This document shows, piece by piece, positions 1-64,000 of a DNA stretch of 64,000 nucleotides. Position numbers and translations under genes: made by a program. Source of the stretch: an uncultured virus (IMG/VR IMGVR_UViG_3300042973_000010) (lineage: Duplodnaviria; Heunggongvirae; Uroviricota; Caudoviricetes); IMG/VR virus record IMGVR_UViG_3300042973_000010; one strand, given 5' to 3'. Under the pieces are notes generated by a model. It worked only from the letters and a program-made list of their open reading frames with translations. It made no database searches and was not told the DNA's origin. Numbering within the stretch: position 1 is the stretch's first letter; every line of letters begins with the position of its first letter.

Positions 1-1483
1 ATACCTTGCCGACGATTACAAGTACCGGCCCGATTGCAGCAGCCACGAGCGCAATCTTTACGATCATCTGCTGCATACGGTTCTCCGAGGATTGTTCCAC
101 CATTCGGCGAGAGATTTCAGGCTTGTCAGAGAGCTCTTTCAGGACAGGAGCGAGAACTGACAGCAGAGACTGTTGCCGACCTCCGCACCGGTTTCCTTCA
201 GGGAGTTCATGGTCATCTTGAACTGGTCAATCGGGTCGAGGGTCTCATTGAAGGTGTTCTCGACACTGCCTTCAAAATCTCCGAGGAAGCCGGAGAAGAT
301 CCGACAAGGTTCAGCTTTCCGGTCTGCACGGCATTGTAGATGGCAGGCACCGGCCTTACTTCCGAAGAGGTCATAGGCCGCCTGCAGCTTTTCTGCTTCA
401 GCTGCCGCTTGCCCTGCATGGTAGTCGGAGAATTCCGCAAGCGCCTGATCCAGCGTCTTGCCGTCCTGCCGTCGCATTCTTCATGGCGGTCTTTAAGCCC
501 ATCATAGCGGCAGAGGTATCAAGGCCGGACATTTCCACCATGCCCATAAAGCCAGCAGCCTGCTGGGCGGTGAGTCCCATTTCCTTTAGCTGCGCGGCAT
601 TGGAGGAGAGGGCGTTTGCCAGTGTATCCATATCAATGCCGGTGGCCTGACCGGTAGCATTTAAGGCATCCAGAAGATTATCTGCCTCGGAAGCGTCCAT
701 GCCGAAGGCGTTCATGACGGAGGATACATTGTCGATAGATGTCGAAACATCGGTATCATTGAGCTGGGCAAACTTGATGAATTTTGCCGAGAGGTCATCC
801 AGCGCCTGCCCGGTCAGGCCGAAACGGGTGTTGACCTCGCCGACAGCAGCACCGGCAGTTTCGAAGTCCGTCGGTATCTCTGTGGCGAGGTCTTTTACGA
901 TCTGGCACATGTCCTCCAGCTCATCGCCGGTAGCGCCCGTTTTCTGTGCAACGATGTCGAGGCCAGCGTCCACCTCGTTAAAGGCAGCAATGGAGGCAGC
1001 ACCGATGCCGACGATAGGAGCCGTGACGTGTGTTGTTAAGCTGGTGCCGACGCTGGATATTTTGCCGCCGACCTCCTGCAGCTTAGTTCCTGCCTGCTTT
1101 AAAGTCGCTGAGATATGAGAATCTGTATCCTTACATGCCTGCTCGAGATTTTTTAGCTCGTTCTCGGTTTCTATGATCTCACGCTGCCATGCATCGTATT
1201 GCTGCTGGGTGACGGTACCGTTTTTTAGTCCAGCATCCATCTGGTCTTGCACGGACTTCAGCTGTGTGAGCTTATCTTTGGTTTCCGAGACAGCCTGTTT
1301 CAGAAGTTTCTGCTTCTGTTCGAGCAGGGTGGTATTTGTCGGGTCAAGCTTCAGGAGCTTGTTTACATCCTTCAGCTGGCTCTGGGTATTCTTGATTTCT
1401 TTATTGACGCCGGAGAGCGCCTTGGAAAGGCCGGTCGTATCGCCGCCAATTTCTACGGTTATGCCTTTTATCCTGTCAGCCAT
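1..1483 (-). CDS. Tail tape measure protein, N-terminal part (apparent frameshifts near 420-470 and 140-190; runs off window)
   Basis: MADRIKGITVEIGGDTTGL start; ORFs 398..1483 and 139..477 both align with the TMP at 45051..46649. Confidence 0.88.
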
Positions 1484-1499
1484 GTGACCTGCCTTCCTG

Positions 1500-1693
1500 T
1501 TAAAATCGATCCATCTGCTCCTGTGTCGCGAGCGCAGGATAGTTGAAATCGTCGTTGCTCATTTCTGCATACATGTCATTGACAGTCCCGATAGTGAGCA
1601 GGTCGAGCTCCGAGATGGAAAGCCCGATCTGCACACACCGGAGTAAAAAGAGCGGGGTTGTCATTTCCCGCTCTGTCGGATGATGTTTTTTTT
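1500..1693 (-). CDS. Tail assembly chaperone C-terminal extension (gpT-like), probably reached by -1 frameshift
   Basis: Frame ...EREMTTPLFLLRCVQIGLSISELDLLTIG...DRF* follows an A8C run; same arrangement at 46665..46858. Confidence 0.75.
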
Positions 1694-2039
1694 AGATTCC
1701 ACCTGCTGTTCCACATTCAGTCCCCACAGTTCGATGATCTGGGGCAGGATTTCATAGATGGAGAAGGTGTTGAACTGGTCGAGCCAGTCCTCCGGAGTAT
1801 CCGGGACATCAGGATTCTGATGCTTTGCCATCAGCCATGCGATGTTCTCAAAAAGTTCCAGACTGAAAGTGTCCAGATTGGAGCTTTCTGCATCGCTTTT
1901 CATCGATGCCTTTCTGTAGCTCGTTTAAATCCTTGTAAATGTCCCTGTGGAACTTGTTTCTGTAAAGGCGAGGAATGGCGGCTGAGGCGCGGAATTGTAC
2001 CTCCTTGCCGTCAACCTCGATTGTTTTTGTTACAGCCAT
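1661..2039 (-). CDS. Tail assembly chaperone (gpG-like), apparent indel near 1900
   Basis: ORFs 1848..2039 and 1661..1903 together match intact 46826..47203. Confidence 0.8.
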
Positions 2040-2050
2040 ATTGCGCCTCC

Positions 2051-2646
2051 TTACTCACCGTCGTCACCGTTGCTTACCGAAGCACTCGGCTCATATACAG
2101 CGTTGTACCATGCGTCGTAAACAGTGCTTGTAGTGTTCGTGCCGGTTTTGACCTTCACAATGCCGGAAGGGAGCGGAGAAGCCGTAATGGAGAGCGTCTC
2201 TGTCTGCACCTCAGTAGAGTCCTCCTTGGTGCTGCCGGTGACGGAAGGGCGGGTCGCGCTGCAGTAATACATGCAGTGACGGATCTTTCTCTGATCGCCG
2301 GAGAACTCGAAAAGCAGAGCAAAATGCTCCGGCTCCACGTCCTTGTTCTCCACAATGACACCGTTGGCATCTTCGGTCTCGTGCATGACGTCCGTGAGAA
2401 AGCTCTCCGGAATCAGCGCCAGTTCAAAGTCGCCGGAATAGCCGTTGTTGTTTGAAACCATGTAATATACGGAGTCGTCCGCATAGAATGGATCATTATC
2501 TCCCTCAGCATCCAGCGAAAGGGATACGGCACCGGGCATTGCTACAGGCGTGTACCAAAGGTGACAGTGCCGTCAGCTGCAAGCGTAGCAATGGCGTAGT
2601 GGCAGTTTTTAAGGCCGAACTTGACCTTGTTACTCGTGTTAGGCAT
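2051..2646 (-). CDS. Major tail protein (phi13-like), apparent indel near 2550
   Basis: [13 protein letters not shown]...[10 protein letters not shown]; matches 47215..47832. Confidence 0.88.
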
Positions 2647-2651
2647 AGTTT

Positions 2652-2979
2652 TTAACCTCCTATGAATCTGTGTTTGATATAAGACCTCGTACAGCTTCTC
2701 CGACTCGATCCATACCTCAGATTTCTCATAAGGCAGGTCGTGGGCGATTAAGATGTCCTCGATCTGGGTTTCTGTTTCCGGGTCTTTTACGTCCGTGTAT
2801 AATTCGATGTTCAGCTCATCAATTTTTCTGAACACAGTGTCATCCGCGAACATATTGTCAGAGCCCGGATATAGAAAAACGAGGAAGGGTGGGTCTGGTG
2901 ACTCGCCTTCGGCAAAATGGTCGTAGGCAAGCGGCAGACCGGCTTCCTCTAACATGGTGATTACATCGTCGTATGTCAT
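2652..2979 (-). CDS. Putative tail terminator/completion protein
   Basis: Position before major tail; homologue 47838..48164; extra base near the stop fuses it to the next ORF in the track. Confidence 0.7.
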
Positions 2980-3362
2980 GATCCACCTCCCAGCTTCTGT
3001 TTGATGGTATTGACGAGCTTTTCGTTTCCGCGCTCCTCGGCTGAGGCGATATGAGGCTGTGCCGGAACACGTCCGCCGCCTCGTTTCACATGTCCATGCT
3101 CCAGAAGGTGTGCCAGCTGATAGCGGTTCCTCGAATGCACTACAAGGTCAATGCTCTGTGAATCCTCATGCATATTCTTGACTGACCAGCTTTTCTTGTA
3201 TTTACCGGTATCAACCGGAGCGCCTGCCTGAATATCCTTACGGACGGAAGCAGCAGTTTCTTTCACAGCGGCCTTCATGTCATCTGTGGCGAGCTTTGAA
3301 TATTTTTCGAGTTCCTCCATAATGGCTTCACCCATCTCGTTTATTGATACATTTCTACTCAT
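2976..3362 (-). CDS. HK97 gp10-like neck/tail-completion protein
   Basis: APVDTGKY and AHLLEHGH motifs. Confidence 0.85.
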   Translation of the reverse strand: MSRNVSINEMGEAIMEELEKYSKLATDDMKAAVKETAASVRKDIQAGAPVDTGKYKKSWSVKNMHEDSQSIDLVVHSRNRYQLAHLLEHGHVKRGGGRVPAQPHIASAEERGNEKLVNTIKQKLGGGS

Positions 3363-3693
3363 GCGTTCTTCTCCAGCTTGCAGTTGAATTTCAGGCTGTT
3401 ATGCTTATAGCCCATCGGATTCACATAGGTGATGTTGTAGGTGCGGCCTTCCGCGATGATCCGGTATTTTGTCGATTCCACATCCGCAAGCTCAGAGCAG
3501 TAGCGGCAGGTGAAGTCCAGCGATTCCTCCGGATTGATGACTACACCGGAAGATTCGGAACCGGAGCTCGTGCCGACAGTCGCCCAGCAGGAGAAATAAT
3601 CCGCCCAGCCGGTTTTGTGGTTTCCGTATTTGTCGACGATGACCGTATTTTTCTGGAAAGGTGACTGCGCACCCTCATAGCTGCTATATTCAT
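3359..3693 (-). CDS. Head closure (head-tail adaptor) protein, apparent indel near 3665
   Basis: Homologue of 48548..48880; MNIAA start at 3693. Confidence 0.78.
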
Positions 3694-4025
3694 GAAAACG
3701 CTCCTTCCCGTATTGCAAAAAGAAGTGAGCGCAGTGTCATGGTAAGAGCATGGTGGTCGGCTTCCTCCCTGTGCTCAAAGAGATAGGCACAGGTATAGAG
3801 GATAGCGACCTTCATGGTTTCACGGATTGCAGACAGCTCCGCCTCGGTATATTCATCAGAAGAAGCGGCATCGGAGTCGATCACTTCCCACTGATCATCC
3901 GTAAGTCTTGCAATATCAATACATAAGCGAATTGCGGAGGCCAAGAGGATACCGACCGTGGCATCCTCATCCGACGAATCTACGCGCAGATAGGCCTTCG
4001 CATCTTCAGTTGAAATCAAAGCCAC
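3690..4025 (-). CDS. Head-tail connector (gp6-like)
   Basis: AKAYLRVD...AILY..AYLFEHRE. Confidence 0.85.
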   Translation of the reverse strand: MALISTEDAKAYLRVDSSDEDATVGILLASAIRLCIDIARLTDDQWEVIDSDAASSDEYTEAELSAIRETMKVAILYTCAYLFEHREEADHHALTMTLRSLLFAIREGAFS

Positions 4026-4044
4026 GGTCGTTCACCTCCCTGTC

Positions 4045-5284
4045 TTAAGAACCGGAAGTTGCCTTCATGTCGAGAATCTTGATGCCTTCGGAAAGGATCA
4101 GCTTGCCGTCAACACGCTCCGTGCAGGTAAAGCCGACCTGACCGTTGGTAGCGTAAAGCTCGTTGAGACGCTTGATCGTGCGACCGGCTCTATCAGCGAT
4201 CCAGTAGCAGGAGAAGTCGCCGAATGCGATGGCTCTTGCGCCTGCGGCCATTGTAGGTACCTTCGGAGAGGTGTAGAGCGGATAGCCAAGCAGTCTGTCA
4301 GGGCTCTCCGGCAGTAAGTGCAGGCTGCCATACATAGACGCCGTTCAGATCCTTGAGCTTTCTGATAGCTGCGACAGTGGCATCGTTCATGAGGAACTTC
4401 GCCTTGCTGCGATACGGAGCCTTGAGAGAGTACACAAGGCTGATCAGCTCATCGGCGGTAATTGCCGTAGCGGAAGCTGCGGTAACGCCGGAAGGAGCAC
4501 CACCAGCGGCAGAAGGAATGAACAGGCCAGTAGGTCTGTCGATAGCCGTCTGGCCGGTCTGCACAGCACCGTTGATGAAGGCATCCTCTTCAGCTTCACC
4601 GAAGGCGCGACCGAATTCCTCAGAGATGTAAGCCTTCGATATCAAAGAAGCTGTCGGAAAGCAGCTCGTCGGACACCTTGATGAGGTCAGTCAGCTTAGA
4701 AAGGCGTCAATGCTGGTCTGCGCGAAGGTCGGATTGCTCTCGGTGTAGGCACCGTTCTCGGCAGTCCACGTCGCCTGCGTGTGACCATTTGCCACAGGGA
4801 TCTTGCGCTCGTTCTGCGTGGTGATGACCTTGCAGCCGATAGTACGCATGATATTGTTTTCATTGAGCGCCTGAACAAGGGTGTGCTCGAATTCAATCGG
4901 AACAAGGTATCCGCCGTTTGCATCGGTTCCTTCCTCAAGTACATCGCGGATTGCGGGATTGCCGGGATGACGGATGTTGTCCCAGAAGGCCTTTTTATAG
5001 GCTGCAGAAGCTCTGCCGGGCTTATCCTCCGGCTCATCCTTTACACCGGGCTTTCCAGTGAGCGGAGTAGAAGTCGGTGCGCTCATCATCTTGTCGATCT
5101 GCTCCTGACGCTGCAGGCGCTCGATATCCTTGGTGAGGTCGGTGACTTCCTTTTCCATCTTGTCGTAGGTTGCGGCGTCCTCCGCAGAAACCATGCCGCC
5201 GTTCTGAGAGTGGCTATTAAGAAACGCCTTAGCGGCCTCCCATGCCTTCGCTCTCTTGTCCATGAGTTCCATAATCTGAGTCAT
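4045..5284 (-). CDS. Major capsid protein, HK97 family (split by apparent indels near 4690 and 4300-4330)
   Basis: GTDANGGYLVP motif; three consecutive ORFs align with intact capsid 49240..50445. Confidence 0.9.
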
Positions 5285-5299
5285 AGTAAAAATCCTCCT

Positions 5300-6028
5300 T
5301 TAATGTGCGAGAAGCGAAAGGCGCTTCTCAAGATCGGTTACTGGTACCATGTGTTTATTTGCTTCCGGCTTTTTCTTAGGAATCAGTCGGGAAAGCAGTG
5401 AATCAGTGACGGCCTTGCGAGAGAAAAGCTTCTCCGCGTCAGCCGTATCCTCCGGGACGGATTTCTCTCCTTCTCTGAACAGAATCTCGTCAGCAAAGCC
5501 GAGCTTCACGGCTTCTTTGGCGTTCATCCATGTCTCGGCATCCATGAGCTGTGAAATTTTGTGACGGGAGAGCCCGGACTTGATTTCGTAGGCATTCATA
5601 ATGGATTCCTTGACTTCGTTTAACATGTCGATGGCTTTCTGCATTTCCTCAGTATCACCGATGGCGATGGTCGCAGGGTTGTGTACCATCATCATGGCCA
5701 CAGGACTCATGCAGACCTTTGTTCCGGCCATAGCGATAACCGATGCCGCCGAAGCAGCAAGAGCATCAATCTTGACCGTCACATCATGTGGGTAATCCAT
5801 CAGCATGTTGTAGATCTGTGCAGCAGCAAAAACATCACCGCCCGGAGAGTTGATCCAGAGGGTGATGTTTCCATCTCCTGCATGCAGTTCATCACTAAAT
5901 AGCTTGGGTGTTACTTCGTCGCCGAACCACGTTTCATCGGAAATTTCCCCGTCGAGGTAGAGCGTTCGGTCGGAGCCAAAGCTGTCCGGCTCCTCGTTTC
6001 GCACCCAGTTCCAAAACTTTCTGGTCAT
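5300..6028 (-). CDS. ClpP-type prohead protease
   Basis: INSPGGDVF, AASAASVIAMAG, MMVHNP, ETWM motifs. Confidence 0.93.
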   Translation of the reverse strand: MTRKFWNWVRNEEPDSFGSDRTLYLDGEISDETWFGDEVTPKLFSDELHAGDGNITLWINSPGGDVFAAAQIYNMLMDYPHDVTVKIDALAASAASVIAMAGTKVCMSPVAMMMVHNPATIAIGDTEEMQKAIDMLNEVKESIMNAYEIKSGLSRHKISQLMDAETWMNAKEAVKLGFADEILFREGEKSVPEDTADAEKLFSRKAVTDSLLSRLIPKKKPEANKHMVPVTDLEKRLSLLAH

Positions 6029-7353
6029 AGTGCCTCCTTCTTTCTGAACCGGGTGCGCCCGTCTTCGGGTTCCGGTTCGGTTTGTGTTTCCTTCGTTTCA
6101 TCAGCTTCCTCCTGCGTCTGTGCTGAGGCCGCAAAAATACCTGCGTCCTTGAGCTTGGTCATATTGCCATTGATCAGGTACAGGTCGCCGCCTTCCTCCT
6201 CTGGAATACGGTCGAGGTTTTCAAGTTCCCGGATATCGTTAGCGGACATCCAGCCATTTTGGCGTCCGACCGCATAGCCGTTCATGCGGCTCTGGTAGTC
6301 GCCTCTGAGCAGACCGTCCACGTTGAATTTGAAGAAGTAGTCCTTCTTTTCATCCGTAGAGAGCAGGGCTCTCTGCATGGACTGTTCCCAGCGGCATACC
6401 CACGGGTCGAGCGTGTATTTCACAAATTCCAGCGACTGTTGCTCGATATTTGAGAAACTCGATTTCTCAAGATCGCCGATCATGTGAGGCGGGATGCGGA
6501 AGATACGTGCGATTTCATTGATCTGGAATTTACGTGTCTCTAAAAACTGCGCCTGTTCCGGTGAGATGGAGATAGGCGTATATTTCATGCCTTCCTCCAG
6601 CACAGCCACCTTGTTTGCATTAGAGCTGCCGCCGAAAGCAGAGTTCCAGCTTTCTCTTACACGCTCCGGATCTTTTACCACACCGGGATGCTCCAAGATG
6701 CCGCCGGGAGTCGCGCCGTTTGCAAAAAACTTAGCGCCGTATTCTTCGCAGGCTATTGCCATGCCGATGGCATTTTTAGCCATTGCAATCGGACTGTAGC
6801 CCACAAGGCCGTCAAAGCCAAGGCCGGGAACATGCAGCACGTCGGACGGCTGGAGTCTTACACGGCTGCCATTCATCGTGTGCGCCTCATCCTGTGATGT
6901 TTGGTATTCGTAATAAAGCTCACCGTTTTCATCGCGGTTGACCGTCATACGATTTGGCATCAGAGGATAGAGTGCGATCACTTCACCTTTGCCGTTTCGA
7001 ATGATCTGCGCGTAGGCGTTTCCCCACAGGAGTAGGTGCGTCATCAATGTTTCCCGGAATACAAAGGATGTCATTTCCGGATTTGGCTCATCGTGAAGCA
7101 GGAAGTATAGCGGGTGATTTATCGCTTTTTCCTTGCTGCCGCCTTCGCCGTATCGATAGAGGTGAATCGGCAGTCCTGCAATCGCCTCGGACAGAATCCT
7201 CACGCAGGAGTAGACCGCCGTCATCTGCATGGCGGAGCGCTCCGTTACAGCCTTGCCGGAGGTCGTGCCGCCGAAGAAGAAGCGGTAGGAACTTCCGGTT
7301 GTTGAATTGGTAGGCTTATCTCTTGAACGAAACAGTCCTGAAAATATGCTCAT
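6025..7353 (-). CDS. Portal protein, HK97 family
   Basis: AVYSCVRILSE, LLWGNAY, QFLETRKF; ATG at 7353. Confidence 0.95.
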   Translation of the reverse strand: MSIFSGLFRSRDKPTNSTTGSSYRFFFGGTTSGKAVTERSAMQMTAVYSCVRILSEAIAGLPIHLYRYGEGGSKEKAINHPLYFLLHDEPNPEMTSFVFRETLMTHLLLWGNAYAQIIRNGKGEVIALYPLMPNRMTVNRDENGELYYEYQTSQDEAHTMNGSRVRLQPSDVLHVPGLGFDGLVGYSPIAMAKNAIGMAIACEEYGAKFFANGATPGGILEHPGVVKDPERVRESWNSAFGGSSNANKVAVLEEGMKYTPISISPEQAQFLETRKFQINEIARIFRIPPHMIGDLEKSSFSNIEQQSLEFVKYTLDPWVCRWEQSMQRALLSTDEKKDYFFKFNVDGLLRGDYQSRMNGYAVGRQNGWMSANDIRELENLDRIPEEEGGDLYLINGNMTKLKDAGIFAASAQTQEEADETKETQTEPEPEDGRTRFRKKEAL

Positions 7354-7369
7354 ATTGATCACCTGCCTT

Positions 7370-8977
7370 TCAGATAAATAAAATGCCTCTGTCGTCATAG
7401 ACAGAAGCACCGTTGTCATTGCCGCAGCGGATCGCACGGTCAAGCGCCATGATGGTGGCGATAGCACCGTCGATCTTCTCTGTAGATTTTTCCTTGTCAG
7501 CCTTGATATTTCCGGCTGGGTCAGTACGGATGAAGATGTTATCCATATTCCAGCGGAGCACCGGGTGGCCGCCGTGAGCGAGCTTTTGCTCAAGTGTCAG
7601 CTTCATGAGTTCCTTTGTGGGCGGGCTCATATCCTTAAAGCCCTGTCCGAAGGGCACGACAGTAAAGCCCATGTTCTCCAAGTTCTGAACCATCTGGACT
7701 GCTCCCCAGCGGTCGAATGCGATCTCGCGGATATTGAAGCGCTCGCCGAGGCGCTCGATGAATTTCTCGATATAGCCATAATGGATGACATTGCCCTCGG
7801 TGGTCTGCAGCATGCCTTCCTTCTCCCAAGTGTCATAGGGCACGTGATCGCGTCTCACGCGAAGCTCCAGCGTATCCTCTGGTACCCAGAAGTACGGGAG
7901 GATCACATACTTGTCGTCTTCATCCCGTGGCGGGAATACCAGTACAAAGGAAGTAATATCCGTAGTGGAGGACAGGTCAAGACCGCCATAGCAGACACGG
8001 CCTTCGAGGTCGTCCTCATTGACCGGAAAGGCGCAGGCGTCCCATTTATCCATTGGCATCCAGCGGACAGCCTGCTTTACCCATTGATTAAGGCGCAGCT
8101 GCCTGAAGGAATTCTCTTCACCGGGGTTTTGCTTTGCCGATTCGCAGGCCGCTTCCACCTTGTCAATGCCGACTGTGATACCGAGAGAGGGGTTCGCCTT
8201 TTTCCACACCTCCGGATCAGTCCAGTCCTCGTCAGGTTCCGCACCATAAATGACCGGATAGAAGGTTGGATCGACCTTCCTGCCATCGAGGATGTCCTGC
8301 GCTTTCTGGTGGACTTCATAGCAGATGGTGTTTGTATCATTTCCGGCTGTGGTAATCAGGAAATACAGCGGCTGCATTCTGGCATCGCCGGAGCCCTTTG
8401 TCATTACATCAAAGAGTTTCCGGTTCGGTTGGGTGTGCAGCTCATCGAATACCACACCGTGGATGTTAAAGCCGTGCTTACTGTAGGCCTCAGCGGAGAG
8501 CACCTGATAGAAGCTGTTGGTAGGCTCATAGATGATCCGTTTCTGGGAGGCCAGTATTTTGACGCGACGATTAAGCGCCGGGCACATTCTCACCATATCC
8601 GCAGCAACATCAAAAACGATGGTGGCCTGCTGTCTATCTGCAGCGCAACCGTAGACTTCAGCGCGTTCCTCACCGTCACCGCAGCAAAGGAGCAGGGCGA
8701 CCGCAGCGGCCAGCTCTGACTTTCCCATCTTCTTCGGAATTTCGATGTAGGCCGTATTGAACTGACGGTAACCGTTCGGCTTCAGGACACCGAACAGGTC
8801 GCGGATGATTCGTTCCTGCCAGTCGATGAGCTCGAAGGGTTTTCCTGCCCATGTGCCTTTGGTGTGGGTGAGCTGCTCGATGAACATCACAGCGAAGTCC
8901 GCCATCTGCTTGCTGTAGTGAGAAGTCTCTGCCATGAAGCGGGTCGGCTTATAGTTTTTCAGTTTTCGCATTGGCAC
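7370..8977 (-). CDS. Terminase large subunit
   Basis: IPKKMGKS Walker A, VFDELH Walker B, GGLDLS nuclease motif, KIDG. Confidence 0.95.
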   Translation of the reverse strand: MPMRKLKNYKPTRFMAETSHYSKQMADFAVMFIEQLTHTKGTWAGKPFELIDWQERIIRDLFGVLKPNGYRQFNTAYIEIPKKMGKSELAAAVALLLCCGDGEERAEVYGCAADRQQATIVFDVAADMVRMCPALNRRVKILASQKRIIYEPTNSFYQVLSAEAYSKHGFNIHGVVFDELHTQPNRKLFDVMTKGSGDARMQPLYFLITTAGNDTNTICYEVHQKAQDILDGRKVDPTFYPVIYGAEPDEDWTDPEVWKKANPSLGITVGIDKVEAACESAKQNPGEENSFRQLRLNQWVKQAVRWMPMDKWDACAFPVNEDDLEGRVCYGGLDLSSTTDITSFVLVFPPRDEDDKYVILPYFWVPEDTLELRVRRDHVPYDTWEKEGMLQTTEGNVIHYGYIEKFIERLGERFNIREIAFDRWGAVQMVQNLENMGFTVVPFGQGFKDMSPPTKELMKLTLEQKLAHGGHPVLRWNMDNIFIRTDPAGNIKADKEKSTEKIDGAIATIMALDRAIRCGNDNGASVYDDRGILFI

Positions 8978-9000
8978 GGTGGCCGCCTCCTTTCAGGGCA

Positions 9001-9025
9001 AAAGAAAAGACCGCCGAAGCGATCT
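9001..9025 (-). terminator. Intrinsic terminator-like hairpin just upstream of terL
   Basis: AGATCGC-TTCG-GCGGTCT then TTTCTTTT; identical hairpin at 54266..54283. Confidence 0.65.
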
Positions 9026-9099
9026 TTACAAATCTTTATCAGAACGAGAGAAAGAGCCATGTGGCTCAGTTTCCCGGAATTTTCATTCTCAGGTTTTGT

Positions 9100-9348
9100 T
9101 TAGTTGTAGTTGTTTAAGAGGATGCAAAGCGCCAGCTCTGCTTCCTTGCAGGTGGGTTCGATGTCCCAGCCTCTGTCGTAGTTTGCTGCGACGGTTCCGT
9201 TAATCTTTATGGTGAGCTTGCTGATCTTGCCGCCGTTCAGGCCGTAGACCTCGCTTGGCTCCTCGTAGTGCTTGACCCAGTAGTGGCAGACCGTGTACTT
9301 GGTTTTGTCCTTGCCGTCCGGGATTCCGATGGTTCCTTCGCTCCACAT
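9100..9348 (-). CDS. Conserved small phage protein
   Basis: YWVKHYEEPS..YG..GG.ISK..NYDRGWDIEP; homologue 54361..54588. Confidence 0.8.
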   Translation of the reverse strand: MWSEGTIGIPDGKDKTKYTVCHYWVKHYEEPSEVYGLNGGKISKLTIKINGTVAANYDRGWDIEPTCKEAELALCILLNNYN

Positions 9349-9351
9349 GGT

Positions 9352-9717
9352 TCAGGCCTCCTTTACTGTCATCTTGAAGGCGGGGATCAGGGAGCGGTCG
9401 TCGCTTCCGAAGTGGGTGTAGCGTTCCTTGATCCTGACGATTCCGTCCAGCGTGCATCCGAGCTCCTCGAAGCGGGCGATAGTTTCGATGAGGCTTGAGA
9501 AGGTGGAGCTGATGGTGAATTCCTTTACTCCGAGCTTCCGGCAATCTGCAAGGATCGCTTCGATGTCGTAATCCCAGATGACTTCGGCGAAGTTCGGCAG
9601 GTCGTTTCCGGCTTCCTTGCTGTAAAGGTAGGCCTGTCCCAGCGTCCAATGGCATCCGATCTCTTCCCAGCGCATTCCGGGCTTTGCGTTTTCTATGGCT
9701 TCGATTGTGTACTTCAT
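9352..9717 (-). CDS. Conserved phage hypothetical protein
   Basis: Near-identical to 54736..55101; GGAGG RBS. Confidence 0.82.
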   Translation of the reverse strand: MKYTIEAIENAKPGMRWEEIGCHWTLGQAYLYSKEAGNDLPNFAEVIWDYDIEAILADCRKLGVKEFTISSTFSSLIETIARFEELGCTLDGIVRIKERYTHFGSDDRSLIPAFKMTVKEA

Positions 9718-9762
9718 GGTGGTTCCTCCTTGTGGTTGTTTTCCCTTTTGGTATGTACATAT

Positions 9763-9789
9763 ATCACTCTGAACGCCTGTAATAGCAAG
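9763..9789 (-). promoter_or_regulatory. Repeated promoter-like motif CTTG(C/A)TA-N12-AGAGTGAT (copy 1 of 6)
   Basis: Same spacing at 10971, 35198, 54636, 55152, 56399. Confidence 0.7.
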
Positions 9790-9849
9790 CTATTTATCGA
9801 AATATATGTGACAATCCTGCAGGAAGTTTTGAGGCCTAAATTGTGTAGT

Positions 9850-10026
9850 TTATGCCTCGCCGGTCAGAATGAAATTCACGTATTCTTTCCGGTGATCCTC
9901 AAGGTATAAAACCAGCTCGTAGAAGTCTCTCTCGTAGGCCAGACGCTGTACCGTGTTCACATCGAACATATTGGTAAGACCGGTGTCCCGGATGGCAAGA
10001 ATCTGCTCCTTTACCTTTTCATCCAT
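9850..10026 (-). CDS. DUF5049-like small protein
   Basis: QILAIRDTGLTNMFD; homologue 55222..55407. Confidence 0.78.
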   Translation of the reverse strand: MDEKVKEQILAIRDTGLTNMFDVNTVQRLAYERDFYELVLYLEDHRKEYVNFILTGEA

Positions 10027-10027
10027 A

Positions 10028-10252
10028 TCAGCCCACCACCTTCCGCACACGGTCGATGCCGTAGATGACATTCAGGCCGGAGCCGTTGTCCCAGTTCACC
10101 ATGAGGCTCCCGGTATCGTCGACTCCCGTAACGGTTCCCTTGGTGCCGATAGGCGGAGCCTGCACATCGTCCATCTGGAGAAGCTCCACGCGGGTGCCTG
10201 CCGGGTAGCGGGAGCGGAGCGCTTCAAGCTGCTCTTTCGTGATTATTCGCAT
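10028..10252 (-). CDS. DUF4314-like protein
   Basis: YPAGTRVEL..MDD..APPIGTKGTV..VDD.G...V.WDNG. Confidence 0.8.
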   Translation of the reverse strand: MRIITKEQLEALRSRYPAGTRVELLQMDDVQAPPIGTKGTVTGVDDTGSLMVNWDNGSGLNVIYGIDRVRKVVG

Positions 10253-10911
10253 GCTGCCACCTCCTTTTCCGGTGCGCCGTTCTTCCAGCTGGAGTTGCCG
10301 GAGAGGTTCTTAAGGAGAATTTTGCGTTCTGTCTTATATTCGTTTCCGATGAAGCCAAGCCGCAGGAGGAAGCAGCGGAATGCGTACTTCTCGTTGTCGA
10401 CTTCCTTTTCAGTGGCACTGATGCGCTTCAGATCCATGCTCATCTTGCCAAGGGCTGCAATGAAGTGGCTGTAGGCCTTGACCTCGTCCGGCTCAGGCAT
10501 CTCAGTAAACCAAGGGAAGCTGACCGCATCCTCCGTGACCTCAATGCCAAGGTCGTCAATGCCGAGTGCCTTTTTGATGAGGCTCTCCTTGGCGGTGAGG
10601 AGGTTGGTGAGATTTCCGACCGCCACCTTGTCGAGCGGGAGGCTGACAGTAAGGCCGGTGGCTTCGTCGGCGCTTTCGACCTCTTCGGTATTCTCCGGTG
10701 TGAAGCCATCCGCGATCAGGCTGTGGATGATGCGTTCCAGCTTGTCTGCGTCCTCGCAGGTTACGCTGCCTTCCTTGTCGACCGTGACGTCGCCGATCTC
10801 GTAAGCGCAGGTCGGCATACGCATGTAGATCGCCTTGTCGCCGGTGAGGTTTTCGATGGCTGCGACCAATGCTTTTCTGTCGTTTCCGGTTACGTTGTAA
10901 TTTGCTTTCAT
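10243..10911 (-). CDS. Conserved phage protein (family often labelled 'virulence-related')
   Basis: NEKYAFRCFLLRLGFIG motif; homologue 55621..56346. Confidence 0.78.
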   Translation of the reverse strand: MKANYNVTGNDRKALVAAIENLTGDKAIYMRMPTCAYEIGDVTVDKEGSVTCEDADKLERIIHSLIADGFTPENTEEVESADEATGLTVSLPLDKVAVGNLTNLLTAKESLIKKALGIDDLGIEVTEDAVSFPWFTEMPEPDEVKAYSHFIAALGKMSMDLKRISATEKEVDNEKYAFRCFLLRLGFIGNEYKTERKILLKNLSGNSSWKNGAPEKEVAACE

Positions 10912-10970
10912 GAGTGTGTTCCTCCTTTGTAAGATTTCGTTTTCTGCTGTGCCTTTCGGCATGTATATAC

Positions 10971-10997
10971 ATCACTCTGAAAGCCTTATTTATCAAG
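10971..10997 (-). promoter_or_regulatory. Repeated promoter-like motif (copy 2)
   Basis: CTTGATA-N12-AGAGTGAT upstream of the gene starting at 10911. Confidence 0.65.
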
Positions 10998-11056
10998 CAA
11001 TTTTCGACATTTTCTGAGATAGAAAATCGCCGAAGAATCCGGGCAGAAATTGTGTA

Positions 11057-12322
11057 TTATACACCCGCCGTCGGAGAGGTCTCGACTTCCTTTGCCAGAG
11101 CGGAATAGAGGAGCTTTTCGCCGTTTCTTATTACATACACATTCTCCTCATCACCGGTATCCTCCACGTAGCGACGAAGGATGACAGAGGCGTACTTCGG
11201 ATCAAGCTCCATCATGTAGCAGATACGGTTTAACTGCTCACAGGCCATCAGTGTGGAACCGGAGCCGCCGAAGGTATCAATAACTACAGAATTCTCCTGA
11301 GAGGAGTTCTGGATGGGATAGCCCAGAAGATCGAGCGGCTTGCTGGTAGGGTGATCCTTATTGCGCTTTGGCTTATCGTAGTTCCAGATGGTGGTCTGCT
11401 TGCGGTCGGAATACCACGGGTGCTTGCCGTTTTGCAAAAAGCCGTAGAGCACAGGCTCGTGCTGCCATTGATAATCGGAGCGACCGAGCACGAGGCTGTT
11501 CTTTACCCAGATACACACACCGGCGAGGTGGAAGCCTGCGTCAATGAATGCCTTTCGGAACGTGAGCCCTTCGGTATCCGCATGGAAGCAGTAAGCGGCT
11601 CCGCCTTTTTCGAGGTGGTCAGCCATGTTCTTAAAAGCTGCCAGCAGGAACTTGTAAAATTCCTCGCCCTTGAGAGAGTCGTTCTGGATCGTAAGGCCGT
11701 CCGAGGCTTTGAAAGATACGCCGTAGGGCGGATCGGTCAGGACGAGATTTGCTTTCTTGCCGTCCATGAGCTTTTCCACATCTTCCGGCGAGGTGGCATC
11801 GCCACACATAACACGATGCCTGCCGACTGCCCAGATGTCGCCGGGCTCCACGAAGGAAGCCTTCTCAAGGGCAGCGGTGAGGTCAAAGTCATCATCGGCG
11901 ATGTCCTTTTCATTCCCAGTACCGAGCAGCTTATCCAGTTCACCGGCATCAAAGCCGAGGAGAGATAGGTCAAAGGACTGATCCTGCAGGTCAGATAATT
12001 CGACCGACAGCATTTCCTCATCCCAGCCTGCGTTGAGCGCCAGCTGATTGTCCGCAAGGATATACGCACGCTTTTGTGCTTCCGTCAGGTTCTCGGCAAA
12101 GACGCAGGGCACGGTTTCATATCCTTCCTCGCGGGCAGCCGTAACGCGACCGTGGCCGACGAGGATGTTATAATCTGCGTCAATGACCGCAGGACTCACA
12201 AAGCCGAACTCCCTGAGAGAAGCGCGGAGCTGTGCGATCTGTTCTTTGCCATGTGTCCGGGCATTCCGGGCATAGGGCACCAGCTTATCAATAGGTACCT
12301 GTTCCAATTTCTGTGTGTTCAT
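11057..12322 (-). CDS. ParB-like domain fused to N6-A/N4-C DNA methyltransferase
   Basis: PYARNARTH/GHGR N-terminus; DPPY, HPTSKP, DTFGGSGS. Confidence 0.92.
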   Translation of the reverse strand: MNTQKLEQVPIDKLVPYARNARTHGKEQIAQLRASLREFGFVSPAVIDADYNILVGHGRVTAAREEGYETVPCVFAENLTEAQKRAYILADNQLALNAGWDEEMLSVELSDLQDQSFDLSLLGFDAGELDKLLGTGNEKDIADDDFDLTAALEKASFVEPGDIWAVGRHRVMCGDATSPEDVEKLMDGKKANLVLTDPPYGVSFKASDGLTIQNDSLKGEEFYKFLLAAFKNMADHLEKGGAAYCFHADTEGLTFRKAFIDAGFHLAGVCIWVKNSLVLGRSDYQWQHEPVLYGFLQNGKHPWYSDRKQTTIWNYDKPKRNKDHPTSKPLDLLGYPIQNSSQENSVVIDTFGGSGSTLMACEQLNRICYMMELDPKYASVILRRYVEDTGDEENVYVIRNGEKLLYSALAKEVETSPTAGV

Positions 12323-12904
12323 TTACATATTCCTCCTGCTTCGAAGCAGCTGCTCCATCACGCTGTCCTGCGGGCTGCCCTCAAAGGGCTCGGTGCAGTT
12401 TTGCTTCACAATGTCGTAGATTTCATACCAGAGCAGGTTGGCCTGCTTCTGAAAGTTCATCAAAAGCTGTGTGAAAGGGCTCGCAATGGCAGCACCGGTA
12501 GTCGGGTGTTTTCCGAGCATGCCGTATTTGCTGACAGCTTCGGAGCACTGAATGTACCGGGCAAAGGCCTCAGAATAGCTTTCGAGCAGGCGCTTGTTTA
12601 CCAGCCTCTCGCAGCCGCGTTCCTTGAGCCACAGCCATGTTTCCTTATAGATTTCATCTGCGCCGAGGGGCTTGCCGTCCTTCTGCAGAGCAGAGAGGTA
12701 ATCGTCCGGACTCGGCATATCCATGCCTTCCAGTTCTACGCCGTCACCGATGTCGTCAACATCGAAGTCGGTCATGTCTTCTGTGAAGTCCGGCAGCTCC
12801 ATACGCTTTGCAGGTGCGCCTTTCATAATTTTGTCGGCGAGGGCGTCCGGCTTGGAGCCAGCTTTGACACGCCGCCCGCCGCGATAGGTTCCGTCTTTCG
12901 CCAT
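12323..12904 (-). CDS. Terminase small subunit (P27 family-like)
   Basis: MAKDGTYRGGRR start, KHPTTG...SPF; follows HNH gene. Confidence 0.82.
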   Translation of the reverse strand: MAKDGTYRGGRRVKAGSKPDALADKIMKGAPAKRMELPDFTEDMTDFDVDDIGDGVELEGMDMPSPDDYLSALQKDGKPLGADEIYKETWLWLKERGCERLVNKRLLESYSEAFARYIQCSEAVSKYGMLGKHPTTGAAIASPFTQLLMNFQKQANLLWYEIYDIVKQNCTEPFEGSPQDSVMEQLLRSRRNM

Positions 12905-12969
12905 GTCGATCACTTCCATTTCTGTGGTGCAGGGTTTAATACCCTGTTTGAATTGCAATTTTTGCGTAA

Positions 12970-13020
12970 AAGACCCCGCGCCGTTTTCCGGGGAAAAGGT
13001 CGTAGAGATTTTGACCGCCC
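12970..13020. other. Putative cos/packaging site of prophage L
   Basis: Between HNH and terS; 21-bp and 17-bp blocks identical to 58381..58432. Confidence 0.55.
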
Positions 13021-13367
13021 TACCGGTCGCCACGCTCGCGGTGAATCTTCTCGTGACACGAACAACAAAGACTCATAAGGTTGGACTCGTCATTCGATCC
13101 TCCCTCAGCAAGCGGCACGATGTGGTGGACTTCCTCGACCGCAACATAGCGTCCTTCCTTTAAGCACTGCTCACAAAGCGGGTGCTTGTGGACGTAGCGG
13201 TCACGGATTCGCTTCCAAGCTCTGCCGTAGCGCTTGCCGGGAGAGTAGCCGCGCTGGAACTTCTCGTAGTGCTGTTCCATAACCTTGGCATGTTCCTCAC
13301 AATAAACGCCATCCGTCAGGTGTGGGCATCCGGGATAACGGCACGGTCGTTGTGGTTTTCTTGGCAT
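13020..13367 (-). CDS. HNH endonuclease (packaging-associated)
   Basis: PLCEQC, VHHIVPL..GG, NLMSLC..CH. Confidence 0.92.
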   Translation of the reverse strand: MPRKPQRPCRYPGCPHLTDGVYCEEHAKVMEQHYEKFQRGYSPGKRYGRAWKRIRDRYVHKHPLCEQCLKEGRYVAVEEVHHIVPLAEGGSNDESNLMSLCCSCHEKIHRERGDR

Positions 13368-13465
13368 AGGCCGTGCCTCCTTTCAGGGCATAAAGAAAGC
13401 CCTGCAGGATAATCCCGCAAGGCTCGTGGGCTGCGCGTGCAGATGTATCTTTATTCTTTTCGCTG

Positions 13466-13525
13466 ATTATATACTATCATAATGGGCGGGTGGACATCTT
13501 AGGACAAAGCAGGACATTTCGGGCA
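13466..13525 (-). promoter_or_regulatory. Putative late promoter: 10-bp-phased TGTCC repeats plus TATAAT
   Basis: GGACA (+) at 13492, 13502, 13512; TATAAT (-) at 13466..13471; directly downstream of the activator gene. Confidence 0.65.
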
Positions 13526-13529
13526 CATT

Positions 13530-13958
13530 TCAAATAACAATCGGATCATCAGGAAGCGTTACATGAAGTAGTGCTTTGCCATGCCAGCGACGTATCGTTC
13601 TGGCATCTGCACAAAGCTCCATCCCGATCTGCTCCCATGTATAGTTATGGATGTAGCGGTACTTAAGTACCATACGCTCATCAGTGTCTGGAACTGCCTC
13701 AATGACCTCACGTATCTGCTTCTTAAGGTCTGATAGCATTTCCAGCTCACCGGCGATTTTCTTTTCCAGTGTCCACAGCTTCTCAAGCGTCCGGACAAAG
13801 GGAGCTTCCGTATTTCTGGAAGTCTGCACGCGATCTTTGTCATATTGGATAGCCGACACGCTGCCTGCCATTTCACGCAGGTTTTGTGCTTCCATCGTAT
13901 CGGATTTAATTCTCTGATCAAGACGGTAGGCCTGATGCAGATATTCTTTTATGGTCAT
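13530..13958 (-). CDS. RinA/ArpU/DUF1492-like late transcriptional activator
   Basis: KEYL..AYRLD start; LKYRYI...WEQI..EL....RTIRRWHGKAL HTH. Confidence 0.8.
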   Translation of the reverse strand: MTIKEYLHQAYRLDQRIKSDTMEAQNLREMAGSVSAIQYDKDRVQTSRNTEAPFVRTLEKLWTLEKKIAGELEMLSDLKKQIREVIEAVPDTDERMVLKYRYIHNYTWEQIGMELCADARTIRRWHGKALLHVTLPDDPIVI

Positions 13959-14182
13959 AGGACTTTTGCCTCCTCTCGTAGTTTTGTGATTAGGTACTCG
14001 CCGTCCACGCTCGTTAAGGTCTTGTACCAGCCGGAGCGGAAGAACCGCTCACATTCCATCGCATCCGCCATAGCTGCCTGATTGCTGGACTTCTTTTTCA
14101 GGCGCTTTAGGGCGTTGCGGTAATCCTTCACGGCCTGCAGCACGATGGCGTTGGCGAGATTTTCATACGGATCAGCCATCAC
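13955..14182 (-). CDS. Conserved phage hypothetical protein
   Basis: DPYENLANAIVLQAVKDYR; homologue 59381..59602. Confidence 0.8.
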   Translation of the reverse strand: MMADPYENLANAIVLQAVKDYRNALKRLKKKSSNQAAMADAMECERFFRSGWYKTLTSVDGEYLITKLREEAKVL

Positions 14183-15525
14183 ACCACCTCGGCCTTGACC
14201 GCGTCGATCAGTGCCGACTGCGTCATTTCTTTTTTGGTGAGTGCCCGCATGATCCGTTCATCAATGGTGCCTTTTGTGATGATGTGCTGGATCACCACAG
14301 TCCGGGATTCTTGCCCTTGCCTCCAGAGACGTGCGTTTGTCTGCTGGTACAGTTCCAGCGACCATGTGAGTCCAAACCATACAAGGGTGGAGCCTCCGGC
14401 CTGAAGGTTTAGGCCATGACCGGCAGAGGCCGGATGTATGACTGCTACAGGAATCTTTCCCGCATTCCAGTCAGCAATATCGCGGCTTGTCTTGATCTCC
14501 CGGACATTGAAGCGATTCTTGATGCGGGATAGGTCATGCCTGAACCAGTAGGCCACAAGGAGCGGTTTTTCATTGGCAGCCTCGATAATATCCTCTAAAG
14601 CGTCCAGCTTCCGGTCGTGAAATTCGATGATTTCACCGGTATCGGCATATATGGCACCGTTTGCCAGCTGGGAGAGCTTCCCAGTCAGCGACGCGGCATT
14701 GGCAGCAGTCACTTCACCGTCAGGGAGCTGTAATACGAACTCCTGCTTCAAATCCTCATAGCGGTTGCGCTCGGAATCGGAAAGCTGCACTTCATATTCG
14801 GTCGATACCAGCTCCGGCATCTTCAGGTGGTCGGTAGATTTCATGGAAATCGTGATATCCGAGATTCTCCGGTAAATGGCGTCCTCCGCATAGGGCAGCG
14901 GCTTATAGGAATAGATGATCTCGCCGTTTCGCTTGTCCGGCATGAAGTAATTTGTCCGGTACTGCGTGATAAAGCGTCCGAGACGCTCACCCATATCCAG
15001 CACCTTAAACTCTGCCCACAGATCCATGAGACCGTTAGAAGAAGGTGTGCCGGTCAGGCCGATAATCCGGTGAATCCGTGGTCGTACCTTCATCAGGGAC
15101 TTGAAGCGCTTGGATTTATGATTTTTAAAGGACGACAGCTCATCGATAATCACCATATCGAAGTCAAAGGGAAAGCTGGACTCGTCAATGAGCCACTGCA
15201 GGTTTTCACGGTTGATGATCGTGATATCCGCTTGCTGCATGAGGGCGGCTTTTCGCTCCTTCGGTGTCCCAACTGCGACCGCATAGGTAAGACCGCTAAG
15301 GTGCTCCCATTTCTGAATTTCCGCTGGCCATGTATCGCGGGCGACTCTTAAGGGAGCAACTACCAACACGCGGTGGACTTCGAAGCTGTCAAATAACAGG
15401 TCATTTACTGCCGTCAGGCTGATGATCGTCTTGCCAAGTCCCATGTCCAGCAGGACTGCGGCTACGGGATGCTTTTCGATGTATCGGATGGCATAGTCCT
15501 GATAATCATGTGGATTGAAGTTCAT
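14179..15525 (-). CDS. SNF2-family helicase
   Basis: DMGLGKT, IDELS, LTGTP, GLNLQ, ARLWRQGQ. Confidence 0.93.
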   Translation of the reverse strand: MNFNPHDYQDYAIRYIEKHPVAAVLLDMGLGKTIISLTAVNDLLFDSFEVHRVLVVAPLRVARDTWPAEIQKWEHLSGLTYAVAVGTPKERKAALMQQADITIINRENLQWLIDESSFPFDFDMVIIDELSSFKNHKSKRFKSLMKVRPRIHRIIGLTGTPSSNGLMDLWAEFKVLDMGERLGRFITQYRTNYFMPDKRNGEIIYSYKPLPYAEDAIYRRISDITISMKSTDHLKMPELVSTEYEVQLSDSERNRYEDLKQEFVLQLPDGEVTAANAASLTGKLSQLANGAIYADTGEIIEFHDRKLDALEDIIEAANEKPLLVAYWFRHDLSRIKNRFNVREIKTSRDIADWNAGKIPVAVIHPASAGHGLNLQAGGSTLVWFGLTWSLELYQQTNARLWRQGQESRTVVIQHIITKGTIDERIMRALTKKEMTQSALIDAVKAEVV

Positions 15526-15787
15526 CGATCATCCCTCCAATCTGCTCCGGATCGTCAATGACATAGACCGCGAAGCCAAGCTCCCGCAGCAGCCTGTGGC
15601 GTGAGAGCTGGAGCGAGCGTGGCTTTTTGCCGGGAGCCTTCAGCTCTGCGAAACCGATATGGCCGTCAGGGAGTAAGATCAGGCGGTCGGGCATTCCTGC
15701 GAAAGAGGGACACACCAGCTTAAGCGCAATGCCGCCATGTTTTTTCACCGCCGCCGTTAACTTGTTTTCTATCTGTTTTTCTATCAT
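15506..15787 (-). CDS. VRR-NUC nuclease
   Basis: GMPDRL...FAELKAPGKKPR.LQ. Confidence 0.9.
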   Translation of the reverse strand: MIEKQIENKLTAAVKKHGGIALKLVCPSFAGMPDRLILLPDGHIGFAELKAPGKKPRSLQLSRHRLLRELGFAVYVIDDPEQIGGMIDELQST

Positions 15788-15824
15788 TGCAAACCTCCGT
15801 CAGGTGCGAATTTCAGGGGATGTG

Positions 15825-15915
15825 CAAGGTGTATCAATGGGATTTACTGAACTTTTTCTTAGAGCTATTTTTTAAGGCCTAAGAGAGTTTTTATATAAGA
15901 CCTTGATACACCTTG
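15825..15915. other. Putative replication origin (13-bp inverted repeat around an AT-rich core)
   Basis: CAAGGTGTATCAA at 15825 and TTGATACACCTTG at 15903, directly downstream of primase. Confidence 0.5.
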
Positions 15916-15928
15916 TCATAGTCCCGGA

Positions 15929-18205
15929 TTACTGCAGAAAATCTTCCTCTGCGCCGCCCACCTCATGAATCTTTAAGCCCTTAAAATAGCGCTTCCGATT
16001 CAGTGTCAGCCGCTCGAATCCGGCTTTCTCCAGCGCAAAGTAAAAGTCTGCCGTGCTGCGCACATACTCATTGCAGTCCAGTGAGTAGTTGCGGTATGCC
16101 TGATAAAGTGCCGAGGAGCTTTCCTTAAAGGACTCATCCACATCGCACTTCTCGTCCAGAAAATGTCCGAACCAGTCGTTCTGGCTGCGATATTCATCGA
16201 TGGCCTTCGTCACGCAGTCCGGTACCGGAATCTGGTAGTCCAGCGCAATGACTTTTTTAGCACCTTCGATGATCCATGCCAGTATGCTTTCACCGGCATT
16301 TTCATACAGGTACTCACCGTAATTTTTGATGTCGGCCTTGCCCTCGATCTTGGCGTTGAACGGAATCACGATAAGCCTGCGCCAGATACCGTCATCGGAG
16401 GCGGAGACGCGAGGCAGGTGGTTCGTATATAGAACCAGCGTGTGGCAGGGCTTGAAGGAAAACGGGTCTTTATACTTTTTCTCCGCAAATACATCGTCCG
16501 TAGAGCAGAGCTGCTTGACGGTGGAGTCGTTGAGCCTTGCGCCTTCCTGCATTTCCGCAGCGATCAGCAGGCGTTTGCCTTTGACCTCAGCCATTTCCGG
16601 TTTGATGTTCCTGCGGCAGCCGACAGTCAGGGTGTCTGCGGATATATTTCCGCTGTAGAGTCCCAGCACGCGGGAGATGGCATTCCAGAAGGTGGATTTG
16701 CCGTTACGTCCATCGCCGTATGCGATGATGAGCGCCTCCACAAAAACTTTCCCGATAGCAGCAAGGCCGCAGATCATCTGTACATAGTCGATAAGCTGCT
16801 GATCCTTCTGAAAAATCAGATCCAGATTATCCTGCCAGAGCTGCGCTCCTTTACTTCCGGGTGACACGGACGTGATTTTCGTAATAAAGTCATCTGCTGA
16901 GTGCTCGCGGGCTCCGGCCATACCTTTACGAAGGTCGTAGGTCGCCTCCGGTGTGCAGAGCAGGAAGCAGTCCGCGTCTAGATCCCTTGGCGAGATTTCC
17001 AGCATCGGGTGCGTCTCTTTGAGGGTAGATGTAATGTTCTTGGAGTCGCGTCTACGGACGGCAAAGCTCTGGTAGGCCTTTGCAGGCAAGGAACTCCTGA
17101 TAGGCCTCCATCTGCTCGTCGCTCATCAGCTGTTCAGCTTTGGCCTTGGATGTGTTATCGAGTATTTCCTGCGCACCACAGTTTTTGAGCTTCTGCAGAG
17201 CCTCCATCATATTGCGATTGGCTTCTGCGAGCTGCCTGCGGGTGAGTTCATGAGCGACAGGCCTGTGCGCCGGGCTCTGTTTCCTGCCAGTAGTGATCGC
17301 TGTATCGGATAAAGTGTGTGGCTGGTGAGTAGCGCAGCTCGTTTGCAAAATACTTCGAGAGCACCTCGGCCTGTCCCGACGTCGGAAAAGTCCTCCGGCT
17401 TATAGCTGTTCTCTTCGTTATAGACTTCCGGAGGGACATATCCGTCCTCTCGGCTGATCTTGGAGTAAAAGCGCTGGGCGCTGTGCCAGATTGTACTAAG
17501 CTCGCTGTTATCCAGAGGCGGTACGCAGGTCGCGGCCTTTTCCAGAAAACTTTGGTAGGCTTTTTCCGTATCGCCGTATTTCTTTATGACGATACCGGCA
17601 AAGCGGGACATGGTAGCGTTGCGGCTTCCTTCCGGTATCACAACGTCTTTCTCGTGGCCACCGGGCAGGTCTGCATCGAACTCATCGTCATTCAAAAATT
17701 CCGTGAGGTTCATGCGACCGGGATAGAGCTCCACATTCGGCTCCTGTGTTCCGAAGAAGAAACGAGCAGCATCCAATGCCTTCGTATCGAAATACGGAAA
17801 TATGGAATTGACCAGCTTCTTCATATCGCTATAGAGGGCAGCATCCGTTACCCGGTCGATGGGAAAGAGCACATGGAACTTTGGCCTTGCCGGTTTGCCG
17901 TTTTTCTCGCGCTGATTAAAGCGGCTGTAATGGATGGCGAGGCTTACTCCCGGAAATGCCTCCAGCACGTCTGCCGGTGTGATCCAGTCTTTCGGATCTT
18001 CTGAATGGTCATTATCACAGTCCACGGGAAGACAGTCAGCGGAGAGGAAGTTGTCACTGTTGCGGTAGTGGTTTTTGTACTCCGCGCACACATAGTCGTG
18101 ACCGACTGCGTCTCTCATGCTGTCCGTATTCATGACAACGGTCTTATGCGGATAGGAGCAGTTTCCGGGATTGCCGATAAAATCGGCGCTAAACAGGGTA
18201 AACAT
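15929..18205 (-). CDS. P4-family primase-helicase (primase, PriCT, D5-like ATPase), split by apparent indels at 17050-17380
   Basis: DCDND primase motif, EGSRN PriCT, GDGRNGKST Walker A; C-terminus matches 63121..63981. Confidence 0.9.
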
Positions 18206-18534
18206 CAGTCGTACACCTCCTCCGATTCTTCTTCCAGCACCTTCGTGATAAATTTCAGGGCGCGGATCATAGTTTCCAGTTCGCAGTCGCCGCCGAGGGT
18301 AACTTCAAAACCGTTGCAGCCGAATCTGTCCATGAAAGGTGTGACATGGATATCTGTGCTGGCTTCATCGGAAATGCGGAAATAGGTGCGTCCGCCGTGG
18401 CCGGTGTCGCCACCTTTGTAGCCGGTTGTTCCGGCTTCGACCTGCAGGATATTGGCACTTACAACATCGCGGGTGTAGGTAGTGATCTCAGTGCCATCGA
18501 AAAGCTCTCTGCGATTTTCTTTAATTTCATACAT
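18205..18534 (-). CDS. Phage hypothetical protein
   Basis: 109-aa ORF with GGAGG RBS, coupled to primase. Confidence 0.72.
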   Translation of the reverse strand: MYEIKENRRELFDGTEITTYTRDVVSANILQVEAGTTGYKGGDTGHGGRTYFRISDEASTDIHVTPFMDRFGCNGFEVTLGGDCELETMIRALKFITKVLEEESEEVYD

Positions 18535-18538
18535 AGCG

Positions 18539-18913
18539 TTAGACCTCCTGACATTCTTCTGTGAAATAGCGCAAGTGATAGCCCTTCCACTTGGCGCGTT
18601 TGATTTCTGCTTCCATACCGGATGAGATGCGGCTGCCGAATACCCAGACCTCAGCGCACTTGCTCATGATGGCATTTCCGAAGAAAAGACCAAGCTCACG
18701 TTCATCCGGATTGTCATCATCAAGGAACTGCGGAAATAGCAGGTGCGGTGCGATAGGAATATATCCCTTGTCCACGGCATACCGACTGTAGCGTCTGGCG
18801 TTGGCTACGTTTGTCTCCACATCTCCGGAAAACGGAGAGCAGATGTAGACGATAGGCCGGAAAGCACGAAGGGACTGCTTTTCATTTGCAGCAATCCGGG
18901 AGAGTCGCTTCAC
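18539..18913 (-). CDS. DUF4406/nucleoside deoxyribosyltransferase-like protein (true start probably ~18960)
   Basis: VYICSPFSG, APHL, C.EVWVFG..IS.GM..EI. Confidence 0.75.
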   Translation of the reverse strand: MKRLSRIAANEKQSLRAFRPIVYICSPFSGDVETNVANARRYSRYAVDKGYIPIAPHLLFPQFLDDDNPDERELGLFFGNAIMSKCAEVWVFGSRISSGMEAEIKRAKWKGYHLRYFTEECQEV

Positions 18914-19006
18914 CTGCGGTTGGGTCAGAGCCTTCGCTGTTGCGATAATCGTTACTCACTCGAAAGTCCTCCTTTCCGGGCAGACTTAAAGGCGTCCACC
19001 TCCAAT

Positions 19007-19039
19007 TTCCACTGGAGATGAACGCCTGATTTGAGCGGA
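19007..19039 (-). promoter_or_regulatory. Putative phage-sigma promoter TCCGCTCAAA-N11-TCTCCAGTGGAA
   Basis: Same boxes and spacing at 23504 and 35826. Confidence 0.7.
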
Positions 19040-19045
19040 CGATTT

Positions 19046-21045
19046 TTAATCTTTTTTGTAGAAGGGCGTGGACGTAACCGTCAGCGCGGAGCTTTCAGGC
19101 CTTTTGCCCACGGCGGAGTCCTGCCCATCTGTTCACAGAGAACATCAAGAGACATACGAGAGTCTGCTTCGATAACCAGTTCGTCGTGGATATGCATGAC
19201 GATGGAGCAGCAGCGCAGGGTCTTCATGGCATAGCAGAGAATGTCGCGGGAGGTTGCCTGCACGATATTTTCCACGAATTTCGGCCCGTATGAATCGAGC
19301 CGTTCCCATTTTTTCGTGCTGCCGATGCCCTCATAGGTGATACACTCGCCGCCGAATTTATTCGTGCCGACCTTTGGCTTTACATAGGCGAGGTTCCGTC
19401 CGGAGGGCAGCGTAATAAAGAGCATCCCGGAGCGGCAGGAGAAGGTAAGACCGTAGCTGCTGGTTGTGTGTTTATACTTCACAGCCTCCATGACAGCGCG
19501 GTCGACATCCCACCAGAATTTTACGATGTTGGGATTTGTCTGCCGCCATGCGTCCACCAGCGGAGGAAGCTCATCCTCGGAAAGTCCCATCTCTATAGCG
19601 CCCATTGCCTTTAAGGCACCGACCGAGCCGCCATAGCCGAGCGCGAGTTCCGCGATTTTGCCCTTTTGGCGCAGATGGCCGTTAATGCCATGTTTCTCAA
19701 CCGGAACATGGAACATCTGACTGGCACTGGCGCAGTAGATGTCACCTCCGGTTTCAAAGACCTTTTGACGCCACGTCTCACCGGCATACCACGCGATGAC
19801 TCTTGCTTCGATGGCGCTGAAGTCGGAAACATAAAACTGCGTACCGTCCTTCGGGATAAATGCTGTCCGGATCAGCTGAGAGAGGGTGTCCGGGACGTCT
19901 TCATATAGAAGCTTCACGGCATCGAAGTCGCCGGACTTCACAAGAGCACGGGCATCAGCCAGATCCGGGAGATGATTTTGCGGGAGGTTTTGCAATTGTA
20001 TAAGTCTGCCAGCCCAGCGCCCGGTACGGTTGGCTCCGTAAAATGCGAACATGCCGCGAGCCCTGCCGTCATCACAGACCGCTCGCTCCATCGTCTGGTA
20101 TTTCTTGACGGAGGATTTGGCAAGCTGCTGTCTAAGCTCCAGAACGGTCTGGAGCTCCGGAGGAGCAGTTTTAATAAGCTCTGCCACGACTTTCTTTCCA
20201 AGACTGTCAGTTTCGAGACCGTTGTCAGAGAGCCACTGTTTCATTTGCTGGACGGAGTTTGGGTTATCAAGTGCTGTCATATCTTTCATGGCAGCAGTCA
20301 GTTCTGACCGGGAGCGTGAGTCCATTTCGATGGCTTCCTTTACAAGATCCATGTCGAGCCGGACACCTCTGTCGTTGATTTCCTGATCGATGTGATATTC
20401 ATCCCAGACCTCCTCCGGTACGGGGAATTTGGCAAGACGATCTTTAATGCCGATCTCGGTTTCCACATCACGGATGTTATATTTTTTGAAGGCCTCCCAC
20501 TTGTCCGGTGCATGGAAAGGGTGGTTCCTCGTGCGACCGCCATTGGCCTTTGTCGGAGCACAGGGCACGGAGAAGTATTTGATCAGGTCTTTGCCTTCCG
20601 TGAGCTTCTGCTTTTCGAGGCCAAGGACGGCACCGACACCTTCCAGAGAAAGCGGAAGTCCCATTGTGGCCGCCCAGACCATAGAGCAGCGCCAGCTTTC
20701 TGAATTTAAAAATCGTGCGCATTCGGTCGAGAGAGGATGGTTATCACGGAAGGGATCAAGGCTTACTCCAAGATCACGGAGATACCGGGATAAGCACACC
20801 CGTTCAAAATTTGCATTGAAAGCCCATTTGATGACAGTATCATCAGTTAGGGCTTCTATGATTTCCTTCGGCAGGCGTTCTCCCTGTGCAAGGTCAATAA
20901 CCTGGACTTCATTTCCATCAAAGGAATAACCGAAGAGCAGAATCTCAAAGTTCGGAGATTCCGTGTATTTATAAACGCCGCACTTTGCCAGATTTACGTC
21001 GCTGTAGGTTTCAATATCGATACTGAGTGTTTTCATGGATTTCAC
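19046..21045 (-). CDS. Family A DNA polymerase (last codons disturbed by two apparent insertions)
   Basis: IDIETYS exonuclease, RTGRWAG, DFSAIEARV, KIAELALGYG, HIHDE. Confidence 0.93.
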
Positions 21046-21093
21046 CTCAATTCAAACAAGCGGCAGAGATTGCTCCCTGCCGCCTGCGTTGTG

Positions 21094-21279
21094 TTAGTTG
21101 TCAGAGTCCTTTTTGACTTTTGCTTCCTTGTCTTTCTTAGCAAGACGCTTTTTCTCATGCCTGTCTTCAATCCAAAACTTGATGGAGAGGAAAACACCGC
21201 TGATTAAAAAGCCTACCGTAGCTCCGAAGCAGACCGCTCCGAAGCAGACCGAGAGCATCATTGACTGATATGTTGTCAT
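21094..21279 (-). CDS. Small single-TM protein with basic tail
   Basis: Hydrophobic residues ~8-37 then a K-rich tail; RBS present; followed by a hairpin. Confidence 0.55.
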   Translation of the reverse strand: MTTYQSMMLSVCFGAVCFGATVGFLISGVFLSIKFWIEDRHEKKRLAKKDKEAKVKKDSDN

Positions 21280-21292
21280 GGTCGCGCCTTCC

Positions 21293-21865
21293 TTAATTCA
21301 GAAAGTCTTCATCGTCTTCAGTGACGAAGTCAGACTCAGCACTTGCCTTGCCGCCGAGAGGCTCACCGTCACGGATCTTCTGCAGGTTGTTGAGCCCGCA
21401 GGCGATTCCCTTGTTGCCGGAAGAGTTGAAAGCATAAAACGTGATGCTGGCTCTGCCGTACACGCCGCTGTACACTTCGGAGCGGGTGAGAATCGGATTA
21501 AGGTCTGCGTCCACAATGCCGGGTGCAGAGGTTGCATTGGCGTTGACGAAGTAGGCGTTCTTGTAAGCTTCGTCGTCCGGACGTTCTGCATCGCCGTCAC
21601 GCAGAGGAGTCTTCAAAACAGAGAGCGCCGGTACGGACTTGCCGTTGCCCTTGAGCTTGGCCTCGCCCTCCTTGTAGGCAGCTTCGATAGCAGCCTGAAT
21701 CTTGGCGATGGTCTTGGTGTCGGACTTCGGAATGATGAGGCTCACGCTGTACTTGGGCGTGCCGCCATTGATGGACTTCGGCTCCCAGACGTTTGCGTAG
21801 CTCCAGCGGGTGTCAACACCGGTGATAACCTTCATGGGATTGCTGATTTTTACATTTTTACTCAT
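21293..21865 (-). CDS. DUF2815-type ssDNA-binding protein
   Basis: RWSYANVWEP, YSGVYGRAS, GLNNLQKIRDGEPLGG, acidic C-terminus. Confidence 0.88.
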   Translation of the reverse strand: MSKNVKISNPMKVITGVDTRWSYANVWEPKSINGGTPKYSVSLIIPKSDTKTIAKIQAAIEAAYKEGEAKLKGNGKSVPALSVLKTPLRDGDAERPDDEAYKNAYFVNANATSAPGIVDADLNPILTRSEVYSGVYGRASITFYAFNSSGNKGIACGLNNLQKIRDGEPLGGKASAESDFVTEDDEDFLN

Positions 21866-22997
21866 TGTCGTTTTCCTCCATAAAATCATTTTTTGCTGTA
21901 TTCATGGCCGGGCGCTTGTCACTATCCGGCACAAGTGTGGGTTTGCCCTGTGGCTTTTCGATGTAAGCCGTCAGGAGTTCATCAAAGCGGGACTTGCCGA
22001 GGAGCTTCTGCATGGCGGTGATGCCGAGCAGCTTTTTCTCATACGGGTCAAAGCCTGCTTTCTCGACCGCATCAATGACGGCGGCCTCGTTGCTGTATCT
22101 GCGGTTGCTGCGTCCTTCGACGAGCTTAAAGCCAGTCCATTCCTTACCGGAGAGAGCCTGCTGCAGAGCGTATTCCTTAATATCGGAAGCCCAGCTAACC
22201 AGTTCATCTACCTTGCCGAGAATGACTTCGATCTCGGTATCCGTAAGCAGTGGCGGGAGCTTGAAATCATGCTGCGCGAGCTTCAGATTTGCCTCGGCTC
22301 TGGCGCGGCACTCGTTCTTAGCCTTACAGAAGCCGCACCATTCACCGCAGAGGAAATTCCCGTCACCGGCAAAGGCCAGATCTGCGGTAGGCTTCAATAC
22401 TTCATCTGCCCAGCGATACAGGTCGTCCTTGCTGATTTCGTAGGTGCTGACGTTTTGGCGTCTCGGTTGGTAAATGGTCATGGAAACCTGATCGATGTCG
22501 TAAATGTCATCGAAAAGCTCCAAAGCGCCGAGGGCATAACACTGCATCTGCGGATTCTCCTCTGCGGAGACTAAGACGCCTAAGCCGTGCTTGTAGTCGA
22601 TCACCCGGAGCGTACCGTCAGCGATGATGACGCAATCGGCGGTTCCGAAGCCCTGTTCTACCCAGCGGGAGAAATCTACACGCTGTTCGATAAGGACTAC
22701 CGGATCAGCGCAGATTTCCTTGGCGGCTTCGATCTGCTCCAGCACATATTCGGCATAGCCGGAGGTAGCATCCTCCATCTCCTCGGAATACCACTTGAGG
22801 TTGTCGGTTGGGTCTTCTGAAGGAAGTCCCAGCACCGTTTTCAATTTGTGCTCGCCAAGCGCATGAGCGTCGGTGCCTTCTGCAGCGTAGTCTGATCCTT
22901 TGTCCTCATAGGTTTCGCAGAGCCTTGCCGACGGCGGGCAGTGCAGCCACCTGTCGGAGCTGGACGCGGACAGGATTGCGTGTGCTTTAGCTGCCAT
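21858..22997 (-). CDS. DUF2800 (Cas4-like PD-(D/E)xK) nuclease
   Basis: LSASS..RWL.CPPS, FGTAD, IDYKHG, Q...YALG, C.FC.....C. Confidence 0.88.
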   Translation of the reverse strand: MAAKAHAILSASSSDRWLHCPPSARLCETYEDKGSDYAAEGTDAHALGEHKLKTVLGLPSEDPTDNLKWYSEEMEDATSGYAEYVLEQIEAAKEICADPVVLIEQRVDFSRWVEQGFGTADCVIIADGTLRVIDYKHGLGVLVSAEENPQMQCYALGALELFDDIYDIDQVSMTIYQPRRQNVSTYEISKDDLYRWADEVLKPTADLAFAGDGNFLCGEWCGFCKAKNECRARAEANLKLAQHDFKLPPLLTDTEIEVILGKVDELVSWASDIKEYALQQALSGKEWTGFKLVEGRSNRRYSNEAAVIDAVEKAGFDPYEKKLLGITAMQKLLGKSRFDELLTAYIEKPQGKPTLVPDSDKRPAMNTAKNDFMEENDNE

Positions 22998-23316
22998 TGC
23001 CGATCACCTCCGCGTCCTTCATCAGGGCTTCGTAGTTTGCCGGGTTGATCTCCGAGAGCTTTGCAGCACCGTACTTTTTAAGCAGGGCGCGTACCTCTGC
23101 GGTATGACCGGCGCGGGACTTTTCAGCAAGGACGGCTCTTACGTCCTCCAGCTTGAGTTCAAGCTTTGGTTTCTTCTTGGCGGGAGCCTCAGTGACTTTC
23201 GCTTCATCGTCATCACCGGAAAACTGCTGGTAGAGCCAGTCGGCTGCGGCATTAATAGAAGCAGCAGCGGTGCGGAGCTCTTCGATGGTCTGTGCCATTT
23301 CTGCCATCTTTGACAT
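22987..23316 (-). CDS. Conserved phage protein
   Basis: LEDVRAVLAEKSRAG...LLKKYGA.KLSEI motif; RBS. Confidence 0.75.
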   Translation of the reverse strand: MSKMAEMAQTIEELRTAAASINAAADWLYQQFSGDDDEAKVTEAPAKKKPKLELKLEDVRAVLAEKSRAGHTAEVRALLKKYGAAKLSEINPANYEALMKDAEVIGNGS

Positions 23317-23461
23317 TTTCTTTTCCTCCTTCCTCGGATTGGCTTGCGGCAAGGAGTGAGAGGTTCCTTGCCAGTCTGGCGGATACGTGGCTGATAGAAT
23401 TCAGGAGCTTGATCTCCTCGTTCACGTTGCCGCCTGTGTCTGCGTAACTGCGGTACATCAT
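23252..23461 (-). CDS. Small hypothetical protein
   Basis: GAGG RBS; first gene after the 23504 motif. Confidence 0.55.
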   Translation of the reverse strand: MMYRSYADTGGNVNEEIKLLNSISHVSARLARNLSLLAASQSEEGGKENVKDGRNGTDHRRAPHRCCFY

Positions 23462-23503
23462 GTTCACCTCGCTTTCTGAAGGCTGTGTTCTCTTGCCTTC
23501 ACC

Positions 23504-23536
23504 TTCCACTGGAGATGAACTGCCGATTTGAGCGGA
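23504..23536 (-). promoter_or_regulatory. Putative phage-sigma promoter, directly downstream of the sigma gene terminator
   Basis: TCCGCTCAAA-N11-TCTCCAGTGGAA. Confidence 0.7.
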
Positions 23537-23545
23537 GGATTTTAT

Positions 23546-23589
23546 AAAAAAATTCCGACCATCATCCCAAGGTGGGACAATGGCCGGAA
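23546..23589 (-). terminator. Intrinsic terminator after the sigma-like gene
   Basis: TTCCGGCCAT...ATGGTCGGAA stem followed by a T run. Confidence 0.65.
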
Positions 23590-23601
23590 AGGGTGTGATG
23601 A

Positions 23602-24126
23602 TTACTTGTTTTCGATCTTATGAAGCTCGGTGTAGTAGCGCTTCATTTGGTCAGCAAAGGTACGCTGCGGGCGACCGAGGGCTTCCGCGATCTTACGATC
23701 TGAAATCTTAGGATTGTCGAGGCGCATCTGGATAATGCGGTCTGCATCCGGATCAAGTTCGCGGAACCGGGCAATGAGGTGTTTGAGCAAATCGCGGTCA
23801 GCAATAATATCTTCTATAGAAGGTCTGCTGTCCGGAATGTAATCTCCAAGAGTGCCGTTGCCGTCCGGAAGCGGCTCGTCGAGAGAAGTGGTATCGGGAG
23901 CGTGGTATTCGCACAGGTCGCACTGCCCGTCGCATTTCCAGAGATAGCGTTTGGTGCACATGCAACGTCCATGATATTGCTCGCGTTTTTGTGTTGCCCA
24001 GATATCTGGATAGAGGGAACGATACTGCTCCTCGGTGATAGGGGTGAGTGTGACCTTGAAGGGATTCTCCGGGTCACGAAGTGGAAAGTAACGCTTGTTG
24101 TCATTGTTTTTCTTAGAATTTTTCAT
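23602..24126 (-). CDS. Phage sigma-70 region-4-like transcription factor with a Cys cluster
   Basis: CDGQCDLCEY, SLDEP, C-terminal SDRKIAEALGRPQRT HTH. Confidence 0.72.
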   Translation of the reverse strand: MKNSKKNNDNKRYFPLRDPENPFKVTLTPITEEQYRSLYPDIWATQKREQYHGRCMCTKRYLWKCDGQCDLCEYHAPDTTSLDEPLPDGNGTLGDYIPDSRPSIEDIIADRDLLKHLIARFRELDPDADRIIQMRLDNPKISDRKIAEALGRPQRTFADQMKRYYTELHKIENK

Positions 24127-24300
24127 TTTCGGTTCCTTTCTGAGCGAAAGGAGCCGAGAGAACGCAAAGCCGAAGTCATAAGAAACACAAATGGCCGGAT
24201 AACTCTGAAACATTGTGTTTCAAAGTCATCCGGCCATTTGGTAGTTCATCTCGACTCCGTTGCTCGGTATGCTTTGCGTATTAAGTTTTCGATTCAGTTG

Positions 24301-24495
24301 TTACATTCCTGCCTGCATTGCGTAAGCAGCAATACGGTTGTGGGAGGATTCCTTTACTGCTGACTCATCGCAAAGGATTTTTACGATGTGATTGCAGTTA
24401 GGACACTTGAGCTCGATGTACAGCTTTTCCTTCGGAATATCTGATACATCGCAGGCTCTCTTTCCACAAACGGGACATTTGAGCGGCTTGTTCAT
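24301..24495 (-). CDS. Com-like zinc-finger protein
   Basis: LKCPVCGK...IELKCPNCNH; strong AAGGAGG RBS. Confidence 0.65.
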   Translation of the reverse strand: MNKPLKCPVCGKRACDVSDIPKEKLYIELKCPNCNHIVKILCDESAVKESSHNRIAAYAMQAGM

Positions 24496-24510
24496 GCCTT
24501 CCTCCTTTCT

Positions 24511-24544
24511 TGTAGTATATAAGCGTGTTCGCTGATTTACTACA
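24511..24544. promoter_or_regulatory. 34-bp dyad operator upstream of the Com-like gene
   Basis: TGTAGTA-N3-AAGCG-TGTT-CGCTG-N3-TACTACA; second copy at 25742..25775. Confidence 0.7.
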
Positions 24545-24592
24545 CCTATGGTAAAAAATATGGGAATGCACCTGTGAGAGCACATTCCCGTG

Positions 24593-25342
24593 CTAACAAA
24601 AATATTCGTCGAGAGATAGTTCCTCTCTGGATACCAGTTTTAATTCCTGAAGCCGGTATTTCATGGGTGTGTAGTTGACACTGAATTTCTCGGCCAGTTC
24701 AGAAATTGCCTGATCGACATCGTAGGTTTTCGGAAGTGGTGCAGGCGGTGATGAACGTAAGCCCATTGTCTTAAGAAATTCAGCTGTGGCTGCCTCCCGT
24801 GGCATCAGGAATGCAGCAGCGCAGTAATTGGCTTGGTATTCAATGACCTCGATAGCGGACATGTTTGACCTGTCTCCGGTCTCTGCGCGGAAGGCTTTCT
24901 TCTGGCAGAAGTGCTGGTAATTTGCTGACCGATTCATAAAGCAGCGTGTATGAAGCTTCTGATGGAAGCATTCATGAATGCAGCTGAAGTTCTCGATTCC
25001 GCGATTGTCGCCCTCGTTGATACTCCGATCAATGATGATAGTTCCCTTCTCGACAGGAGTCTTTTTGGGAAACATCCCATTGAATACGATGTTGTCTGGC
25101 GGAGTCTCGTCGGCTTCATTGATGGGAATCCAAGCATAGTAGTAGCCGTTGTTGTAGGCTGTCATTCCAAGAATCGACTGATCCGGTGACAAGTAAAACC
25201 AGTCTGGCGTGCAGTGGATAAAATCCACCACGTCATATACATCAATTTTCTTAGGCCGGATAAGGCGTTCTTTGTCAAAAGACTCGTTCAGGCTGTCCGC
25301 CTCATTTTCGAGCTGGGTTTTGCTGTAGTCATAGTACCGCAA
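24593..25342 (-). CDS. ImmA/IrrE-family metallopeptidase
   Basis: HECFH (HExxH) and EYQANYCAAAFLMP; TTG start after GGAGG. Confidence 0.88.
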   Translation of the reverse strand: MRYYDYSKTQLENEADSLNESFDKERLIRPKKIDVYDVVDFIHCTPDWFYLSPDQSILGMTAYNNGYYYAWIPINEADETPPDNIVFNGMFPKKTPVEKGTIIIDRSINEGDNRGIENFSCIHECFHQKLHTRCFMNRSANYQHFCQKKAFRAETGDRSNMSAIEVIEYQANYCAAAFLMPREAATAEFLKTMGLRSSPPAPLPKTYDVDQAISELAEKFSVNYTPMKYRLQELKLVSREELSLDEYFC

Positions 25343-25343
25343 A

Positions 25344-25727
25344 TTACGTGTTGCCTCCGTTTTTTTCCTGATTTTCCAGCATGTCAATAATTTTCTGCCA
25401 ATCATCCTCACCGGCATTGATGTCACGTGCTTTACGAAGAGCAGTGCGGAGATTTCCGACACCCATCACATAGTCAGATAGATCAGGAGATACGCCGTTA
25501 TCTCTTGAGAGGGCAGCGTAGTCGAATAGCGTATTTGTGTCATCTTCGTTGAGACCCAGCACCTCAGCGATTTTATAGATTTTGTCTTTGTCTGGCGGAT
25601 ACCTCCTTCCTTTTTCAATATCGCTCATGTAAGCAGGGACAATGCCCAGCTCCTCGGCAAGCTTTCGCAGGCTGATTTCTTTCTCCTGCCTTTTGGCTTT
25701 TACAAATTCTCCGAATTTGTTTTCCAT
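25344..25727 (-). CDS. XRE-family HTH repressor (ImmR-like)
   Basis: FGEFVKAKR...SLRKLAEELGI...YMSDIEKG; paired with ImmA. Confidence 0.88.
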   Translation of the reverse strand: MENKFGEFVKAKRQEKEISLRKLAEELGIVPAYMSDIEKGRRYPPDKDKIYKIAEVLGLNEDDTNTLFDYAALSRDNGVSPDLSDYVMGVGNLRTALRKARDINAGEDDWQKIIDMLENQEKNGGNT

Positions 25728-25741
25728 GACGATCCTCCTTT

Positions 25742-25807
25742 CGTAGCATGTAAGCATGTTCGCTTAAATACTACACTAAGTATACACAGTTGCTTCAACG
25801 AAGTCAA
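25742..25807 (-). promoter_or_regulatory. SigA-type promoter of the repressor with a downstream dyad operator
   Basis: TTGACT-17-TATACT (25807..25779); operator 25742..25775. Confidence 0.72.
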
Positions 25808-26003
25808 GGGCTCAAATGTAAATTTTCTTTAAACGGTGGCACATGCCCTTAGCAAAAAGCAGGCGAGGAAATCTACAGTAGTACAGTGAACATGGGCTAT
25901 TTCTCAGACCTTCCGCGTTCGACCGTCTAAGAAGTGGAAGTATTTTTATTGCGGTACACGAGATATTTAATGCGCAAATGCAAATTTTTAATCTGAAATC
26001 AGG

Positions 26004-26032
26004 TTGAAATCTCTCGGCTGATGTGTTATAAT
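26004..26032 (+). promoter_or_regulatory. SigA-type promoter of HTH-hsdM
   Basis: TTGAAA-17-TATAAT with extended TGn. Confidence 0.7.
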
Positions 26033-26082
26033 TTATAAGGCGTCTTTTGCCGATAGGACTCTAATGGTTAGGAGGAGAATAC

Positions 26083-26304
26083 ATGGCAGTCAGCTATAAG
26101 AAATTATGGAAATTACTAATTGATAAAAATATGAAGAAAAAGGACTTAAGAGCTGCCAGCGGGATCAGCACAACAACACTTGCGAAACTTGGCAAGGATG
26201 AAAACGTCAGTACTGAAATCCTGTCGAAGATTTGTGCTGCCCTGAACTGTGATGTCGGAGACATCATGGAAATGGTGCCCGATGATTCGAAGGATGTGGA
26301 ATAA
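26083..26304 (+). CDS. Cro/C1-type (HTH_26-like) regulator
   Basis: MAVSYKKLWKLLIDK...KICAALNCDVGDIME. Confidence 0.88.
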   Translation: MAVSYKKLWKLLIDKNMKKKDLRAASGISTTTLAKLGKDENVSTEILSKICAALNCDVGDIMEMVPDDSKDVE

Positions 26305-27090
26305 ATGAATGGCAAAGACAATAAACAGACAAGGAGTTTTTTAAATATGAATCAGTCAACGTATAACGCATTGAAATCCTTTATCTGGGGAATCGCTAAC
26401 GATTGCCTTGTAGATGTATATGATGTGGGCGACTACAGGAAGGTCATTCTTCCGATGCTGGTCATCCGCCGTTTTGATGCGGTCTTGGAGCTGAAGCACG
26501 ATGAAGTGGTAGCGGCAAAGAAGAAATTCGAGAAGGACGGAGTCACTGTCGATATTGATCCTGCGCTCTGCGGAATAGCTGGACAGGCCTTTGTGAACAA
26601 GTCTGACTTCACGCTGCGTGACTTGAAGTCCAGAACGAATCAACAGCAGCTCCGGAAGGACTTCATCGACTACCTCGATGGATTTTCCAAAAATGTACAG
26701 GAGATCATTAATAAGTTTCATTTCCGGGATCAGATTCCGCGCCTTTCCGAGCAGGATAGGCTTGGATTGCTTATCGAGAAATTTGTCGATCCGAGCATCA
26801 ACCTCAGCAATAAGCCTGTTCTAAATGAGGACGGCTCTGAAAAATTGGAGGCACTTGATAATCATACAATGGGTACCCTGTTTGAAGAGGTTATCCGTAT
26901 GTTCAATGAGCAGACAAATGTGACAGACGCCGGACGCCACTTTACGCCGCGTGACATTATCGAGCTCATGGCCGACCTTGCCTTTATCCCGATTCAGGAT
27001 AAGATTCAGAGCACCACATATAGAATTTATGAAATCAAGACGCAAAATTGGATACAATTTAACGATTGCCCTCTCAGGGGTGTCGCTTGA
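26305..27090 (+). pseudogene. hsdM: Type I R-M methyltransferase subunit, 5' fragment truncated near 27030
   Basis: FIW.IA, ILP...RR.D, MGTLFEE.IR.F, AGRHFTPR; expected D..CG.GG motif after RIY is replaced by an unrelated 19-aa tail. Confidence 0.88.
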
Positions 27091-27138
27091 GAATTTGGGG
27101 TGTCGGTTTTACATGCCTTCTATATAGTTGATTTGGGT

Positions 27139-27170
27139 AACGTCGGGTCATTTCCCGACGTTTTATTTTT
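27139..27170 (+). terminator. Terminator-like hairpin
   Basis: AACGTCGGG-tcattt-CCCGACGTT then TTATTTTT. Confidence 0.6.
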
Positions 27171-27240
27171 GTGGCCACAAAAATATTGACAGAGAATGTG
27201 AAAGATAGTACATTGTAAATTGTTTCTGTGGCCACAAAAA
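27167..27240 (+). promoter_or_regulatory. Promoter flanked by two TGTGGCCACA palindromes
   Basis: TTGACA(27186)-17-TACATT; TTTTGTGGCCACAAAA at 27167 and TGTGGCCACAAAA at 27227. Confidence 0.75.
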
Positions 27241-27256
27241 CTAAGTGAGGTGTATT

Positions 27257-27727
27257 ATGGCAAGACCCAAGAAGAATGACGCGCGGGATATCGTATATAA
27301 AGTTCGTCTCAATGAAGAGGAAGACAAAATTCTCACAGAAGCAAGCGAATGGACTGGCCAAGCCAAATCTGAGGTCTTTCGAAAAGCTCTTCTCGATTAC
27401 TATAAGGCAGTCAGGGTAAATAAATATATTTCAGATTCCGATATGGAAGCTTCTGGATGGGACTTTGATCATATTTCTTTACAAAGAGTAATAACTTGCC
27501 CATACGATGATTGCGGAGATGATTTTGCAGTGGATTTTTCTGATTATAGTGAAGAACAGGAGTCTGAGGGCTCAATGGGTTACCGCTGTGAGCATGTTTT
27601 TGATACACATGAAATTGAGTGCCCTTCGTGTGGTCGCCCTATACATGCTTCTGGTGTTATTTCAGAATATCCACTTGGAGCGTATGAATACGAACGGATC
27701 TCTGTCGAAAAAGAGGAGGAAGAATAG
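27257..27727 (+). CDS. Putative RHH-like regulator fused to a Zn-ribbon domain
   Basis: YKVRLNEEE...KSEVFRKAL; CPYDDC and CPSC. Confidence 0.65.
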   Translation: MARPKKNDARDIVYKVRLNEEEDKILTEASEWTGQAKSEVFRKALLDYYKAVRVNKYISDSDMEASGWDFDHISLQRVITCPYDDCGDDFAVDFSDYSEEQESEGSMGYRCEHVFDTHEIECPSCGRPIHASGVISEYPLGAYEYERISVEKEEEE

Positions 27728-28561
27728 ATGGCAAAAGAGCCTTTATACAGAAGAATTCCTGAGGACGGAAAACATCCTGCGAATTCAAAAAAACACCCAG
27801 GCGCAATTAGCGGAGCCGCACTTGATGATGAAACAAATAAACCTTCTGGGACATCGGATTTTGAACCGGTAGGGATGAGCGAAGAAGATTATCTTCGCGT
27901 GCAGCGGAAGGTGGCTTTTTGGAGCCCGATTGTAGAGACAGTCATTAACAGTGCGTTTGATGGAATCGAATACTTGTGGTACACGAGAGCACTTCCCAAG
28001 CTGGAATACGAGATTATTCCTTCCGCAAAAAATAAGTTTGTTGCTTGGTGTAAACGGACATTCGGTAGGCAGGGAGAAGAAGCACAATCGACGAAAAATG
28101 CCGGTGTGGAAAAAACATTAAAAGCAGACATCGTTACCATCAGTCTTCCTGCTGATGTAGATACTGCCTATCAAAATTATACGATCAACATGACCAGTGA
28201 AGAAGCACAGAAGGAGTTATTCGAAGCCTTTGTTCTACAGTACCTAAGCATGAAAAAAATTCAGCGACTGTCCAATGCAAGGATAGTTGATGCTGAAGGG
28301 AATGTTATTACTGGAACCAAGGCTATGAAAAAACTGGCCGATTCGAACATCATTAATAGTATCAACCAGGTGCTTTCAAGCAATCCTATGCTATTGAACG
28401 AATGGGAAGCTAAAGCTCTCACGGAAGCTTTGGGGATTCCACCAGCGGAACTGTTACATATCTCCCCAGCCGAGAAGACTCATACGAACGGCTTCTGGAG
28501 GGAAACAAGCAGTTTCCCTCCGATGACGAAGATGTGGACGATGCCGCGATTAAGGCCGTGA
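27728..28561 (+). CDS. Hypothetical protein; C-terminus probably chimeric
   Basis: 277-aa ORF with GAGGAG RBS; last ~30 codons overlap a sigma remnant in another frame. Confidence 0.6.
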   Translation: MAKEPLYRRIPEDGKHPANSKKHPGAISGAALDDETNKPSGTSDFEPVGMSEEDYLRVQRKVAFWSPIVETVINSAFDGIEYLWYTRALPKLEYEIIPSAKNKFVAWCKRTFGRQGEEAQSTKNAGVEKTLKADIVTISLPADVDTAYQNYTINMTSEEAQKELFEAFVLQYLSMKKIQRLSNARIVDAEGNVITGTKAMKKLADSNIINSINQVLSSNPMLLNEWEAKALTEALGIPPAELLHISPAEKTHTNGFWRETSSFPPMTKMWTMPRLRP

Positions 28562-28746
28562 TGATCGAAAAAATGCTAACCTGCCTTAACCACCTCAGCA
28601 CGGAAAAACAGAAGTTGATTACCGCTCTGTTTTTTGATAATAAAAGCGAGCATCAGGTGTCCAGAGAAACTGGTGTTCCACAGCGGACCATTCACGACCG
28701 AAAGATAAAAATCTTGGCGAAATTAAAAAGACTCATGAATGAATGA
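28472..28746 (+). pseudogene. 3' remnant of a sigma-70 region-4 (ICE Orf7-like) gene
   Basis: EDSYERLLE...LNHLS...KLITALFF..KSE..VSRETGVPQRTIHDRKIKILAKLK. Confidence 0.65.
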
Positions 28747-29028
28747 AGCTCTCGGCTCCCCCTCGCTGCATAAAGGCGAGGGGGAGCTATCCTTTGGAGA
28801 TGATAGTAAAATAGGGACAATTAGTATTGTTCGTATGGTAATGTAGAACATGGCGAGTGCGGCACAACTCCGAGGAACACCTGAACATGACGTGGGGTCA
28901 AAACGTTTGCTGGTTTGATTGGGAAATGATTTTTTCAATAAGGAAAAAGTAATTATTTTTTTATGCTCACCATCTAAGATAACCCTATCGAATTAGCATT
29001 TTAAAACATGCCCTATCAGATTTTCGTC

Positions 29029-29078
29029 TTGACAACCGTTCGATTTTGAACTATAATTTTACGTGTTCAAAATCGAAC
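29029..29078 (+). promoter_or_regulatory. Consensus SigA promoter with two MarR-type operators
   Basis: TTGACA-17-TATAAT; GTTCGATTTTGAAC (29038) and its exact reverse complement (29065). Confidence 0.85.
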
Positions 29079-29103
29079 ACTAAGGTGCGTGAGGTAATTA
29101 CAT

Positions 29104-29556
29104 ATGAAAAACAATTTTTGGAACATGCTCAAAGAAGTTGAAAGCGCCTATAATTTTCACCGCAGAAAAGTTATGAACAAATATTCTCTCTCGGCAATAG
29201 AAGTAGATGTTATGTTATTCCTTGCGAACAACGGCGGCCTTAATACGGCTGCCGATATTGTATCTGTACGAAAAATATCCAAATCTCACGTCTCACTGGC
29301 GACAGACGAGCTTTATAAAAAAGGGTACATTTGCAAAAAAGTAGACTCGGCGAATAGAAAGCGGATTTGTTTGTTTATTACTCCAAAGGCCGATGAGATA
29401 GTCCGTTATGGGCAAGAACAACAGGAAGAATTCATGAAAAAGATCGGTGACGGGTTTTCGGAAGATGAGAAAAGGCAGTTCTTCGACTCTTTTGATCGAA
29501 TCATTGACAATGTCCGCCGCTTCTACAACGTGAAACCGAAAGAATCAACGGACTGA
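29104..29556 (+). CDS. MarR-family regulator
   Basis: ISKSHVS....L..KGYI....D..NRKR..L.IT. Confidence 0.9.
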   Translation: MKNNFWNMLKEVESAYNFHRRKVMNKYSLSAIEVDVMLFLANNGGLNTAADIVSVRKISKSHVSLATDELYKKGYICKKVDSANRKRICLFITPKADEIVRYGQEQQEEFMKKIGDGFSEDEKRQFFDSFDRIIDNVRRFYNVKPKESTD

Positions 29557-30971
29557 TGGAAAGACAAAAGAAACGGAGGACAATTATGGAAAAGGCACAT
29601 AATGAAGATAAGAGTTTCCTCGGTACAGAACCAATCAGGCCGCTTATGTTTCGCCTTTCTGTACCAGCAATTCTTGCCCAACTGATCAATGTTCTATACA
29701 ACATTGTGGATCGTATCTACATCGGCCATATGCCAGAGGTTGGCGGGTTGGCGCTTACCGGTCTGGGCGTGTGCACACCGCTCATTATCATCGTGTCGGC
29801 TTTCGCCATGCTGGTTGCGATGGGAGGAGCGCCCAATGCTTCCATTGAGATGGGCAAAAAAAACGACGAGGGAGCCGAGCACATTATGGGCAGCTGCGTT
29901 GCCTTGCAGCTTGTAATCTCCGCTGTGCTTACCGCAGCCCTGCTAATTTGGAACCGACCCTTGCTTTTAATGTTTGGGGCCAGTGAAAACACCATCGGCT
30001 ATGCATCCCAGTACATGAACATCTATGCGATTGGTATCGTCTTTGTACAATTAACCTTGGGCATGAATGCATTTATCACGGCGCAGGGTTATGCAAAAGT
30101 AAGCATGTACACGGTTTTGATCGGGGCAATCTGTAATATTATCCTTGACCCAATCATGATCTTCGGCATGAACATGGGGGTGCGCGGAGCAGCTCTGGCG
30201 ACAATCATATCTCAAGGAATCAGTTGCGTGTGGGTAATTCATTTTCTCACTTCCCCAAAAAGCAGCATCAAGCTCCGGATGAAAAATATCAGATTTGACA
30301 ATGTCCTTCTGTCCTGCGTAGCACTGGGTGCAGCTCCGTTTATAATGCAGGCAAGCGAAAGCATCATTTCTATCTGCTTCAATTCCTCCTTGCTGAAATA
30401 TGGCGGAGATATTGCCGTGGGTGCCATGACGATTCTGAGCACTGTGATGCAGTTTGCCATGCTGCCGATGCAGGGTTTTGCGCAAGGTGCTCAGCCGATC
30501 TCCAGCTACAACTTTGGTGCTCACAATTCAGCTCGTGTCAAGCAGACCTTTCGACTGCTTTTGATCTGTTGCTGTACCTATTCCGTATTGCTGTGGGTTG
30601 CCGTGCAGATATTTCCGCAGGTTTTTGCCTCATTATTTACAAATGATACCGCAATGGTGGCGTATACTAAAAGTGCATTACGTATCTACGCCGGTGCCAT
30701 GTTTATTATGGGCGTTCAGATAGCCTGCCAGATGACCTTTATCTCCCTCGGGAATGCCAAGACTTCAATTTTCGTAGCAGTATTCCGAAAATTTATCATG
30801 TTGGTCCCACTCATCTATCTTCTCCCCATGCTGCTACCTGATAAGACAGTAGCCGTGTATCTTGCCGAACCGATTTCAGATACTGCTGCGGTGATCTGTA
30901 CTGGTATTGTGTTTGCGAAAGAATTCAGAAAAGCGATAAAAAAGTTGGATGAAGGCCCGCACGACAATTGA
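29556..30971 (+). CDS. MATE-family efflux transporter (MepA-like)
   Basis: LYNIVDRIYIG, NIILDPI.IF..GVRGAALAT; many TM segments. Confidence 0.93.
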   Translation: MERQKKRRTIMEKAHNEDKSFLGTEPIRPLMFRLSVPAILAQLINVLYNIVDRIYIGHMPEVGGLALTGLGVCTPLIIIVSAFAMLVAMGGAPNASIEMGKKNDEGAEHIMGSCVALQLVISAVLTAALLIWNRPLLLMFGASENTIGYASQYMNIYAIGIVFVQLTLGMNAFITAQGYAKVSMYTVLIGAICNIILDPIMIFGMNMGVRGAALATIISQGISCVWVIHFLTSPKSSIKLRMKNIRFDNVLLSCVALGAAPFIMQASESIISICFNSSLLKYGGDIAVGAMTILSTVMQFAMLPMQGFAQGAQPISSYNFGAHNSARVKQTFRLLLICCCTYSVLLWVAVQIFPQVFASLFTNDTAMVAYTKSALRIYAGAMFIMGVQIACQMTFISLGNAKTSIFVAVFRKFIMLVPLIYLLPMLLPDKTVAVYLAEPISDTAAVICTGIVFAKEFRKAIKKLDEGPHDN

Positions 30972-30979
30972 GATGAATC

Positions 30980-31099
30980 ATGCCGACCTTCAATACTGAA
31001 AAAGGAACTGGACTTGGGCTGATCATTGCCAAGGGAGATATACAGCTATTAGATGGTGTTTTTTCACGCGGCGCAATTCGTTTGTTTCGATCAAATTAA
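30980..31099 (+). pseudogene. Histidine-kinase ATPase (G2 box) remnant
   Basis: Short frame encoding KGTGLGLIIAK...L.G. Confidence 0.45.
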
Positions 31100-31766
31100 A
31101 AAAAGCGCTACAAAAAAGCGTGAGTTTGGCGGGTCTATCTTCATGCCTGAATAAGCAATACCGTAACCCTTCAAGCTCACCAGTCTGGAGGGTTTCTATG
31201 TCTGCTCAATTTACCATGAATTTCAGGCGACCGCTATTAAGTAGCGGTCGAGCGTGATGCAACGGATCACAATCCGCTACACACCGCTTTTCTAACCGAT
31301 AGCTCGTCAAAAAAACCTGTGCTTTTCAAGGAAACAGCGCGGGCAGCAGCACGAACCATCAGAGCAGATAAAATATGAAATAATTTACAGGAGCATACCT
31401 GTGGGCAACCGTGCTCACAAGTACGTTCCTGTTTTTTTGCTTGCAGTTATATCATGCTGCCGAGTTCCGTCGCTTATTTTTCATTTTCAGATTTCAACAA
31501 TCACGAGATGGATGACAGACACTATGGCAAAATATCAGAAAATAACGGATTATCAAGCAAAATATCTCGATGTGAGCAAAGGGATCATCGACGTTTTGGA
31601 GAAAAACGACCGTCAGATGGAATACCTGCAGTATGACATCAAAGCCGAGCGATGCCGAATCGAGAGAATTAATACAAAATGACTGCTATATGCCGATTAA
31701 GAGATCGGAGTTACTCACACAGATTAATACGATAGCATTGAGTAAAAATTAGTAATCAGGGAAGAG

Positions 31767-31812
31767 AAACAGCCTGATCGCCAGCGTTGTTTACTGGTAG
31801 TCAGACTGTTTT
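31767..31812 (-). terminator. Terminator-like hairpin after the recombinases
   Basis: AAACAGTCTGACTACCAG...CTGGCGATCAGGCTGTTT imperfect stem. Confidence 0.55.
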
Positions 31813-31813
31813 C

Positions 31814-33397
31814 TTATGCCCGAATTTCCTGTCCATTGCGGAAGGTGAAGCGGATGTCGTCATTGGCGTAGATCGTCAGGTGATCGACGAGTCCGTTGAA
31901 GGCATCGAGGGAGAATTCCGTCAGGCTCTCGGGCGTGTTTTCGAATGCCTTGAGGAAGTCCTCGTACCCAGCTTTCCGGGATTGAGTTTCTTCGATTTTT
32001 GCGGTGAGCTCTTCGATGCGGGTCTTGAGCTTATCGTACCGGTCGGCAAGGTCGTCGTAGCGCTTCTTATAGGCGTTCTGGTCGAGAGCCGTCCGGGCGT
32101 TCTCCACGATGTTTTGCTGCACTGCGTCCGCCACCATCTGTGCCTCATCCAGGAGCCGGTCGCGCTCGGCTTCCAGTTCGTCGGTCTTGAAGAGGAACGG
32201 TAGCATCTCTTTGCCGTTGGCGATGACCTCGGTTTTTGTTTCAAGCAGCTTGTTCACCGCCGAGAGGAACGCGGTTTTCACTTCGCTGTCGTCTATGGCT
32301 GGCGTGGTGCATTTCTTGCAGCCATCGTATTTATGGTTACAGCGCCAGATAGTTTTCCGATATTTGCTGTTGGAATGCCAGACCTTGGAGCCGTAGAAGG
32401 AGCCGCACTGCCCGCAGCGGATTTTGCTGGAGAAGACGTGTACGCCGCTGTGGTACATGATGCCGTTGCCGCGCTTCTTCATCTCGCGCTGGACCAGGTC
32501 GAAGGTCTCCGGTGCGATGATCGCTTCATGGTCGCCTTCCACGTAGTACTGCGGGATTTCGCCCTCGTTGACCTTCGTCTTTTTCGTGAGGTAGTCGACT
32601 GTGTAGGATTTCTGCAGCAGGGCGTCGCCCTTGTATTTCTCGTTTCCGAGGATGGACTTGACGGTACTGATGCTCCAGTGATCCTTGCCGCCGGGTGTCT
32701 TGATGCCGTCATTGGTAAGCTGCTTGGCGATGCCGTTGTAGGTCAGGCCCTGCAGGAAGAGCCGGTAGATGCGGCGGACGGTTTCTGCCTCCTCTGGGTT
32801 GACGATGAGCTCGCCATTCGGACCGCGGTCGTAGCCGAGAAACCGGTGGAACGGAACCGTCACCTTGCCGTCTGCGAATCGCTTACGTTGTCCCCAGGTG
32901 CAGTTCTCGGAAATGCTACGGGATTCCTCCTGCGCAAGGCTCGACATGATGGTGATCAGCAATTCACCTTTTCCGTCGAAGGTCCAGATGTTCTCCTTCT
33001 CGAAGTAGCATTCGACGCCGTTTTCCTTGAGCTTTCGGATGGTTGTCAGGCTGTCGACGGTGTTCCGGGCGAATCGGCTGACGCTCTTGGTGACGATCAG
33101 GTCGATCTTCCCGGCAAGCGCGTCCTCGATCATGTTCTGGAATCCAATTCTCTTCTTGATGCCGGTTCCGCTGATTCCCTCGTCCGTGTAGACATTCACG
33201 AATTCCCAGTCATCACGGCTTTTGATGTAGTTCGTGTAGTAGTCGATTTGCGCCTCGTAGCTGGTGAACTGGTCGTCATGGTCTGTTGAGACGCGGGCGT
33301 ATCCGGCGACCCTGCGCTTTTTCTTCTCTGTGATGGGAGTGGAGGAAAAGCGCGTCCGGGATGCCGGGATCGTGGTCACTTTCTTTTGCTGCTCCAA
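31814..33397 (-). CDS. Large serine recombinase
   Basis: YARVST, DEGISG, KSVSRFARN, AQEESRSISEN, CGQCG Zn ribbon. Confidence 0.95.
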   Translation of the reverse strand: MEQQKKVTTIPASRTRFSSTPITEKKKRRVAGYARVSTDHDDQFTSYEAQIDYYTNYIKSRDDWEFVNVYTDEGISGTGIKKRIGFQNMIEDALAGKIDLIVTKSVSRFARNTVDSLTTIRKLKENGVECYFEKENIWTFDGKGELLITIMSSLAQEESRSISENCTWGQRKRFADGKVTVPFHRFLGYDRGPNGELIVNPEEAETVRRIYRLFLQGLTYNGIAKQLTNDGIKTPGGKDHWSISTVKSILGNEKYKGDALLQKSYTVDYLTKKTKVNEGEIPQYYVEGDHEAIIAPETFDLVQREMKKRGNGIMYHSGVHVFSSKIRCGQCGSFYGSKVWHSNSKYRKTIWRCNHKYDGCKKCTTPAIDDSEVKTAFLSAVNKLLETKTEVIANGKEMLPFLFKTDELEAERDRLLDEAQMVADAVQQNIVENARTALDQNAYKKRYDDLADRYDKLKTRIEELTAKIEETQSRKAGYEDFLKAFENTPESLTEFSLDAFNGLVDHLTIYANDDIRFTFRNGQEIRA

Positions 33398-35169
33398 TGT
33401 TTCTCACTCCTTATTCTCTTCATGTTTTCGCTGATTTTCTGCCTGCGTTCCGGTGTGAAGCTGTCTCGGATGGCTTTGGTCTGCTTTTCGCGGCGCTCGT
33501 CCGTCCATGGGATGCCTTCCTTACGGAATTCGTAGTCGCGCCCGACAGTCGAGCCATCTTTGAGATGGAATGTAAGATGCGTCAGCCCGCGGACCGAGAT
33601 GAAGTCGATGCATTCCTTGAATGCTTCCTCGCTGAATTCCTCAAGACCCAGCACCTGTGTGATGATTTCCTTCAGATGATCCTCACGCAGGCTTTTGCCG
33701 GGATGGTTTTTCTTGTCGGCGCACTTCCAATAGGCGTTCTGGTGGCCGTCGGCCATGACGCATGTCTGCTTGCGGTAGTTGCAGCCGCATTCCTCGCAGC
33801 GGATCTTCGTGGTGAAGCAGGTGATATCGTCACGGGTGACCGGGTGCCGTCTGCGGTACTGAGATGCACGCTTCCGATTCTCCTCAGTCCACGATTCCTT
33901 TTTCGCATTCCGGTACCAGTGGTGTTCAAGCGTGGTGCCGTCCGTGAATTCGAAGATCATCGTCCCGGACTCAGGAACCGTAATCCGTTCGACACGCTCA
34001 GAGAAGATGTCCTCGTCAAATTCCGGGATGCCGAGCACCTTGGCGCATTCCTCTTTGAGGACGCTTTCGCGGATCGTTCCGCTGCTGCAGGACGAGCAGT
34101 TTGTTTTCTTGTGTGAGGTGCAGGCCCAGAAGGTGTATTTCTCTCCGAGCCTGCTCATCTTTGCTCGGTTCCTCCGTGTGGAGCGGACGAAACTTCTGCC
34201 GCATTGTCCGCATTTGATTTTCGTGGAGAAGCAGTTCAGGGTGAGCGCCTTGTTGCCAAAGCAGCCAAGCTCCCTGCGCCGCGCCATTTCGGCCTGCACG
34301 TAGTCGAATGTTTCCTTGCTGATGATGGCCGGATGCGTGTTCTCCACATAGTATTGCGGCAGCTCGCCGCGGTTCTTCTTGACCTTCTTCGTGATCGGAT
34401 CAGCGATGTATTCCTTTTGGTAGAGCATGTTGCCCGTGTAGGTAACGTTCGTGAGGATCACCTTCAGATTGGAATCCACCCACGGCGCTCCGGCACGCGT
34501 CTTGATGCCTTCGGCGGCGAATTCCTTCTCGGTTTCCTGCCGGGATTTCCCGTCAAGGAAGTTCTGGTAGATGCGGCGTACGATGGCGGCCTCCTCCGGG
34601 ACGATGACCATCTCGTCACTTTCCCACCGGTACCCGTAGACGTTCATGTGACCGTTTGCATAAGGCAGTCCGGCCTGCATCCTTTTGCGGATTCCCCACT
34701 TCACATTGTTGGAGATGCTTTCGGTTTCAGACTGTGCAAATGAGGCGAGCAAGGTGAGCATGACCTCGCCGTCACCGGAAAGCGAGTTTATGTGCTCCTT
34801 TTCGAACCGCACCTCAATGCCCAGCTCCTTGAGATGCCGGACGGTCTCCAGCAGGTCGACCGTGTTCCGCGCGAACCTGCTGATGCTCTTGGTGAGGATG
34901 ATGTCTATCTTCCCGGCTTCGCAGTCAGCGAGCATACGCTGGAACTCAGGCCGTTTCATGGTGCTTGTACCGGTGATGCCTTCGTCCGCGTAGACACCTG
35001 CATACTGCCATTCCGGATTCTTCTGGATCAGCTCCGAGTAGTAGCTGACCTGTGCGGAGAGGGAATGGTGCAGGCGCTCGGTCTCCATCGACACACGCGC
35101 GTATGCCGCCACCTTCTTCCGCTGTGGTAGAGCCTTGATTTTAGGCTCAATTTTCGTGATTTTCGGCAT
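33376..35169 (-). CDS. Large serine recombinase (second, with two Zn-ribbon regions)
   Basis: YARVSM, KSISRFARN, CGQCG and CEECG. Confidence 0.93.
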   Translation of the reverse strand: MPKITKIEPKIKALPQRKKVAAYARVSMETERLHHSLSAQVSYYSELIQKNPEWQYAGVYADEGITGTSTMKRPEFQRMLADCEAGKIDIILTKSISRFARNTVDLLETVRHLKELGIEVRFEKEHINSLSGDGEVMLTLLASFAQSETESISNNVKWGIRKRMQAGLPYANGHMNVYGYRWESDEMVIVPEEAAIVRRIYQNFLDGKSRQETEKEFAAEGIKTRAGAPWVDSNLKVILTNVTYTGNMLYQKEYIADPITKKVKKNRGELPQYYVENTHPAIISKETFDYVQAEMARRRELGCFGNKALTLNCFSTKIKCGQCGRSFVRSTRRNRAKMSRLGEKYTFWACTSHKKTNCSSCSSGTIRESVLKEECAKVLGIPEFDEDIFSERVERITVPESGTMIFEFTDGTTLEHHWYRNAKKESWTEENRKRASQYRRRHPVTRDDITCFTTKIRCEECGCNYRKQTCVMADGHQNAYWKCADKKNHPGKSLREDHLKEIITQVLGLEEFSEEAFKECIDFISVRGLTHLTFHLKDGSTVGRDYEFRKEGIPWTDERREKQTKAIRDSFTPERRQKISENMKRIRSEKHWSSKRK

Positions 35170-35197
35170 TGTATCACTCCTTTCGTCTTGTCTATCT

Positions 35198-35224
35198 ATC
35201 ACTCTGTTTCAGACACATAGCAAG
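35198..35224 (-). promoter_or_regulatory. Repeated promoter-like motif (copy 3), upstream of the recombinases
   Basis: CTTGCTA-N12-AGAGTGAT. Confidence 0.65.
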
Positions 35225-35226
35225 CG

Positions 35227-35391
35227 TTACGGGGATAATAATGTGCCGATTATCGGGCTGTATTTCTCCTTCATTTTGGTGTCTATGACCGCGTATTCAT
35301 CCTCGGTGATAAGGCCCTGATCCAGCATCGCATGGAACATTTCCATACTCGCCTGATAGAGCTTTTCGCGTTCGAACTGCTCATCATTCAT
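35227..35391 (-). CDS. Small SHOCT-like recombinase-associated protein
   Basis: ML.QGLITEDEY..ID..M.EKY.P. Confidence 0.7.
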   Translation of the reverse strand: MNDEQFEREKLYQASMEMFHAMLDQGLITEDEYAVIDTKMKEKYSPIIGTLLSP

Positions 35392-35806
35392 GTCCGCCAC
35401 CGCCTTTGAACCGATCTTGGATATAACAGGCGTGGGAGCAGTACTTGCGGTGACGGTTTCCATAGGCTGTGAAAGTCTTTCCACAGCAGGCACAGGTGAA
35501 TGTGTAGAACGCCTTTTTATTGACGTCGCCGGGGTGACTGTTCCACCATTTGAGGCGGCAGGCATCCGAGCAGAACTTCATTTCCTTTCGTCCGGGGTGT
35601 TGCATGAGTGGCTTTCCGCAGCATTGGCAGTAAGCTGCACCCGGAGTATTTCCATCATTTGGATCGGCGAGCCTGCCGGTGAGATAGTTTCGTCTGCAAT
35701 AAGCCGAGACCTGGCTTTTGGTAAGCCCCAGCGCTCGAGCTATCGATGCATATCCATATCCTTCTTTGCGAAGGCGGCATATTTGTTCTTTTTGTTCTGT
35801 GTTCAT
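35384..35806 (-). CDS. HTH plus Zn-finger protein (candidate recombination directionality factor or regulator)
   Basis: GYGYASIARALGL; CQCCG, FCSDACR, CACCG, YCSHAC. Confidence 0.75.
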   Translation of the reverse strand: MNTEQKEQICRLRKEGYGYASIARALGLTKSQVSAYCRRNYLTGRLADPNDGNTPGAAYCQCCGKPLMQHPGRKEMKFCSDACRLKWWNSHPGDVNKKAFYTFTCACCGKTFTAYGNRHRKYCSHACYIQDRFKGGGGHE

Positions 35807-35825
35807 GACAACACCTCCCGTCACT

Positions 35826-35858
35826 TTCCACTGGAGAAAGGGCGGGAGTTTGAGCGGA
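35826..35858 (-). promoter_or_regulatory. Putative phage-sigma promoter for the recombination module
   Basis: TCCGCTCAAA-N11-TCTCCAGTGGAA. Confidence 0.7.
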
Positions 35859-35861
35859 AAT

Positions 35862-35903
35862 AAAAAAGCCCGTGAGCATTCCGGTTAGGGAACACCCACG
35901 GGC
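35862..35903 (-). terminator. Terminator after endolysin
   Basis: GCCCGTG...CACGGGC followed by TTTTTT. Confidence 0.7.
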
Positions 35904-35919
35904 ATACAGAATGAGATAT

Positions 35920-36873
35920 TTACTTCACGCGGATCCTCCAGCCTATCTGGATGAGATTCACGTTTTTGATGAGCGAGCTGTTGAGCTTCTGGATGGCGGA
36001 GACGCTCGTCCCGTATCGGCTGGCAATGCCGGAAAGGGTGTCGCCGCGTTTTACCACGTAATAAACCGCCGATGGCTTAGAAGTCGTTCCAAGCTTCTCG
36101 TTGACCTTGTCCTGCACGGTGTTGTAGTCGTATCCGGCGGCGGTGAGACGGCTTTTTCTGTCTGCACCGTTTCCCCATTTCCCAGCAATCACCTCAGAGG
36201 CAAGCTCGTCGACGGATTTCCTTGCAGGCGCTGCCGGAGTGCTTCCGGACGCTGTGCTTTTCGCGTATCCGTTGAATCCTCCGTTTTTAATAACCGTAGG
36301 AAAGTCGATGTAACACCAGTCCATGTCGACTCTGCCGTTGATGCCGGGAACGGATCCGTTCGAGGAGCACTGCCAGACGCCATAAGCACCGGAGTAAGAA
36401 CATTTCGAAGCCCACTGCGCTACCCAGACGGTGAAACGCTTCCTGACCGACTCGGATACCACGGAGTTCAGGCTCGAAAGCGAAGTATAGAACCCGGCAA
36501 AGTAGCCGAGTCTTTCCATCTCCGTGCAGAACGCCGTGATGAGATTCGAGCAGAACGCCTGCCCACGGGAAAGCTGACTTTTTTCCTCAATGTCGAAATA
36601 AACAGGGTAATCGAGCTGCTTTTCGGAGAGAACGCTCGAGAATGCCCGGGCCTCCTGTTTCGCCCCATCGGCAGATGAGGCGTAGCTGTACCAATAGGCA
36701 CCCACATGAAGCCCTGCGGCCTTTGCTTTCCTGTAGTTTGATTCGAACCATTTGTCCTTGTTGCCTGCGCCGTATCCTGCTCGTATGATGACGAAACTGA
36801 TACCTGACGCTTTTACTTTGTTCATGTCGATGTCTCCCTGCCAGACAGACACGTCGATTCCTTTATAAGCCAT
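35920..36873 (-). CDS. Endolysin: GH25 muramidase, CW_7-like repeat, LysM
   Basis: [38 protein letters not shown]. Confidence 0.93.
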
Positions 36874-36876
36874 AGG

Positions 36877-37287
36877 TCATTCCTCCTTGTCGCTTCTGTC
36901 GTGAAGCTGTTCCAGTACGTTTTTCAGTTTTTCCGGTATCGGTAGCCCGAGATGCGCCGCGTTCTCCGTGAGGGAAAGGCCCTCGTTTGATAGGTAGAAG
37001 AAGATGATGGCGGTTCTTAAGACGCCTTCGTGCCCGAGTACCTGCACGTCGAGGATGTTCCCGACGCCGACCAGAATGAATATCAGCACTTTGCGGCAGA
37101 TTCCCTTGAAGCCGACCTCGCTCGAGAGCTTCTTATCGGAAATGGCACACAGAATGCCTGTGATGTAGTCGCAGACCACGAAGACGACAAGCGCGATGAT
37201 AAGTCCGTCGCAGCCGCCGAGAAAGTAACCGATCCATCCTCCGATGGCGGTAAAGATGAGTTGTATGATCGCCCAGAATTCCTTCAT
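36877..37287 (-). CDS. Phage holin
   Basis: TM segments, DYITG, NEGLSLTEN...GLPIP; upstream of lysin. Confidence 0.9.
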   Translation of the reverse strand: MKEFWAIIQLIFTAIGGWIGYFLGGCDGLIIALVVFVVCDYITGILCAISDKKLSSEVGFKGICRKVLIFILVGVGNILDVQVLGHEGVLRTAIIFFYLSNEGLSLTENAAHLGLPIPEKLKNVLEQLHDRSDKEE

Positions 37288-37370
37288 GTATAACCTCCTT
37301 TGAAAATGGCATAAATAAAGGCTGTCTGCGGTAATGCAGGCAGCCGTGAAACGGATTCTTTAGTTTCCTG

Positions 37371-39848
37371 TTATCCGGTTTGTTTCGGAAGCGCCTCCCA
37401 GAGTCTTAAGTCTTCCTGGCCGAGTGACCAGATTGCTATTCCGCGAAGTCCCCATCGATAGGCGGCCTGATTCGCCCAGTAGACGAGCGAATCCGAGTCC
37501 TGGTAGTAGAGAATCGAAAATCCGTCTGCATCGCCAAGGAACAGGCGCGAGATCCAGATGTTGATGTCTTTCGGTGTGATTGTCACGGTGTAGTCATTTC
37601 CGCATACGAGGTTAAGTTGCTTCGAATGGAAGAATTCGTAGTCCATCGAGATGGATTCGCTTCGCGTTTCGGATTCTTCCATGTCAGAGGTCAGCGTGAA
37701 TAACTGGAACTCGTTGTCCCATGTGCAGTTTGTGCGGCTGATCCTGCCATACTGTGTGGTGCTGCCGTCCGGGAAAGTCACATCGAAACGTTCGTACGGT
37801 TCGTAAGTCCATGCATCACCCATCCGGAGGAGTTCGCAGACGGTCCTGCCGTCGCTTTGGCAGCCTGCCGCGCCTCCGGTGAATCCGCTGACACTCGCCT
37901 TGAAGCGAAGCGTATAGGAAGCACCTGAATAGACGCGCACGTTGTTTCCTCTGATCCGCATTTCGATAGTGTACATATTCGGATTGCTTCTCAGGTCAGC
38001 TGTCCTTGTCCGGATGATGCTTTGGCTGTAGCTTCCGATTTTCGCACCGCCGTTCCAAAGTTCCACGGCCTGCGTGTCATAGTTGAGACAGCAGAAAAGG
38101 CTCCCACAGAAGATGCCGGATCTTCCAGTGCTTCCTTCCGGAATTGCAAGCCTTGCCCTTAGATGTATGTCCCTGAATCCGTCATAGTTCCATGCGAACT
38201 GTCCGCTGCCTTCAAGCTGGGAATAGACGCGGTCTTCTGAGTTTTCGTCCTCACGCCAGATTTTCCATGAGCCGGATATGGTTTTCCAGTAACCGGTTTC
38301 AAGAGTTCCGGGGTCTCTGAAATCGGCGTACCATATGAGCGCGGAATCAGGCTTTCTGCGCAGCACTTCGGTCGTGAGCTTGAAGCCCTTGTCAGGCTGG
38401 CATTCGTTTCCGTTCACGTCGATGAACTTTCGTGGGCAAAGCGTGAAGGAAGCCAATCCCGCGGACGGGGACTCTGAAAAGGCTGAGCAGACGCGGAATC
38501 CGTAGAACTGGACGCCTTTTACGTCGACTGACACCGTGATGGTATGCGCTCCGGCGGAGAGGGATATCCCGTCCGCGAGACTCGCCCAGAAGGTGCTTCT
38601 CCAGTACGGCCACCACAGCCGTGACTCGGTGAAATGCTTTTTCGTTCCGTCGATCGATATGTAGATGCCGTTTTTGTCCCAGAAAGGATAGCAGAGCCGT
38701 ACCGCGATGTCGTAAGTCCCGGATGAGGGAACGTTGAAGCGGTATGTCGCGCTCCCGTCGTCACCCATGAGCGTCAGGACTCCGTTTTCAACTGAGACCA
38801 CGCCGCTATAACTGCCCCCAGAGGCGTCATGCTCAAAAGTCACGTTATGGAAGGCCGTTTTCTGTTCTTTGTTGTAGGCAGTTAGATAATTTCTCCGGTT
38901 ATAGGTTCCGTTCATCAGTGGATATTCAACCTTCGCAGCATCTTTTCCTTCCATAAAGTCGTAGACCTGTGGCAATGCCCAGGGTACCTTGTCGTAATCG
39001 TCCCAGTAGGCCAGAATCGGAATAAATGGCTGTGGCGGCTTATCATCCGTGAAGTTATACTTTCCGGTCATCCAATTCTTTGCCGCGTAGTAGGTATTGG
39101 AAGTACCACGGTAGGTTTTGCCGAGATTTTCCGGGGTATCATCAATCTGCCAGTTCCAGCCATATGCTGGGAGACCAAGGAAGACCTTGTCCGGTGTCAT
39201 TGCCTTAACCGCATAGTCATAGATTCCTTCCAGCCAGTCTCTTGGCGATACCGGGCCGGGCGCAGAGCCTGCCCATGCCATGCCGTAGCTCATGATGGCT
39301 GCGGTATCACAGTAAGGGTTGAGATCAGCATATACGCACCAGTTCTCACCGCCGACCGACCCGTTGACAGAAGTCATGCCGGGAAGGCAGATATTCATAT
39401 GCTTTGTGTTATCGTAGGACTTCACTGTGTTGCAGATCTTTGCAAACATCTGCGTAGAAGCCGCATGCGTAGAATATCCGTCGCCTCTCTCAAGGTCGAT
39501 GTCAATCCCGTCACACCACTGGTATTTCTTCATGATGCGGATGACCTCGGAGAGAAAGGTATCCTGAGCACCGCTCGTATTCTCACGGATTGCCTTAAAA
39601 ATGCTGTTTGTACCTTCATTGGATATGGTCAGCAACCATTTAATATGTGGCCACTGATGGATGTAGGGTAGCATGTTGGAGATCGCCACACCGGATTCCG
39701 TAATGACTCCGGTCTTATCCACCTTAAAGGAAAAGAGTCCGACCTGCGAAATCCTGTCACCATACATGGAAAGCGTCTGGTACATACGTGCATTTCCCAT
39801 AAATGTCCAGACCATGCATCTGCGGCCTTTTAAATAATCTCTGCTCAT
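37371..39848 (-). CDS. GH18-family glycoside hydrolase domain tail protein with C-terminal beta domains
   Basis: DGIDIDLE (DxxDxDxE), MSYG, LGLPAYG.NW, C-terminal GIAIWSLGQED. Confidence 0.82.
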   Translation of the reverse strand: MSRDYLKGRRCMVWTFMGNARMYQTLSMYGDRISQVGLFSFKVDKTGVITESGVAISNMLPYIHQWPHIKWLLTISNEGTNSIFKAIRENTSGAQDTFLSEVIRIMKKYQWCDGIDIDLERGDGYSTHAASTQMFAKICNTVKSYDNTKHMNICLPGMTSVNGSVGGENWCVYADLNPYCDTAAIMSYGMAWAGSAPGPVSPRDWLEGIYDYAVKAMTPDKVFLGLPAYGWNWQIDDTPENLGKTYRGTSNTYYAAKNWMTGKYNFTDDKPPQPFIPILAYWDDYDKVPWALPQVYDFMEGKDAAKVEYPLMNGTYNRRNYLTAYNKEQKTAFHNVTFEHDASGGSYSGVVSVENGVLTLMGDDGSATYRFNVPSSGTYDIAVRLCYPFWDKNGIYISIDGTKKHFTESRLWWPYWRSTFWASLADGISLSAGAHTITVSVDVKGVQFYGFRVCSAFSESPSAGLASFTLCPRKFIDVNGNECQPDKGFKLTTEVLRRKPDSALIWYADFRDPGTLETGYWKTISGSWKIWREDENSEDRVYSQLEGSGQFAWNYDGFRDIHLRARLAIPEGSTGRSGIFCGSLFCCLNYDTQAVELWNGGAKIGSYSQSIIRTRTADLRSNPNMYTIEMRIRGNNVRVYSGASYTLRFKASVSGFTGGAAGCQSDGRTVCELLRMGDAWTYEPYERFDVTFPDGSTTQYGRISRTNCTWDNEFQLFTLTSDMEESETRSESISMDYEFFHSKQLNLVCGNDYTVTITPKDINIWISRLFLGDADGFSILYYQDSDSLVYWANQAAYRWGLRGIAIWSLGQEDLRLWEALPKQTG

Positions 39849-40423
39849 ATTGGATCACTCCCATCCTGCATTTCCTGAAATTCCACATAAATCCTTGCTG
39901 ATTTCTTATCCTCAACCGTAATCGGATGTTTGCTGTCACCGGAAGCGGAATATTGAAAGAAGCCATCCTTTTCTGTTGCTGCGCCATTTTTCATACACTC
40001 ACGGGTAGAAGCAAAGAGGTCAAATTCATCCCCGGCGTTGGCGGCAACTTTGAAGACTGCTTTATGTGCACCGGCTCCGAGGGAAAGAGAAATGCTACCT
40101 GATTTCATGTTCTGATTCGGATAGATCTTGTAGTCAAGTCCTGCAGCCGTAGAACCCAGATTGAAAATAATGCAGTCTGCATTAGAGCGGACGAGGCCGT
40201 TATAGAACCGCTTGCCTGTGACATCATTTTCGCCACTACATTTCTTCAGCAATGCATCTGTATGAGAAACATACCCGGAGAGTTTGTTGCCTTCCTGCAG
40301 CATAAGATCGGTAAACCCAATGGTGCCGGTACTGTCAGAGACCAGATACTCTACCGTGATGCTGACAATGCGCTTCTTCTGTTTCTTTTCCATTGCCTTT
40401 GTAAATCTTGTAAATTCCGGCAT
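39845..40423 (-). CDS. Putative tail accessory protein
   Basis: TAATG-coupled to the upstream gene; N-terminus resembles 40423..40614. Confidence 0.72.
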   Translation of the reverse strand: MPEFTRFTKAMEKKQKKRIVSITVEYLVSDSTGTIGFTDLMLQEGNKLSGYVSHTDALLKKCSGENDVTGKRFYNGLVRSNADCIIFNLGSTAAGLDYKIYPNQNMKSGSISLSLGAGAHKAVFKVAANAGDEFDLFASTRECMKNGAATEKDGFFQYSASGDSKHPITVEDKKSARIYVEFQEMQDGSDPI

Positions 40424-40614
40424 TATCCATCCTCCGTCCACTTTATCTCGCTGACATGGCCTACCCACCCGGTCGCGATGGAGCCGCCCTGAAGAAACAT
40501 GTCAGTGATGTAAAGCGTCCCGGTGCAGTCCGTCACGCAGATGCGGATGGTGATTTTCTTTACCCGCTCACCCTGCGGATTTACAGCTTGTGCCGTATGC
40601 GTAAAACTTGCCAT
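40423..40614 (-). CDS. Small tail-associated protein (63 aa)
   Basis: AAGGAGG RBS; TGTLYITDMFLQGG motif. Confidence 0.72.
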   Translation of the reverse strand: MASFTHTAQAVNPQGERVKKITIRICVTDCTGTLYITDMFLQGGSIATGWVGHVSEIKWTEDG

Positions 40615-40625
40615 AACGCCTCCTT

Positions 40626-41990
40626 TCAGAGCAGATCGATAAATCGTGTCTCCGTGGTTCCGTCTTCATATTCGAAGGTGACCTCAATCCCTACCTGACC
40701 ATTCTCGCCTTTCTTCAGATTTTCCGATGCAATCTGGCAGGAGAAGGTATAGCTTTCCCTGTTGGCAGGTGTTATGGTTTGCATCAGACTTTTTGTCGTA
40801 TTCAGCGCTCCTTCGCATTTGAAAGAAGCCATCCCAGACACGCCATTCTCTGCATCCACAGAAAAGCCGGAATTTTGCCAATACTTAAGCCCGGAATCTG
40901 CCCTGGAGTTTCGCAGGTGATTAAATGGAACCAGATCCTTTATTTCCTGGCTGTCCACGAGATTTGCACCGGCCAGCGTATCGGCGGCAAAGTCCCACTG
41001 GGCGGAGGAATCACCGAGTTCACGAAGGGTTGTGGAAAGTTCCAGAACCGTGTTCCAAGGCTCCAGCAGGTTATATTCCCTCCGGACGATTCTTGTCTTG
41101 ATGCTGAGGCCTAGTTCATCGTCCTTTACCGTTACGATGTCCCCAAGTTTCCACGTTTCATGCGCATATCCGGTCAACACAGACAGGTCCACCGCATTCA
41201 GCACATAGGAAATACGAGGCGATGCATAGTCCGCCAGCCGCATCTGGGTATATTCTTTCATCTGGTAAGGATTCGTGAAGTTCGAACAGTCCAGTGTGGA
41301 CACCCGGATTTCACTGGTATAGGTGCTATCCTCGACATACTCCCTGCCGCCATTGATGGAAGCAAAGGTCAAGCCGTCTTTTCCATAGGCATAGAGCCTT
41401 GTTATCAGGCTTTCTGTATCAATTACGCGTTTAATGGATTTCATGTTCTTCCGGTAACAGAAAAGTGCCCCGGAATCTGCCCCGCTGAAAGTGAGAAGAC
41501 TTACGGTATGATTGGTATTATCAAAGATGAGGTCCCCGCCATGAAGATCCTGCACCTTTCTAAGGATTGCCAGCGTGTTCTTCTCACTGCAAGTCCAGGT
41601 ACGTTTCGTCCTGACATTTACGGTCCCGAGTGTCCAACCGGTGTCTTTCATTGCGTAAGCCATCGGGACATCTGCGGTATCCGCATTAAAAGAGAACTCC
41701 GCTTTTTTCTCTGAAAAGCCAAGATCATAAAAGGCCGCTTCCGCATAGACGGAAGTTATAGCAGCGCCCTGTTCCTTCTTTTCATCGGTGACGGTACGGA
41801 TGCGATAGATATCTTTTCCAGCGCGGATCTGTTTTTCATTTTCGATGTATTTTCTCTTTTCATCCTGAAACGGCAATGAAAATGCTGCAGTATCAACGCC
41901 ATTGATCTCACCTGTCACGATGATATCATAGGCATTCTCAAGTACCTCATCCGGACTGCCGTTTTTATCCAGAAGAATCAGTTTTTCCAT
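40626..41990 (-). CDS. Tail spike/Tal-like (prophage tail endopeptidase-like) protein
   Basis: Follows Dit; ITRLYAYGKDGL, LGD.V.V.D; C-terminal N.LRNS.AD CBM-like start. Confidence 0.8.
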   Translation of the reverse strand: MEKLILLDKNGSPDEVLENAYDIIVTGEINGVDTAAFSLPFQDEKRKYIENEKQIRAGKDIYRIRTVTDEKKEQGAAITSVYAEAAFYDLGFSEKKAEFSFNADTADVPMAYAMKDTGWTLGTVNVRTKRTWTCSEKNTLAILRKVQDLHGGDLIFDNTNHTVSLLTFSGADSGALFCYRKNMKSIKRVIDTESLITRLYAYGKDGLTFASINGGREYVEDSTYTSEIRVSTLDCSNFTNPYQMKEYTQMRLADYASPRISYVLNAVDLSVLTGYAHETWKLGDIVTVKDDELGLSIKTRIVRREYNLLEPWNTVLELSTTLRELGDSSAQWDFAADTLAGANLVDSQEIKDLVPFNHLRNSRADSGLKYWQNSGFSVDAENGVSGMASFKCEGALNTTKSLMQTITPANRESYTFSCQIASENLKKGENGQVGIEVTFEYEDGTTETRFIDLL

Positions 41991-41992
41991 CT

Positions 41993-43897
41993 TTACCTCC
42001 ATCTGCTCTTGGCCCTGATGACCAGTTTTTTAAAGGATGACTTTCCCGGAACGGAAAGGCGGATACTCTTAAATTTCGGTGTTTTAGCGGTATCCGAAGT
42101 TGTAAGCGTCACCCGAAAACGGATGTAATTTGCAGATACAGATTGAATTTTATCTTCCACATCCGGCGCAGCCCATTCACTCCATGTGATCAAATCATCC
42201 GAAGTGGAAGTCTCGGCCATTACACCCGTTCCTTCCGGCTGTTCTGAGTCAACGGAAAGATAACATGCCCCGATAATGCCATAGGAAACAGCTTTTGTTG
42301 TAAGAATTCCGCTTGCCGGATAGACACCTCCGGATGCCTTTAGGATGACCGCGCCAGCAGTTGTCAGTCCATCCACATCCGATGCGGAATCTGCCGCATT
42401 GGCAAATAGGGACGCCTTAAACCACGAAGCGATCTCTTCTGCGGTCAGGCTAAAGTCACAGTCTATAAACCAGTCATCAAAGTTTCCTGAGTACCAGTAG
42501 GAATCGGCGTGCATGCCCCAGATAAGGTCCGCCGTACAGGAACGGTTCAGTTCCCCGGTAAACTGAACCACTTCCGATATCCAGGTCTCCCCAGACGTTC
42601 TGCTGCCAAGGACATACTGGGCTGTTTTATCGTTCGGTTTGATCAGGCATACAAGGAAATACCACTCCCCGTTGCTTAGGGAAAAGGAAGGAGAGAAATC
42701 CTGATCAAGAATCAGCGTCCCAGAAGCATCATAGAGCATCAGCCTTGGTTTTCCGGAGTGCAGCGACAGATAAAAGATCGGTTGTCCTGGCCCATAGCGG
42801 GTATTCAGCAAAGGTGTAAAGGTATTTCCGACCGAGTAGGTGGTCGGCATAAACCAGCCACCAACAGCGACCGTCTTCCCGAGGGAAGAAAACAGCGTGT
42901 TATCATTGGCCACTTTGAGATATGTTTTCTCTGTTAGTGGATTGTTGATGTTTATCCGAAACGATCGTCCCAAATGTCCTGTCTGCAGAGAGACGGTAGT
43001 ACCGCTCCAGTTCTGGACAAAAGCCTTTCTGCCTTTGCTGGACGAATCAGACAAGCAGGTGTCCGCATCCGGCGCGGATTCATTGAACCGACAGAGACCA
43101 TCCGGCCCCCAGACATCCGGGACTTGCCCGGTAAAATTATCCTGAGTGTCCAGACCTGTCACCGTCTGTCCTGCACCATCATCTGCCTCAATCACTATGG
43201 TGTTCGTACCCGGCTTAAAAAATGGAAAATCCATAGCGGACAGCAGGGGCAGCCCATTTCGAAGCATATTTCCACCTGCATCGATCACCTTTGCCGTCAT
43301 AAGCGAGGAGTCGATGACAAGAATTTCGTTTTCCGAAAGAGGTCCCTCTTCCTGCATTATTTTCCCATTTGTGTTAAGAACTACATGCTTTTCCTTGGGA
43401 AGATCTGCAGTAAGAGAATATACCGGCAGAGAGCTTGCGTTTCCAAGATCTCGTATGACTTCATGCGTTCCGGTTTCTGTGATTTCATAACACTCATCTT
43501 CTTTTGCATAGGCATAAGGGTCGGGGCAGAAAAAGACAAGGTCAAAGGTGCAGGAATTGCGCACGGCCTTATCAAAGGAAAAGCCGCCTTCCAGTCTTGC
43601 CTGATAGATCCGTCCCGGTTCTTTGTCGAGAATCAACGGGCAAAGCCCAATATCAGGATTCAACCATGCAATAATCTCATCCTTCCGTGTAAGGAAATCC
43701 GCGTCACCTTTTCCGGGCGGGATGAAGCAGGAAATCTCGATCTTCCGTTCTCCGATGGTTTCGCCGAAATCAAAGATGCCTTCGCGGCCCGAAACCGTGA
43801 TGGTATGGTTAGTAAAATCCGGCATCCGGTTTTCCTTTGTCATACGCGTGGCAAGTCCGAAACTCTGCGACGTCCTGCTATTAAATGTAAAGCCCAT
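41993..43897 (-). CDS. Distal tail protein with inserted LamG-like region
   Basis: MGFTFN start, F.CPDPYAY, follows TMP. Confidence 0.8.
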   Translation of the reverse strand: MGFTFNSRTSQSFGLATRMTKENRMPDFTNHTITVSGREGIFDFGETIGERKIEISCFIPPGKGDADFLTRKDEIIAWLNPDIGLCPLILDKEPGRIYQARLEGGFSFDKAVRNSCTFDLVFFCPDPYAYAKEDECYEITETGTHEVIRDLGNASSLPVYSLTADLPKEKHVVLNTNGKIMQEEGPLSENEILVIDSSLMTAKVIDAGGNMLRNGLPLLSAMDFPFFKPGTNTIVIEADDGAGQTVTGLDTQDNFTGQVPDVWGPDGLCRFNESAPDADTCLSDSSSKGRKAFVQNWSGTTVSLQTGHLGRSFRININNPLTEKTYLKVANDNTLFSSLGKTVAVGGWFMPTTYSVGNTFTPLLNTRYGPGQPIFYLSLHSGKPRLMLYDASGTLILDQDFSPSFSLSNGEWYFLVCLIKPNDKTAQYVLGSRTSGETWISEVVQFTGELNRSCTADLIWGMHADSYWYSGNFDDWFIDCDFSLTAEEIASWFKASLFANAADSASDVDGLTTAGAVILKASGGVYPASGILTTKAVSYGIIGACYLSVDSEQPEGTGVMAETSTSDDLITWSEWAAPDVEDKIQSVSANYIRFRVTLTTSDTAKTPKFKSIRLSVPGKSSFKKLVIRAKSRWR

Positions 43898-46649
43898 CAG
43901 ATCACCGTTCCTTTCGCCCGCCTACTTCCTGTCAGCAGATTGTTTAACTGCTGGGAAATTCTGCGGATATCATCGTCATTTCTAACGTTCATTTCCTGAA
44001 TGTTGATAAGCGGCTGCTCACCGGATGCTATAGAGGCAGTGCTACTCACGGCATCTTTGATCATAGAGCGAAGCGAATTTACGCCGACGACGGCTTCCGC
44101 ACCGGCCTCGCCTCCGGCAAGCAGGCTGTTTCCGCTCATCCCGAAGATGGTCGGCGAATCCAGAATCATGCCGTTTCCCATTGCCTTCTTATACCAGTCC
44201 ACAGAAAAATACGGGATGGACGGCGGGTTGAGCGAGAAGCTGCCGGAAATGGAGAAGTGCGGCAGTTTAATCTTTGGCAGTTCCCAGTTGAAATTGAAGA
44301 TGCCCTTGAGCTTATCTACAATTCCGGATACAAAGCTCCAGATGCCGTTGAACACGCTGCTGAACACATCCTTAATGCCGTTCAGGATTCCGGAGATTGT
44401 ATTATGGATTGCGTTGAAGGCTGTGGAGATGCCGGTCTGCATGGCATTCACAACGCCCATGACCACACTCTTGATGCCGTTCCAAACGGTGGTGAAAACT
44501 GTACGGATTGCATTGAAAACCGTGCTGGTAACCGTCTGGATGGTATTCCATGCCGTTGTAATAAAGGTCTGAATCGCGCTGACCACTGTGGTTATGACTG
44601 CTTTTATTGCGTTCCAGATGGCAGTGACAACAACACTGATTGCCGTCAGAACGGTTGTAATGATCGTTTTATAAAATTCAAAATAGGTCGTCACGACGAG
44701 CTGGATCGCGGTAAAGATGGTTTCAAAGAAAGTCTTGATTCCGTTCCAGATGGTCCGAGATCACCGTGCTGGATGGCCGTCATGACGGTTTCAACCGTCG
44801 GTCTTGATCGCCGTTCCAGGCATCCGGCAAGGAACGTGCCGATGGCCGTGCACGGCGGTCGTGAATACACGTCTGTGATCGCCGTGCCATGATCGGCGTC
44901 AAAGAAGTCCTTGATCGCCGTGAACACCGTAATGACAGCGTCTGCCTTGATGCCTGTCCCAGAGGCCGATCCAGAACTGCCGGAAGCTCGTCGCAGTTAT
45001 TCCACAGATAGATGAATGCCGCGACCAGCGCAGTCCGATGGCCGCAATGATCAGGCCGATCGGGTTGGCCGGCCATCGACCGCGTTCAAGGCTCCTGTGA
45101 TAACGGTTTTCACGCCGGTGTCAGCCGCCGTGATCTTCGGTATGACAGAAGTGAGGATCGTCCCGACCGCCGAGATGATCAGCTTGCCGATGACCATGAG
45201 AACAGGTCCCACGGCTGCGGCAATAAGAGCTATCTTCACGATGGTTTCCTGCACGGGTCCGGGAATGCCGTTCCAGATGTCCGCGAACTTCTGAAGCGCG
45301 GCCGAGATGTCCTGCAGGACAGGCTTGAGAACAGTCGCGAGGCTGTTTCCGATGTCAGCGCCGACTTCCTTCAGAGAGTTCAATGTCATCTGGAACTGGT
45401 CGATCGGGTCGAGTGTCTCGTTGAACGTGTTTTCCACACTGCCGGAGAAATCGCCGAGCGTGCCGGACAGATCGTCAAGGTTGAGTTTCCCGCTCTGCAC
45501 GGCGTTGTAGAATGCAGCGCCCGCCTTGCTTCCGAACAGGTCGTAGGCGGCCTGCAGCTTCTCGGTGTCCGACTTGTTGGAACTCATCGTGTCGGAGAAA
45601 CCTTTCAGCGCCTCATCGAGGGACATGCCGTCGTCCGCCGCGTTCTTCATGGCTTTCTTAAGACCGGCCATCGCCGTTGAAGTGTCGAGACCGGACATTT
45701 CCACCATGCCCATGAATCCGGCGGCCTGCTGGGCGGTCAGTCCCATCTCCTTAAACTGTGCGGCGTTCTGCGACAGGTCGTTTGCCAGCGTGTCCATGGA
45801 GATCCCGGTCGCCTGTCCGGTGGCGTTCAATGCATCCAGAAGGTCGCCCGCGTCGTCCGTGGACTGCCCGAAGGCGTTCAGAACAGAGGAAACGTTATCG
45901 ACGGAGGTGGATACGTCCGTGTCGTTCAGCTGCGCGAACTTGATGAACTTGCCCGACAGATCCTCAAGCGCCTGCCCGGTGAGACCGAATCTTGTGTTGA
46001 CTTCGCCGACGGCCGCGCCTGCGGTTTCAAAGTCCGTCGGAATCTGCGTCGCGAGATTCTTGACGCTCTGCTGCATTTCTTCAAGCGCCTGCCCGGACGC
46101 ACCGGTTTTCTGCGTCACGATGTCAAGTCCGGAGTCCACTTCGCCGAAAGCGACAAGAGAAGCCGCCCCGAGAGCGGTGATCGGCGCAGTCACGCCTTTG
46201 GAGAGGGATTCGCCGACGCCTGAGATCTTGCCGCCGACTTCCTGCATCTTGGAACCGGTCTGTTTTAGTGTGGCCGCAATACTGGAATCCGTATTCTTTG
46301 TCTGTTCCTCGAGGTTCTTCAGTTCCTGCTCGGTTGCGATGATCTCACGCTGCCATGCGTCGTACTGTTCCTGTGTGACGCTGCCGTTTTTAAGACCCGC
46401 GTCCATCTGATCCTGCACCGATTTCAGCTGTGTGAGCTTGTCCTTGGTTTCCGTCACCGCCTGAGAGAGCAGTTTCTGCTTCTGGGCGATGAGCTCGGAG
46501 TTGGTCGGATCGAGTTTCAGGAGCTTGTTTACGTCCTTGAGCTGGGACTGGGTGTTCCTGATTTCCTTGTTGACGCCGGACAGCGCTTTCGAGAGGCCGG
46601 TCGTATCGCCGCCGATCTCGACTGTGATGCCTTTGATTCTGTCAGCCAT
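43897..46649 (-). CDS. Tail tape measure protein (garbled frames at ~44690-45070)
   Basis: 45051..46649 plus 43897..44694; W-periodic repeats; GEAGAEAV. Confidence 0.88.
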
Positions 46650-46664
46650 ACGAAGCCTCCTTCC

Positions 46665-46858
46665 TTAGAATCTGTCCATCATTTCCTGCGTCGCGATTTC
46701 CGGGTAGTCCCAGTCGTCGTTCGACATCTCCGCGTACATGTCGTTTACGGTTCCGATCGTGAGAAGATCAAGTTCCGAGATCGAAAGTCCGATCTGTACG
46801 CAGCGCAGTAAAAAGAGTGGGGTTGTCATTTCCCGCTCTGTCGCATGGTGTTTTTTTT
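46665..46858 (-). CDS. Tail assembly chaperone gpT-like extension (-1 frameshift)
   Basis: EREMTTPLFLLRCVQIGLSISELDLL...MDRF* after an A8C run. Confidence 0.75.
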
Positions 46859-47203
46859 AGACTGGACCTGCTGTTCCGTATTGAGTCCCCACAGCTCGAT
46901 GATCTGAGGGAGAATCTCGTAGATCGAGAACGTGGAGAACTCGTCCAGCCATTCCTCAGGAGTATCCGGAACGTCTTTGTCCGCATGCTTTGCCATGAGC
47001 CATGCGATGTTCTCGAAAAGTTCGAGACTGAACGTGTCCAGACTGGAATTTTCCGCGTCGTTTTCGTCGATGCTTTTCTGAAGCTTACTCAGGTCACGGT
47101 AAATATCCCTGTGGAACTTATTCCTGTAGAGCCTTGGAATGGCGGCTGACGCGCGGAACGTCACAGGCTTTTCGTCGATTTCGATTGTCTTTATCACTGC
47201 CAT
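46826..47203 (-). CDS. Tail assembly chaperone (gpG-like)
   Basis: Between major tail and TMP; ends ..SKKN. Confidence 0.85.
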   Translation of the reverse strand: MAVIKTIEIDEKPVTFRASAAIPRLYRNKFHRDIYRDLSKLQKSIDENDAENSSLDTFSLELFENIAWLMAKHADKDVPDTPEEWLDEFSTFSIYEILPQIIELWGLNTEQQVQSKKNTMRQSGK

Positions 47204-47214
47204 TGCCGATCACC

Positions 47215-47832
47215 TCATTCCGTCAGGCTGCTTGTGGACGAAGAACTCGTGGACGAGGACGCCGCCGCAGCCGTCGGTTCATAAACCTTGTCGTACCATG
47301 CGTCGTACACAGCGTCGGATGTATTCGTTCCGGTCTTTACCTTCACGAGTCCGGACGGCAGCGGCGAAACCGTGAGGGAGAGAGTCTCCGTCTGCACTTC
47401 GGTCGAGTCTTCCTTCGTGGAGCCGGAAACGGAAGGACGGGTCGCCGAGCAGTAGTACATGCAGTGGCGGATCTTCCTCTGGTCGCCGGAAAACTCGAAA
47501 AGGAGCGCGAAATGCTCCGGCTCCACGTCCTTGTTTTCGGCAATGACGCCGTTGGCGTCCTCCGTTTCGTGCATCACGTCCGTGAGAAAACTCTCCGGGA
47601 TGAGGGCGAGCTCGAAGTCGCCGGAATATCCGTTGTTGTTCGAAACCATGTAATATACGGAATCGTCCGCATAGAACGGATCGTTTTCGCCCTCGGCATC
47701 GAGGGAAAGAGATACCGCGCCGGGCATGGCGACAGGCGTGCCGAATGTGACCGTGCCGTCCTCCGCGAGCGTCGCGATCGCGTAGTGGCAGTTCTTAAGG
47801 CCGAACTTGACCTTGTTTTTCTTGTTTGCCAT
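47215..47832 (-). CDS. Major tail protein (phi13-like)
   Basis: [16 protein letters not shown]. Confidence 0.9.
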
Positions 47833-47837
47833 ATCTG

Positions 47838-48164
47838 TTAACCTCCTATGATTTGTGTTTGATACAGGACCTCATACATCTTTTCTTCCTCGATCCATAC
47901 TTCCGATTTCTCGAAGGGGAGTTCGTGCGAGTTCAGGATGTTTTCGATCCCGGTTTCCGTATCCGGGTCTTTCTTATCCGTGTACAGTTCGATGTTGAGT
48001 TCGTCGATCTTCTGGAAGACCGTGTCGTCCGCGAACAGGTTGTCGCTGCCGGGAAAAAGAAAACAGAGAAAAGGCGGGTCCGGAGACTCGCCTTCTGCAA
48101 AATGATCGTAAGCGACAGGAATCCCCGTCTCTTCGAGCATCGATTTGATGTATTCGGGTGTCAT
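47838..48164 (-). CDS. Putative tail terminator protein
   Basis: Synteny; homologue in L. Confidence 0.72.
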
Positions 48165-48170
48165 GAAGTT

Positions 48171-48551
48171 TTATCCTTTCAGTTTTTCTTCGATCGCTTT
48201 CACAAGCGTTTCATTTCCGCGTTCCTCGGCTTTCGCTATATGAGGTCTCGCCGCGACTCTTCCTCCGCCGCGTTTGGCGTGGCCGTGTTCCAGAAGGTGG
48301 GCGATCTGGTAGCGGTTTCTCGAATGCACGACGAGATCGATGGATTCGGAATCCTCGTGAACGTTTTTCACGGACCACGACTTCTTGTACTTTCCGGTGT
48401 CGACCGGAGCGGTGTTCTGGATGTCCTTGCGGACGGACTTCGCCGTTTCCTTCACGGTGTCTTTCAGATCGTCCGCCGCGAGATCCGCATATTTTTCGAG
48501 TTCCGCCATGATGGCGGAATCCATGTCATCAATCGAAGTGTTTCTGCTCAT
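48171..48551 (-). CDS. HK97 gp10-like protein
   Basis: APVDTG, HLLEHGH. Confidence 0.85.
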   Translation of the reverse strand: MSRNTSIDDMDSAIMAELEKYADLAADDLKDTVKETAKSVRKDIQNTAPVDTGKYKKSWSVKNVHEDSESIDLVVHSRNRYQIAHLLEHGHAKRGGGRVAARPHIAKAEERGNETLVKAIEEKLKG

Positions 48552-48880
48552 GAGCCTTTCTCCAGTCTGCAGTTGAATTTGATCGAGTTTCGTTTGTAGC
48601 CCATCGGGTTCACGTAGGTGATGTTGTAGACATGTTCTTCCGCGAGAATCCGGTATTTCGTGGATTCGACCGCGGAAAGCTCAGAACACCACCGGCAGGT
48701 GAAGTCGAGGGATTCCTCGGGATTTACGACCTCGCCCGATGACTCCGATCCGCTCTGCGTTCCGATGGTGGCGTAGCACTTGAAGTAGTCCGTCCATGCG
48801 GCGGTGTGGTTCCCGTACTTGTCTACCGTGATCTCGTTCTTCTGAAAGGTCACGGGGACGCGGAGAGCTGCGATGTTCAT
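48548..48880 (-). CDS. Head closure protein
   Basis: Synteny after connector; D.YGN....W, YNI..V. Confidence 0.8.
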   Translation of the reverse strand: MNIAALRVPVTFQKNEITVDKYGNHTAAWTDYFKCYATIGTQSGSESSGEVVNPEESLDFTCRWCSELSAVESTKYRILAEEHVYNITYVNPMGYKRNSIKFNCRLEKGS

Positions 48881-49167
48881 CAGAACTCCTCCTTCCTGAC
48901 GCCGAAGAGAAGTGCGCGGAGCGTGAGGTTCAGCTGACTGTGATCCGCTTCCTCCCGATGTTCGTAGAGATAGGCGACGGTATAGAGAACGGCGATCCGT
49001 ATGCGGATCAAAACCTTTTCTTCATTCGCTTCCCATTCCTCGTCGGAAAAACGAGCTATGTCCTGTACGATTGCAGTCGCGGATTGAATGAGATTTTTAA
49101 TCAGTTCGTCCTCGTCGGAGGAACTGACTCTTAAGTATGTCTTGGCTTCTTCAAGCGTCACTTCCAT
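48880..49167 (-). CDS. Head-tail connector
   Basis: TLEEAK.YLRV, YLYEHRE. Confidence 0.87.
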   Translation of the reverse strand: MEVTLEEAKTYLRVSSSDEDELIKNLIQSATAIVQDIARFSDEEWEANEEKVLIRIRIAVLYTVAYLYEHREEADHSQLNLTLRALLFGVRKEEF

Positions 49168-49188
49168 CTGATTACCTCCGTTAATGAA

Positions 49189-49220
49189 TCAGGGCATCCC
49201 CGAAAAAAGGAGATGCCCTT
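49189..49220 (-). terminator. Hairpin after the capsid gene
   Basis: AGGGCATC...GATGCCCT inverted repeat. Confidence 0.5.
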
Positions 49221-49239
49221 GAAATGTTAAGTGGGCGGA

Positions 49240-50445
49240 TCAGGCGGATGCCTTGACGGAAAGACCGCGGACGGCTTCCGGCAGGATGAGCTTGCCGTCG
49301 ACCCTTTCGGAGGCGAGGAAACCGATCTGCCCGTTCGCTGCGTACAGCTCGGACAGGCGCTTGAAGGAGCGGCCCTGACGGTCGGCGATCCAGTAGTAGG
49401 AGAAGTCTCCGAACAGGATCGGCACGTTTCCGGCTGCAAGCTCAGGCGCATAGATGCTCGTCTTGTACGGACGGTTAAGGATGGTGTCCGGCTGGCCCGC
49501 GACCACACTCGGCTGCCAGATGTAGTTTCCGTTGCTGTCCTTGATCTTGCGGAGCGCCTTGACGGTAGAGTCGTTCAGAATCCAGACCGCGCGGTTGCGG
49601 TACACGCTCCTCAGGGAATGGAACACGTCCATGATTTCATCGAAGGTGATGTTCGTGTTCGCAATTTCCGTAGTCGCGCCGTCTGTCGCCTTGACCTTGG
49701 TGAATACACCTTCAGGCTTTTTCTGTCCGTCGCCGACAAGGAACGCCTCCTCCTCGGCTGCCCCGATACGTCTCGCGAATTCGGTGGAGATGTAATTCTC
49801 CAGATCGAAGACGGAGTCGTTCATCAGCTCCTCGGAAACCTTGATGGCGGTTCCCAGCTTGTATGCGGAGAGGGTGATCTGGTCGAAGGTGTCATCGGAT
49901 TCAGGGTACAGGCCGTTTTCCTCCATCCAGCTTGCGGTTCCGTGAGATGCGACGATCGGGATGGTGTGCGTGCCGCTGTCGGTCTGGATGACGTGAGCGA
50001 GGGAACGGAAGAAGTTCTCGTCGGTCAGCGCCTGCACCAGCTGTTTCTCGTATTCGTCCGGAACGAGGTAACCGCCGTTCGCGTCGGTTCCGATCTCGAG
50101 AACGTTCTTGACGTCGTACCAGTTGCGCTTGCGGATCGAATCCCAGAACGCTGTTTTGTACGCATTGGAAGCGATGCCCGGCTTGTCCTCCAGCTGCGTT
50201 TCTGCTCCCGGTTTCCCGGTGAGGGGAGCCGTGGTCGGCTGGGAGAGCATCCTGTCGATCTGCTCCTGTCGCTGCAGGCGTTCGATGTCGCGGGTGAGGT
50301 CGGTGACTTCTTTTTCCATCTTGTCGTAAGTGGCAGCGTCTTCCGCGGATACGTTGCCTCCGTTGTCGGAGTGTGTATAGAGAAACTGTTTTGCGGCGTT
50401 CCACGCCTTTGCGCGTTTCTCCATAAGTTCCATGATTTTGGTCAT
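49240..50445 (-). CDS. Major capsid protein, HK97 family
   Basis: GGYLVP, VSEELMND, GDG..KP.G, FGDFS. Confidence 0.95.
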   Translation of the reverse strand: MTKIMELMEKRAKAWNAAKQFLYTHSDNGGNVSAEDAATYDKMEKEVTDLTRDIERLQRQEQIDRMLSQPTTAPLTGKPGAETQLEDKPGIASNAYKTAFWDSIRKRNWYDVKNVLEIGTDANGGYLVPDEYEKQLVQALTDENFFRSLAHVIQTDSGTHTIPIVASHGTASWMEENGLYPESDDTFDQITLSAYKLGTAIKVSEELMNDSVFDLENYISTEFARRIGAAEEEAFLVGDGQKKPEGVFTKVKATDGATTEIANTNITFDEIMDVFHSLRSVYRNRAVWILNDSTVKALRKIKDSNGNYIWQPSVVAGQPDTILNRPYKTSIYAPELAAGNVPILFGDFSYYWIADRQGRSFKRLSELYAANGQIGFLASERVDGKLILPEAVRGLSVKASA

Positions 50446-50465
50446 TTTAAGTTCCTCCATTTCAT

Positions 50466-51218
50466 TCAGTGGCTGAGAAGCGAGAGCCGCTTCTCAAGGT
50501 CAGCAGCCTTGACGGCCGGTTTCGTATTTTTCTGCACAGGTGCGCGCTTCGGGATGAGCTTTGAAAGAAGCGAGTCAGTGACGGCTTTCCTTGAGAAAAG
50601 CATCTCGATTTCGGAACCGTCGTCAGTCTCTTTGTCATCGTCTCCGGAAGGCTCAGTGCCATCCGCAAACAGGATCTCGTCTGCGAATCCGAGCTTCTTT
50701 GCTTCTTTCGCGTTCATCCACGTTTCGGCGTCCATCAGCTTTGAGATCTTGGCTCTTGAAAGGCCGGACTTGATCTCGTAGGCGTTCATAATGCTTTCCT
50801 TGACCTCGGAAAGCATGTCGATCGCCTTCTGCATTTCCTCGCTGTCGCCGATCGCTATGGTCGCGGGATTGTGGACCATAAGCATGGCCACGGGACTCAT
50901 GCAGACCTTCGTTCCGGCCATCGCGATGACGGATGCAGCGGATGCTGCGAGAGCGTCAATCTTGACGGTCACGTCGTACGGATAATCCATCAGCATGTTG
51001 TAGATCTGGGCAGCCGCGAAGACGTCGCCGCCCGGTGAATTGATCCAGAGCGTGATGTTGCCTTTTCCGGAATTCAGTTCATCCTTGAAGATCTGAGGTG
51101 TGATTTCGTCGCCGTACCAGGTCTCATCGGAAATTTCCCCGTCGAGGTAGAGCGTACGGTCTGAACCGAAGCTGTCCGGCGTTTCGTTTCGCACCCATCT
51201 CCAGAACTTTCTTGTCAT
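50466..51218 (-). CDS. ClpP-type prohead protease
   Basis: INSPGGDV, AASAAS, HNP. Confidence 0.93.
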   Translation of the reverse strand: MTRKFWRWVRNETPDSFGSDRTLYLDGEISDETWYGDEITPQIFKDELNSGKGNITLWINSPGGDVFAAAQIYNMLMDYPYDVTVKIDALAASAASVIAMAGTKVCMSPVAMLMVHNPATIAIGDSEEMQKAIDMLSEVKESIMNAYEIKSGLSRAKISKLMDAETWMNAKEAKKLGFADEILFADGTEPSGDDDKETDDGSEIEMLFSRKAVTDSLLSKLIPKRAPVQKNTKPAVKAADLEKRLSLLSH

Positions 51219-52555
51219 AAGGGCGTCCTCCTTTCCCGGAGCCGGGTATCGGACTCCGATTGTTCCCGTGATTCTTTTGTCTGTCCTTCCTGTGTTTCAC
51301 CTGATTCCTCCGTTTCCTTAGGTGCCGAGGCGGCGAAGATGCCAGCGTCCTCGAGTTTGGTCATGTTGCCGTTGATGAGGTACAGATCCCCGCCTTCATC
51401 CGCCGGGATGCGGTCGAGGTTCTCAAGCTCGCGGATGTCGTTTGCGCTCATCCAGCCGTTCTGGCGTGCGGTGGCGTAACCGTTCATGCGGCTTTGGTAA
51501 TCGCCTCTGAGAAGGCCGTCTACGTTGAACTTGAAGAAGTATTCTTTCTTTTCCTCGGGGCGGAGGAGGGCGCGCCGCATGGACTGTTCCCAGCGGGAGA
51601 CCCACGGGTCGAGCGTGTATTTCACGAATTCCAGCGACTGCTGTTCGATGTTGCTGAACGAGCTTTTCTCAAGGTCGCCGATCATGTGCGGCGGAATCCT
51701 GAATATCCTTGCGATCTCGTCAATCTGGAATTTGCGCGTCTCGAGGAACTGCGCCTGTTCCGGTGAAATGGAGATCGGCGTGTATTTCATGCCTTCCTCG
51801 AGGACAGCCACCTTGTTGGAATTGGCAGAGCCGCCGAAAGCGGAATTCCAGCTTTCCCTGACGCGCTCCGGGTCCTTCACCACGCCGGGGTGTTCCAAAA
51901 TGCCTCCCGGCGTCGCGCCGTTTGCGAAAAACTTCGCGCCGTATTCCTCACAGGCGATTGCCATACCGATGCTGTTTTTTGCCATCGCGATCGGCGAGTA
52001 GCCGACAAGTCCGTCGAAGCCGAGCCCCGGAATGTGGAGCACGTCGTATGGCGTAAGCCGTACAAGACTTCCTTCCATCGTGTGCGCCTCGTCCTGCGAG
52101 GTCTGGTATTCGTAGAAAAGCTCGCCGTTTTCATCGCGGTCGACCCTCATCCGGTTCGGCATCAGCGGATAAAGCGCTACGACTTCTCCCTTGCCGTTTC
52201 GAATGATCTGCGCGTAGGCGTTGCCCCACAAAAGCAGGTGCGTCATGAGGGTCTCCCGGAAGACGAAACTCGTCATTTCCGGGTTAGGTTCGTCGTGCAG
52301 CAGTGTATAAAGCGGATGGTCGAGCGCCTTTTCTTTGCTGCCGTTTGCCGTGTAGCGGTACAAATGGAGAGGCAGTCCCGCGATCGCCTCGGAAAGAATC
52401 CGGACGCAGGAATAGACCGCCGTGATCTGCATGGCGGATCGTTCCGTCACGGATTTTCCTGATGTGGTTCCGCCGAAGAAGAAGCGGTAGCTGCTTCCTG
52501 TGGTGGAGTCTTTCGGCTTGTCACGGCTTTTGAAGATTCCTTTGAAAATGCTCAT
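51215..52555 (-). CDS. Portal protein
   Basis: Same motifs as 6025..7353. Confidence 0.95.
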   Translation of the reverse strand: MSIFKGIFKSRDKPKDSTTGSSYRFFFGGTTSGKSVTERSAMQITAVYSCVRILSEAIAGLPLHLYRYTANGSKEKALDHPLYTLLHDEPNPEMTSFVFRETLMTHLLLWGNAYAQIIRNGKGEVVALYPLMPNRMRVDRDENGELFYEYQTSQDEAHTMEGSLVRLTPYDVLHIPGLGFDGLVGYSPIAMAKNSIGMAIACEEYGAKFFANGATPGGILEHPGVVKDPERVRESWNSAFGGSANSNKVAVLEEGMKYTPISISPEQAQFLETRKFQIDEIARIFRIPPHMIGDLEKSSFSNIEQQSLEFVKYTLDPWVSRWEQSMRRALLRPEEKKEYFFKFNVDGLLRGDYQSRMNGYATARQNGWMSANDIRELENLDRIPADEGGDLYLINGNMTKLEDAGIFAASAPKETEESGETQEGQTKESREQSESDTRLRERRTPL

Positions 52556-52625
52556 AAAATTTCCTCCGAACTGATAAGAGCCTCCCTGAGAAGGAGGCTC
52601 TGATAGTAAATCGTGTAAGTTTTAT

Positions 52626-54233
52626 TCAGATGAACAGGATGCCGCGGCTGTCATAAACCGACTCGGTGTTGTCGTTCCCGCAGCGGATCGCACGGTCAAG
52701 AGCCATGATGGCAGCGATCGCGCCGTCGATCTTCTCCGTGGATTTCTCTTTATCGGCTTTGATGTTCCCCGCCGGGTCCGTTCGGATATAGATGTTGTCC
52801 ATCATCCAGCGGAGCACCGGATGCCCGCCGTGGGCGATCCTTTTTTCCAGTACGAGCTTCATCAGTTCTTTGGTGGGCGGACTCATGTCCTTGAAGCCCT
52901 GACCGAACGGAACGACGGTGAAGCCCATGCCCTCTAAGTTCTGTACCATCTGGACGGCTCCCCAGCGGTCGAATGCGATCTCGCGGATGTTAAAGCGCTC
53001 GCCTAATCGTTCTATGAACTTCTCGATATAGCCGTAATGGATGACGTTTCCCTCCGTGGTCTGCAGCACGCCCTGTTTCTCCCAGAGATCGTAGGGAACG
53101 TGGTCGCGCCGGACTCTGAGGTCAAGCGTGTCCTCCGGTACCCAGAAATAAGGGAGGATTACATATTTGCCGTCTTCATCTTCAGGAGGGAAGACGAGAA
53201 CGAAAGCGGTGATGTCTGTCGTGCTGGACAGGTCGAGACCGCCGTAGCAGACTTTTCCCTCGAGGTCGTCTTCGTTTACCGGAAAGGCACAGGCGTCCCA
53301 CTTGTCCATCGGCATCCAGCGCACGGACTGTTTCACCCACTGGTTGAGGCGGAGCTGACGGAAGGCGTTCTCTTCACCGGGGTTTTGCTTTGCGGACTCG
53401 CAGGCAGCTTTGACCTTGTCGATTCCGACCGTGATGCCGAGACTCGGGTTCGCTCTCTTCCAGACTTCCGGGTCGGTCCAGTCCTCGGATTCGTCCGCTC
53501 CGAAGATGACCGGGTAGAACGTCGGGTCATGTTTTCTGCCGCTCATGATGTCGAGCGCCTTTTCGTGCTGCTCGTAGCAGATCGAATGCGTGTCGTTTCC
53601 GGCGGTGGTGATGAGGAAGAACAGCGGCTGCATCCTCGCGTCGCCGGAACCTTTCGTCATAACGTCGAACAGTTTCCGGTTCGGCTGCGTGTGCAGCTCA
53701 TCGAAGATGACGCCGTGGGTATTGAATCCGTGTTTATTCGCGACATCCGCAGACAGCACCTGATAGAAGCTGTGCGTCGGCAGGTATTCGAGCCGCTTCT
53801 GCGATTCAAGGATCTTTACGCGCTTTGAGAGCGCCGGGCAGAAGCGGACCATGTCGACCGCGACGTCGAACACGATCTTGGCCTGATTCCGGTCGGCCGC
53901 GCAGCCGTATACTTCGGCGCGTTCCTCGTTATCTCCGCAGGTAAGAAGCAGTGCGATTGCAGCGGCAAGCTCCGATTTTCCCTGCTTCTTAGGGATTTCC
54001 ACATAAGCGGTGTTGAACTGACGGTATCCGTTTTCTTTGATCACACCGAAGAGGTCGCGGACGATCTGCTCCTGCCAGTCGATGAGCTCGAACGGTTTTC
54101 CCGCCCAGGTTCCCTTGGTATGGCAGAGCTGCTCGATAAAGAGCACCGCGTAGTCCGCGAGCGCCTCGTCGTAGTGGGAGGTCGGTTCCATGAAACGCGT
54201 CGTCTTGTAATCTTTCAGTTTCCGCATGGCCAA
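52626..54233 (-). CDS. Terminase large subunit
   Basis: PKKQGKS, IFDELH, GGLDLS. Confidence 0.95.
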   Translation of the reverse strand: MAMRKLKDYKTTRFMEPTSHYDEALADYAVLFIEQLCHTKGTWAGKPFELIDWQEQIVRDLFGVIKENGYRQFNTAYVEIPKKQGKSELAAAIALLLTCGDNEERAEVYGCAADRNQAKIVFDVAVDMVRFCPALSKRVKILESQKRLEYLPTHSFYQVLSADVANKHGFNTHGVIFDELHTQPNRKLFDVMTKGSGDARMQPLFFLITTAGNDTHSICYEQHEKALDIMSGRKHDPTFYPVIFGADESEDWTDPEVWKRANPSLGITVGIDKVKAACESAKQNPGEENAFRQLRLNQWVKQSVRWMPMDKWDACAFPVNEDDLEGKVCYGGLDLSSTTDITAFVLVFPPEDEDGKYVILPYFWVPEDTLDLRVRRDHVPYDLWEKQGVLQTTEGNVIHYGYIEKFIERLGERFNIREIAFDRWGAVQMVQNLEGMGFTVVPFGQGFKDMSPPTKELMKLVLEKRIAHGGHPVLRWMMDNIYIRTDPAGNIKADKEKSTEKIDGAIAAIMALDRAIRCGNDNTESVYDSRGILFI

Positions 54234-54360
54234 TGAGCGCCCGCCTCCTTTCAGGGCAAAAGAAAAGACCGCCGAAGCGATCTGCAAAAAAATCTATTTC
54301 AGTACGAGAGCAAGAGCCTTTGTCGGCTCTGCTTTCGGAATGTTCAAATTCATGTGTTTC

Positions 54361-54588
54361 TTAGTTGTACTGTTTCAGAAGAGCTGCGTAAGCGAGCTGG
54401 CTTGCTTCATCTTCCGGTTCGATGTCCCAGCCGCGGTCGTAGTTTAAGGTGACCTTGCCGTTTACCCGAAGCTCCATCTTCGAAATGCGTCCTCCGTCGA
54501 TTCCGTATTCTTCGGAAGGCTCCTCGTAATGCTTTACCCAGTATTTAACGCTTGTTCCTTCGATCAGAAGTGTTCCTTTTTCCCACAT
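54361..54588 (-). CDS. Conserved small phage protein
   Basis: Homologue of 9100..9348. Confidence 0.8.
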   Translation of the reverse strand: MWEKGTLLIEGTSVKYWVKHYEEPSEEYGIDGGRISKMELRVNGKVTLNYDRGWDIEPEDEASQLAYAALLKQYN

Positions 54589-54635
54589 GGTCTTGTCCTC
54601 CGTTCGCTTTGTTTTCCCTTTCGGTACGTACATAT

Positions 54636-54662
54636 ATCACTCTGAACGCCTGTAATAGCAAG
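54636..54662 (-). promoter_or_regulatory. Repeated promoter-like motif (copy 4)
   Basis: Identical to 9763..9789. Confidence 0.7.
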
Positions 54663-54735
54663 TCATTTCAAGGAATATATGTGACAATCTTCCGGGAAGT
54701 TCCCGCGGGGTGGATTGTGTAACTGCGTCAATCGG

Positions 54736-55101
54736 TTATGCTTCCTTGATGGTCATCTTGAAGGCCGGGATCAGTGCGCGCTCCTTGCTACCAAAGTGGG
54801 TATAGCGTTCTTTGATCTTGACAATCCCGTCCAGTGTGCAGCCGAGTTCCTCAAAGCGGGCGATGGTTTCGATAAGGCTTGAAAAGGTGGAACTGATCGT
54901 GAATTCCTTGATGCCGAGCTTCCTGCAGTCGGCAAGGATCGTTTCGATGTCGTCGTCCCAGATGACCTCGGCGAAGTTCGGCAGGTCGTTTCCTGCTTCC
55001 TTGCTGTAAAGATATGCCTGTCCGAGCGTCCAGTGGCATCCGATGTCTTCCCATTTCATTCCCGGCTTTGCGTTTTCGATGGCTTCAACTGTGTACTTCA
55101 T
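54736..55101 (-). CDS. Conserved phage hypothetical protein
   Basis: Homologue of 9352..9717. Confidence 0.82.
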   Translation of the reverse strand: MKYTVEAIENAKPGMKWEDIGCHWTLGQAYLYSKEAGNDLPNFAEVIWDDDIETILADCRKLGIKEFTISSTFSSLIETIARFEELGCTLDGIVKIKERYTHFGSKERALIPAFKMTIKEA

Positions 55102-55151
55102 GTCTGTTTCCTCCTGATTCTCTGTGGTTTTCCCTTCCGGTGTGTCTATAT

Positions 55152-55178
55152 ATCACTCTGTCCGGCACAGATAGCAAG
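55152..55178 (-). promoter_or_regulatory. Repeated promoter-like motif (copy 5)
   Basis: CTTGCTA-N12-AGAGTGAT. Confidence 0.68.
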
Positions 55179-55221
55179 TCAATTTTTCAAGAGAAATTGA
55201 TAACTTTCTGTGTCCGGAAAA

Positions 55222-55407
55222 TCAGGATTCCCCGGTCATGATGAAGCGGACGTATTCGTCACGGTGCTCCTCGATGAAGAGGACCAGCTCGTAGTATCCG
55301 CGGTCAAACGCGAGCCGCTGCACGCAGGGCAGGTCGAACATGTTCGTAAGACCAGTGTCGCGGATTTCGAGGATCTGTTCCTTGATGGTTTCCGTCATGT
55401 CACTCAC
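55222..55407 (-). CDS. DUF5049-like protein
   Basis: IRDTGLTNMFD. Confidence 0.78.
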   Translation of the reverse strand: MSDMTETIKEQILEIRDTGLTNMFDLPCVQRLAFDRGYYELVLFIEEHRDEYVRFIMTGES

Positions 55408-55624
55408 CGACCTTTCGCACGATGTCTTCGCCGTAGATTACGTTCAGGCCGCTGCCGTTGTCCCAGTGGATGAGCAGGCTGCCGGTATCGTCGATGCCGT
55501 AGACGGTTCCTTTTGTTCCGATGGGCGGGGCCTGCACATCATCCATCCGCACGAGCTCGACGCGGGTGCCGTTCGGGTAGGTTCTGCGGAGCAGTTCAAG
55601 CTGCTCCGGTCTGATCATCCTCAT
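55400..55624 (-). CDS. DUF4314-like protein
   Basis: GTRVELV.MDD..APPIGTKG. Confidence 0.8.
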   Translation of the reverse strand: MRMIRPEQLELLRRTYPNGTRVELVRMDDVQAPPIGTKGTVYGIDDTGSLLIHWDNGSGLNVIYGEDIVRKVGE

Positions 55625-56346
55625 GCCTGCACCTCCTCATCCGAGTCCTTTTCCGGCGCGCCATTCTTCCAGCTGGAATTTCCGGAGAGGTTCCGCAGAA
55701 GGATCTTGCGGCTTCCCTTGTACTCGGAGCCGATGAATCCGAGGCGGAGCAGGAAGCAGCGGAAGGCGTATTTTTCGTTTGTGACCGGCGTCTCTTTGCT
55801 GCTGGTGCGCTTGAGTTCCTTCGAGAGCTTGCAGAGCAGGGAAATGAACTCAGTGTAGGCTTTTGCCTCGTCCGGTTCCGGCAGTTCCTTGAACCAAGGG
55901 AAGGCGATGCGGTCGTCCTTGATCTCGAATCGCAGGTCGTCCACGCCGAGCGCCTTTTTAATGAGGCTGCCTTTGGCTTCGAGGATGTTCGTCAGGTTTC
56001 CGACCGCTGCCTTGTCTGACGGAATCTCAACCGTAAGACCGGTTTCTTCGGACTCTGTCGTGCTTTCTTCTGCGTCTGCAGGTTCTTCCTCGATTTCGGG
56101 TTCCGCCGTTGCATCGGGTTCCTGTGTGAAGCCTGCCTCTGTGAGTGCTTCGGTGATCCGGCTGATGGTTTCCGGTGCAGTGCGCTCATCCCATTCAAGT
56201 GTGCCGTTCTTGGTGACGGTCAGATCTCCGATTTCAAAATTGCAGGTCGGCATGAATTTGTATTCCGCCTTGACTCCGGTAGTATCCGAAATAACCTTGA
56301 CCAGTTCCTTGCGCCTTGCTCCTGTTACGTTGTAATTGATTCGCAT
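55621..56346 (-). CDS. Conserved phage protein ('virulence-related' family)
   Basis: NEKYAFRCFLLRLGFIG. Confidence 0.78.
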   Translation of the reverse strand: MRINYNVTGARRKELVKVISDTTGVKAEYKFMPTCNFEIGDLTVTKNGTLEWDERTAPETISRITEALTEAGFTQEPDATAEPEIEEEPADAEESTTESEETGLTVEIPSDKAAVGNLTNILEAKGSLIKKALGVDDLRFEIKDDRIAFPWFKELPEPDEAKAYTEFISLLCKLSKELKRTSSKETPVTNEKYAFRCFLLRLGFIGSEYKGSRKILLRNLSGNSSWKNGAPEKDSDEEVQA

Positions 56347-56398
56347 TGTGTTTACCTCCGTTTTCGTTGTGGTTGTTTGCCTTTTGGCATGTCTATAC

Positions 56399-56425
56399 AT
56401 CACTCTTTCCGGGTGTAATAGCAAG
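56399..56425 (-). promoter_or_regulatory. Repeated promoter-like motif (copy 6)
   Basis: CTTGCTA-N12-AGAGTGAT. Confidence 0.68.
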
Positions 56426-56500
56426 CGAATCAGGGGTATTTCTCACGTAAAAAATTTTCCGATTATCCTTGGCTGAAACTGTGCTTAGTACACAAAGAAA

Positions 56501-57760
56501 TCAGCCTGCGTCCGGAAGCTCGACTTCCTTCACAAGGTCAGAATACAGGAGCTTTTTGCCGTCCCGGACGACATACACATTTTCCGAATCACCGGTATCT
56601 TCCACATAGCGACGGAGGATAACCGAGGCATATTTCGGATCAAGCTCCATCGTCATGCAGGTGCGGTTCAGCTGCTCACACGCCATGAGGGTTGAGCCGG
56701 AACCGCCGAAGGTGTCGAGAACGATAGCGTTCTCCTGTGTGGAGTTTGAAATCGGATAACCGAGCAGGTCGAGCGGCTTGCTGGTCGGATGATCCTTGTT
56801 GCGCTTTGGCTTGTCGAAATTCCAGATCGTCGTTTCGGAGCGTCCGGCGTACCACGGGTGCTTGCCGTTCTGAAGAAATCCGTACAGGATCGGTTCATGC
56901 TGCCATTGATAGTCGGAGCGGCCGAGCACGAGAGAGTTCTTCACCCAGATACACACGCCTGCGAGATGAAATCCCGCGTCGACGAACGCACGCCGGAATG
57001 TGAGACCTTCCGTGTCGGCGTGGAAGCAATAGGCAGCACCGCCTTTCTCGAGGTGATCCGCCATGTTTTTGAATGCGGAGAGCAGAAAGTTGTAGAATTC
57101 CTCTCCCTTGAGACTGTCGTTCTGAATGGTCAGCCCGTCGGACGCCTTGAATGAGACGCCGTAAGGCGGGTCAGTAAGGACGAGGTTGGCGCGTTTGCCG
57201 TCCATTAGTGTAGTTACATCTTCGGGCTTCGTTGCGTCACCGCACATCAGACGGTGCCTGCCGACCGTCCAGATGTCGCCGGGTTCCACGAACGAGGCTT
57301 TTTCCAAAGCGGCAGTCAGGTCGAAGTCATCGTCCTCGATGGTATTGTTATCACTTCCGTTTAAGAGTTTCTCGAGCTCCTTGTCGTCAAAGCCAAGAAG
57401 TGACAGGTCGAATGATTGATCCTGCAGATCGGATAGTTCAACGGATAGCATCTCCTCGTCCCATCCGGCGTTTAATGCGAGCTGGTTGTCAGCGAGGATG
57501 TACGCGCGTTTCTGTGCTTCGGTGAGGTCTTCGGCAAACACGCAGGGCACAGTTTCGTAACCTTCCTCGCGTGCAGCCATGATCCTTCCGTGTCCGACGA
57601 GGATGTTGTAATCCTGATCGATGACCGCCGGAGATACGAATCCGAATTCGCGGAGGGACGCACGGAGCTGCGCGATCTGCTCCTTTGAGTGTGTTCTTGC
57701 ATTTCTTGCGTAAGGCACCAGCTTGTCGATCGGCACCTGTTCCAGTCTTTTTGTGTTCAT
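56501..57760 (-). CDS. ParB-like domain plus N6-A/N4-C DNA methyltransferase
   Basis: DPPY, HPTSKP, DTFGGSGS. Confidence 0.92.
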   Translation of the reverse strand: MNTKRLEQVPIDKLVPYARNARTHSKEQIAQLRASLREFGFVSPAVIDQDYNILVGHGRIMAAREEGYETVPCVFAEDLTEAQKRAYILADNQLALNAGWDEEMLSVELSDLQDQSFDLSLLGFDDKELEKLLNGSDNNTIEDDDFDLTAALEKASFVEPGDIWTVGRHRLMCGDATKPEDVTTLMDGKRANLVLTDPPYGVSFKASDGLTIQNDSLKGEEFYNFLLSAFKNMADHLEKGGAAYCFHADTEGLTFRRAFVDAGFHLAGVCIWVKNSLVLGRSDYQWQHEPILYGFLQNGKHPWYAGRSETTIWNFDKPKRNKDHPTSKPLDLLGYPISNSTQENAIVLDTFGGSGSTLMACEQLNRTCMTMELDPKYASVILRRYVEDTGDSENVYVVRDGKKLLYSDLVKEVELPDAG

Positions 57761-57763
57761 ATC

Positions 57764-58315
57764 TTATAGTCCCTTCCTTGCGCGGAGCAGGCGTTCCATT
57801 ACGTCGTCCTGCACATCCGCACCGTTGTAATCCGTCAGACAGTTTTCTTTCACAACCTGATAGATCTGATACCAGAGCTGGTTCGTCTGTTTCATGTAGT
57901 TCTGCGACATCGTGACGAACGGAGACGCGATGGGCTTTCCACTGGTCGGATGCTTCGAGAGCATCGAGTAGCGGGAGATCGCATGCTCGCACTGAATCCA
58001 CCTCGCGACGCTCATTGCGTACTGGTCGATGAGCTGTCGGGAGACGAGCTTCTCGCAGCCAAGGCTCGCAAGCCACTCCCAGGTTTCCTTGAACACGTCC
58101 GCCGCACACAAATCGATGCCGCTTTGCTGTTTTTCGAGCATATAGTCGCGCGGGTCCGGCGCTTCGCGGCCCTCCATGTCCGGAGGTTCGGGAAGGTCCA
58201 TGATCTGCAGTTTCCTGCCGCCGGGATTTCCCGCATCGATTTTTTCCTTGATTGCTTTGCTCGGGCGTCCCTGCCCGAAACGTTGACCGCCTCTGGCAGT
58301 TCCGTCTTTCGCCAT
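57764..58315 (-). CDS. Terminase small subunit (P27 family-like)
   Basis: MAKDGT.RGG.R, KHPTSG..IASPF. Confidence 0.82.
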   Translation of the reverse strand: MAKDGTARGGQRFGQGRPSKAIKEKIDAGNPGGRKLQIMDLPEPPDMEGREAPDPRDYMLEKQQSGIDLCAADVFKETWEWLASLGCEKLVSRQLIDQYAMSVARWIQCEHAISRYSMLSKHPTSGKPIASPFVTMSQNYMKQTNQLWYQIYQVVKENCLTDYNGADVQDDVMERLLRARKGL

Positions 58316-58380
58316 ATAAATTCACTCCTTCAAAGCCCGCTTGGGGCTATTCCTCGTTTGTTTTCGCTTTTTTCGCACAG

Positions 58381-58432
58381 AAGACCCCGCGCCGTTTTCC
58401 GCAGGCGAAGGCAACAGAGATTTTGACCGCCC
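58381..58432. other. Putative cos/packaging site of prophage R
   Basis: Blocks identical to 12970..13020. Confidence 0.55.
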
Positions 58433-58453
58433 CTACCTCGTCGTCGCAAAGAT

Positions 58454-58807
58454 TTATCTGTCGCCGCGTTCCTTGTGGATCTTCTCGTGGCAGGAGCGAC
58501 AAAGACTCATGAGGTTCGACTCGTCGTTCGTTCCGCCTTCGGAGAGAGGAACGATGTGGTGTACTTCCTCAACCGCAACATATCGTCCGTGCTTCAGGCA
58601 CTCCTCGCAGAGGGGATGCTTGTGGACGTAACGCGTGCGGATGCGCTGCCACGCTCTGCCGTATCGTTTGCCGGTAGAGTAGCCACGCGTGAACTTCTCG
58701 TAGTGCTTTTCCATCAAAGCCTTGTGCTTGTCGCAGTACTGTTCACCGTCCTCGCAGAGGTTCGGACAGCCGGGATAGCGGCAGGGGCGTTTCGGTTTTC
58801 TTGGCAT
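58454..58807 (-). CDS. HNH endonuclease
   Basis: PLCEEC, VHHIVPL, NLMSLC.SCH. Confidence 0.92.
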   Translation of the reverse strand: MPRKPKRPCRYPGCPNLCEDGEQYCDKHKALMEKHYEKFTRGYSTGKRYGRAWQRIRTRYVHKHPLCEECLKHGRYVAVEEVHHIVPLSEGGTNDESNLMSLCRSCHEKIHKERGDR

Positions 58808-58906
58808 GGCTTGCCGCCTCCTTCCTGGCATAACATAAGAAAAGCCCCGAAAGGATTAACCTTCCGAGGCTCAATGCGGCTGTGCCGCTTTTCATTCTGT
58901 TTTTCT

Positions 58907-58967
58907 ATTGTAGTTATATCACAGGCGGGTACTGCCATTCACTGCCAAACACTGCCAAAGGCTGTCA
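58907..58967 (-). promoter_or_regulatory. Putative late promoter: four 10-bp-phased TGRCAG repeats plus TACAAT
   Basis: CTGCCA (+) at 58932, 58942, 58952 and CTGTCA at 58962. Confidence 0.68.
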
Positions 58968-59384
58968 ACTTTTATCCGGCACGGGGAAATGCTGCAGAGC
59001 GCTGCCATGGATGCGGAAGACCGTCCGTTCCGACACATTCATCAGGCTTTCGATTTCTTCCCATGTGCAGTTGTCGACGTACCGGTAGCGCAGCACCAGC
59101 TGTTCCTCCGGGTTAGTAATCGTATCAATGCGGCGGTTGATCTCATCTCGCAAGGATATGAGCTGCGCCACCTTTTTCTCAACGTCAGCCTGAATCTCTG
59201 CTACCTTTTCCAGACAGTGAACGAAGTTCGCGTCAGAGGGACGGTTCGGGTTATGTGGCATGCCGTCGAACCTCGAACCGGAAATGCTGGTGGACATTTC
59301 TCTCCAGTAGTCAATCTCACGGAGGCGGGCATTGATCAGCGCGTCTAAGTGCTTGGCTTGCATCAGGTATTGTTTTGGCGTCAT
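58965..59384 (-). CDS. RinA/ArpU/DUF1492-like late activator
   Basis: KQYL.QA, LRYRY....WEEI...MNVSERTVFRIHG.AL. Confidence 0.8.
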   Translation of the reverse strand: MTPKQYLMQAKHLDALINARLREIDYWREMSTSISGSRFDGMPHNPNRPSDANFVHCLEKVAEIQADVEKKVAQLISLRDEINRRIDTITNPEEQLVLRYRYVDNCTWEEIESLMNVSERTVFRIHGSALQHFPVPDKS

Positions 59385-59602
59385 GATTCCACCTCCTCTT
59401 GAAGTTTTCGGATTAACAACTCGCCATCGACCGAAGTCAGGCACGCATACCATTTAGAGTGGAAGAAGCGTTCCAGTTCATCCCTGTCTGCCTTCGCCGA
59501 TTTGCTTTTCGGATTCAACCGTAGTGTTTTCAGAGCTTTTCTGTAGTCTTTGACTGCCTGCAGCACGATGGCGTTTGCGAGATTTTCATATGGGTCAGTC
59601 AT
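59381..59602 (-). CDS. Conserved phage hypothetical protein
   Basis: DPYENLANAIVLQAVKDYR. Confidence 0.8.
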   Translation of the reverse strand: MTDPYENLANAIVLQAVKDYRKALKTLRLNPKSKSAKADRDELERFFHSKWYACLTSVDGELLIRKLQEEVES

Positions 59603-60945
59603 CGCATCACCGCCTTCACCGCGTCGATCAGAGCTGACTGCGTTTTGTCTTTACGTCGCAGGGCGTTCAGAATCTGTCCGTCGATGGTGTCTGCAGTGAC
59701 GATGTGCTGGATAACGACAGTCCGGCTTTTCTGTCCTTGTCGCCAGAGTCTCGCGTTCGTCTGTTGGTAAAGTTCAAGACTCCATGTGAGCCCGAACCAG
59801 ACAATCGTGCTTCCGCCGTCTTGAAGATTCAGGCCATGTCCTGCGGAAGCAGGATGAATCAGTCCGACCGGGATCTGTCCTGCATTCCAGTCCGTGATAT
59901 CCTTTGATGATTTGATTTCTCTTACGTCAAACCGTTTCCGGATTCTCTCAAGATCATGCCGGAACCAGTAGGCAATGAGAAGCGGCTTGCCGTTTGCGGC
60001 TTCGATGATGTCCTCCAAGGCATCAAGCTTCCGGTTATGGAACTCGATGATCTTCCCGTCATCCGAATAGACTGCACCGTTTGAGAGCTGTGCAAGCTTG
60101 CCGGTAAGCGTTGCGGCGTTCGCAGCGGTGATCTCGTCGCCGTGAAGCTGAAGCGCAAGTTCGCTTTTCAATTCTTCATATCGCTTGCGTTCGTCTTCGG
60201 AAAGCAGCACGTCATATTCTGTAGATATGAGCTCGGGCATCTTGAGATGGTCGGAGGACTTCATCGAAATCGTAATGTCGGATATCTGTTGGTAGATTGC
60301 ATCCTCGGCACCGGGCAGTGGTTTGTAGGAGTAGATGATTTCGCCGTTTCTCTTGTCCGGCACGAAATAGTTCAGCCGGTACTGGCTGATGAATCGCCCG
60401 AGACGTTTTCCCTGATCGAGAAGCTTGAACTCCGCCCATAGATCCATGAGACCATTGGAAGAAGGGGTGCCGGTAAGACCGACGATCCTCTTAATGAAAG
60501 GCCGAACCTTCATTAATGCTTTGAATCGCTTGGATTTGTGATTCTTGAAGGATGAAAGCTCATCAACAATTACCATGTCGTAATCGAATGGGACGCCGGA
60601 GCTGTCAATCAGCCATCCGAGATTTTCTCGATTGACGATCGTGACGTCTGCGCCTTGAAGGAGAGCAGCTTTTCGTTCTCTGGCGGTTCCGACCGCGACT
60701 GCGTAGGTGAGTCCGGACAGATGCTTCCATTTTTTGATCTCTGCTGGCCAGGTGTCCCTCGCCACACGAAGTGGTGCGACCACCAGAACACGATGAACCA
60801 GAAAGCTGTCGAACAGAAGATCGAAGACAGCCGTCAGGCTGATCACGGTCTTTCCAAGACCCATGTCCAAGAGAACGGCAGCGATCGGATGCGTCTCGAT
60901 GTAGTCGATGGCGTATTTCTGGTAGTCATGTGGTTTGAAGTTCAT
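59599..60945 (-). CDS. SNF2-family helicase
   Basis: DMGLGKT, VDELS, LTGTP. Confidence 0.93.
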   Translation of the reverse strand: MNFKPHDYQKYAIDYIETHPIAAVLLDMGLGKTVISLTAVFDLLFDSFLVHRVLVVAPLRVARDTWPAEIKKWKHLSGLTYAVAVGTARERKAALLQGADVTIVNRENLGWLIDSSGVPFDYDMVIVDELSSFKNHKSKRFKALMKVRPFIKRIVGLTGTPSSNGLMDLWAEFKLLDQGKRLGRFISQYRLNYFVPDKRNGEIIYSYKPLPGAEDAIYQQISDITISMKSSDHLKMPELISTEYDVLLSEDERKRYEELKSELALQLHGDEITAANAATLTGKLAQLSNGAVYSDDGKIIEFHNRKLDALEDIIEAANGKPLLIAYWFRHDLERIRKRFDVREIKSSKDITDWNAGQIPVGLIHPASAGHGLNLQDGGSTIVWFGLTWSLELYQQTNARLWRQGQKSRTVVIQHIVTADTIDGQILNALRRKDKTQSALIDAVKAVMR

Positions 60946-61207
60946 CCAGCATCCCTCCGATCTTGTCTACGTCATCAATCACATAGACCCGGTATCCCAG
61001 CTTCCGAAGGAGCCGGTGGCGTGACACTTGCAGCGATCTCGGCTTTTTACCGGGTGCCTTTAGTTCCGCGAATGCCATATGCCCGTCAGGTAATAAAATG
61101 AGACGGTCGGGCATACCTGCAAAACCCGGAGAGACGAACTTCGGCGCAATCCCACCCGCGCTTTTTATCATCACGACTAATTTGCGTTCTATTTCCTTTT
61201 CGTTCAT
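60926..61207 (-). CDS. VRR-NUC nuclease
   Basis: GMPDRL, ELKAPGKKPR. Confidence 0.9.
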   Translation of the reverse strand: MNEKEIERKLVVMIKSAGGIAPKFVSPGFAGMPDRLILLPDGHMAFAELKAPGKKPRSLQVSRHRLLRKLGYRVYVIDDVDKIGGMLDELQTT

Positions 61208-61278
61208 GCATTTCTCCTTGAAAAACCTGAGGTGTGCAGGTCTCGATAGTCATTTCCTAAAACCTCTATATAAATTTT

Positions 61279-63053
61279 GGGTCAATCATTTTTGGTGTGG
61301 GGTGAACACATGAGCGTTCTTCCCGGTTAACAGTTTCAACGGACGCCGTCCTTGACATGAACCTCAGGAAACGTTGTTCGGTCTATGCCGACGGCGAAGA
61401 ACTCAGGGACAGGCTTCCAGACTCCGTCGCCGACGGTCGGCGGATTGTAACGTTTCCTGAGAACCCTGTCAAGGATCCCCTTCGGCGGCTGGGATCATGC
61501 CTCTGGCTCTGCTCCTCGGAACAGGCGGGGCGCTGCCGGAACTATAAAGTAATTGCATAAAAAGGATCTTCCTGTACTATCCGAGTTGCATCCTGGCAAG
61601 ATGTAACAACCCAAACAGAAGGGAGATCCTCTGCATGAATTGTACTCGGACTGACGCAAACGGGCAACTGTCTTTTTCCGCTTTTACCGGAAGTTTCCTC
61701 ATGGTTCCTTCCTCCATGACCAGCTTCTACAACACCGGAACGACGGTTGAGACTACCAGGTCCGGCCGTACTGCCTACCGTTATGAGGGAACCCTGGACA
61801 TACAGGATTCTGACCGCATCTGCCCGAAGTGCGGCAAAAAGATGCATGTTCATGGCGGACATCCTATTGCTGTTCAGCACCTGAATGTCGGGGGAAGTTT
61901 TGGCTACCTTTCATTCAGACGCAACCAGCTGGAATGCCCGCACTGCGGCGCAACTGTGATGCAGTCTGTTCCTTTCATGGCCGATCATCACCGGATCACA
62001 AAGGAACTTCTGCAATACACGAAGGACCTTCTTGCTACAGGAACTTATACGCTGAAGCAGGTGTCTGAGATCACCGGACTTGGCAAGAATACAGTCAAGG
62101 CGATTGATCTTAGGCGGCTTCAGGATAAATACACCATTGATGGCCAAACACTGATAAAACCTGAGCAAACGACGCGTTTCCTCGGCATTGATGAGTTCAA
62201 GCTGCACGACGGACACCGCTATGCCACTCACATCATCGACATGCGTACCGGGCATATCCTCTGGATCTCGCACGGCAAGAAAAAGCAGGTCGTGTATGAC
62301 TTCATCGAGCATGTCGGTCTGGAATGGATGGACAATGTCGAGGCGGTTGCCTGTGACATGAACTCCGATTTCCAGGAAGCCTTCGAGGAAAAGTGCCCTC
62401 ATATCCAGCCGGTTTTTGACTACTTCCACATCGTTAAGAACTTCAACGATAAGGTTGTCAGCGAGATCCGGAAGGACGAACAGCGCAGGCTTTACGATGA
62501 GGGCAACTTCGAAGGCGCACGCCAGCTGAAACGGTCAAAGTATATCCTCACGTCCTCAAGAAAGACCCTTCAGAAGAAGGACCAGGAGGCACGTGATGGC
62601 AAAGTTATCTCCAAGGGCAGCGAGATGTTCTGCAAGGAAGAGTACAGGCGCAAGGAGGGGTATGAAGCCCGCTACGATGACCTGCTCAAAGAGAACAAGC
62701 TCCTGTTCACCTGTGATCTCATCAAAGAGACTCTGACTCTGGCTTACAGCCGTGAGGATGAAACTTTGATGATGAAGGACATTGAGAAAGTCATGGATCT
62801 CTGCGAAGAGACCGGAAATGTTCATCTCATGTGGTTCCACAGACTGCTGTCCAAACACTTCGAAGGCATTATTGCCCATGCAACTTACGGCATGTCCTCA
62901 GGCAAAATCGAGGGCATCAACAACAAGATCAAGACGCTCAGGCGTCAGGGGTACGGGTATCCAGATGACGACTACTTCTTCCTCAAGCTCTTTGACTTAA
63001 GCCGGGCTGAGGTGGTCCGGAACCCCAAATCCCATAGGAAAAGTGATTGAGGC
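61279..63053 (+). mobile_element. ISL3-family insertion sequence (1775 bp)
   Basis: 8-bp direct repeat TAAATTTT at 61271..61278 and 63054..63061; imperfect terminal IRs GGGTCAATCATTTTT / GCCTCAATCACTTTT. Confidence 0.92.
61635..63050 (+). CDS. ISL3-family transposase
   Basis: CPKCG/CPHCG, LGIDEF, CDM, D.FHIV, EGINNKIK..R.GYGY. Confidence 0.93.
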   Translation: MNCTRTDANGQLSFSAFTGSFLMVPSSMTSFYNTGTTVETTRSGRTAYRYEGTLDIQDSDRICPKCGKKMHVHGGHPIAVQHLNVGGSFGYLSFRRNQLECPHCGATVMQSVPFMADHHRITKELLQYTKDLLATGTYTLKQVSEITGLGKNTVKAIDLRRLQDKYTIDGQTLIKPEQTTRFLGIDEFKLHDGHRYATHIIDMRTGHILWISHGKKKQVVYDFIEHVGLEWMDNVEAVACDMNSDFQEAFEEKCPHIQPVFDYFHIVKNFNDKVVSEIRKDEQRRLYDEGNFEGARQLKRSKYILTSSRKTLQKKDQEARDGKVISKGSEMFCKEEYRRKEGYEARYDDLLKENKLLFTCDLIKETLTLAYSREDETLMMKDIEKVMDLCEETGNVHLMWFHRLLSKHFEGIIAHATYGMSSGKIEGINNKIKTLRRQGYGYPDDDYFFLKLFDLSRAEVVRNPKSHRKSD

Positions 63054-63120
63054 TAAATTTTTATTTTTTCTCTATAGGGACTTTTGTATATAGACCTTCT
63101 CGACCTGCACACTTTTACTT

Positions 63121-64000
63121 TCAGTCCAGAAAATCCTGACCGGTTTTGAGCTTCAGGCCGTAAACGAGAATTCCGGATCTGGTCTTTTTACGCTTGAATC
63201 CTGCCTTCTCCAGATTCCCGTAGAAATCCGTCGTGCTTCTGGCGTACTCACCGGTCTGAAAGCAGACTGCGTGATATTGCTGATAAAGATCCCCGGATTT
63301 TTCCGTATATGACGGATCTACATCGCAATGCTCGTCAATGAACTGCCCGAGCCAGTCATTGTCCTCACGGTATTTGTCAACGGCGTCTCTGACCGCCTTC
63401 GGTTCCGGTATCTTGAATCCCTTTGCAATGGCAATTTCAGCACCTTCGATAATCCATGAAAGGATCGCCGGGCCCGCCTGCTCGAAAAGGTAGTCGGAGT
63501 AGTTCTTGATGTCGGATTTCCCGGTGATCTTTGCATTGAACGGAATCACGATGAGCCTGCGCCAGGTACCGTCATCATTGGCGGACACCTTCGGCAGGTA
63601 GTTCGTATAGAGGACGAGTGTATGCGAGGGATCAAAGTGGAACGGGTCCTTATATTTCTTTTCCGCCTCGATCGGATCGACGCTGCAGAGCTGCTTTACC
63701 ATGCCGGTATTGAGCCTTTGACCTTCTTCAAGTTCCGACGCGATAATGAGACGCTTGCCTTTGAGCTCCGCCATTTCCGGTTTGACGTTCCTCTTGCAGT
63801 TCATGGTGAGTGCTTCGGCGGATATCTTGCCGGAGTAGTTACCGAGAACTCTGGCGATGGTGTTCCAGAAGGTGGATTTTCCGTTTGCACCGCCGCCGTA
63901 AGCGATGATCATCTGTTCCGCATAGACGCGTCCGACTGCCGCCATGCCGACGATCTGCTGCACATAGTCGATGAGCTCCATGTCGCCGCAGAAAAACAGG
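63121..64000 (-). CDS. P4-family primase-helicase, C-terminal part
   Basis: GGGANGKST; matches 15929..17089. Confidence 0.92.
   Translation of the reverse strand, partial: LFFCGDMELIDYVQQIVGMAAVGRVYAEQMIIAYGGGANGKSTFWNTIARVLGNYSGKISAEALTMNCKRNVKPEMAELKGKRLIIASELEEGQRLNTGMVKQLCSVDPIEAEKKYKDPFHFDPSHTLVLYTNYLPKVSANDDGTWRRLIVIPFNAKITGKSDIKNYSDYLFEQAGPAILSWIIEGAEIAIAKGFKIPEPKAVRDAVDKYREDNDWLGQFIDEHCDVDPSYTEKSGDLYQQYHAVCFQTGEYARSTTDFYGNLEKAGFKRKKTRSGILVYGLKLKTGQDFLD

What the first reader, a model, noticed from the sequence alone, without database searches (positions are those of the whole stretch)
24126..24495. Com-like Zn finger followed by a structured leader that appears to lock the phage sigma gene
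Seen: the 174-nt gap between the Com-like gene and the sigma-like gene has a long stem (CAAATGGCCGGAT at 24188 and its complement at 24228, with an inner stem) followed by TGTTTCTT on the minus strand. A second hairpin (24129..24157, TCGGCTCCTTTC/GAAAGGAACCGA) buries the AAAGGA Shine-Dalgarno. Known: Mu Com is a Zn-finger RNA-binding protein that opens a hairpin occluding mom translation. Inference: a Com-like RNA switch (antitermination and/or translational activation) gates the lytic sigma factor. I do not know this circuit as described in such prophages.
Basis: partly seen in the sequence, partly recalled or inferred. Interest (0 to 1): 0.75.

Follow-up and report, generated by a model that had tools for sequence, protein, structure and literature searches.

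The report
Zinc-ribbon antiterminator switch before phage sigma
In front of this prophage's sigma-like regulator lies a conserved RNA switch that folds either into a transcription stop signal or into a read-through shape, and the small zinc protein encoded just upstream, a distant relative of phage Mu Com, is the likely key that holds it open.

Summary
The hairpins are real. In 78 distinct relatives it keeps 97.4% of pairs, with 108 two-sided changes against 26 in shuffles, and the same bases covary with the terminator. A zinc-ribbon gene lies upstream of 83 of 102 leaders found by DNA pattern alone (controls 0 of 102, 0 of 90). The protein resembles Mu Com (HHalign 96.8%) but misses the PF10122 cut-off. 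RNA contigs from three studies stop at the terminator (weak hint). Best reading: after derepression the protein holds the antiterminator and polymerase reads into the sigma-like gene, as LicT does on RAT; binding is inferred, not shown. The Shine-Dalgarno hairpin is a second, subfamily-specific lock, possibly opened by refolding after read-through. No Rfam family or paper found. The scan noted similar zinc-ribbon/leader/sigma arrangements on other DNA before.

The parts
25779..25807 (-). Promoter-like site (TTGACT-17-TATACT) of the immR-immA unit
   Evidence: RNA contigs X7 and X8 both begin at 25762
25743..25776 (.). Palindromic operator-like site, copy 1, just behind the immR promoter
   Evidence: D1, 82% identical to copy 2; in related elements the two copies change together (read by eye)
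25344..25727 (-). XRE-type repressor (ImmR-like)
   Evidence: HTH_3 E 9e-11
24593..25372 (-). ImmA/IrrE-like metallopeptidase (anti-repressor by inference)
   Evidence: Peptidase_M78 E 4e-6
24562..24589 (-). Terminator-like hairpin after immA
   Evidence: -16.2 kcal/mol, z -4.6; RNA contigs X4, X7, X8 run across it
24512..24545 (.). Palindromic operator-like site, copy 2, in front of the zinc-ribbon gene
24301..24495 (-). 64-aa CxxC...CxxC zinc-ribbon protein, distant relative of Mu Com; proposed antiterminator protein
   Evidence: HHalign to Com 94.5% / 96.8%; four-strand model, pLDDT about 88 over residues 1-40; co-occurrence with the leader
24227..24271 (-). Antiterminator. Outer helix P0: 24271-24262 with 24234-24227, bulged A at 24268 and 24264. 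Inner hairpin H1: 24258-24253 with 24247-24240, bulged A at 24246 and 24242. In this window P0 can extend (24276-24272 with 24225-24221)
   Evidence: single strong copy in the window
24180..24240 (-). Long intrinsic-terminator-type hairpin and U-rich tail; its 5' arm is the antiterminator's 3' strand
   Evidence: RNA contigs stop at 24232, 24237, 24244
24166..24189 (-). Second, imperfect copy of the terminator 3' arm: tail 24189-24182 pairs with 24221-24214 (AT2); element a (24175-24166) pairs with either the H1 5' strand or the lower 5' arm
24129..24159 (-). Shine-Dalgarno-sequestering hairpin; its 5' strand b (24159-24150) is also complementary to the H1 5' strand (24258-24249)
23602..24126 (-). 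174-aa sigma-70-like HTH regulator, first gene behind the switch
   Evidence: 33 of 55 downstream genes in relatives hit sigma-70 region 4
23553..23589 (-). Terminator-like hairpin after the sigma-like gene
   Evidence: a related-strain RNA contig (X1) ends at 23585
23509..23535 (-). CCGCTCAAA-N-CTCCAG motif heading the replication operon; candidate promoter for the sigma-like protein (inference)
   Evidence: 3 copies in the window, 0 expected; seen after the sigma gene in most of the 18 loci printed

Best explanation
A protein-held transcription antiterminator that gates the prophage's sigma-like regulator. Shown by sequence comparison: the leader has two mutually exclusive folds, a weak 45-nt antiterminator that forms first on the nascent RNA and a strong terminator that takes over its 3' strand about 35 nt later. 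Inferred: without enough zinc-ribbon protein the terminator wins and transcription ends before the sigma-like gene; when ImmA removes the repressor, more zinc-ribbon protein is made, binds the two bulged-A half-sites (one a Com-type GAGC/GCC core, one a C...GA hairpin loop), keeps the antiterminator closed, and polymerase reads through. Inferred, weaker (about 0.45): in the subfamily of this window the read-through RNA then refolds (5' arm slides onto the second 3'-arm copy, H1 opens and captures the anti-Shine-Dalgarno strand), so only antiterminated RNA is translated and leak-through RNA stays locked.
For: Covariation: 78 distinct sequences, 97.4% of cells paired (shuffled 85.3), 108 two-sided changes (26), slid controls 17-40%; RNAalifold finds the same core unaided. 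One base pairs with its upstream partner in 80 of 85 leaders (shuffled 46.9, max 60) and with the terminator 3' arm in 81 of 85. On a tree of 45 zinc-ribbon proteins each paired column changes 7-12 times, joint-change ratio 0.75-0.91 against a control median of 0.43 over 131 pairs. The antiterminator piece folds with P0 in 95 of 95 and H1 in 93 of 95 non-redundant leaders; 83 of 95 have 5 or more U in the 8 nt after the stem. It is the lowest-energy fold of the window's nascent RNA up to 24203 and is displaced afterwards. Coupling: zinc-ribbon ORF upstream of 83 of 102 pattern hits, 89 of 95 well-formed leaders by HMM; leader behind 24 of the 26 best zinc-ribbon loci from genomes and 17 of 18 viral loci given; four loci with a 93-97% identical sigma have lost both parts. 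The only model hit in 101 genomes has immA, zinc ribbon, leader and a next gene in order. L062, L040, L045, outside the search pattern, change 'invariant' pairs on both sides. Com likeness (controls 17.5% and 1.2%). RNA contigs of three studies stop at the terminator's 5' arm. Second layer: Shine-Dalgarno open in 1 of 25 free folds, 17 of 25 with AT2 forced, 0 of 25 with the H1 strand barred.
Against: No binding, termination or reporter data. Keeping the antiterminator costs a median 11.7 kcal/mol (window 13.1) against 6.6 reported for LicT (PMC5393181), a lot for a 64-aa protein. The strict Com motif CC(N)2-3GAG is met in 2 of 95 leaders, the window's H1 has UC...GAA, and Com binds its motif weakly inside a duplex (PMC6483171). 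Six of 95 well-formed leaders have no zinc ribbon upstream; L048 has the gene but no leader in the DNA held. The invariant columns are fixed by the search pattern, so their invariance is partly circular, and the zinc HMM was built from genes found beside these leaders. RNA contigs cover the zinc-ribbon gene while ending at the terminator, so its mRNA can be present without read-through; contig ends are not transcript ends, a related-strain contig also begins at 24239, and no DNA run was laid. The translation-open fold is 31 kcal/mol above the minimum in the window (about 10 in the subfamily mean), and most pairs of the second layer never vary.
Confidence: 0.72

Rival explanations
1. Mu-type translational activation: the protein binds the leader and directly opens the Shine-Dalgarno hairpin; the long hairpin is structural and does not terminate.
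For: Com homology; real Shine-Dalgarno hairpin; imperfect U tract in this window; H1 5' strand is complementary to the anti-Shine-Dalgarno strand in 21 of 25 subfamily leaders.
Against: Holding the antiterminator leaves the Shine-Dalgarno closed in 25 of 25; many members have long U tracts and some have no Shine-Dalgarno hairpin; RNA contigs stop at the hairpin.
Confidence: 0.1
2. The terminator/antiterminator switch is real but is set by something else (a host or phage factor, polymerase speed, ribosomes on the upstream ORF); the zinc-ribbon gene is only a linked neighbour.
For: Six of 95 leaders lack the gene; the antiterminator forms unaided on the nascent RNA; linkage alone does not show binding.
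Against: Gene and leader are gained and lost together while the sigma gene stays; they stay together when an extra ORF separates them and spacing varies from about 5 to over 200 nt, which argues against ribosome coupling; three of the six exceptions carry a similar cysteine-free ORF in that place and two look like a chance match and a chimeric contig.
Confidence: 0.1
3. The protein binds the antiterminator-shaped RNA as a loading site and modifies polymerase for processive antitermination (lambda N/nut-like, recalled), instead of only blocking hairpin formation.
For: The large energy gap would not have to be paid by binding alone; the central loop is sequence-invariant.
Against: The site physically shares its 3' strand with the terminator and those bases covary both ways, which a loading site does not need; one strong copy in the window.
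Confidence: 0.06
4. The inverted repeats act as DNA sites or are a chance feature.
For: A 10-bp arm motif recurs after the sigma gene.
Against: G-U tolerant, compensatory, long-range pairing with two alternative partners is an RNA signature.
Confidence: 0.02

Closest known systems
BglG/LicT/SacY antitermination on RAT (PMC5393181 passages; PMC3369936 part 1 of 2)
   Same: A weak hairpin with two recognition features whose 3' end is shared with the 5' arm of a long intrinsic terminator; it folds first and is invaded unless a protein holds it.
   Different: Here 45 nt against 29-33; half-sites are bulged adenines; the candidate protein is a 64-aa zinc ribbon with no CAT or PRD domain; control appears to be protein amount after derepression, not phosphorylation; the target is a phage regulator.
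Phage Mu com-mom (Com, PF10122; PMC6483171 abstract, passages, sections 15 and 18)
   Same: Small CCCC zinc finger encoded just upstream of its target RNA; profile-level homology; GCC/GAGC core and C...GA loop occur in both RNAs.
   Different: Com opens a translation-inhibition hairpin over the mom start; here the site overlaps a terminator about 100 nt before the start codon; loop mostly longer; no PF10122 score; regulated gene is sigma-like, not mom.
ANTAR (EutV, NasR, AmiR) antitermination (PMC3369936)
   Same: Two sites, the downstream strand overlapping a terminator.
   Different: ANTAR uses two tandem hairpins with A1/G4 loops and a helical domain; here the helices are nested and the protein is a beta zinc ribbon.
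ImmR/ImmA switch of ICEBs1-type elements and Tn916 attenuation ahead of orf7/orf8 (recalled; only search listings seen)
   Same: Repressor and metallopeptidase upstream; attenuation ahead of a sigma-like gene in a mobile element.
   Different: Tn916 attenuation is, as recalled, ribosome- and tetracycline-driven; no Com-like protein is part of those models as I recall them.

Membership tests
Com family / com-mom switch | Small N-terminal CCCC zinc finger, about 60 aa | tested here: met
   64 aa, C7 C10 C31 C34 conserved in 88 relatives; four-strand model
Com family / com-mom switch | PF10122 score above cut-off | tested here: not met
   Not listed for the window protein; among 60 of 150 relatives scanned, 2 list it, both below cut-off (only the best 5 families per protein were shown)
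Com family / com-mom switch | Profile homology to Mu Com beyond the cysteines | tested here: met
   94.5%, E 8e-8 to Com; 96.8%, E 2.9e-10 to 21 Com sequences; two other zinc motifs of the window 17.5% and 1.2%; Atlas lists a PF10122 cluster at 0.92, rank 23
Com family / com-mom switch | Target hairpin with CC(N)2-3GAG loop | tested here: inconclusive
   Strict motif 2 of 95; CC...GAG with longer loop 64 of 95; C...GA loop 88 of 95; GAGC/GCC in P0 95 of 95 but largely fixed by the search pattern
Com family / com-mom switch | Binding site adjoins the translation-inhibition hairpin of the regulated gene | tested here: not met
   The site overlaps a terminator; holding it does not open the Shine-Dalgarno in 25 of 25
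Com family / com-mom switch | Regulated gene is mom or a DNA-modifying enzyme | tested here: not met
   33 of 55 downstream ORFs hit sigma-70 region 4, 4 HTH_11, 18 nothing
Com family / com-mom switch | Specific RNA binding by the protein | not testable with these tools
   Needs EMSA or footprinting
BglG/LicT RAT antitermination | Antiterminator 3' end shared with terminator 5' arm, mutually exclusive | tested here: met
BglG/LicT RAT antitermination | Intrinsic terminator with U tract | tested here: met
   83 of 95 with 5 or more U in 8 nt; termination itself only hinted at
BglG/LicT RAT antitermination | 29-33-nt RAT with its two conserved internal loops | tested here: not met
   45 nt, bulged-A half-sites; Rfam gave only miRNA-type hairpin matches far below gathering score
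BglG/LicT RAT antitermination | Cognate protein with CAT and PRD domains | tested here: not met
   No such hit for the neighbouring proteins scanned
BglG/LicT RAT antitermination | Dimer binds the two sites | not tested
   The homodimer prediction could not be run
ANTAR antitermination | ANTAR domain protein and tandem hairpins with A1/G4 loops | tested here: not met
   No ANTAR hit; nested helices

The most novel reading that the evidence does not exclude
A branch of the Com zinc-finger family acts as transcription antiterminators in prophages and related elements of Bacillota, on an uncatalogued two-fold RNA element, and in one subfamily read-through triggers a co-transcriptional refolding chain that releases the protein and unlocks translation. 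The lytic regulator would then be made only from RNA that passed the terminator with the protein bound: a two-key commitment switch in a swappable gene-plus-leader cassette.
Probability: 0.4. Interest if true: 0.85.

Novelty: new variant of a known kind. Interest (0 to 1): 0.72.

Why it matters
It would add a new protein/RNA pair to the short list of protein-held antiterminators and give the widespread, mostly unassigned Com-like genes (role 'remains to be explored', PMC6240691) a function other than translational activation. It places a second checkpoint between repressor cleavage and the regulator that heads replication genes in a family of prophages of Bacillota. The parts are small (64 aa, under 150 nt) with exact pairings predicted, so it is directly testable and could serve as a compact orthogonal switch.

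Tried and rejected
Rfam at E up to 5 over 22500-27000: only miRNA-type hairpin matches far below gathering score. Phage collection blastn: 1 record, 23% of the query. PDB sequence search and Foldseek in PDB and BFVD: nothing at E 0.001 or better; top PDB rows are 47-50-residue ribosome chains, not used as evidence. First fold from 10 sequences was poor (pLDDT 59). My first terminator finder missed real hairpins and sometimes picked the second arm copy, so those per-leader energies are approximate. A family-wide test for translational release by barring the terminator arm opened only 10 of 50 closed Shine-Dalgarno sites and not the window's; release shows only in the 25-leader subfamily, and in the window only with AT2 forced. 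Partner-swap tests of the second layer gave small margins (for example AT2 -6.2 cognate, -4.6 non-cognate). L230, L235, L299, L340 were left out of alignment A2 as probable chance pattern hits; they are included's 85 rows. Absence of RNA cover over the sigma gene in X7 and X8 is not counted as evidence on its own. The window's own genome is not held. Homodimer prediction was not obtained. The 203-aa ORF starting at 24213 is the sigma frame extended into the hairpin, with no ribosome site seen; rejected as the start. Literature: 9 searches and supplement look-ups found no description of this element; files 7 and 8 of PMC8040213 and the whole supplement of PMC5737381 could not be searched and might list the motif.

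Full report
Setting. The locus is the early control region of a prophage. On the minus strand: XRE repressor (25727), ImmA-like peptidase, 64-aa zinc ribbon (24495-24301), 174-nt gap, 174-aa sigma-like HTH protein (24126-23602), then DUF2800, ssDNA-binding protein, PolA, SNF2 helicase, methylase, terminase, portal and tail genes. Close relatives lie in records titled Clostridia and other Bacillota. A palindrome occurs before both the repressor and the zinc-ribbon gene, and the two copies change together in related elements (by eye); I infer that it is the repressor's operator.

Observation. Rfam has no matching family.

Relatives. I collected loci three ways. By the sigma protein: 23 viral loci; 7 carry this leader and the zinc-ribbon gene, and four whose sigma is 93-97% identical carry neither, so gene and leader form a swappable cassette. 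By the zinc ribbon: 44 genome and 50 viral loci; the RNA model hits 24 of the 26 best genome loci and 17 of the 18 viral loci I gave it. By a DNA pattern alone: 110 and 119 stretches, 151 unique with the window; of 102 with at least 450 nt upstream, 83 have a CxxC...CxxC ORF on the same strand within 600 nt, against 0 of 102 antisense and 0 of 90 downstream. Among 95 well-formed leaders an HMM built from those ORFs finds 89 (partly circular). The next gene hits sigma-70 region 4 in 33 of 55 complete ORFs, HTH_11 in 4, nothing in 18.

The hidden element. The conserved core upstream of the long hairpin folds into a nested structure: outer helix P0 (window 24271-24262 with 24234-24227, two bulged A) and inner hairpin H1 (24258-24240, two bulged A, loop C...GA). 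On 81 aligned sequences (78 distinct; four probable chance hits left out) 97.4% of cells pair, 108 cells show changes on both sides against 26 in shuffles, and slid registers give 17-40%. RNAalifold predicts the same core unaided. The 3' strand of P0 is the 5' arm of the terminator, and the first variable base there pairs with its P0 partner in 80 of 85 leaders and with the terminator's 3' arm in 81 of 85 (shuffled 47). This three-way covariation is the mark of a switch. On a tree of 45 zinc-ribbon proteins the paired columns change 7-12 times, mostly jointly (0.75-0.91; control median 0.43, two of 131 controls at 0.8 or more, both within H1). Loci outside the search pattern (L062, L040, L045) change the otherwise fixed pairs on both sides and fold the same way; L051 folds only in part. 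The single model hit in 101 genomes sits behind an immA-like and a zinc-ribbon gene and ahead of a U-tailed hairpin. The window has one strong copy.

Folding order. In the window the antiterminator is the lowest-energy fold of the growing RNA until 24203; the terminator then wins by about 15 kcal/mol at 24193 and 23 at 24187. Family-wide the cost of keeping P0 at the end of the 3' arm is a median 11.7 kcal/mol over 94 leaders. LicT/RAT behaves the same way with a reported cost of 6.6 (PMC5393181, passages), so the gap here is large and counts against simple stabilisation. The antiterminator piece folds with P0 in 95 of 95 and H1 in 93 of 95 non-redundant leaders, and 83 of 95 have at least 5 U in the 8 nt after the stem.

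The protein. It folds as a four-strand zinc ribbon with a disordered tail. It does not score as PF10122, but its profile aligns to Mu Com at 94.5% and to a Com alignment at 96.8%, with two control zinc motifs at 17.5% and 1.2%. Com recognises CC(N)2-3GAG in a hairpin loop, the A being key, and binds two motifs better than one (PMC6483171, sections 15 and 18); the mom site reads GCC...GAGC. The leader has GAGC paired with GCC around a bulged A in P0 and a C...GA loop in 88 of 95 H1 hairpins, but the strict Com motif in only 2 of 95. Binding is therefore an inference from homology, motif likeness and linkage.

RNA data. Four runs of four studies were laid, all as contigs. X7 and X8 give one contig each from 25762, just behind the predicted immR promoter, to 24237 and 24244; X4 ends at 24232; no loose ends there, while DNA loci L001-L003 and L024 run across. 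A related-strain contig in X1 spans 24239-23585, crossing the hairpin and ending at the post-sigma terminator. This fits termination with occasional read-through, but contig ends are not transcript ends, X1 also breaks at that place, and no DNA run was laid: a weak hint.

Second layer. In a subfamily (39 leaders, 25 non-redundant, including the window) the terminator's 3' arm is followed by an imperfect second copy and by an anti-Shine-Dalgarno strand complementary to H1's 5' strand. The Shine-Dalgarno is open in 1 of 25 free folds, 0 of 25 with the terminator or the antiterminator forced, 17 of 25 once the 5' arm is paired with the tail (AT2), and 0 of 25 if the H1 strand is then barred. The H1 loop covaries with element a at two or three positions, but most pairs never vary and the open state is metastable (31 kcal/mol above the minimum here). 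A family-wide version of the test opened only 10 of 50. So the protein does not appear to open the ribosome site directly; if it is opened, it is by refolding after read-through. I give this about 0.45.

Comparison and novelty. It works like BglG/LicT on RAT and is not a member; the protein is Com-related and the circuit is not com-mom; it is not ANTAR (PMC3369936, part 1 of 2). Nine library searches found no description; the searchable supplements of PMC8040213 lack the motif (files 7 and 8 not searched) and that of PMC5737381 could not be read. PMC6240691 (passages) calls the wider role of com-like genes unexplored. Earlier notes of this scan describe zinc-ribbon/leader/sigma arrangements on other DNA; none matched this sequence. 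They are leads, not support.

Verdict. Real, conserved and mechanistically specific: a terminator/antiterminator RNA switch (about 0.9) most likely held open by the adjacent Com-like zinc ribbon (about 0.72 overall). New variant of a known kind; interest 0.72.

Noticed in passing
window 400-25800 and 31814-64000: Two sets of terminase, portal, methylase, SNF2 and tape-measure genes: two related prophages in tandem, with two serine recombinases (31814-35202) and a MarR/MATE and HsdM fragment between them.
   Followed up: partly
window 19012-19038, 23509-23535, 35831-35857 (-): CCGCTCAAA-N-CTCCAG occurs three times (0 expected) and follows the sigma gene in related loci; candidate promoters of the sigma-like protein.
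   Followed up: partly
L128, L251, L276 upstream of the leader; L154, L171, L209, L246, L307 downstream: Small cysteine-free ORFs stand where the zinc-ribbon gene would be, or directly behind the leader; possible zinc-free counterparts or cascades.
   Followed up: no
L004, L006, L007, L013-L023 upstream of the sigma gene: The same sigma family sits behind several other leaders, some visibly structured and with GAGC motifs; L017 has another zinc-ribbon subfamily with a leader my model does not hit.
   Followed up: partly
L032, L034, L036, L037, L041, L081, L084: A short basic Ser/Lys-rich ORF is inserted between the zinc-ribbon gene and the leader.
   Followed up: no
L242 96-235, L301: Two leader copies in tandem, each with its own terminator.
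   Followed up: no
window 15929-18205, 19081-21197: The primase/helicase region is split over two frames and the polA end looks shifted; frameshifts or sequence errors.
   Followed up: no
window 23605-24126: The sigma-like protein has four invariant cysteines (C55, C65, C69, C72) in 8 aligned relatives, a possible metal site.
   Followed up: no

Follow-up and report, generated by a model that had tools for sequence, protein, structure and literature searches.

The window analysed here, the whole 64,000-nucleotide stretch, holds parts of two prophages, L and R, that meet within a split type I hsdM gene. PHROG and Pfam matches place L at positions 1–26304, with minus-strand genes for head, tail and replication followed by regulators and an HTH gene (26083–26304, Pfam) that is the first of its defence cargo; its PHROG matches are to TerL, protease, helicase, polymerase and exonuclease genes, and its recombinase end falls outside the window, on the left. 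The 5′ half of hsdM (26305–27030, plus strand), which forms the B arm of the left junction, stops directly before the motif-I Asp codon. The first two bases of that codon are the GA crossover dinucleotide (27031–27032, plus strand), with identity to intact relatives ending at 27032 and identity to relatives of R starting at 27031. R opens with the P′ arm of its attP (27033–27057) and a conserved terminal sequence (together 27033–27112, plus strand) that includes two GGGGTGTCG repeats, at 27077 and 27097. A putative promoter-like site, recognized by consensus match only, lies ahead of hsdM at 26004–26032.

The recombinases nearest the break are, as a sequence-only reading of this DNA had noted, two large serine recombinases of R that face it from the minus strand. 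Recombinase 2 (31814–33397, 527 aa, with a YARVS motif) is overlapped by recombinase 1 (33376–35169, ~597 aa), to which it is 35% identical, and both have the Resolvase, Recombinase and zinc-ribbon domains and the catalytic serine that define large serine integrases. Ahead of the pair, in a conserved position, is a small SHOCT_2-domain gene (35227–35400, minus strand; domain match), which one might guess to encode a directionality factor. The remainder of R (35401–64000, minus strand; PHROG and Pfam) comprises lysis, tail, head and helicase genes, with PHROG matches to portal, TerL, protease and helicase and an ISL3 element at ~61278–63060, and continues past the window; R-like prophages place its far end ~27 kb (G104) or >14 kb (G001) beyond 64000. 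Both prophages contain frameshifts within the window, which we did not count as decay because the assembly is possibly of low depth.

Between the att arm and the recombinases, the sequence-only reading had assigned all of 27030–31770 to R's terminal cargo. This assignment stands for 27245–28434 (plus strand; Pfam and empty-site joint), which holds an RHH-domain protein (27245–27727) and an ORF that starts at 27728 and is interrupted at 28434, but fails for 28435–31661 (plus strand), a separate 3227-bp insert in which no recombinase was seen. The empty-site joint 28434>31662 occurs in two of four sequencing runs and the back-joint 31661>28435 in three of four, and loci L164 and L165 carry the 3227-bp unit opened at a different point. 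By Pfam matches the insert contains, in order, the end of a sigma-70-like gene, marR (29104–29556), a MATE transporter (29556–30971) and the start of that sigma-like gene; the marR–MATE cassette had no match in plasmids.

Comparison with relatives in which hsdM is whole, as the earlier reading had proposed, bears out its placement of the end of hsdM similarity at ~27030, at the SAM-binding motif, and its failure to find a 3′ half in the window. The ORF at 26305–27090 (plus strand) matches only HsdM_N and the start of N6_Mtase in Pfam, and MTase_I in PADLOC, and a tblastn search of the window with an intact 703-aa relative aligns 26305–27033 only. All seven IMG/VR loci that match this ORF read intact through DGACGTGG. 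Five of them show 98–100% protein identity and colinearity with L, at 89–99% DNA identity starting at ~16.3–18.2 kb of the window, and in each of the five this identity breaks off at 27032, within the GA of the motif-I Asp codon. In near-identical relatives of L the intact gene is followed by hsdS and hsdR; the relative L011 has hsdM, hsdS and hsdR together, the gene set of a type I restriction-modification system, where the window has the 5′ half of hsdM only. Metagenome matches to the motif-I DNA of L's hsdM are likewise intact in 12 of 12 cases, all behind L-like DNA, and none of the 12 shows R's attR joined to the hsdM 3′ half. Finally, a virus record (G484) is colinear with window positions 3–27032 at 94–97% identity. 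Judged by this gene order, hsdM, which the earlier reading had described as next to, or carried by, prophage L, belongs to L as cargo, which places R within L. A shared integrase for the two prophages was considered and rejected: L's own recombinase gene lies outside the window, and that of G484, its closest full-length relative, is only 35–39% identical to R's (34–47% for those of G483).

The break itself is an att junction, as had been suspected. Positions 27031–27057 constitute one arm of an inverted-repeat attP common to R's relatives, in which P and P′ arms flank GA, the ~50-bp symmetry about a two-base crossover characteristic of large serine integrases. The arm begins at the GA in which hsdM identity ends and is present once in the window (chance expectation 0.03), at 27031 and not directly after the recombinase at ~31770, a placement that would have pointed to another cause for the hsdM break; two R-like prophages that lack R's cargo have the same arm 0.3–0.4 kb from the recombinase end. 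In the run that is the possible source of the window, one identical piece covers 24000–33000, and in a run of another study a contig spans the junction with only ~28 hsdM letters at its left, below our 31-letter bridging rule. Of 401 family genomes, 9 contain the arm pattern, compared with 2 for a reversed control. In an 18-mer search of genomes, 42 of 57 matches stopped short of the arm and were discarded as chance, as was an arm match at L189, which lacks the GA. Used as a DNA query, the att end had no blastn match among GenBank phages and, among 101 relatives of G001, matched G001 alone.

Junctions bearing R's arm reveal what its family targets. At 27 of 40 distinct left junctions, methyltransferase genes are cut at the same D/E codon; the classes hit are type I HsdM, type III Mod, BREX PglX, IIG, Eco57I-like and one RlmL-like rRNA methyltransferase, so that 26 of the 27 genes encode DNA methyltransferases from restriction or BREX systems. 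At right junctions, the mirror arm lies ahead of a methyltransferase motif in 15 of 28. Of the fragments scanned with PADLOC, 19 of 30 on the left and 15 of 20 on the right were confirmed, one of the latter 15 weakly, and in profile coordinates the left fragments end where the right ones begin (for example, 189/190, 194/195, 122/123, 312/313 and 365/366). Joining the two ends restores a single gene in G109, in G474 and in the GenBank genome NatCom_35866, as it does in G113 and G001 when two contigs are combined; in complete elements a two-base crossover restores the exact reading frame. In one contig (G104 C5) the two ends derive from two distinct hsdM genes, a mismatch that calls for misassembly or rearrangement. 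Closely related recombinases serve different targets, with identities to R's of 99% (type III Mod), 95% (HsdM), 88% (PglX), 85% (IIG) and 84% (HsdM). Nine of the 40 left and nine of the 28 right junctions have non-methyltransferase flanks, with recurrent sites among them, one further such junction (L237) being excluded by the mismatch limit; 8 of the 9 right flanks score within the top 8% of 26,309 random GA sites, although near-duplicates leave about six of the nine independent. Of 80 recombinase loci, 56 yielded no att arm; many of these are truncated or more distant.

The reading that we favour, with a probability of roughly 0.85, is that R is a temperate phage with a recombinase pair that targets methyltransferase-motif DNA and that it is inserted in L's hsdM. 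The pair would recombine the inverted-repeat attP with a bacterial site that is only loosely defined, with GA as the crossover and, as consensus, DNA encoding the D/E-P-x-C-G-x-G SAM-binding motif or the DPPY of type III Mod; either recombinase could be the one that acts. Because restriction and BREX systems are part of the terminal cargo of phages in this group, a resident relative would offer a landing site, and R would have entered the hsdM of resident L. Such nesting inside a relative's defence cargo was found at 3 of 13 junctions checked (R in L, G001 C8 and G475) and not at the other 10; in G001, no attR of the inner element could be located. Type I systems require HsdM for restriction, and since this HsdM has lost its SAM-binding and catalytic motifs, both methylation and restriction by this system are probably lost. 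Of the earlier proposal that R disabled a restriction-modification system linked to L, the split of an L-carried hsdM with its motifs cut off is thus borne out, and the loss of restriction is a likely consequence. L would presumably not be packageable until R excises.

More broadly, the group appears to break methylation-based defences upon integration, and methyltransferase targeting could be an evolved counter-defence and inter-phage weapon that switches off the restriction or BREX system of the host or of a resident relative. The preponderance of restriction- and BREX-type genes among the methyltransferase junctions fits this possibility, as does the fact that family members bear such systems of their own; in most of the target classes, moreover, the methyltransferase is part of the restriction machine, and insertion would spare the cell. 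By contrast, the RlmL-like gene and the recurrent non-methyltransferase sites are used too, an integrating phage is already past restriction, and defence genes are rarely targeted overall in the portion of Durrant et al. (PMC10083194) available to us. We regard this explanation as a serious contender that falls somewhat short of even odds. With similar reserve, one can picture a Heliusvirales-like clade whose integrase is tuned to SAM-motif DNA, disarming type I, type III, IIG and BREX systems on entry and trapping resident relatives, with stacked prophages as phage-against-phage parasitism.

Alternatively, R could be a switch of the active-lysogeny type, restoring hsdM on demand by its excision. 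Exact frame restoration in complete elements and four attP-like junctions are consistent with excision, and in run X3 a depth step from 14.8 on the L side to 7.1 on the R side, with a contig break at 27032, fits a second path. The depth step may reflect two strains, however, and the diversity of targets argues against a dedicated switch, which we consider improbable. In G105, an attP-like site lies inside a long contig with no R-like phage adjoining. Less probable again is that R and L lie in tandem within a host hsdM that is no part of L's cargo. The family does insert in methyltransferase genes outside family prophages, as all nine upstream flanks examined lack family phage markers, but hsdM is continuous with L's replication and regulator genes in all five close viral relatives and all 12 metagenome loci, and no att arm separates L's genes from hsdM within the window. 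Least probable is that the junction arose as an assembly chimera or through homologous recombination of two related prophages, which the depth of 3.4 in the possible source run, the frameshifts and the mismatched ends in G104 might suggest, because the joint coincides precisely with the GA that serves as crossover in 26 further methyltransferase junctions, its two sides share no homology, and a second study's contigs overlap at the joint with no differences on both sides.

We compared R's insertion in L's hsdM with published systems as described in the portions of the cited reports available to us. Serine-integrase insertion in hsdM and prophage-in-prophage arrangements are already in print. 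Streptococcal ICEs with serine-integrase triplets inserted in hsdM (Ambroset et al. 2016, PMC4701971) share with R serial serine recombinase genes, a very short direct repeat (2–8 bp in the ICEs) and, at times, CDSs between recombinases and target. Unlike these ICEs, R is a tailed prophage with phage head and tail genes (PHROG) and two recombinases rather than three; its family hits several methyltransferase classes at one motif, and its target is a related prophage's cargo. Phi1207.3 and Phim46.1 of Streptococcus pyogenes (PMC4260502) have a similar overlapping terminal recombinase pair (R's recombinase 2 is 54% identical to the Phi1207.3 resolvase), as well as DNA polymerase A, an SNF2 helicase and restriction-modification cargo. 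According to that report, Phim46.1 inserts in the rum RNA methyltransferase gene; DNA-methyltransferase targeting and nesting were not found in the part of it available to us. In Escherichia coli, an attB within a resident prophage likewise builds clusters (Nakamura et al. 2021, PMC8112680), but that attB derives from the host and lies near effector gene clusters, whereas the one used by R is a coding motif within the resident's defence gene, which is cut in two. Among multi-targeting large serine recombinases (Durrant et al. 2022, PMC10083194), close orthologues likewise insert in many target gene clusters, with type I restriction-modification genes among rare targets and no defence-gene enrichment. 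DUF4368, present in 63% of that clade, had no match in R's recombinases at E ≤ 0.001, and the relaxed site of R matches a protein-motif code rather than an AT-rich motif. Targeting of a methyltransferase motif across classes by one phage group is apparently new in the literature searched, where we found no report of it; such sites could be listed in the full att tables of Durrant et al. or in other supplementary files.

The same kinds of marker genes may link L and R to Ca. Heliusvirales (PMC11283538; for example, NatCom_35866, PV036449.1), a group defined by nine marker genes, a TerL score of >700 bits against the authors' model and clade placement; among the marker genes scanned, we found five PHROG matches in L and four in R. 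In the available part of that description, the common recombinase is called a DNA invertase and an integration site was not found. With our results, a widespread phage group for which we found no integration-site description gains a defined attP, a crossover and a target consensus, and the division of labour in its two-recombinase module becomes testable. Any restriction or BREX methyltransferase, chromosomal or prophage-borne, becomes a landing site, linking lysogeny to loss of methylation-based defence and an altered host methylome; the stacking of prophages in Bacillota genomes, and the split methyltransferase 'pseudogenes' found there, are explained in this way. Host methyltransferase halves are part of at least one phage genome deposited as complete: NatCom_35866, whose recombinases are 63% and 72% identical to R's (the latter to recombinase 2), carries both att arms with flanking methyltransferase halves, and two motif-I cargo genes.

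The window holds two related prophages, L (to ~27030) and R (from 27031), in identical orientation and ~45 kb apart. Directly after an HTH gene of L (26083–26304), the + strand open reading frame from 26305 matches HsdM_N but only positions 3–42 of N6_Mtase, and there is no hsdM 3′ half within the 64-kb window. DGACGTGG is read through in seven of seven IMG/VR loci encoding an HsdM relative; five of them, colinear with L, encode a 98–100% identical protein, and their DNA ceases to match the window at 27032, past the GA of the Asp codon. In one such locus (L011), the proteins after hsdM are type I specificity and restriction subunits (PADLOC). All 12 metagenome matches to the motif DNA are intact, with L-like DNA upstream over 1.1–5.8 kb. 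It follows that hsdM is cargo of L and that the break is an insertion. The sequence-only reading, which saw similarity stop where the SAM-binding motif begins and linked hsdM to L, thus holds on both counts. The junction is real and well mapped, although in an independent run the contig across the joint extends just ~28 letters into hsdM; R's far junction (attR) and the hsdM 3′ half of this host were seen neither in the window nor among the 12 metagenome motif matches.

The break is an att junction, as had been proposed. Window positions 27031–27112 match two places in contig C8 of genome G001; at both, a recombinase pair lies 0.3–1.8 kb away, and a truncated methyltransferase, not the same one in the two cases, precedes the match. 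Right ends read arm, then GA, then a D-P/F-A-C-G reading frame, and both arms occur together in four junctions. The arms are imperfect inverted repeats (TTGTATCAA-N7-GTCTTRAT and complement) around the 2-bp GA crossover at 27031–27032, an arrangement typical of serine-integrase attP sites. R's two large serine recombinases (− strand, 31814–33397 and 33376–35169) both have the Resolvase, Recombinase and zinc-ribbon domains as well as the catalytic serine motif. An att site right behind the recombinase (~31770) is contradicted by the sole arm in the window, at 27031. Repeats of GGGGTGTCG, possibly accessory-factor sites, lie at 27077 and 27097, just inside the left end, and recur in relatives and near one right end. 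Separately, an intact attP-like site (L103; G105 C2 55434–55485) lies in a 1.6-Mb contig, where the nearest recombinase trace is a fragment 12 kb away.

The proposal that 27030–31770 is R's terminal cargo fails for 28435–31661, a separate 3227-bp insert with marR, MATE and a split sigma-70-like gene, no recombinase and a 2-bp GA overlap. Among four assembled runs aligned over 24000–33000, two contain the empty site (28434>31662) and three the back-joint 31661>28435, at depths of 22–407 versus 7–25 for R's left cargo; the back-joint may stem from a circular form or from an unbroken copy in the chromosome. At two other loci (L164, L165), the unit is opened elsewhere, beside R-family recombinases. 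R's enzymes may have inserted it, with weak support, as the unit opens here at a point similar to R's target (top 0.6%) but elsewhere at one that is not.

The same module cuts several methyltransferase classes. Pattern scans yielded 8 and 15 viral matches and 57 genome matches, 15 extending into the arm; the arm pattern occurred in 9 of 401 family genomes and the arm in 24 of the best 80 recombinase loci examined. Merging identical flanks gave 40 left and 28 right junctions. By our own classification, the left flanks comprise 27 methyltransferase 5′ halves, 4 attP-like sites and 9 others; the 27 are 14 type I HsdM, 5 type III Mod (cut at DPPY), 2 BREX PglX, 1 IIG, 4 Eco57I-like or related and 1 RlmL-like rRNA methyltransferase. 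PADLOC confirmed 19 of 30 left fragments of scannable length; outside that batch, classes rest on a separate PADLOC MTase_I match (the window's hsdM), Pfam (RlmL-like), intact homologues (two short left fragments) or visible likeness only (L042, L229, L199, L201). Fifteen right flanks open with the motif of a methyltransferase; the rest comprise 2 degenerate flanks, 2 attP-like sites and 9 others. PADLOC matched 15 of 20 scanned, one weakly. Left and right fragments adjoin in profile coordinates, and one gene is restored from both ends in G109 (mod), G474 (hsdM) and NatCom_35866, and across separate contigs in G113 and G001. Recombinases 99% identical to R's target type III Mod; those at 95%, HsdM and one non-methyltransferase site; and those at 88, 85 and 84%, PglX, IIG and HsdM, respectively. 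As G001 has just 10 N6_Mtase matches in 3.7 Mb, the methyltransferase share is not chance; junctions outside methyltransferase genes make up roughly one quarter to one third. Our literature search found no report that one integrase clade interrupts methyltransferases of several classes at a shared motif.

Three observations concern other carriers of these arms. Two non-methyltransferase target sequences (L148/L152/L188/L194; L149/L187) recur beside arm-bearing elements in different genomes. An 18.5-kb element inside a type III mod gene (L167–L168; G109 C4 112983–131475) carries the same arms together with broken-up recombinase ORFs and large non-phage cargo genes; the module is therefore also a mark of elements resembling defence islands. 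In NatCom_35866 (PV036449.1), deposited as complete, methyltransferase halves lie outside both att junctions (L299, ~3348; L392, ~60067), making the prophage proper ~56.7 kb.

Information in the target flanks lies mostly right of GA. A matrix from 15 methyltransferase flanks, with 26,309 random GA sites as reference, places L's own site in the top 0.04%; of the 9 non-methyltransferase flanks, only ~6 of them independent, 8 reach the top 8%. What the enzyme recognises thus seems to be a consensus in the DNA that falls on the codons of the motif. That defence is itself the selected target, rather than a handy conserved, dispensable site, is a reading we hold tentatively, at somewhat under even odds. 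In published work, serine-integrase ICEs are inserted in hsdM (PMC4701971), recombinases seldom target type I systems, with no overall enrichment (PMC10083194), and prophage-in-prophage arrangements are known from E. coli (PMC8112680).

The window's own contribution is a nested case that can be compared with intact relatives. Family members bear defence systems at their far ends: L has a type I system, the R-like prophage of G104 BREX and IetAS, that of G001 a type I hsdM and hsdS, G474 an hsdM and NatCom_35866 two motif-I genes. Insertion of an element into the cargo methyltransferase of a relative is seen in the window, in G001 C8 and in G475, whose inner element looks rearranged. Of 13 junctions checked, all with 7.7 kb or more of flank (L223 and L225 stand outside this count), 3 are nested and 10 are not. 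Against the reading as a whole, the two ends on a single G104 contig belong to different hsdM genes, and attR of the inner element in G001 was not found. L probably uses another integrase, in which case R exploits L instead of repeating its own site.

Integration of R would sever HsdM ahead of its SAM-binding and catalytic motifs and part hsdS and hsdR by >37 kb from the upstream promoter-like site, so that methylation and restriction would both stop and the cell survive. Excision would restore the hsdM frame, and at its length the L+R composite probably could not be packaged. The phage type of R and L resembles Phi1207.3 (PMC4260502) and Ca. Heliusvirales (PMC11283538).

Elsewhere in the window, an ISL3 element (~61278–63060) with a short target duplication lies between R's primase gene and the following gene and is absent from the R-like prophages of G001 and G104. 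The tape-measure genes of R and L (43897–46649, 139–1483) and the primase of L (15929–18205) have split frames, through either decay or assembly error. A 25-bp inverted repeat with a 3-nt loop (24188–24240), conserved in L relatives, marks the start of L's sigma-like gene, and a 58-bp element precedes small genes in both prophages in five copies (9738, 10946, 54611, 55127 and 56374).
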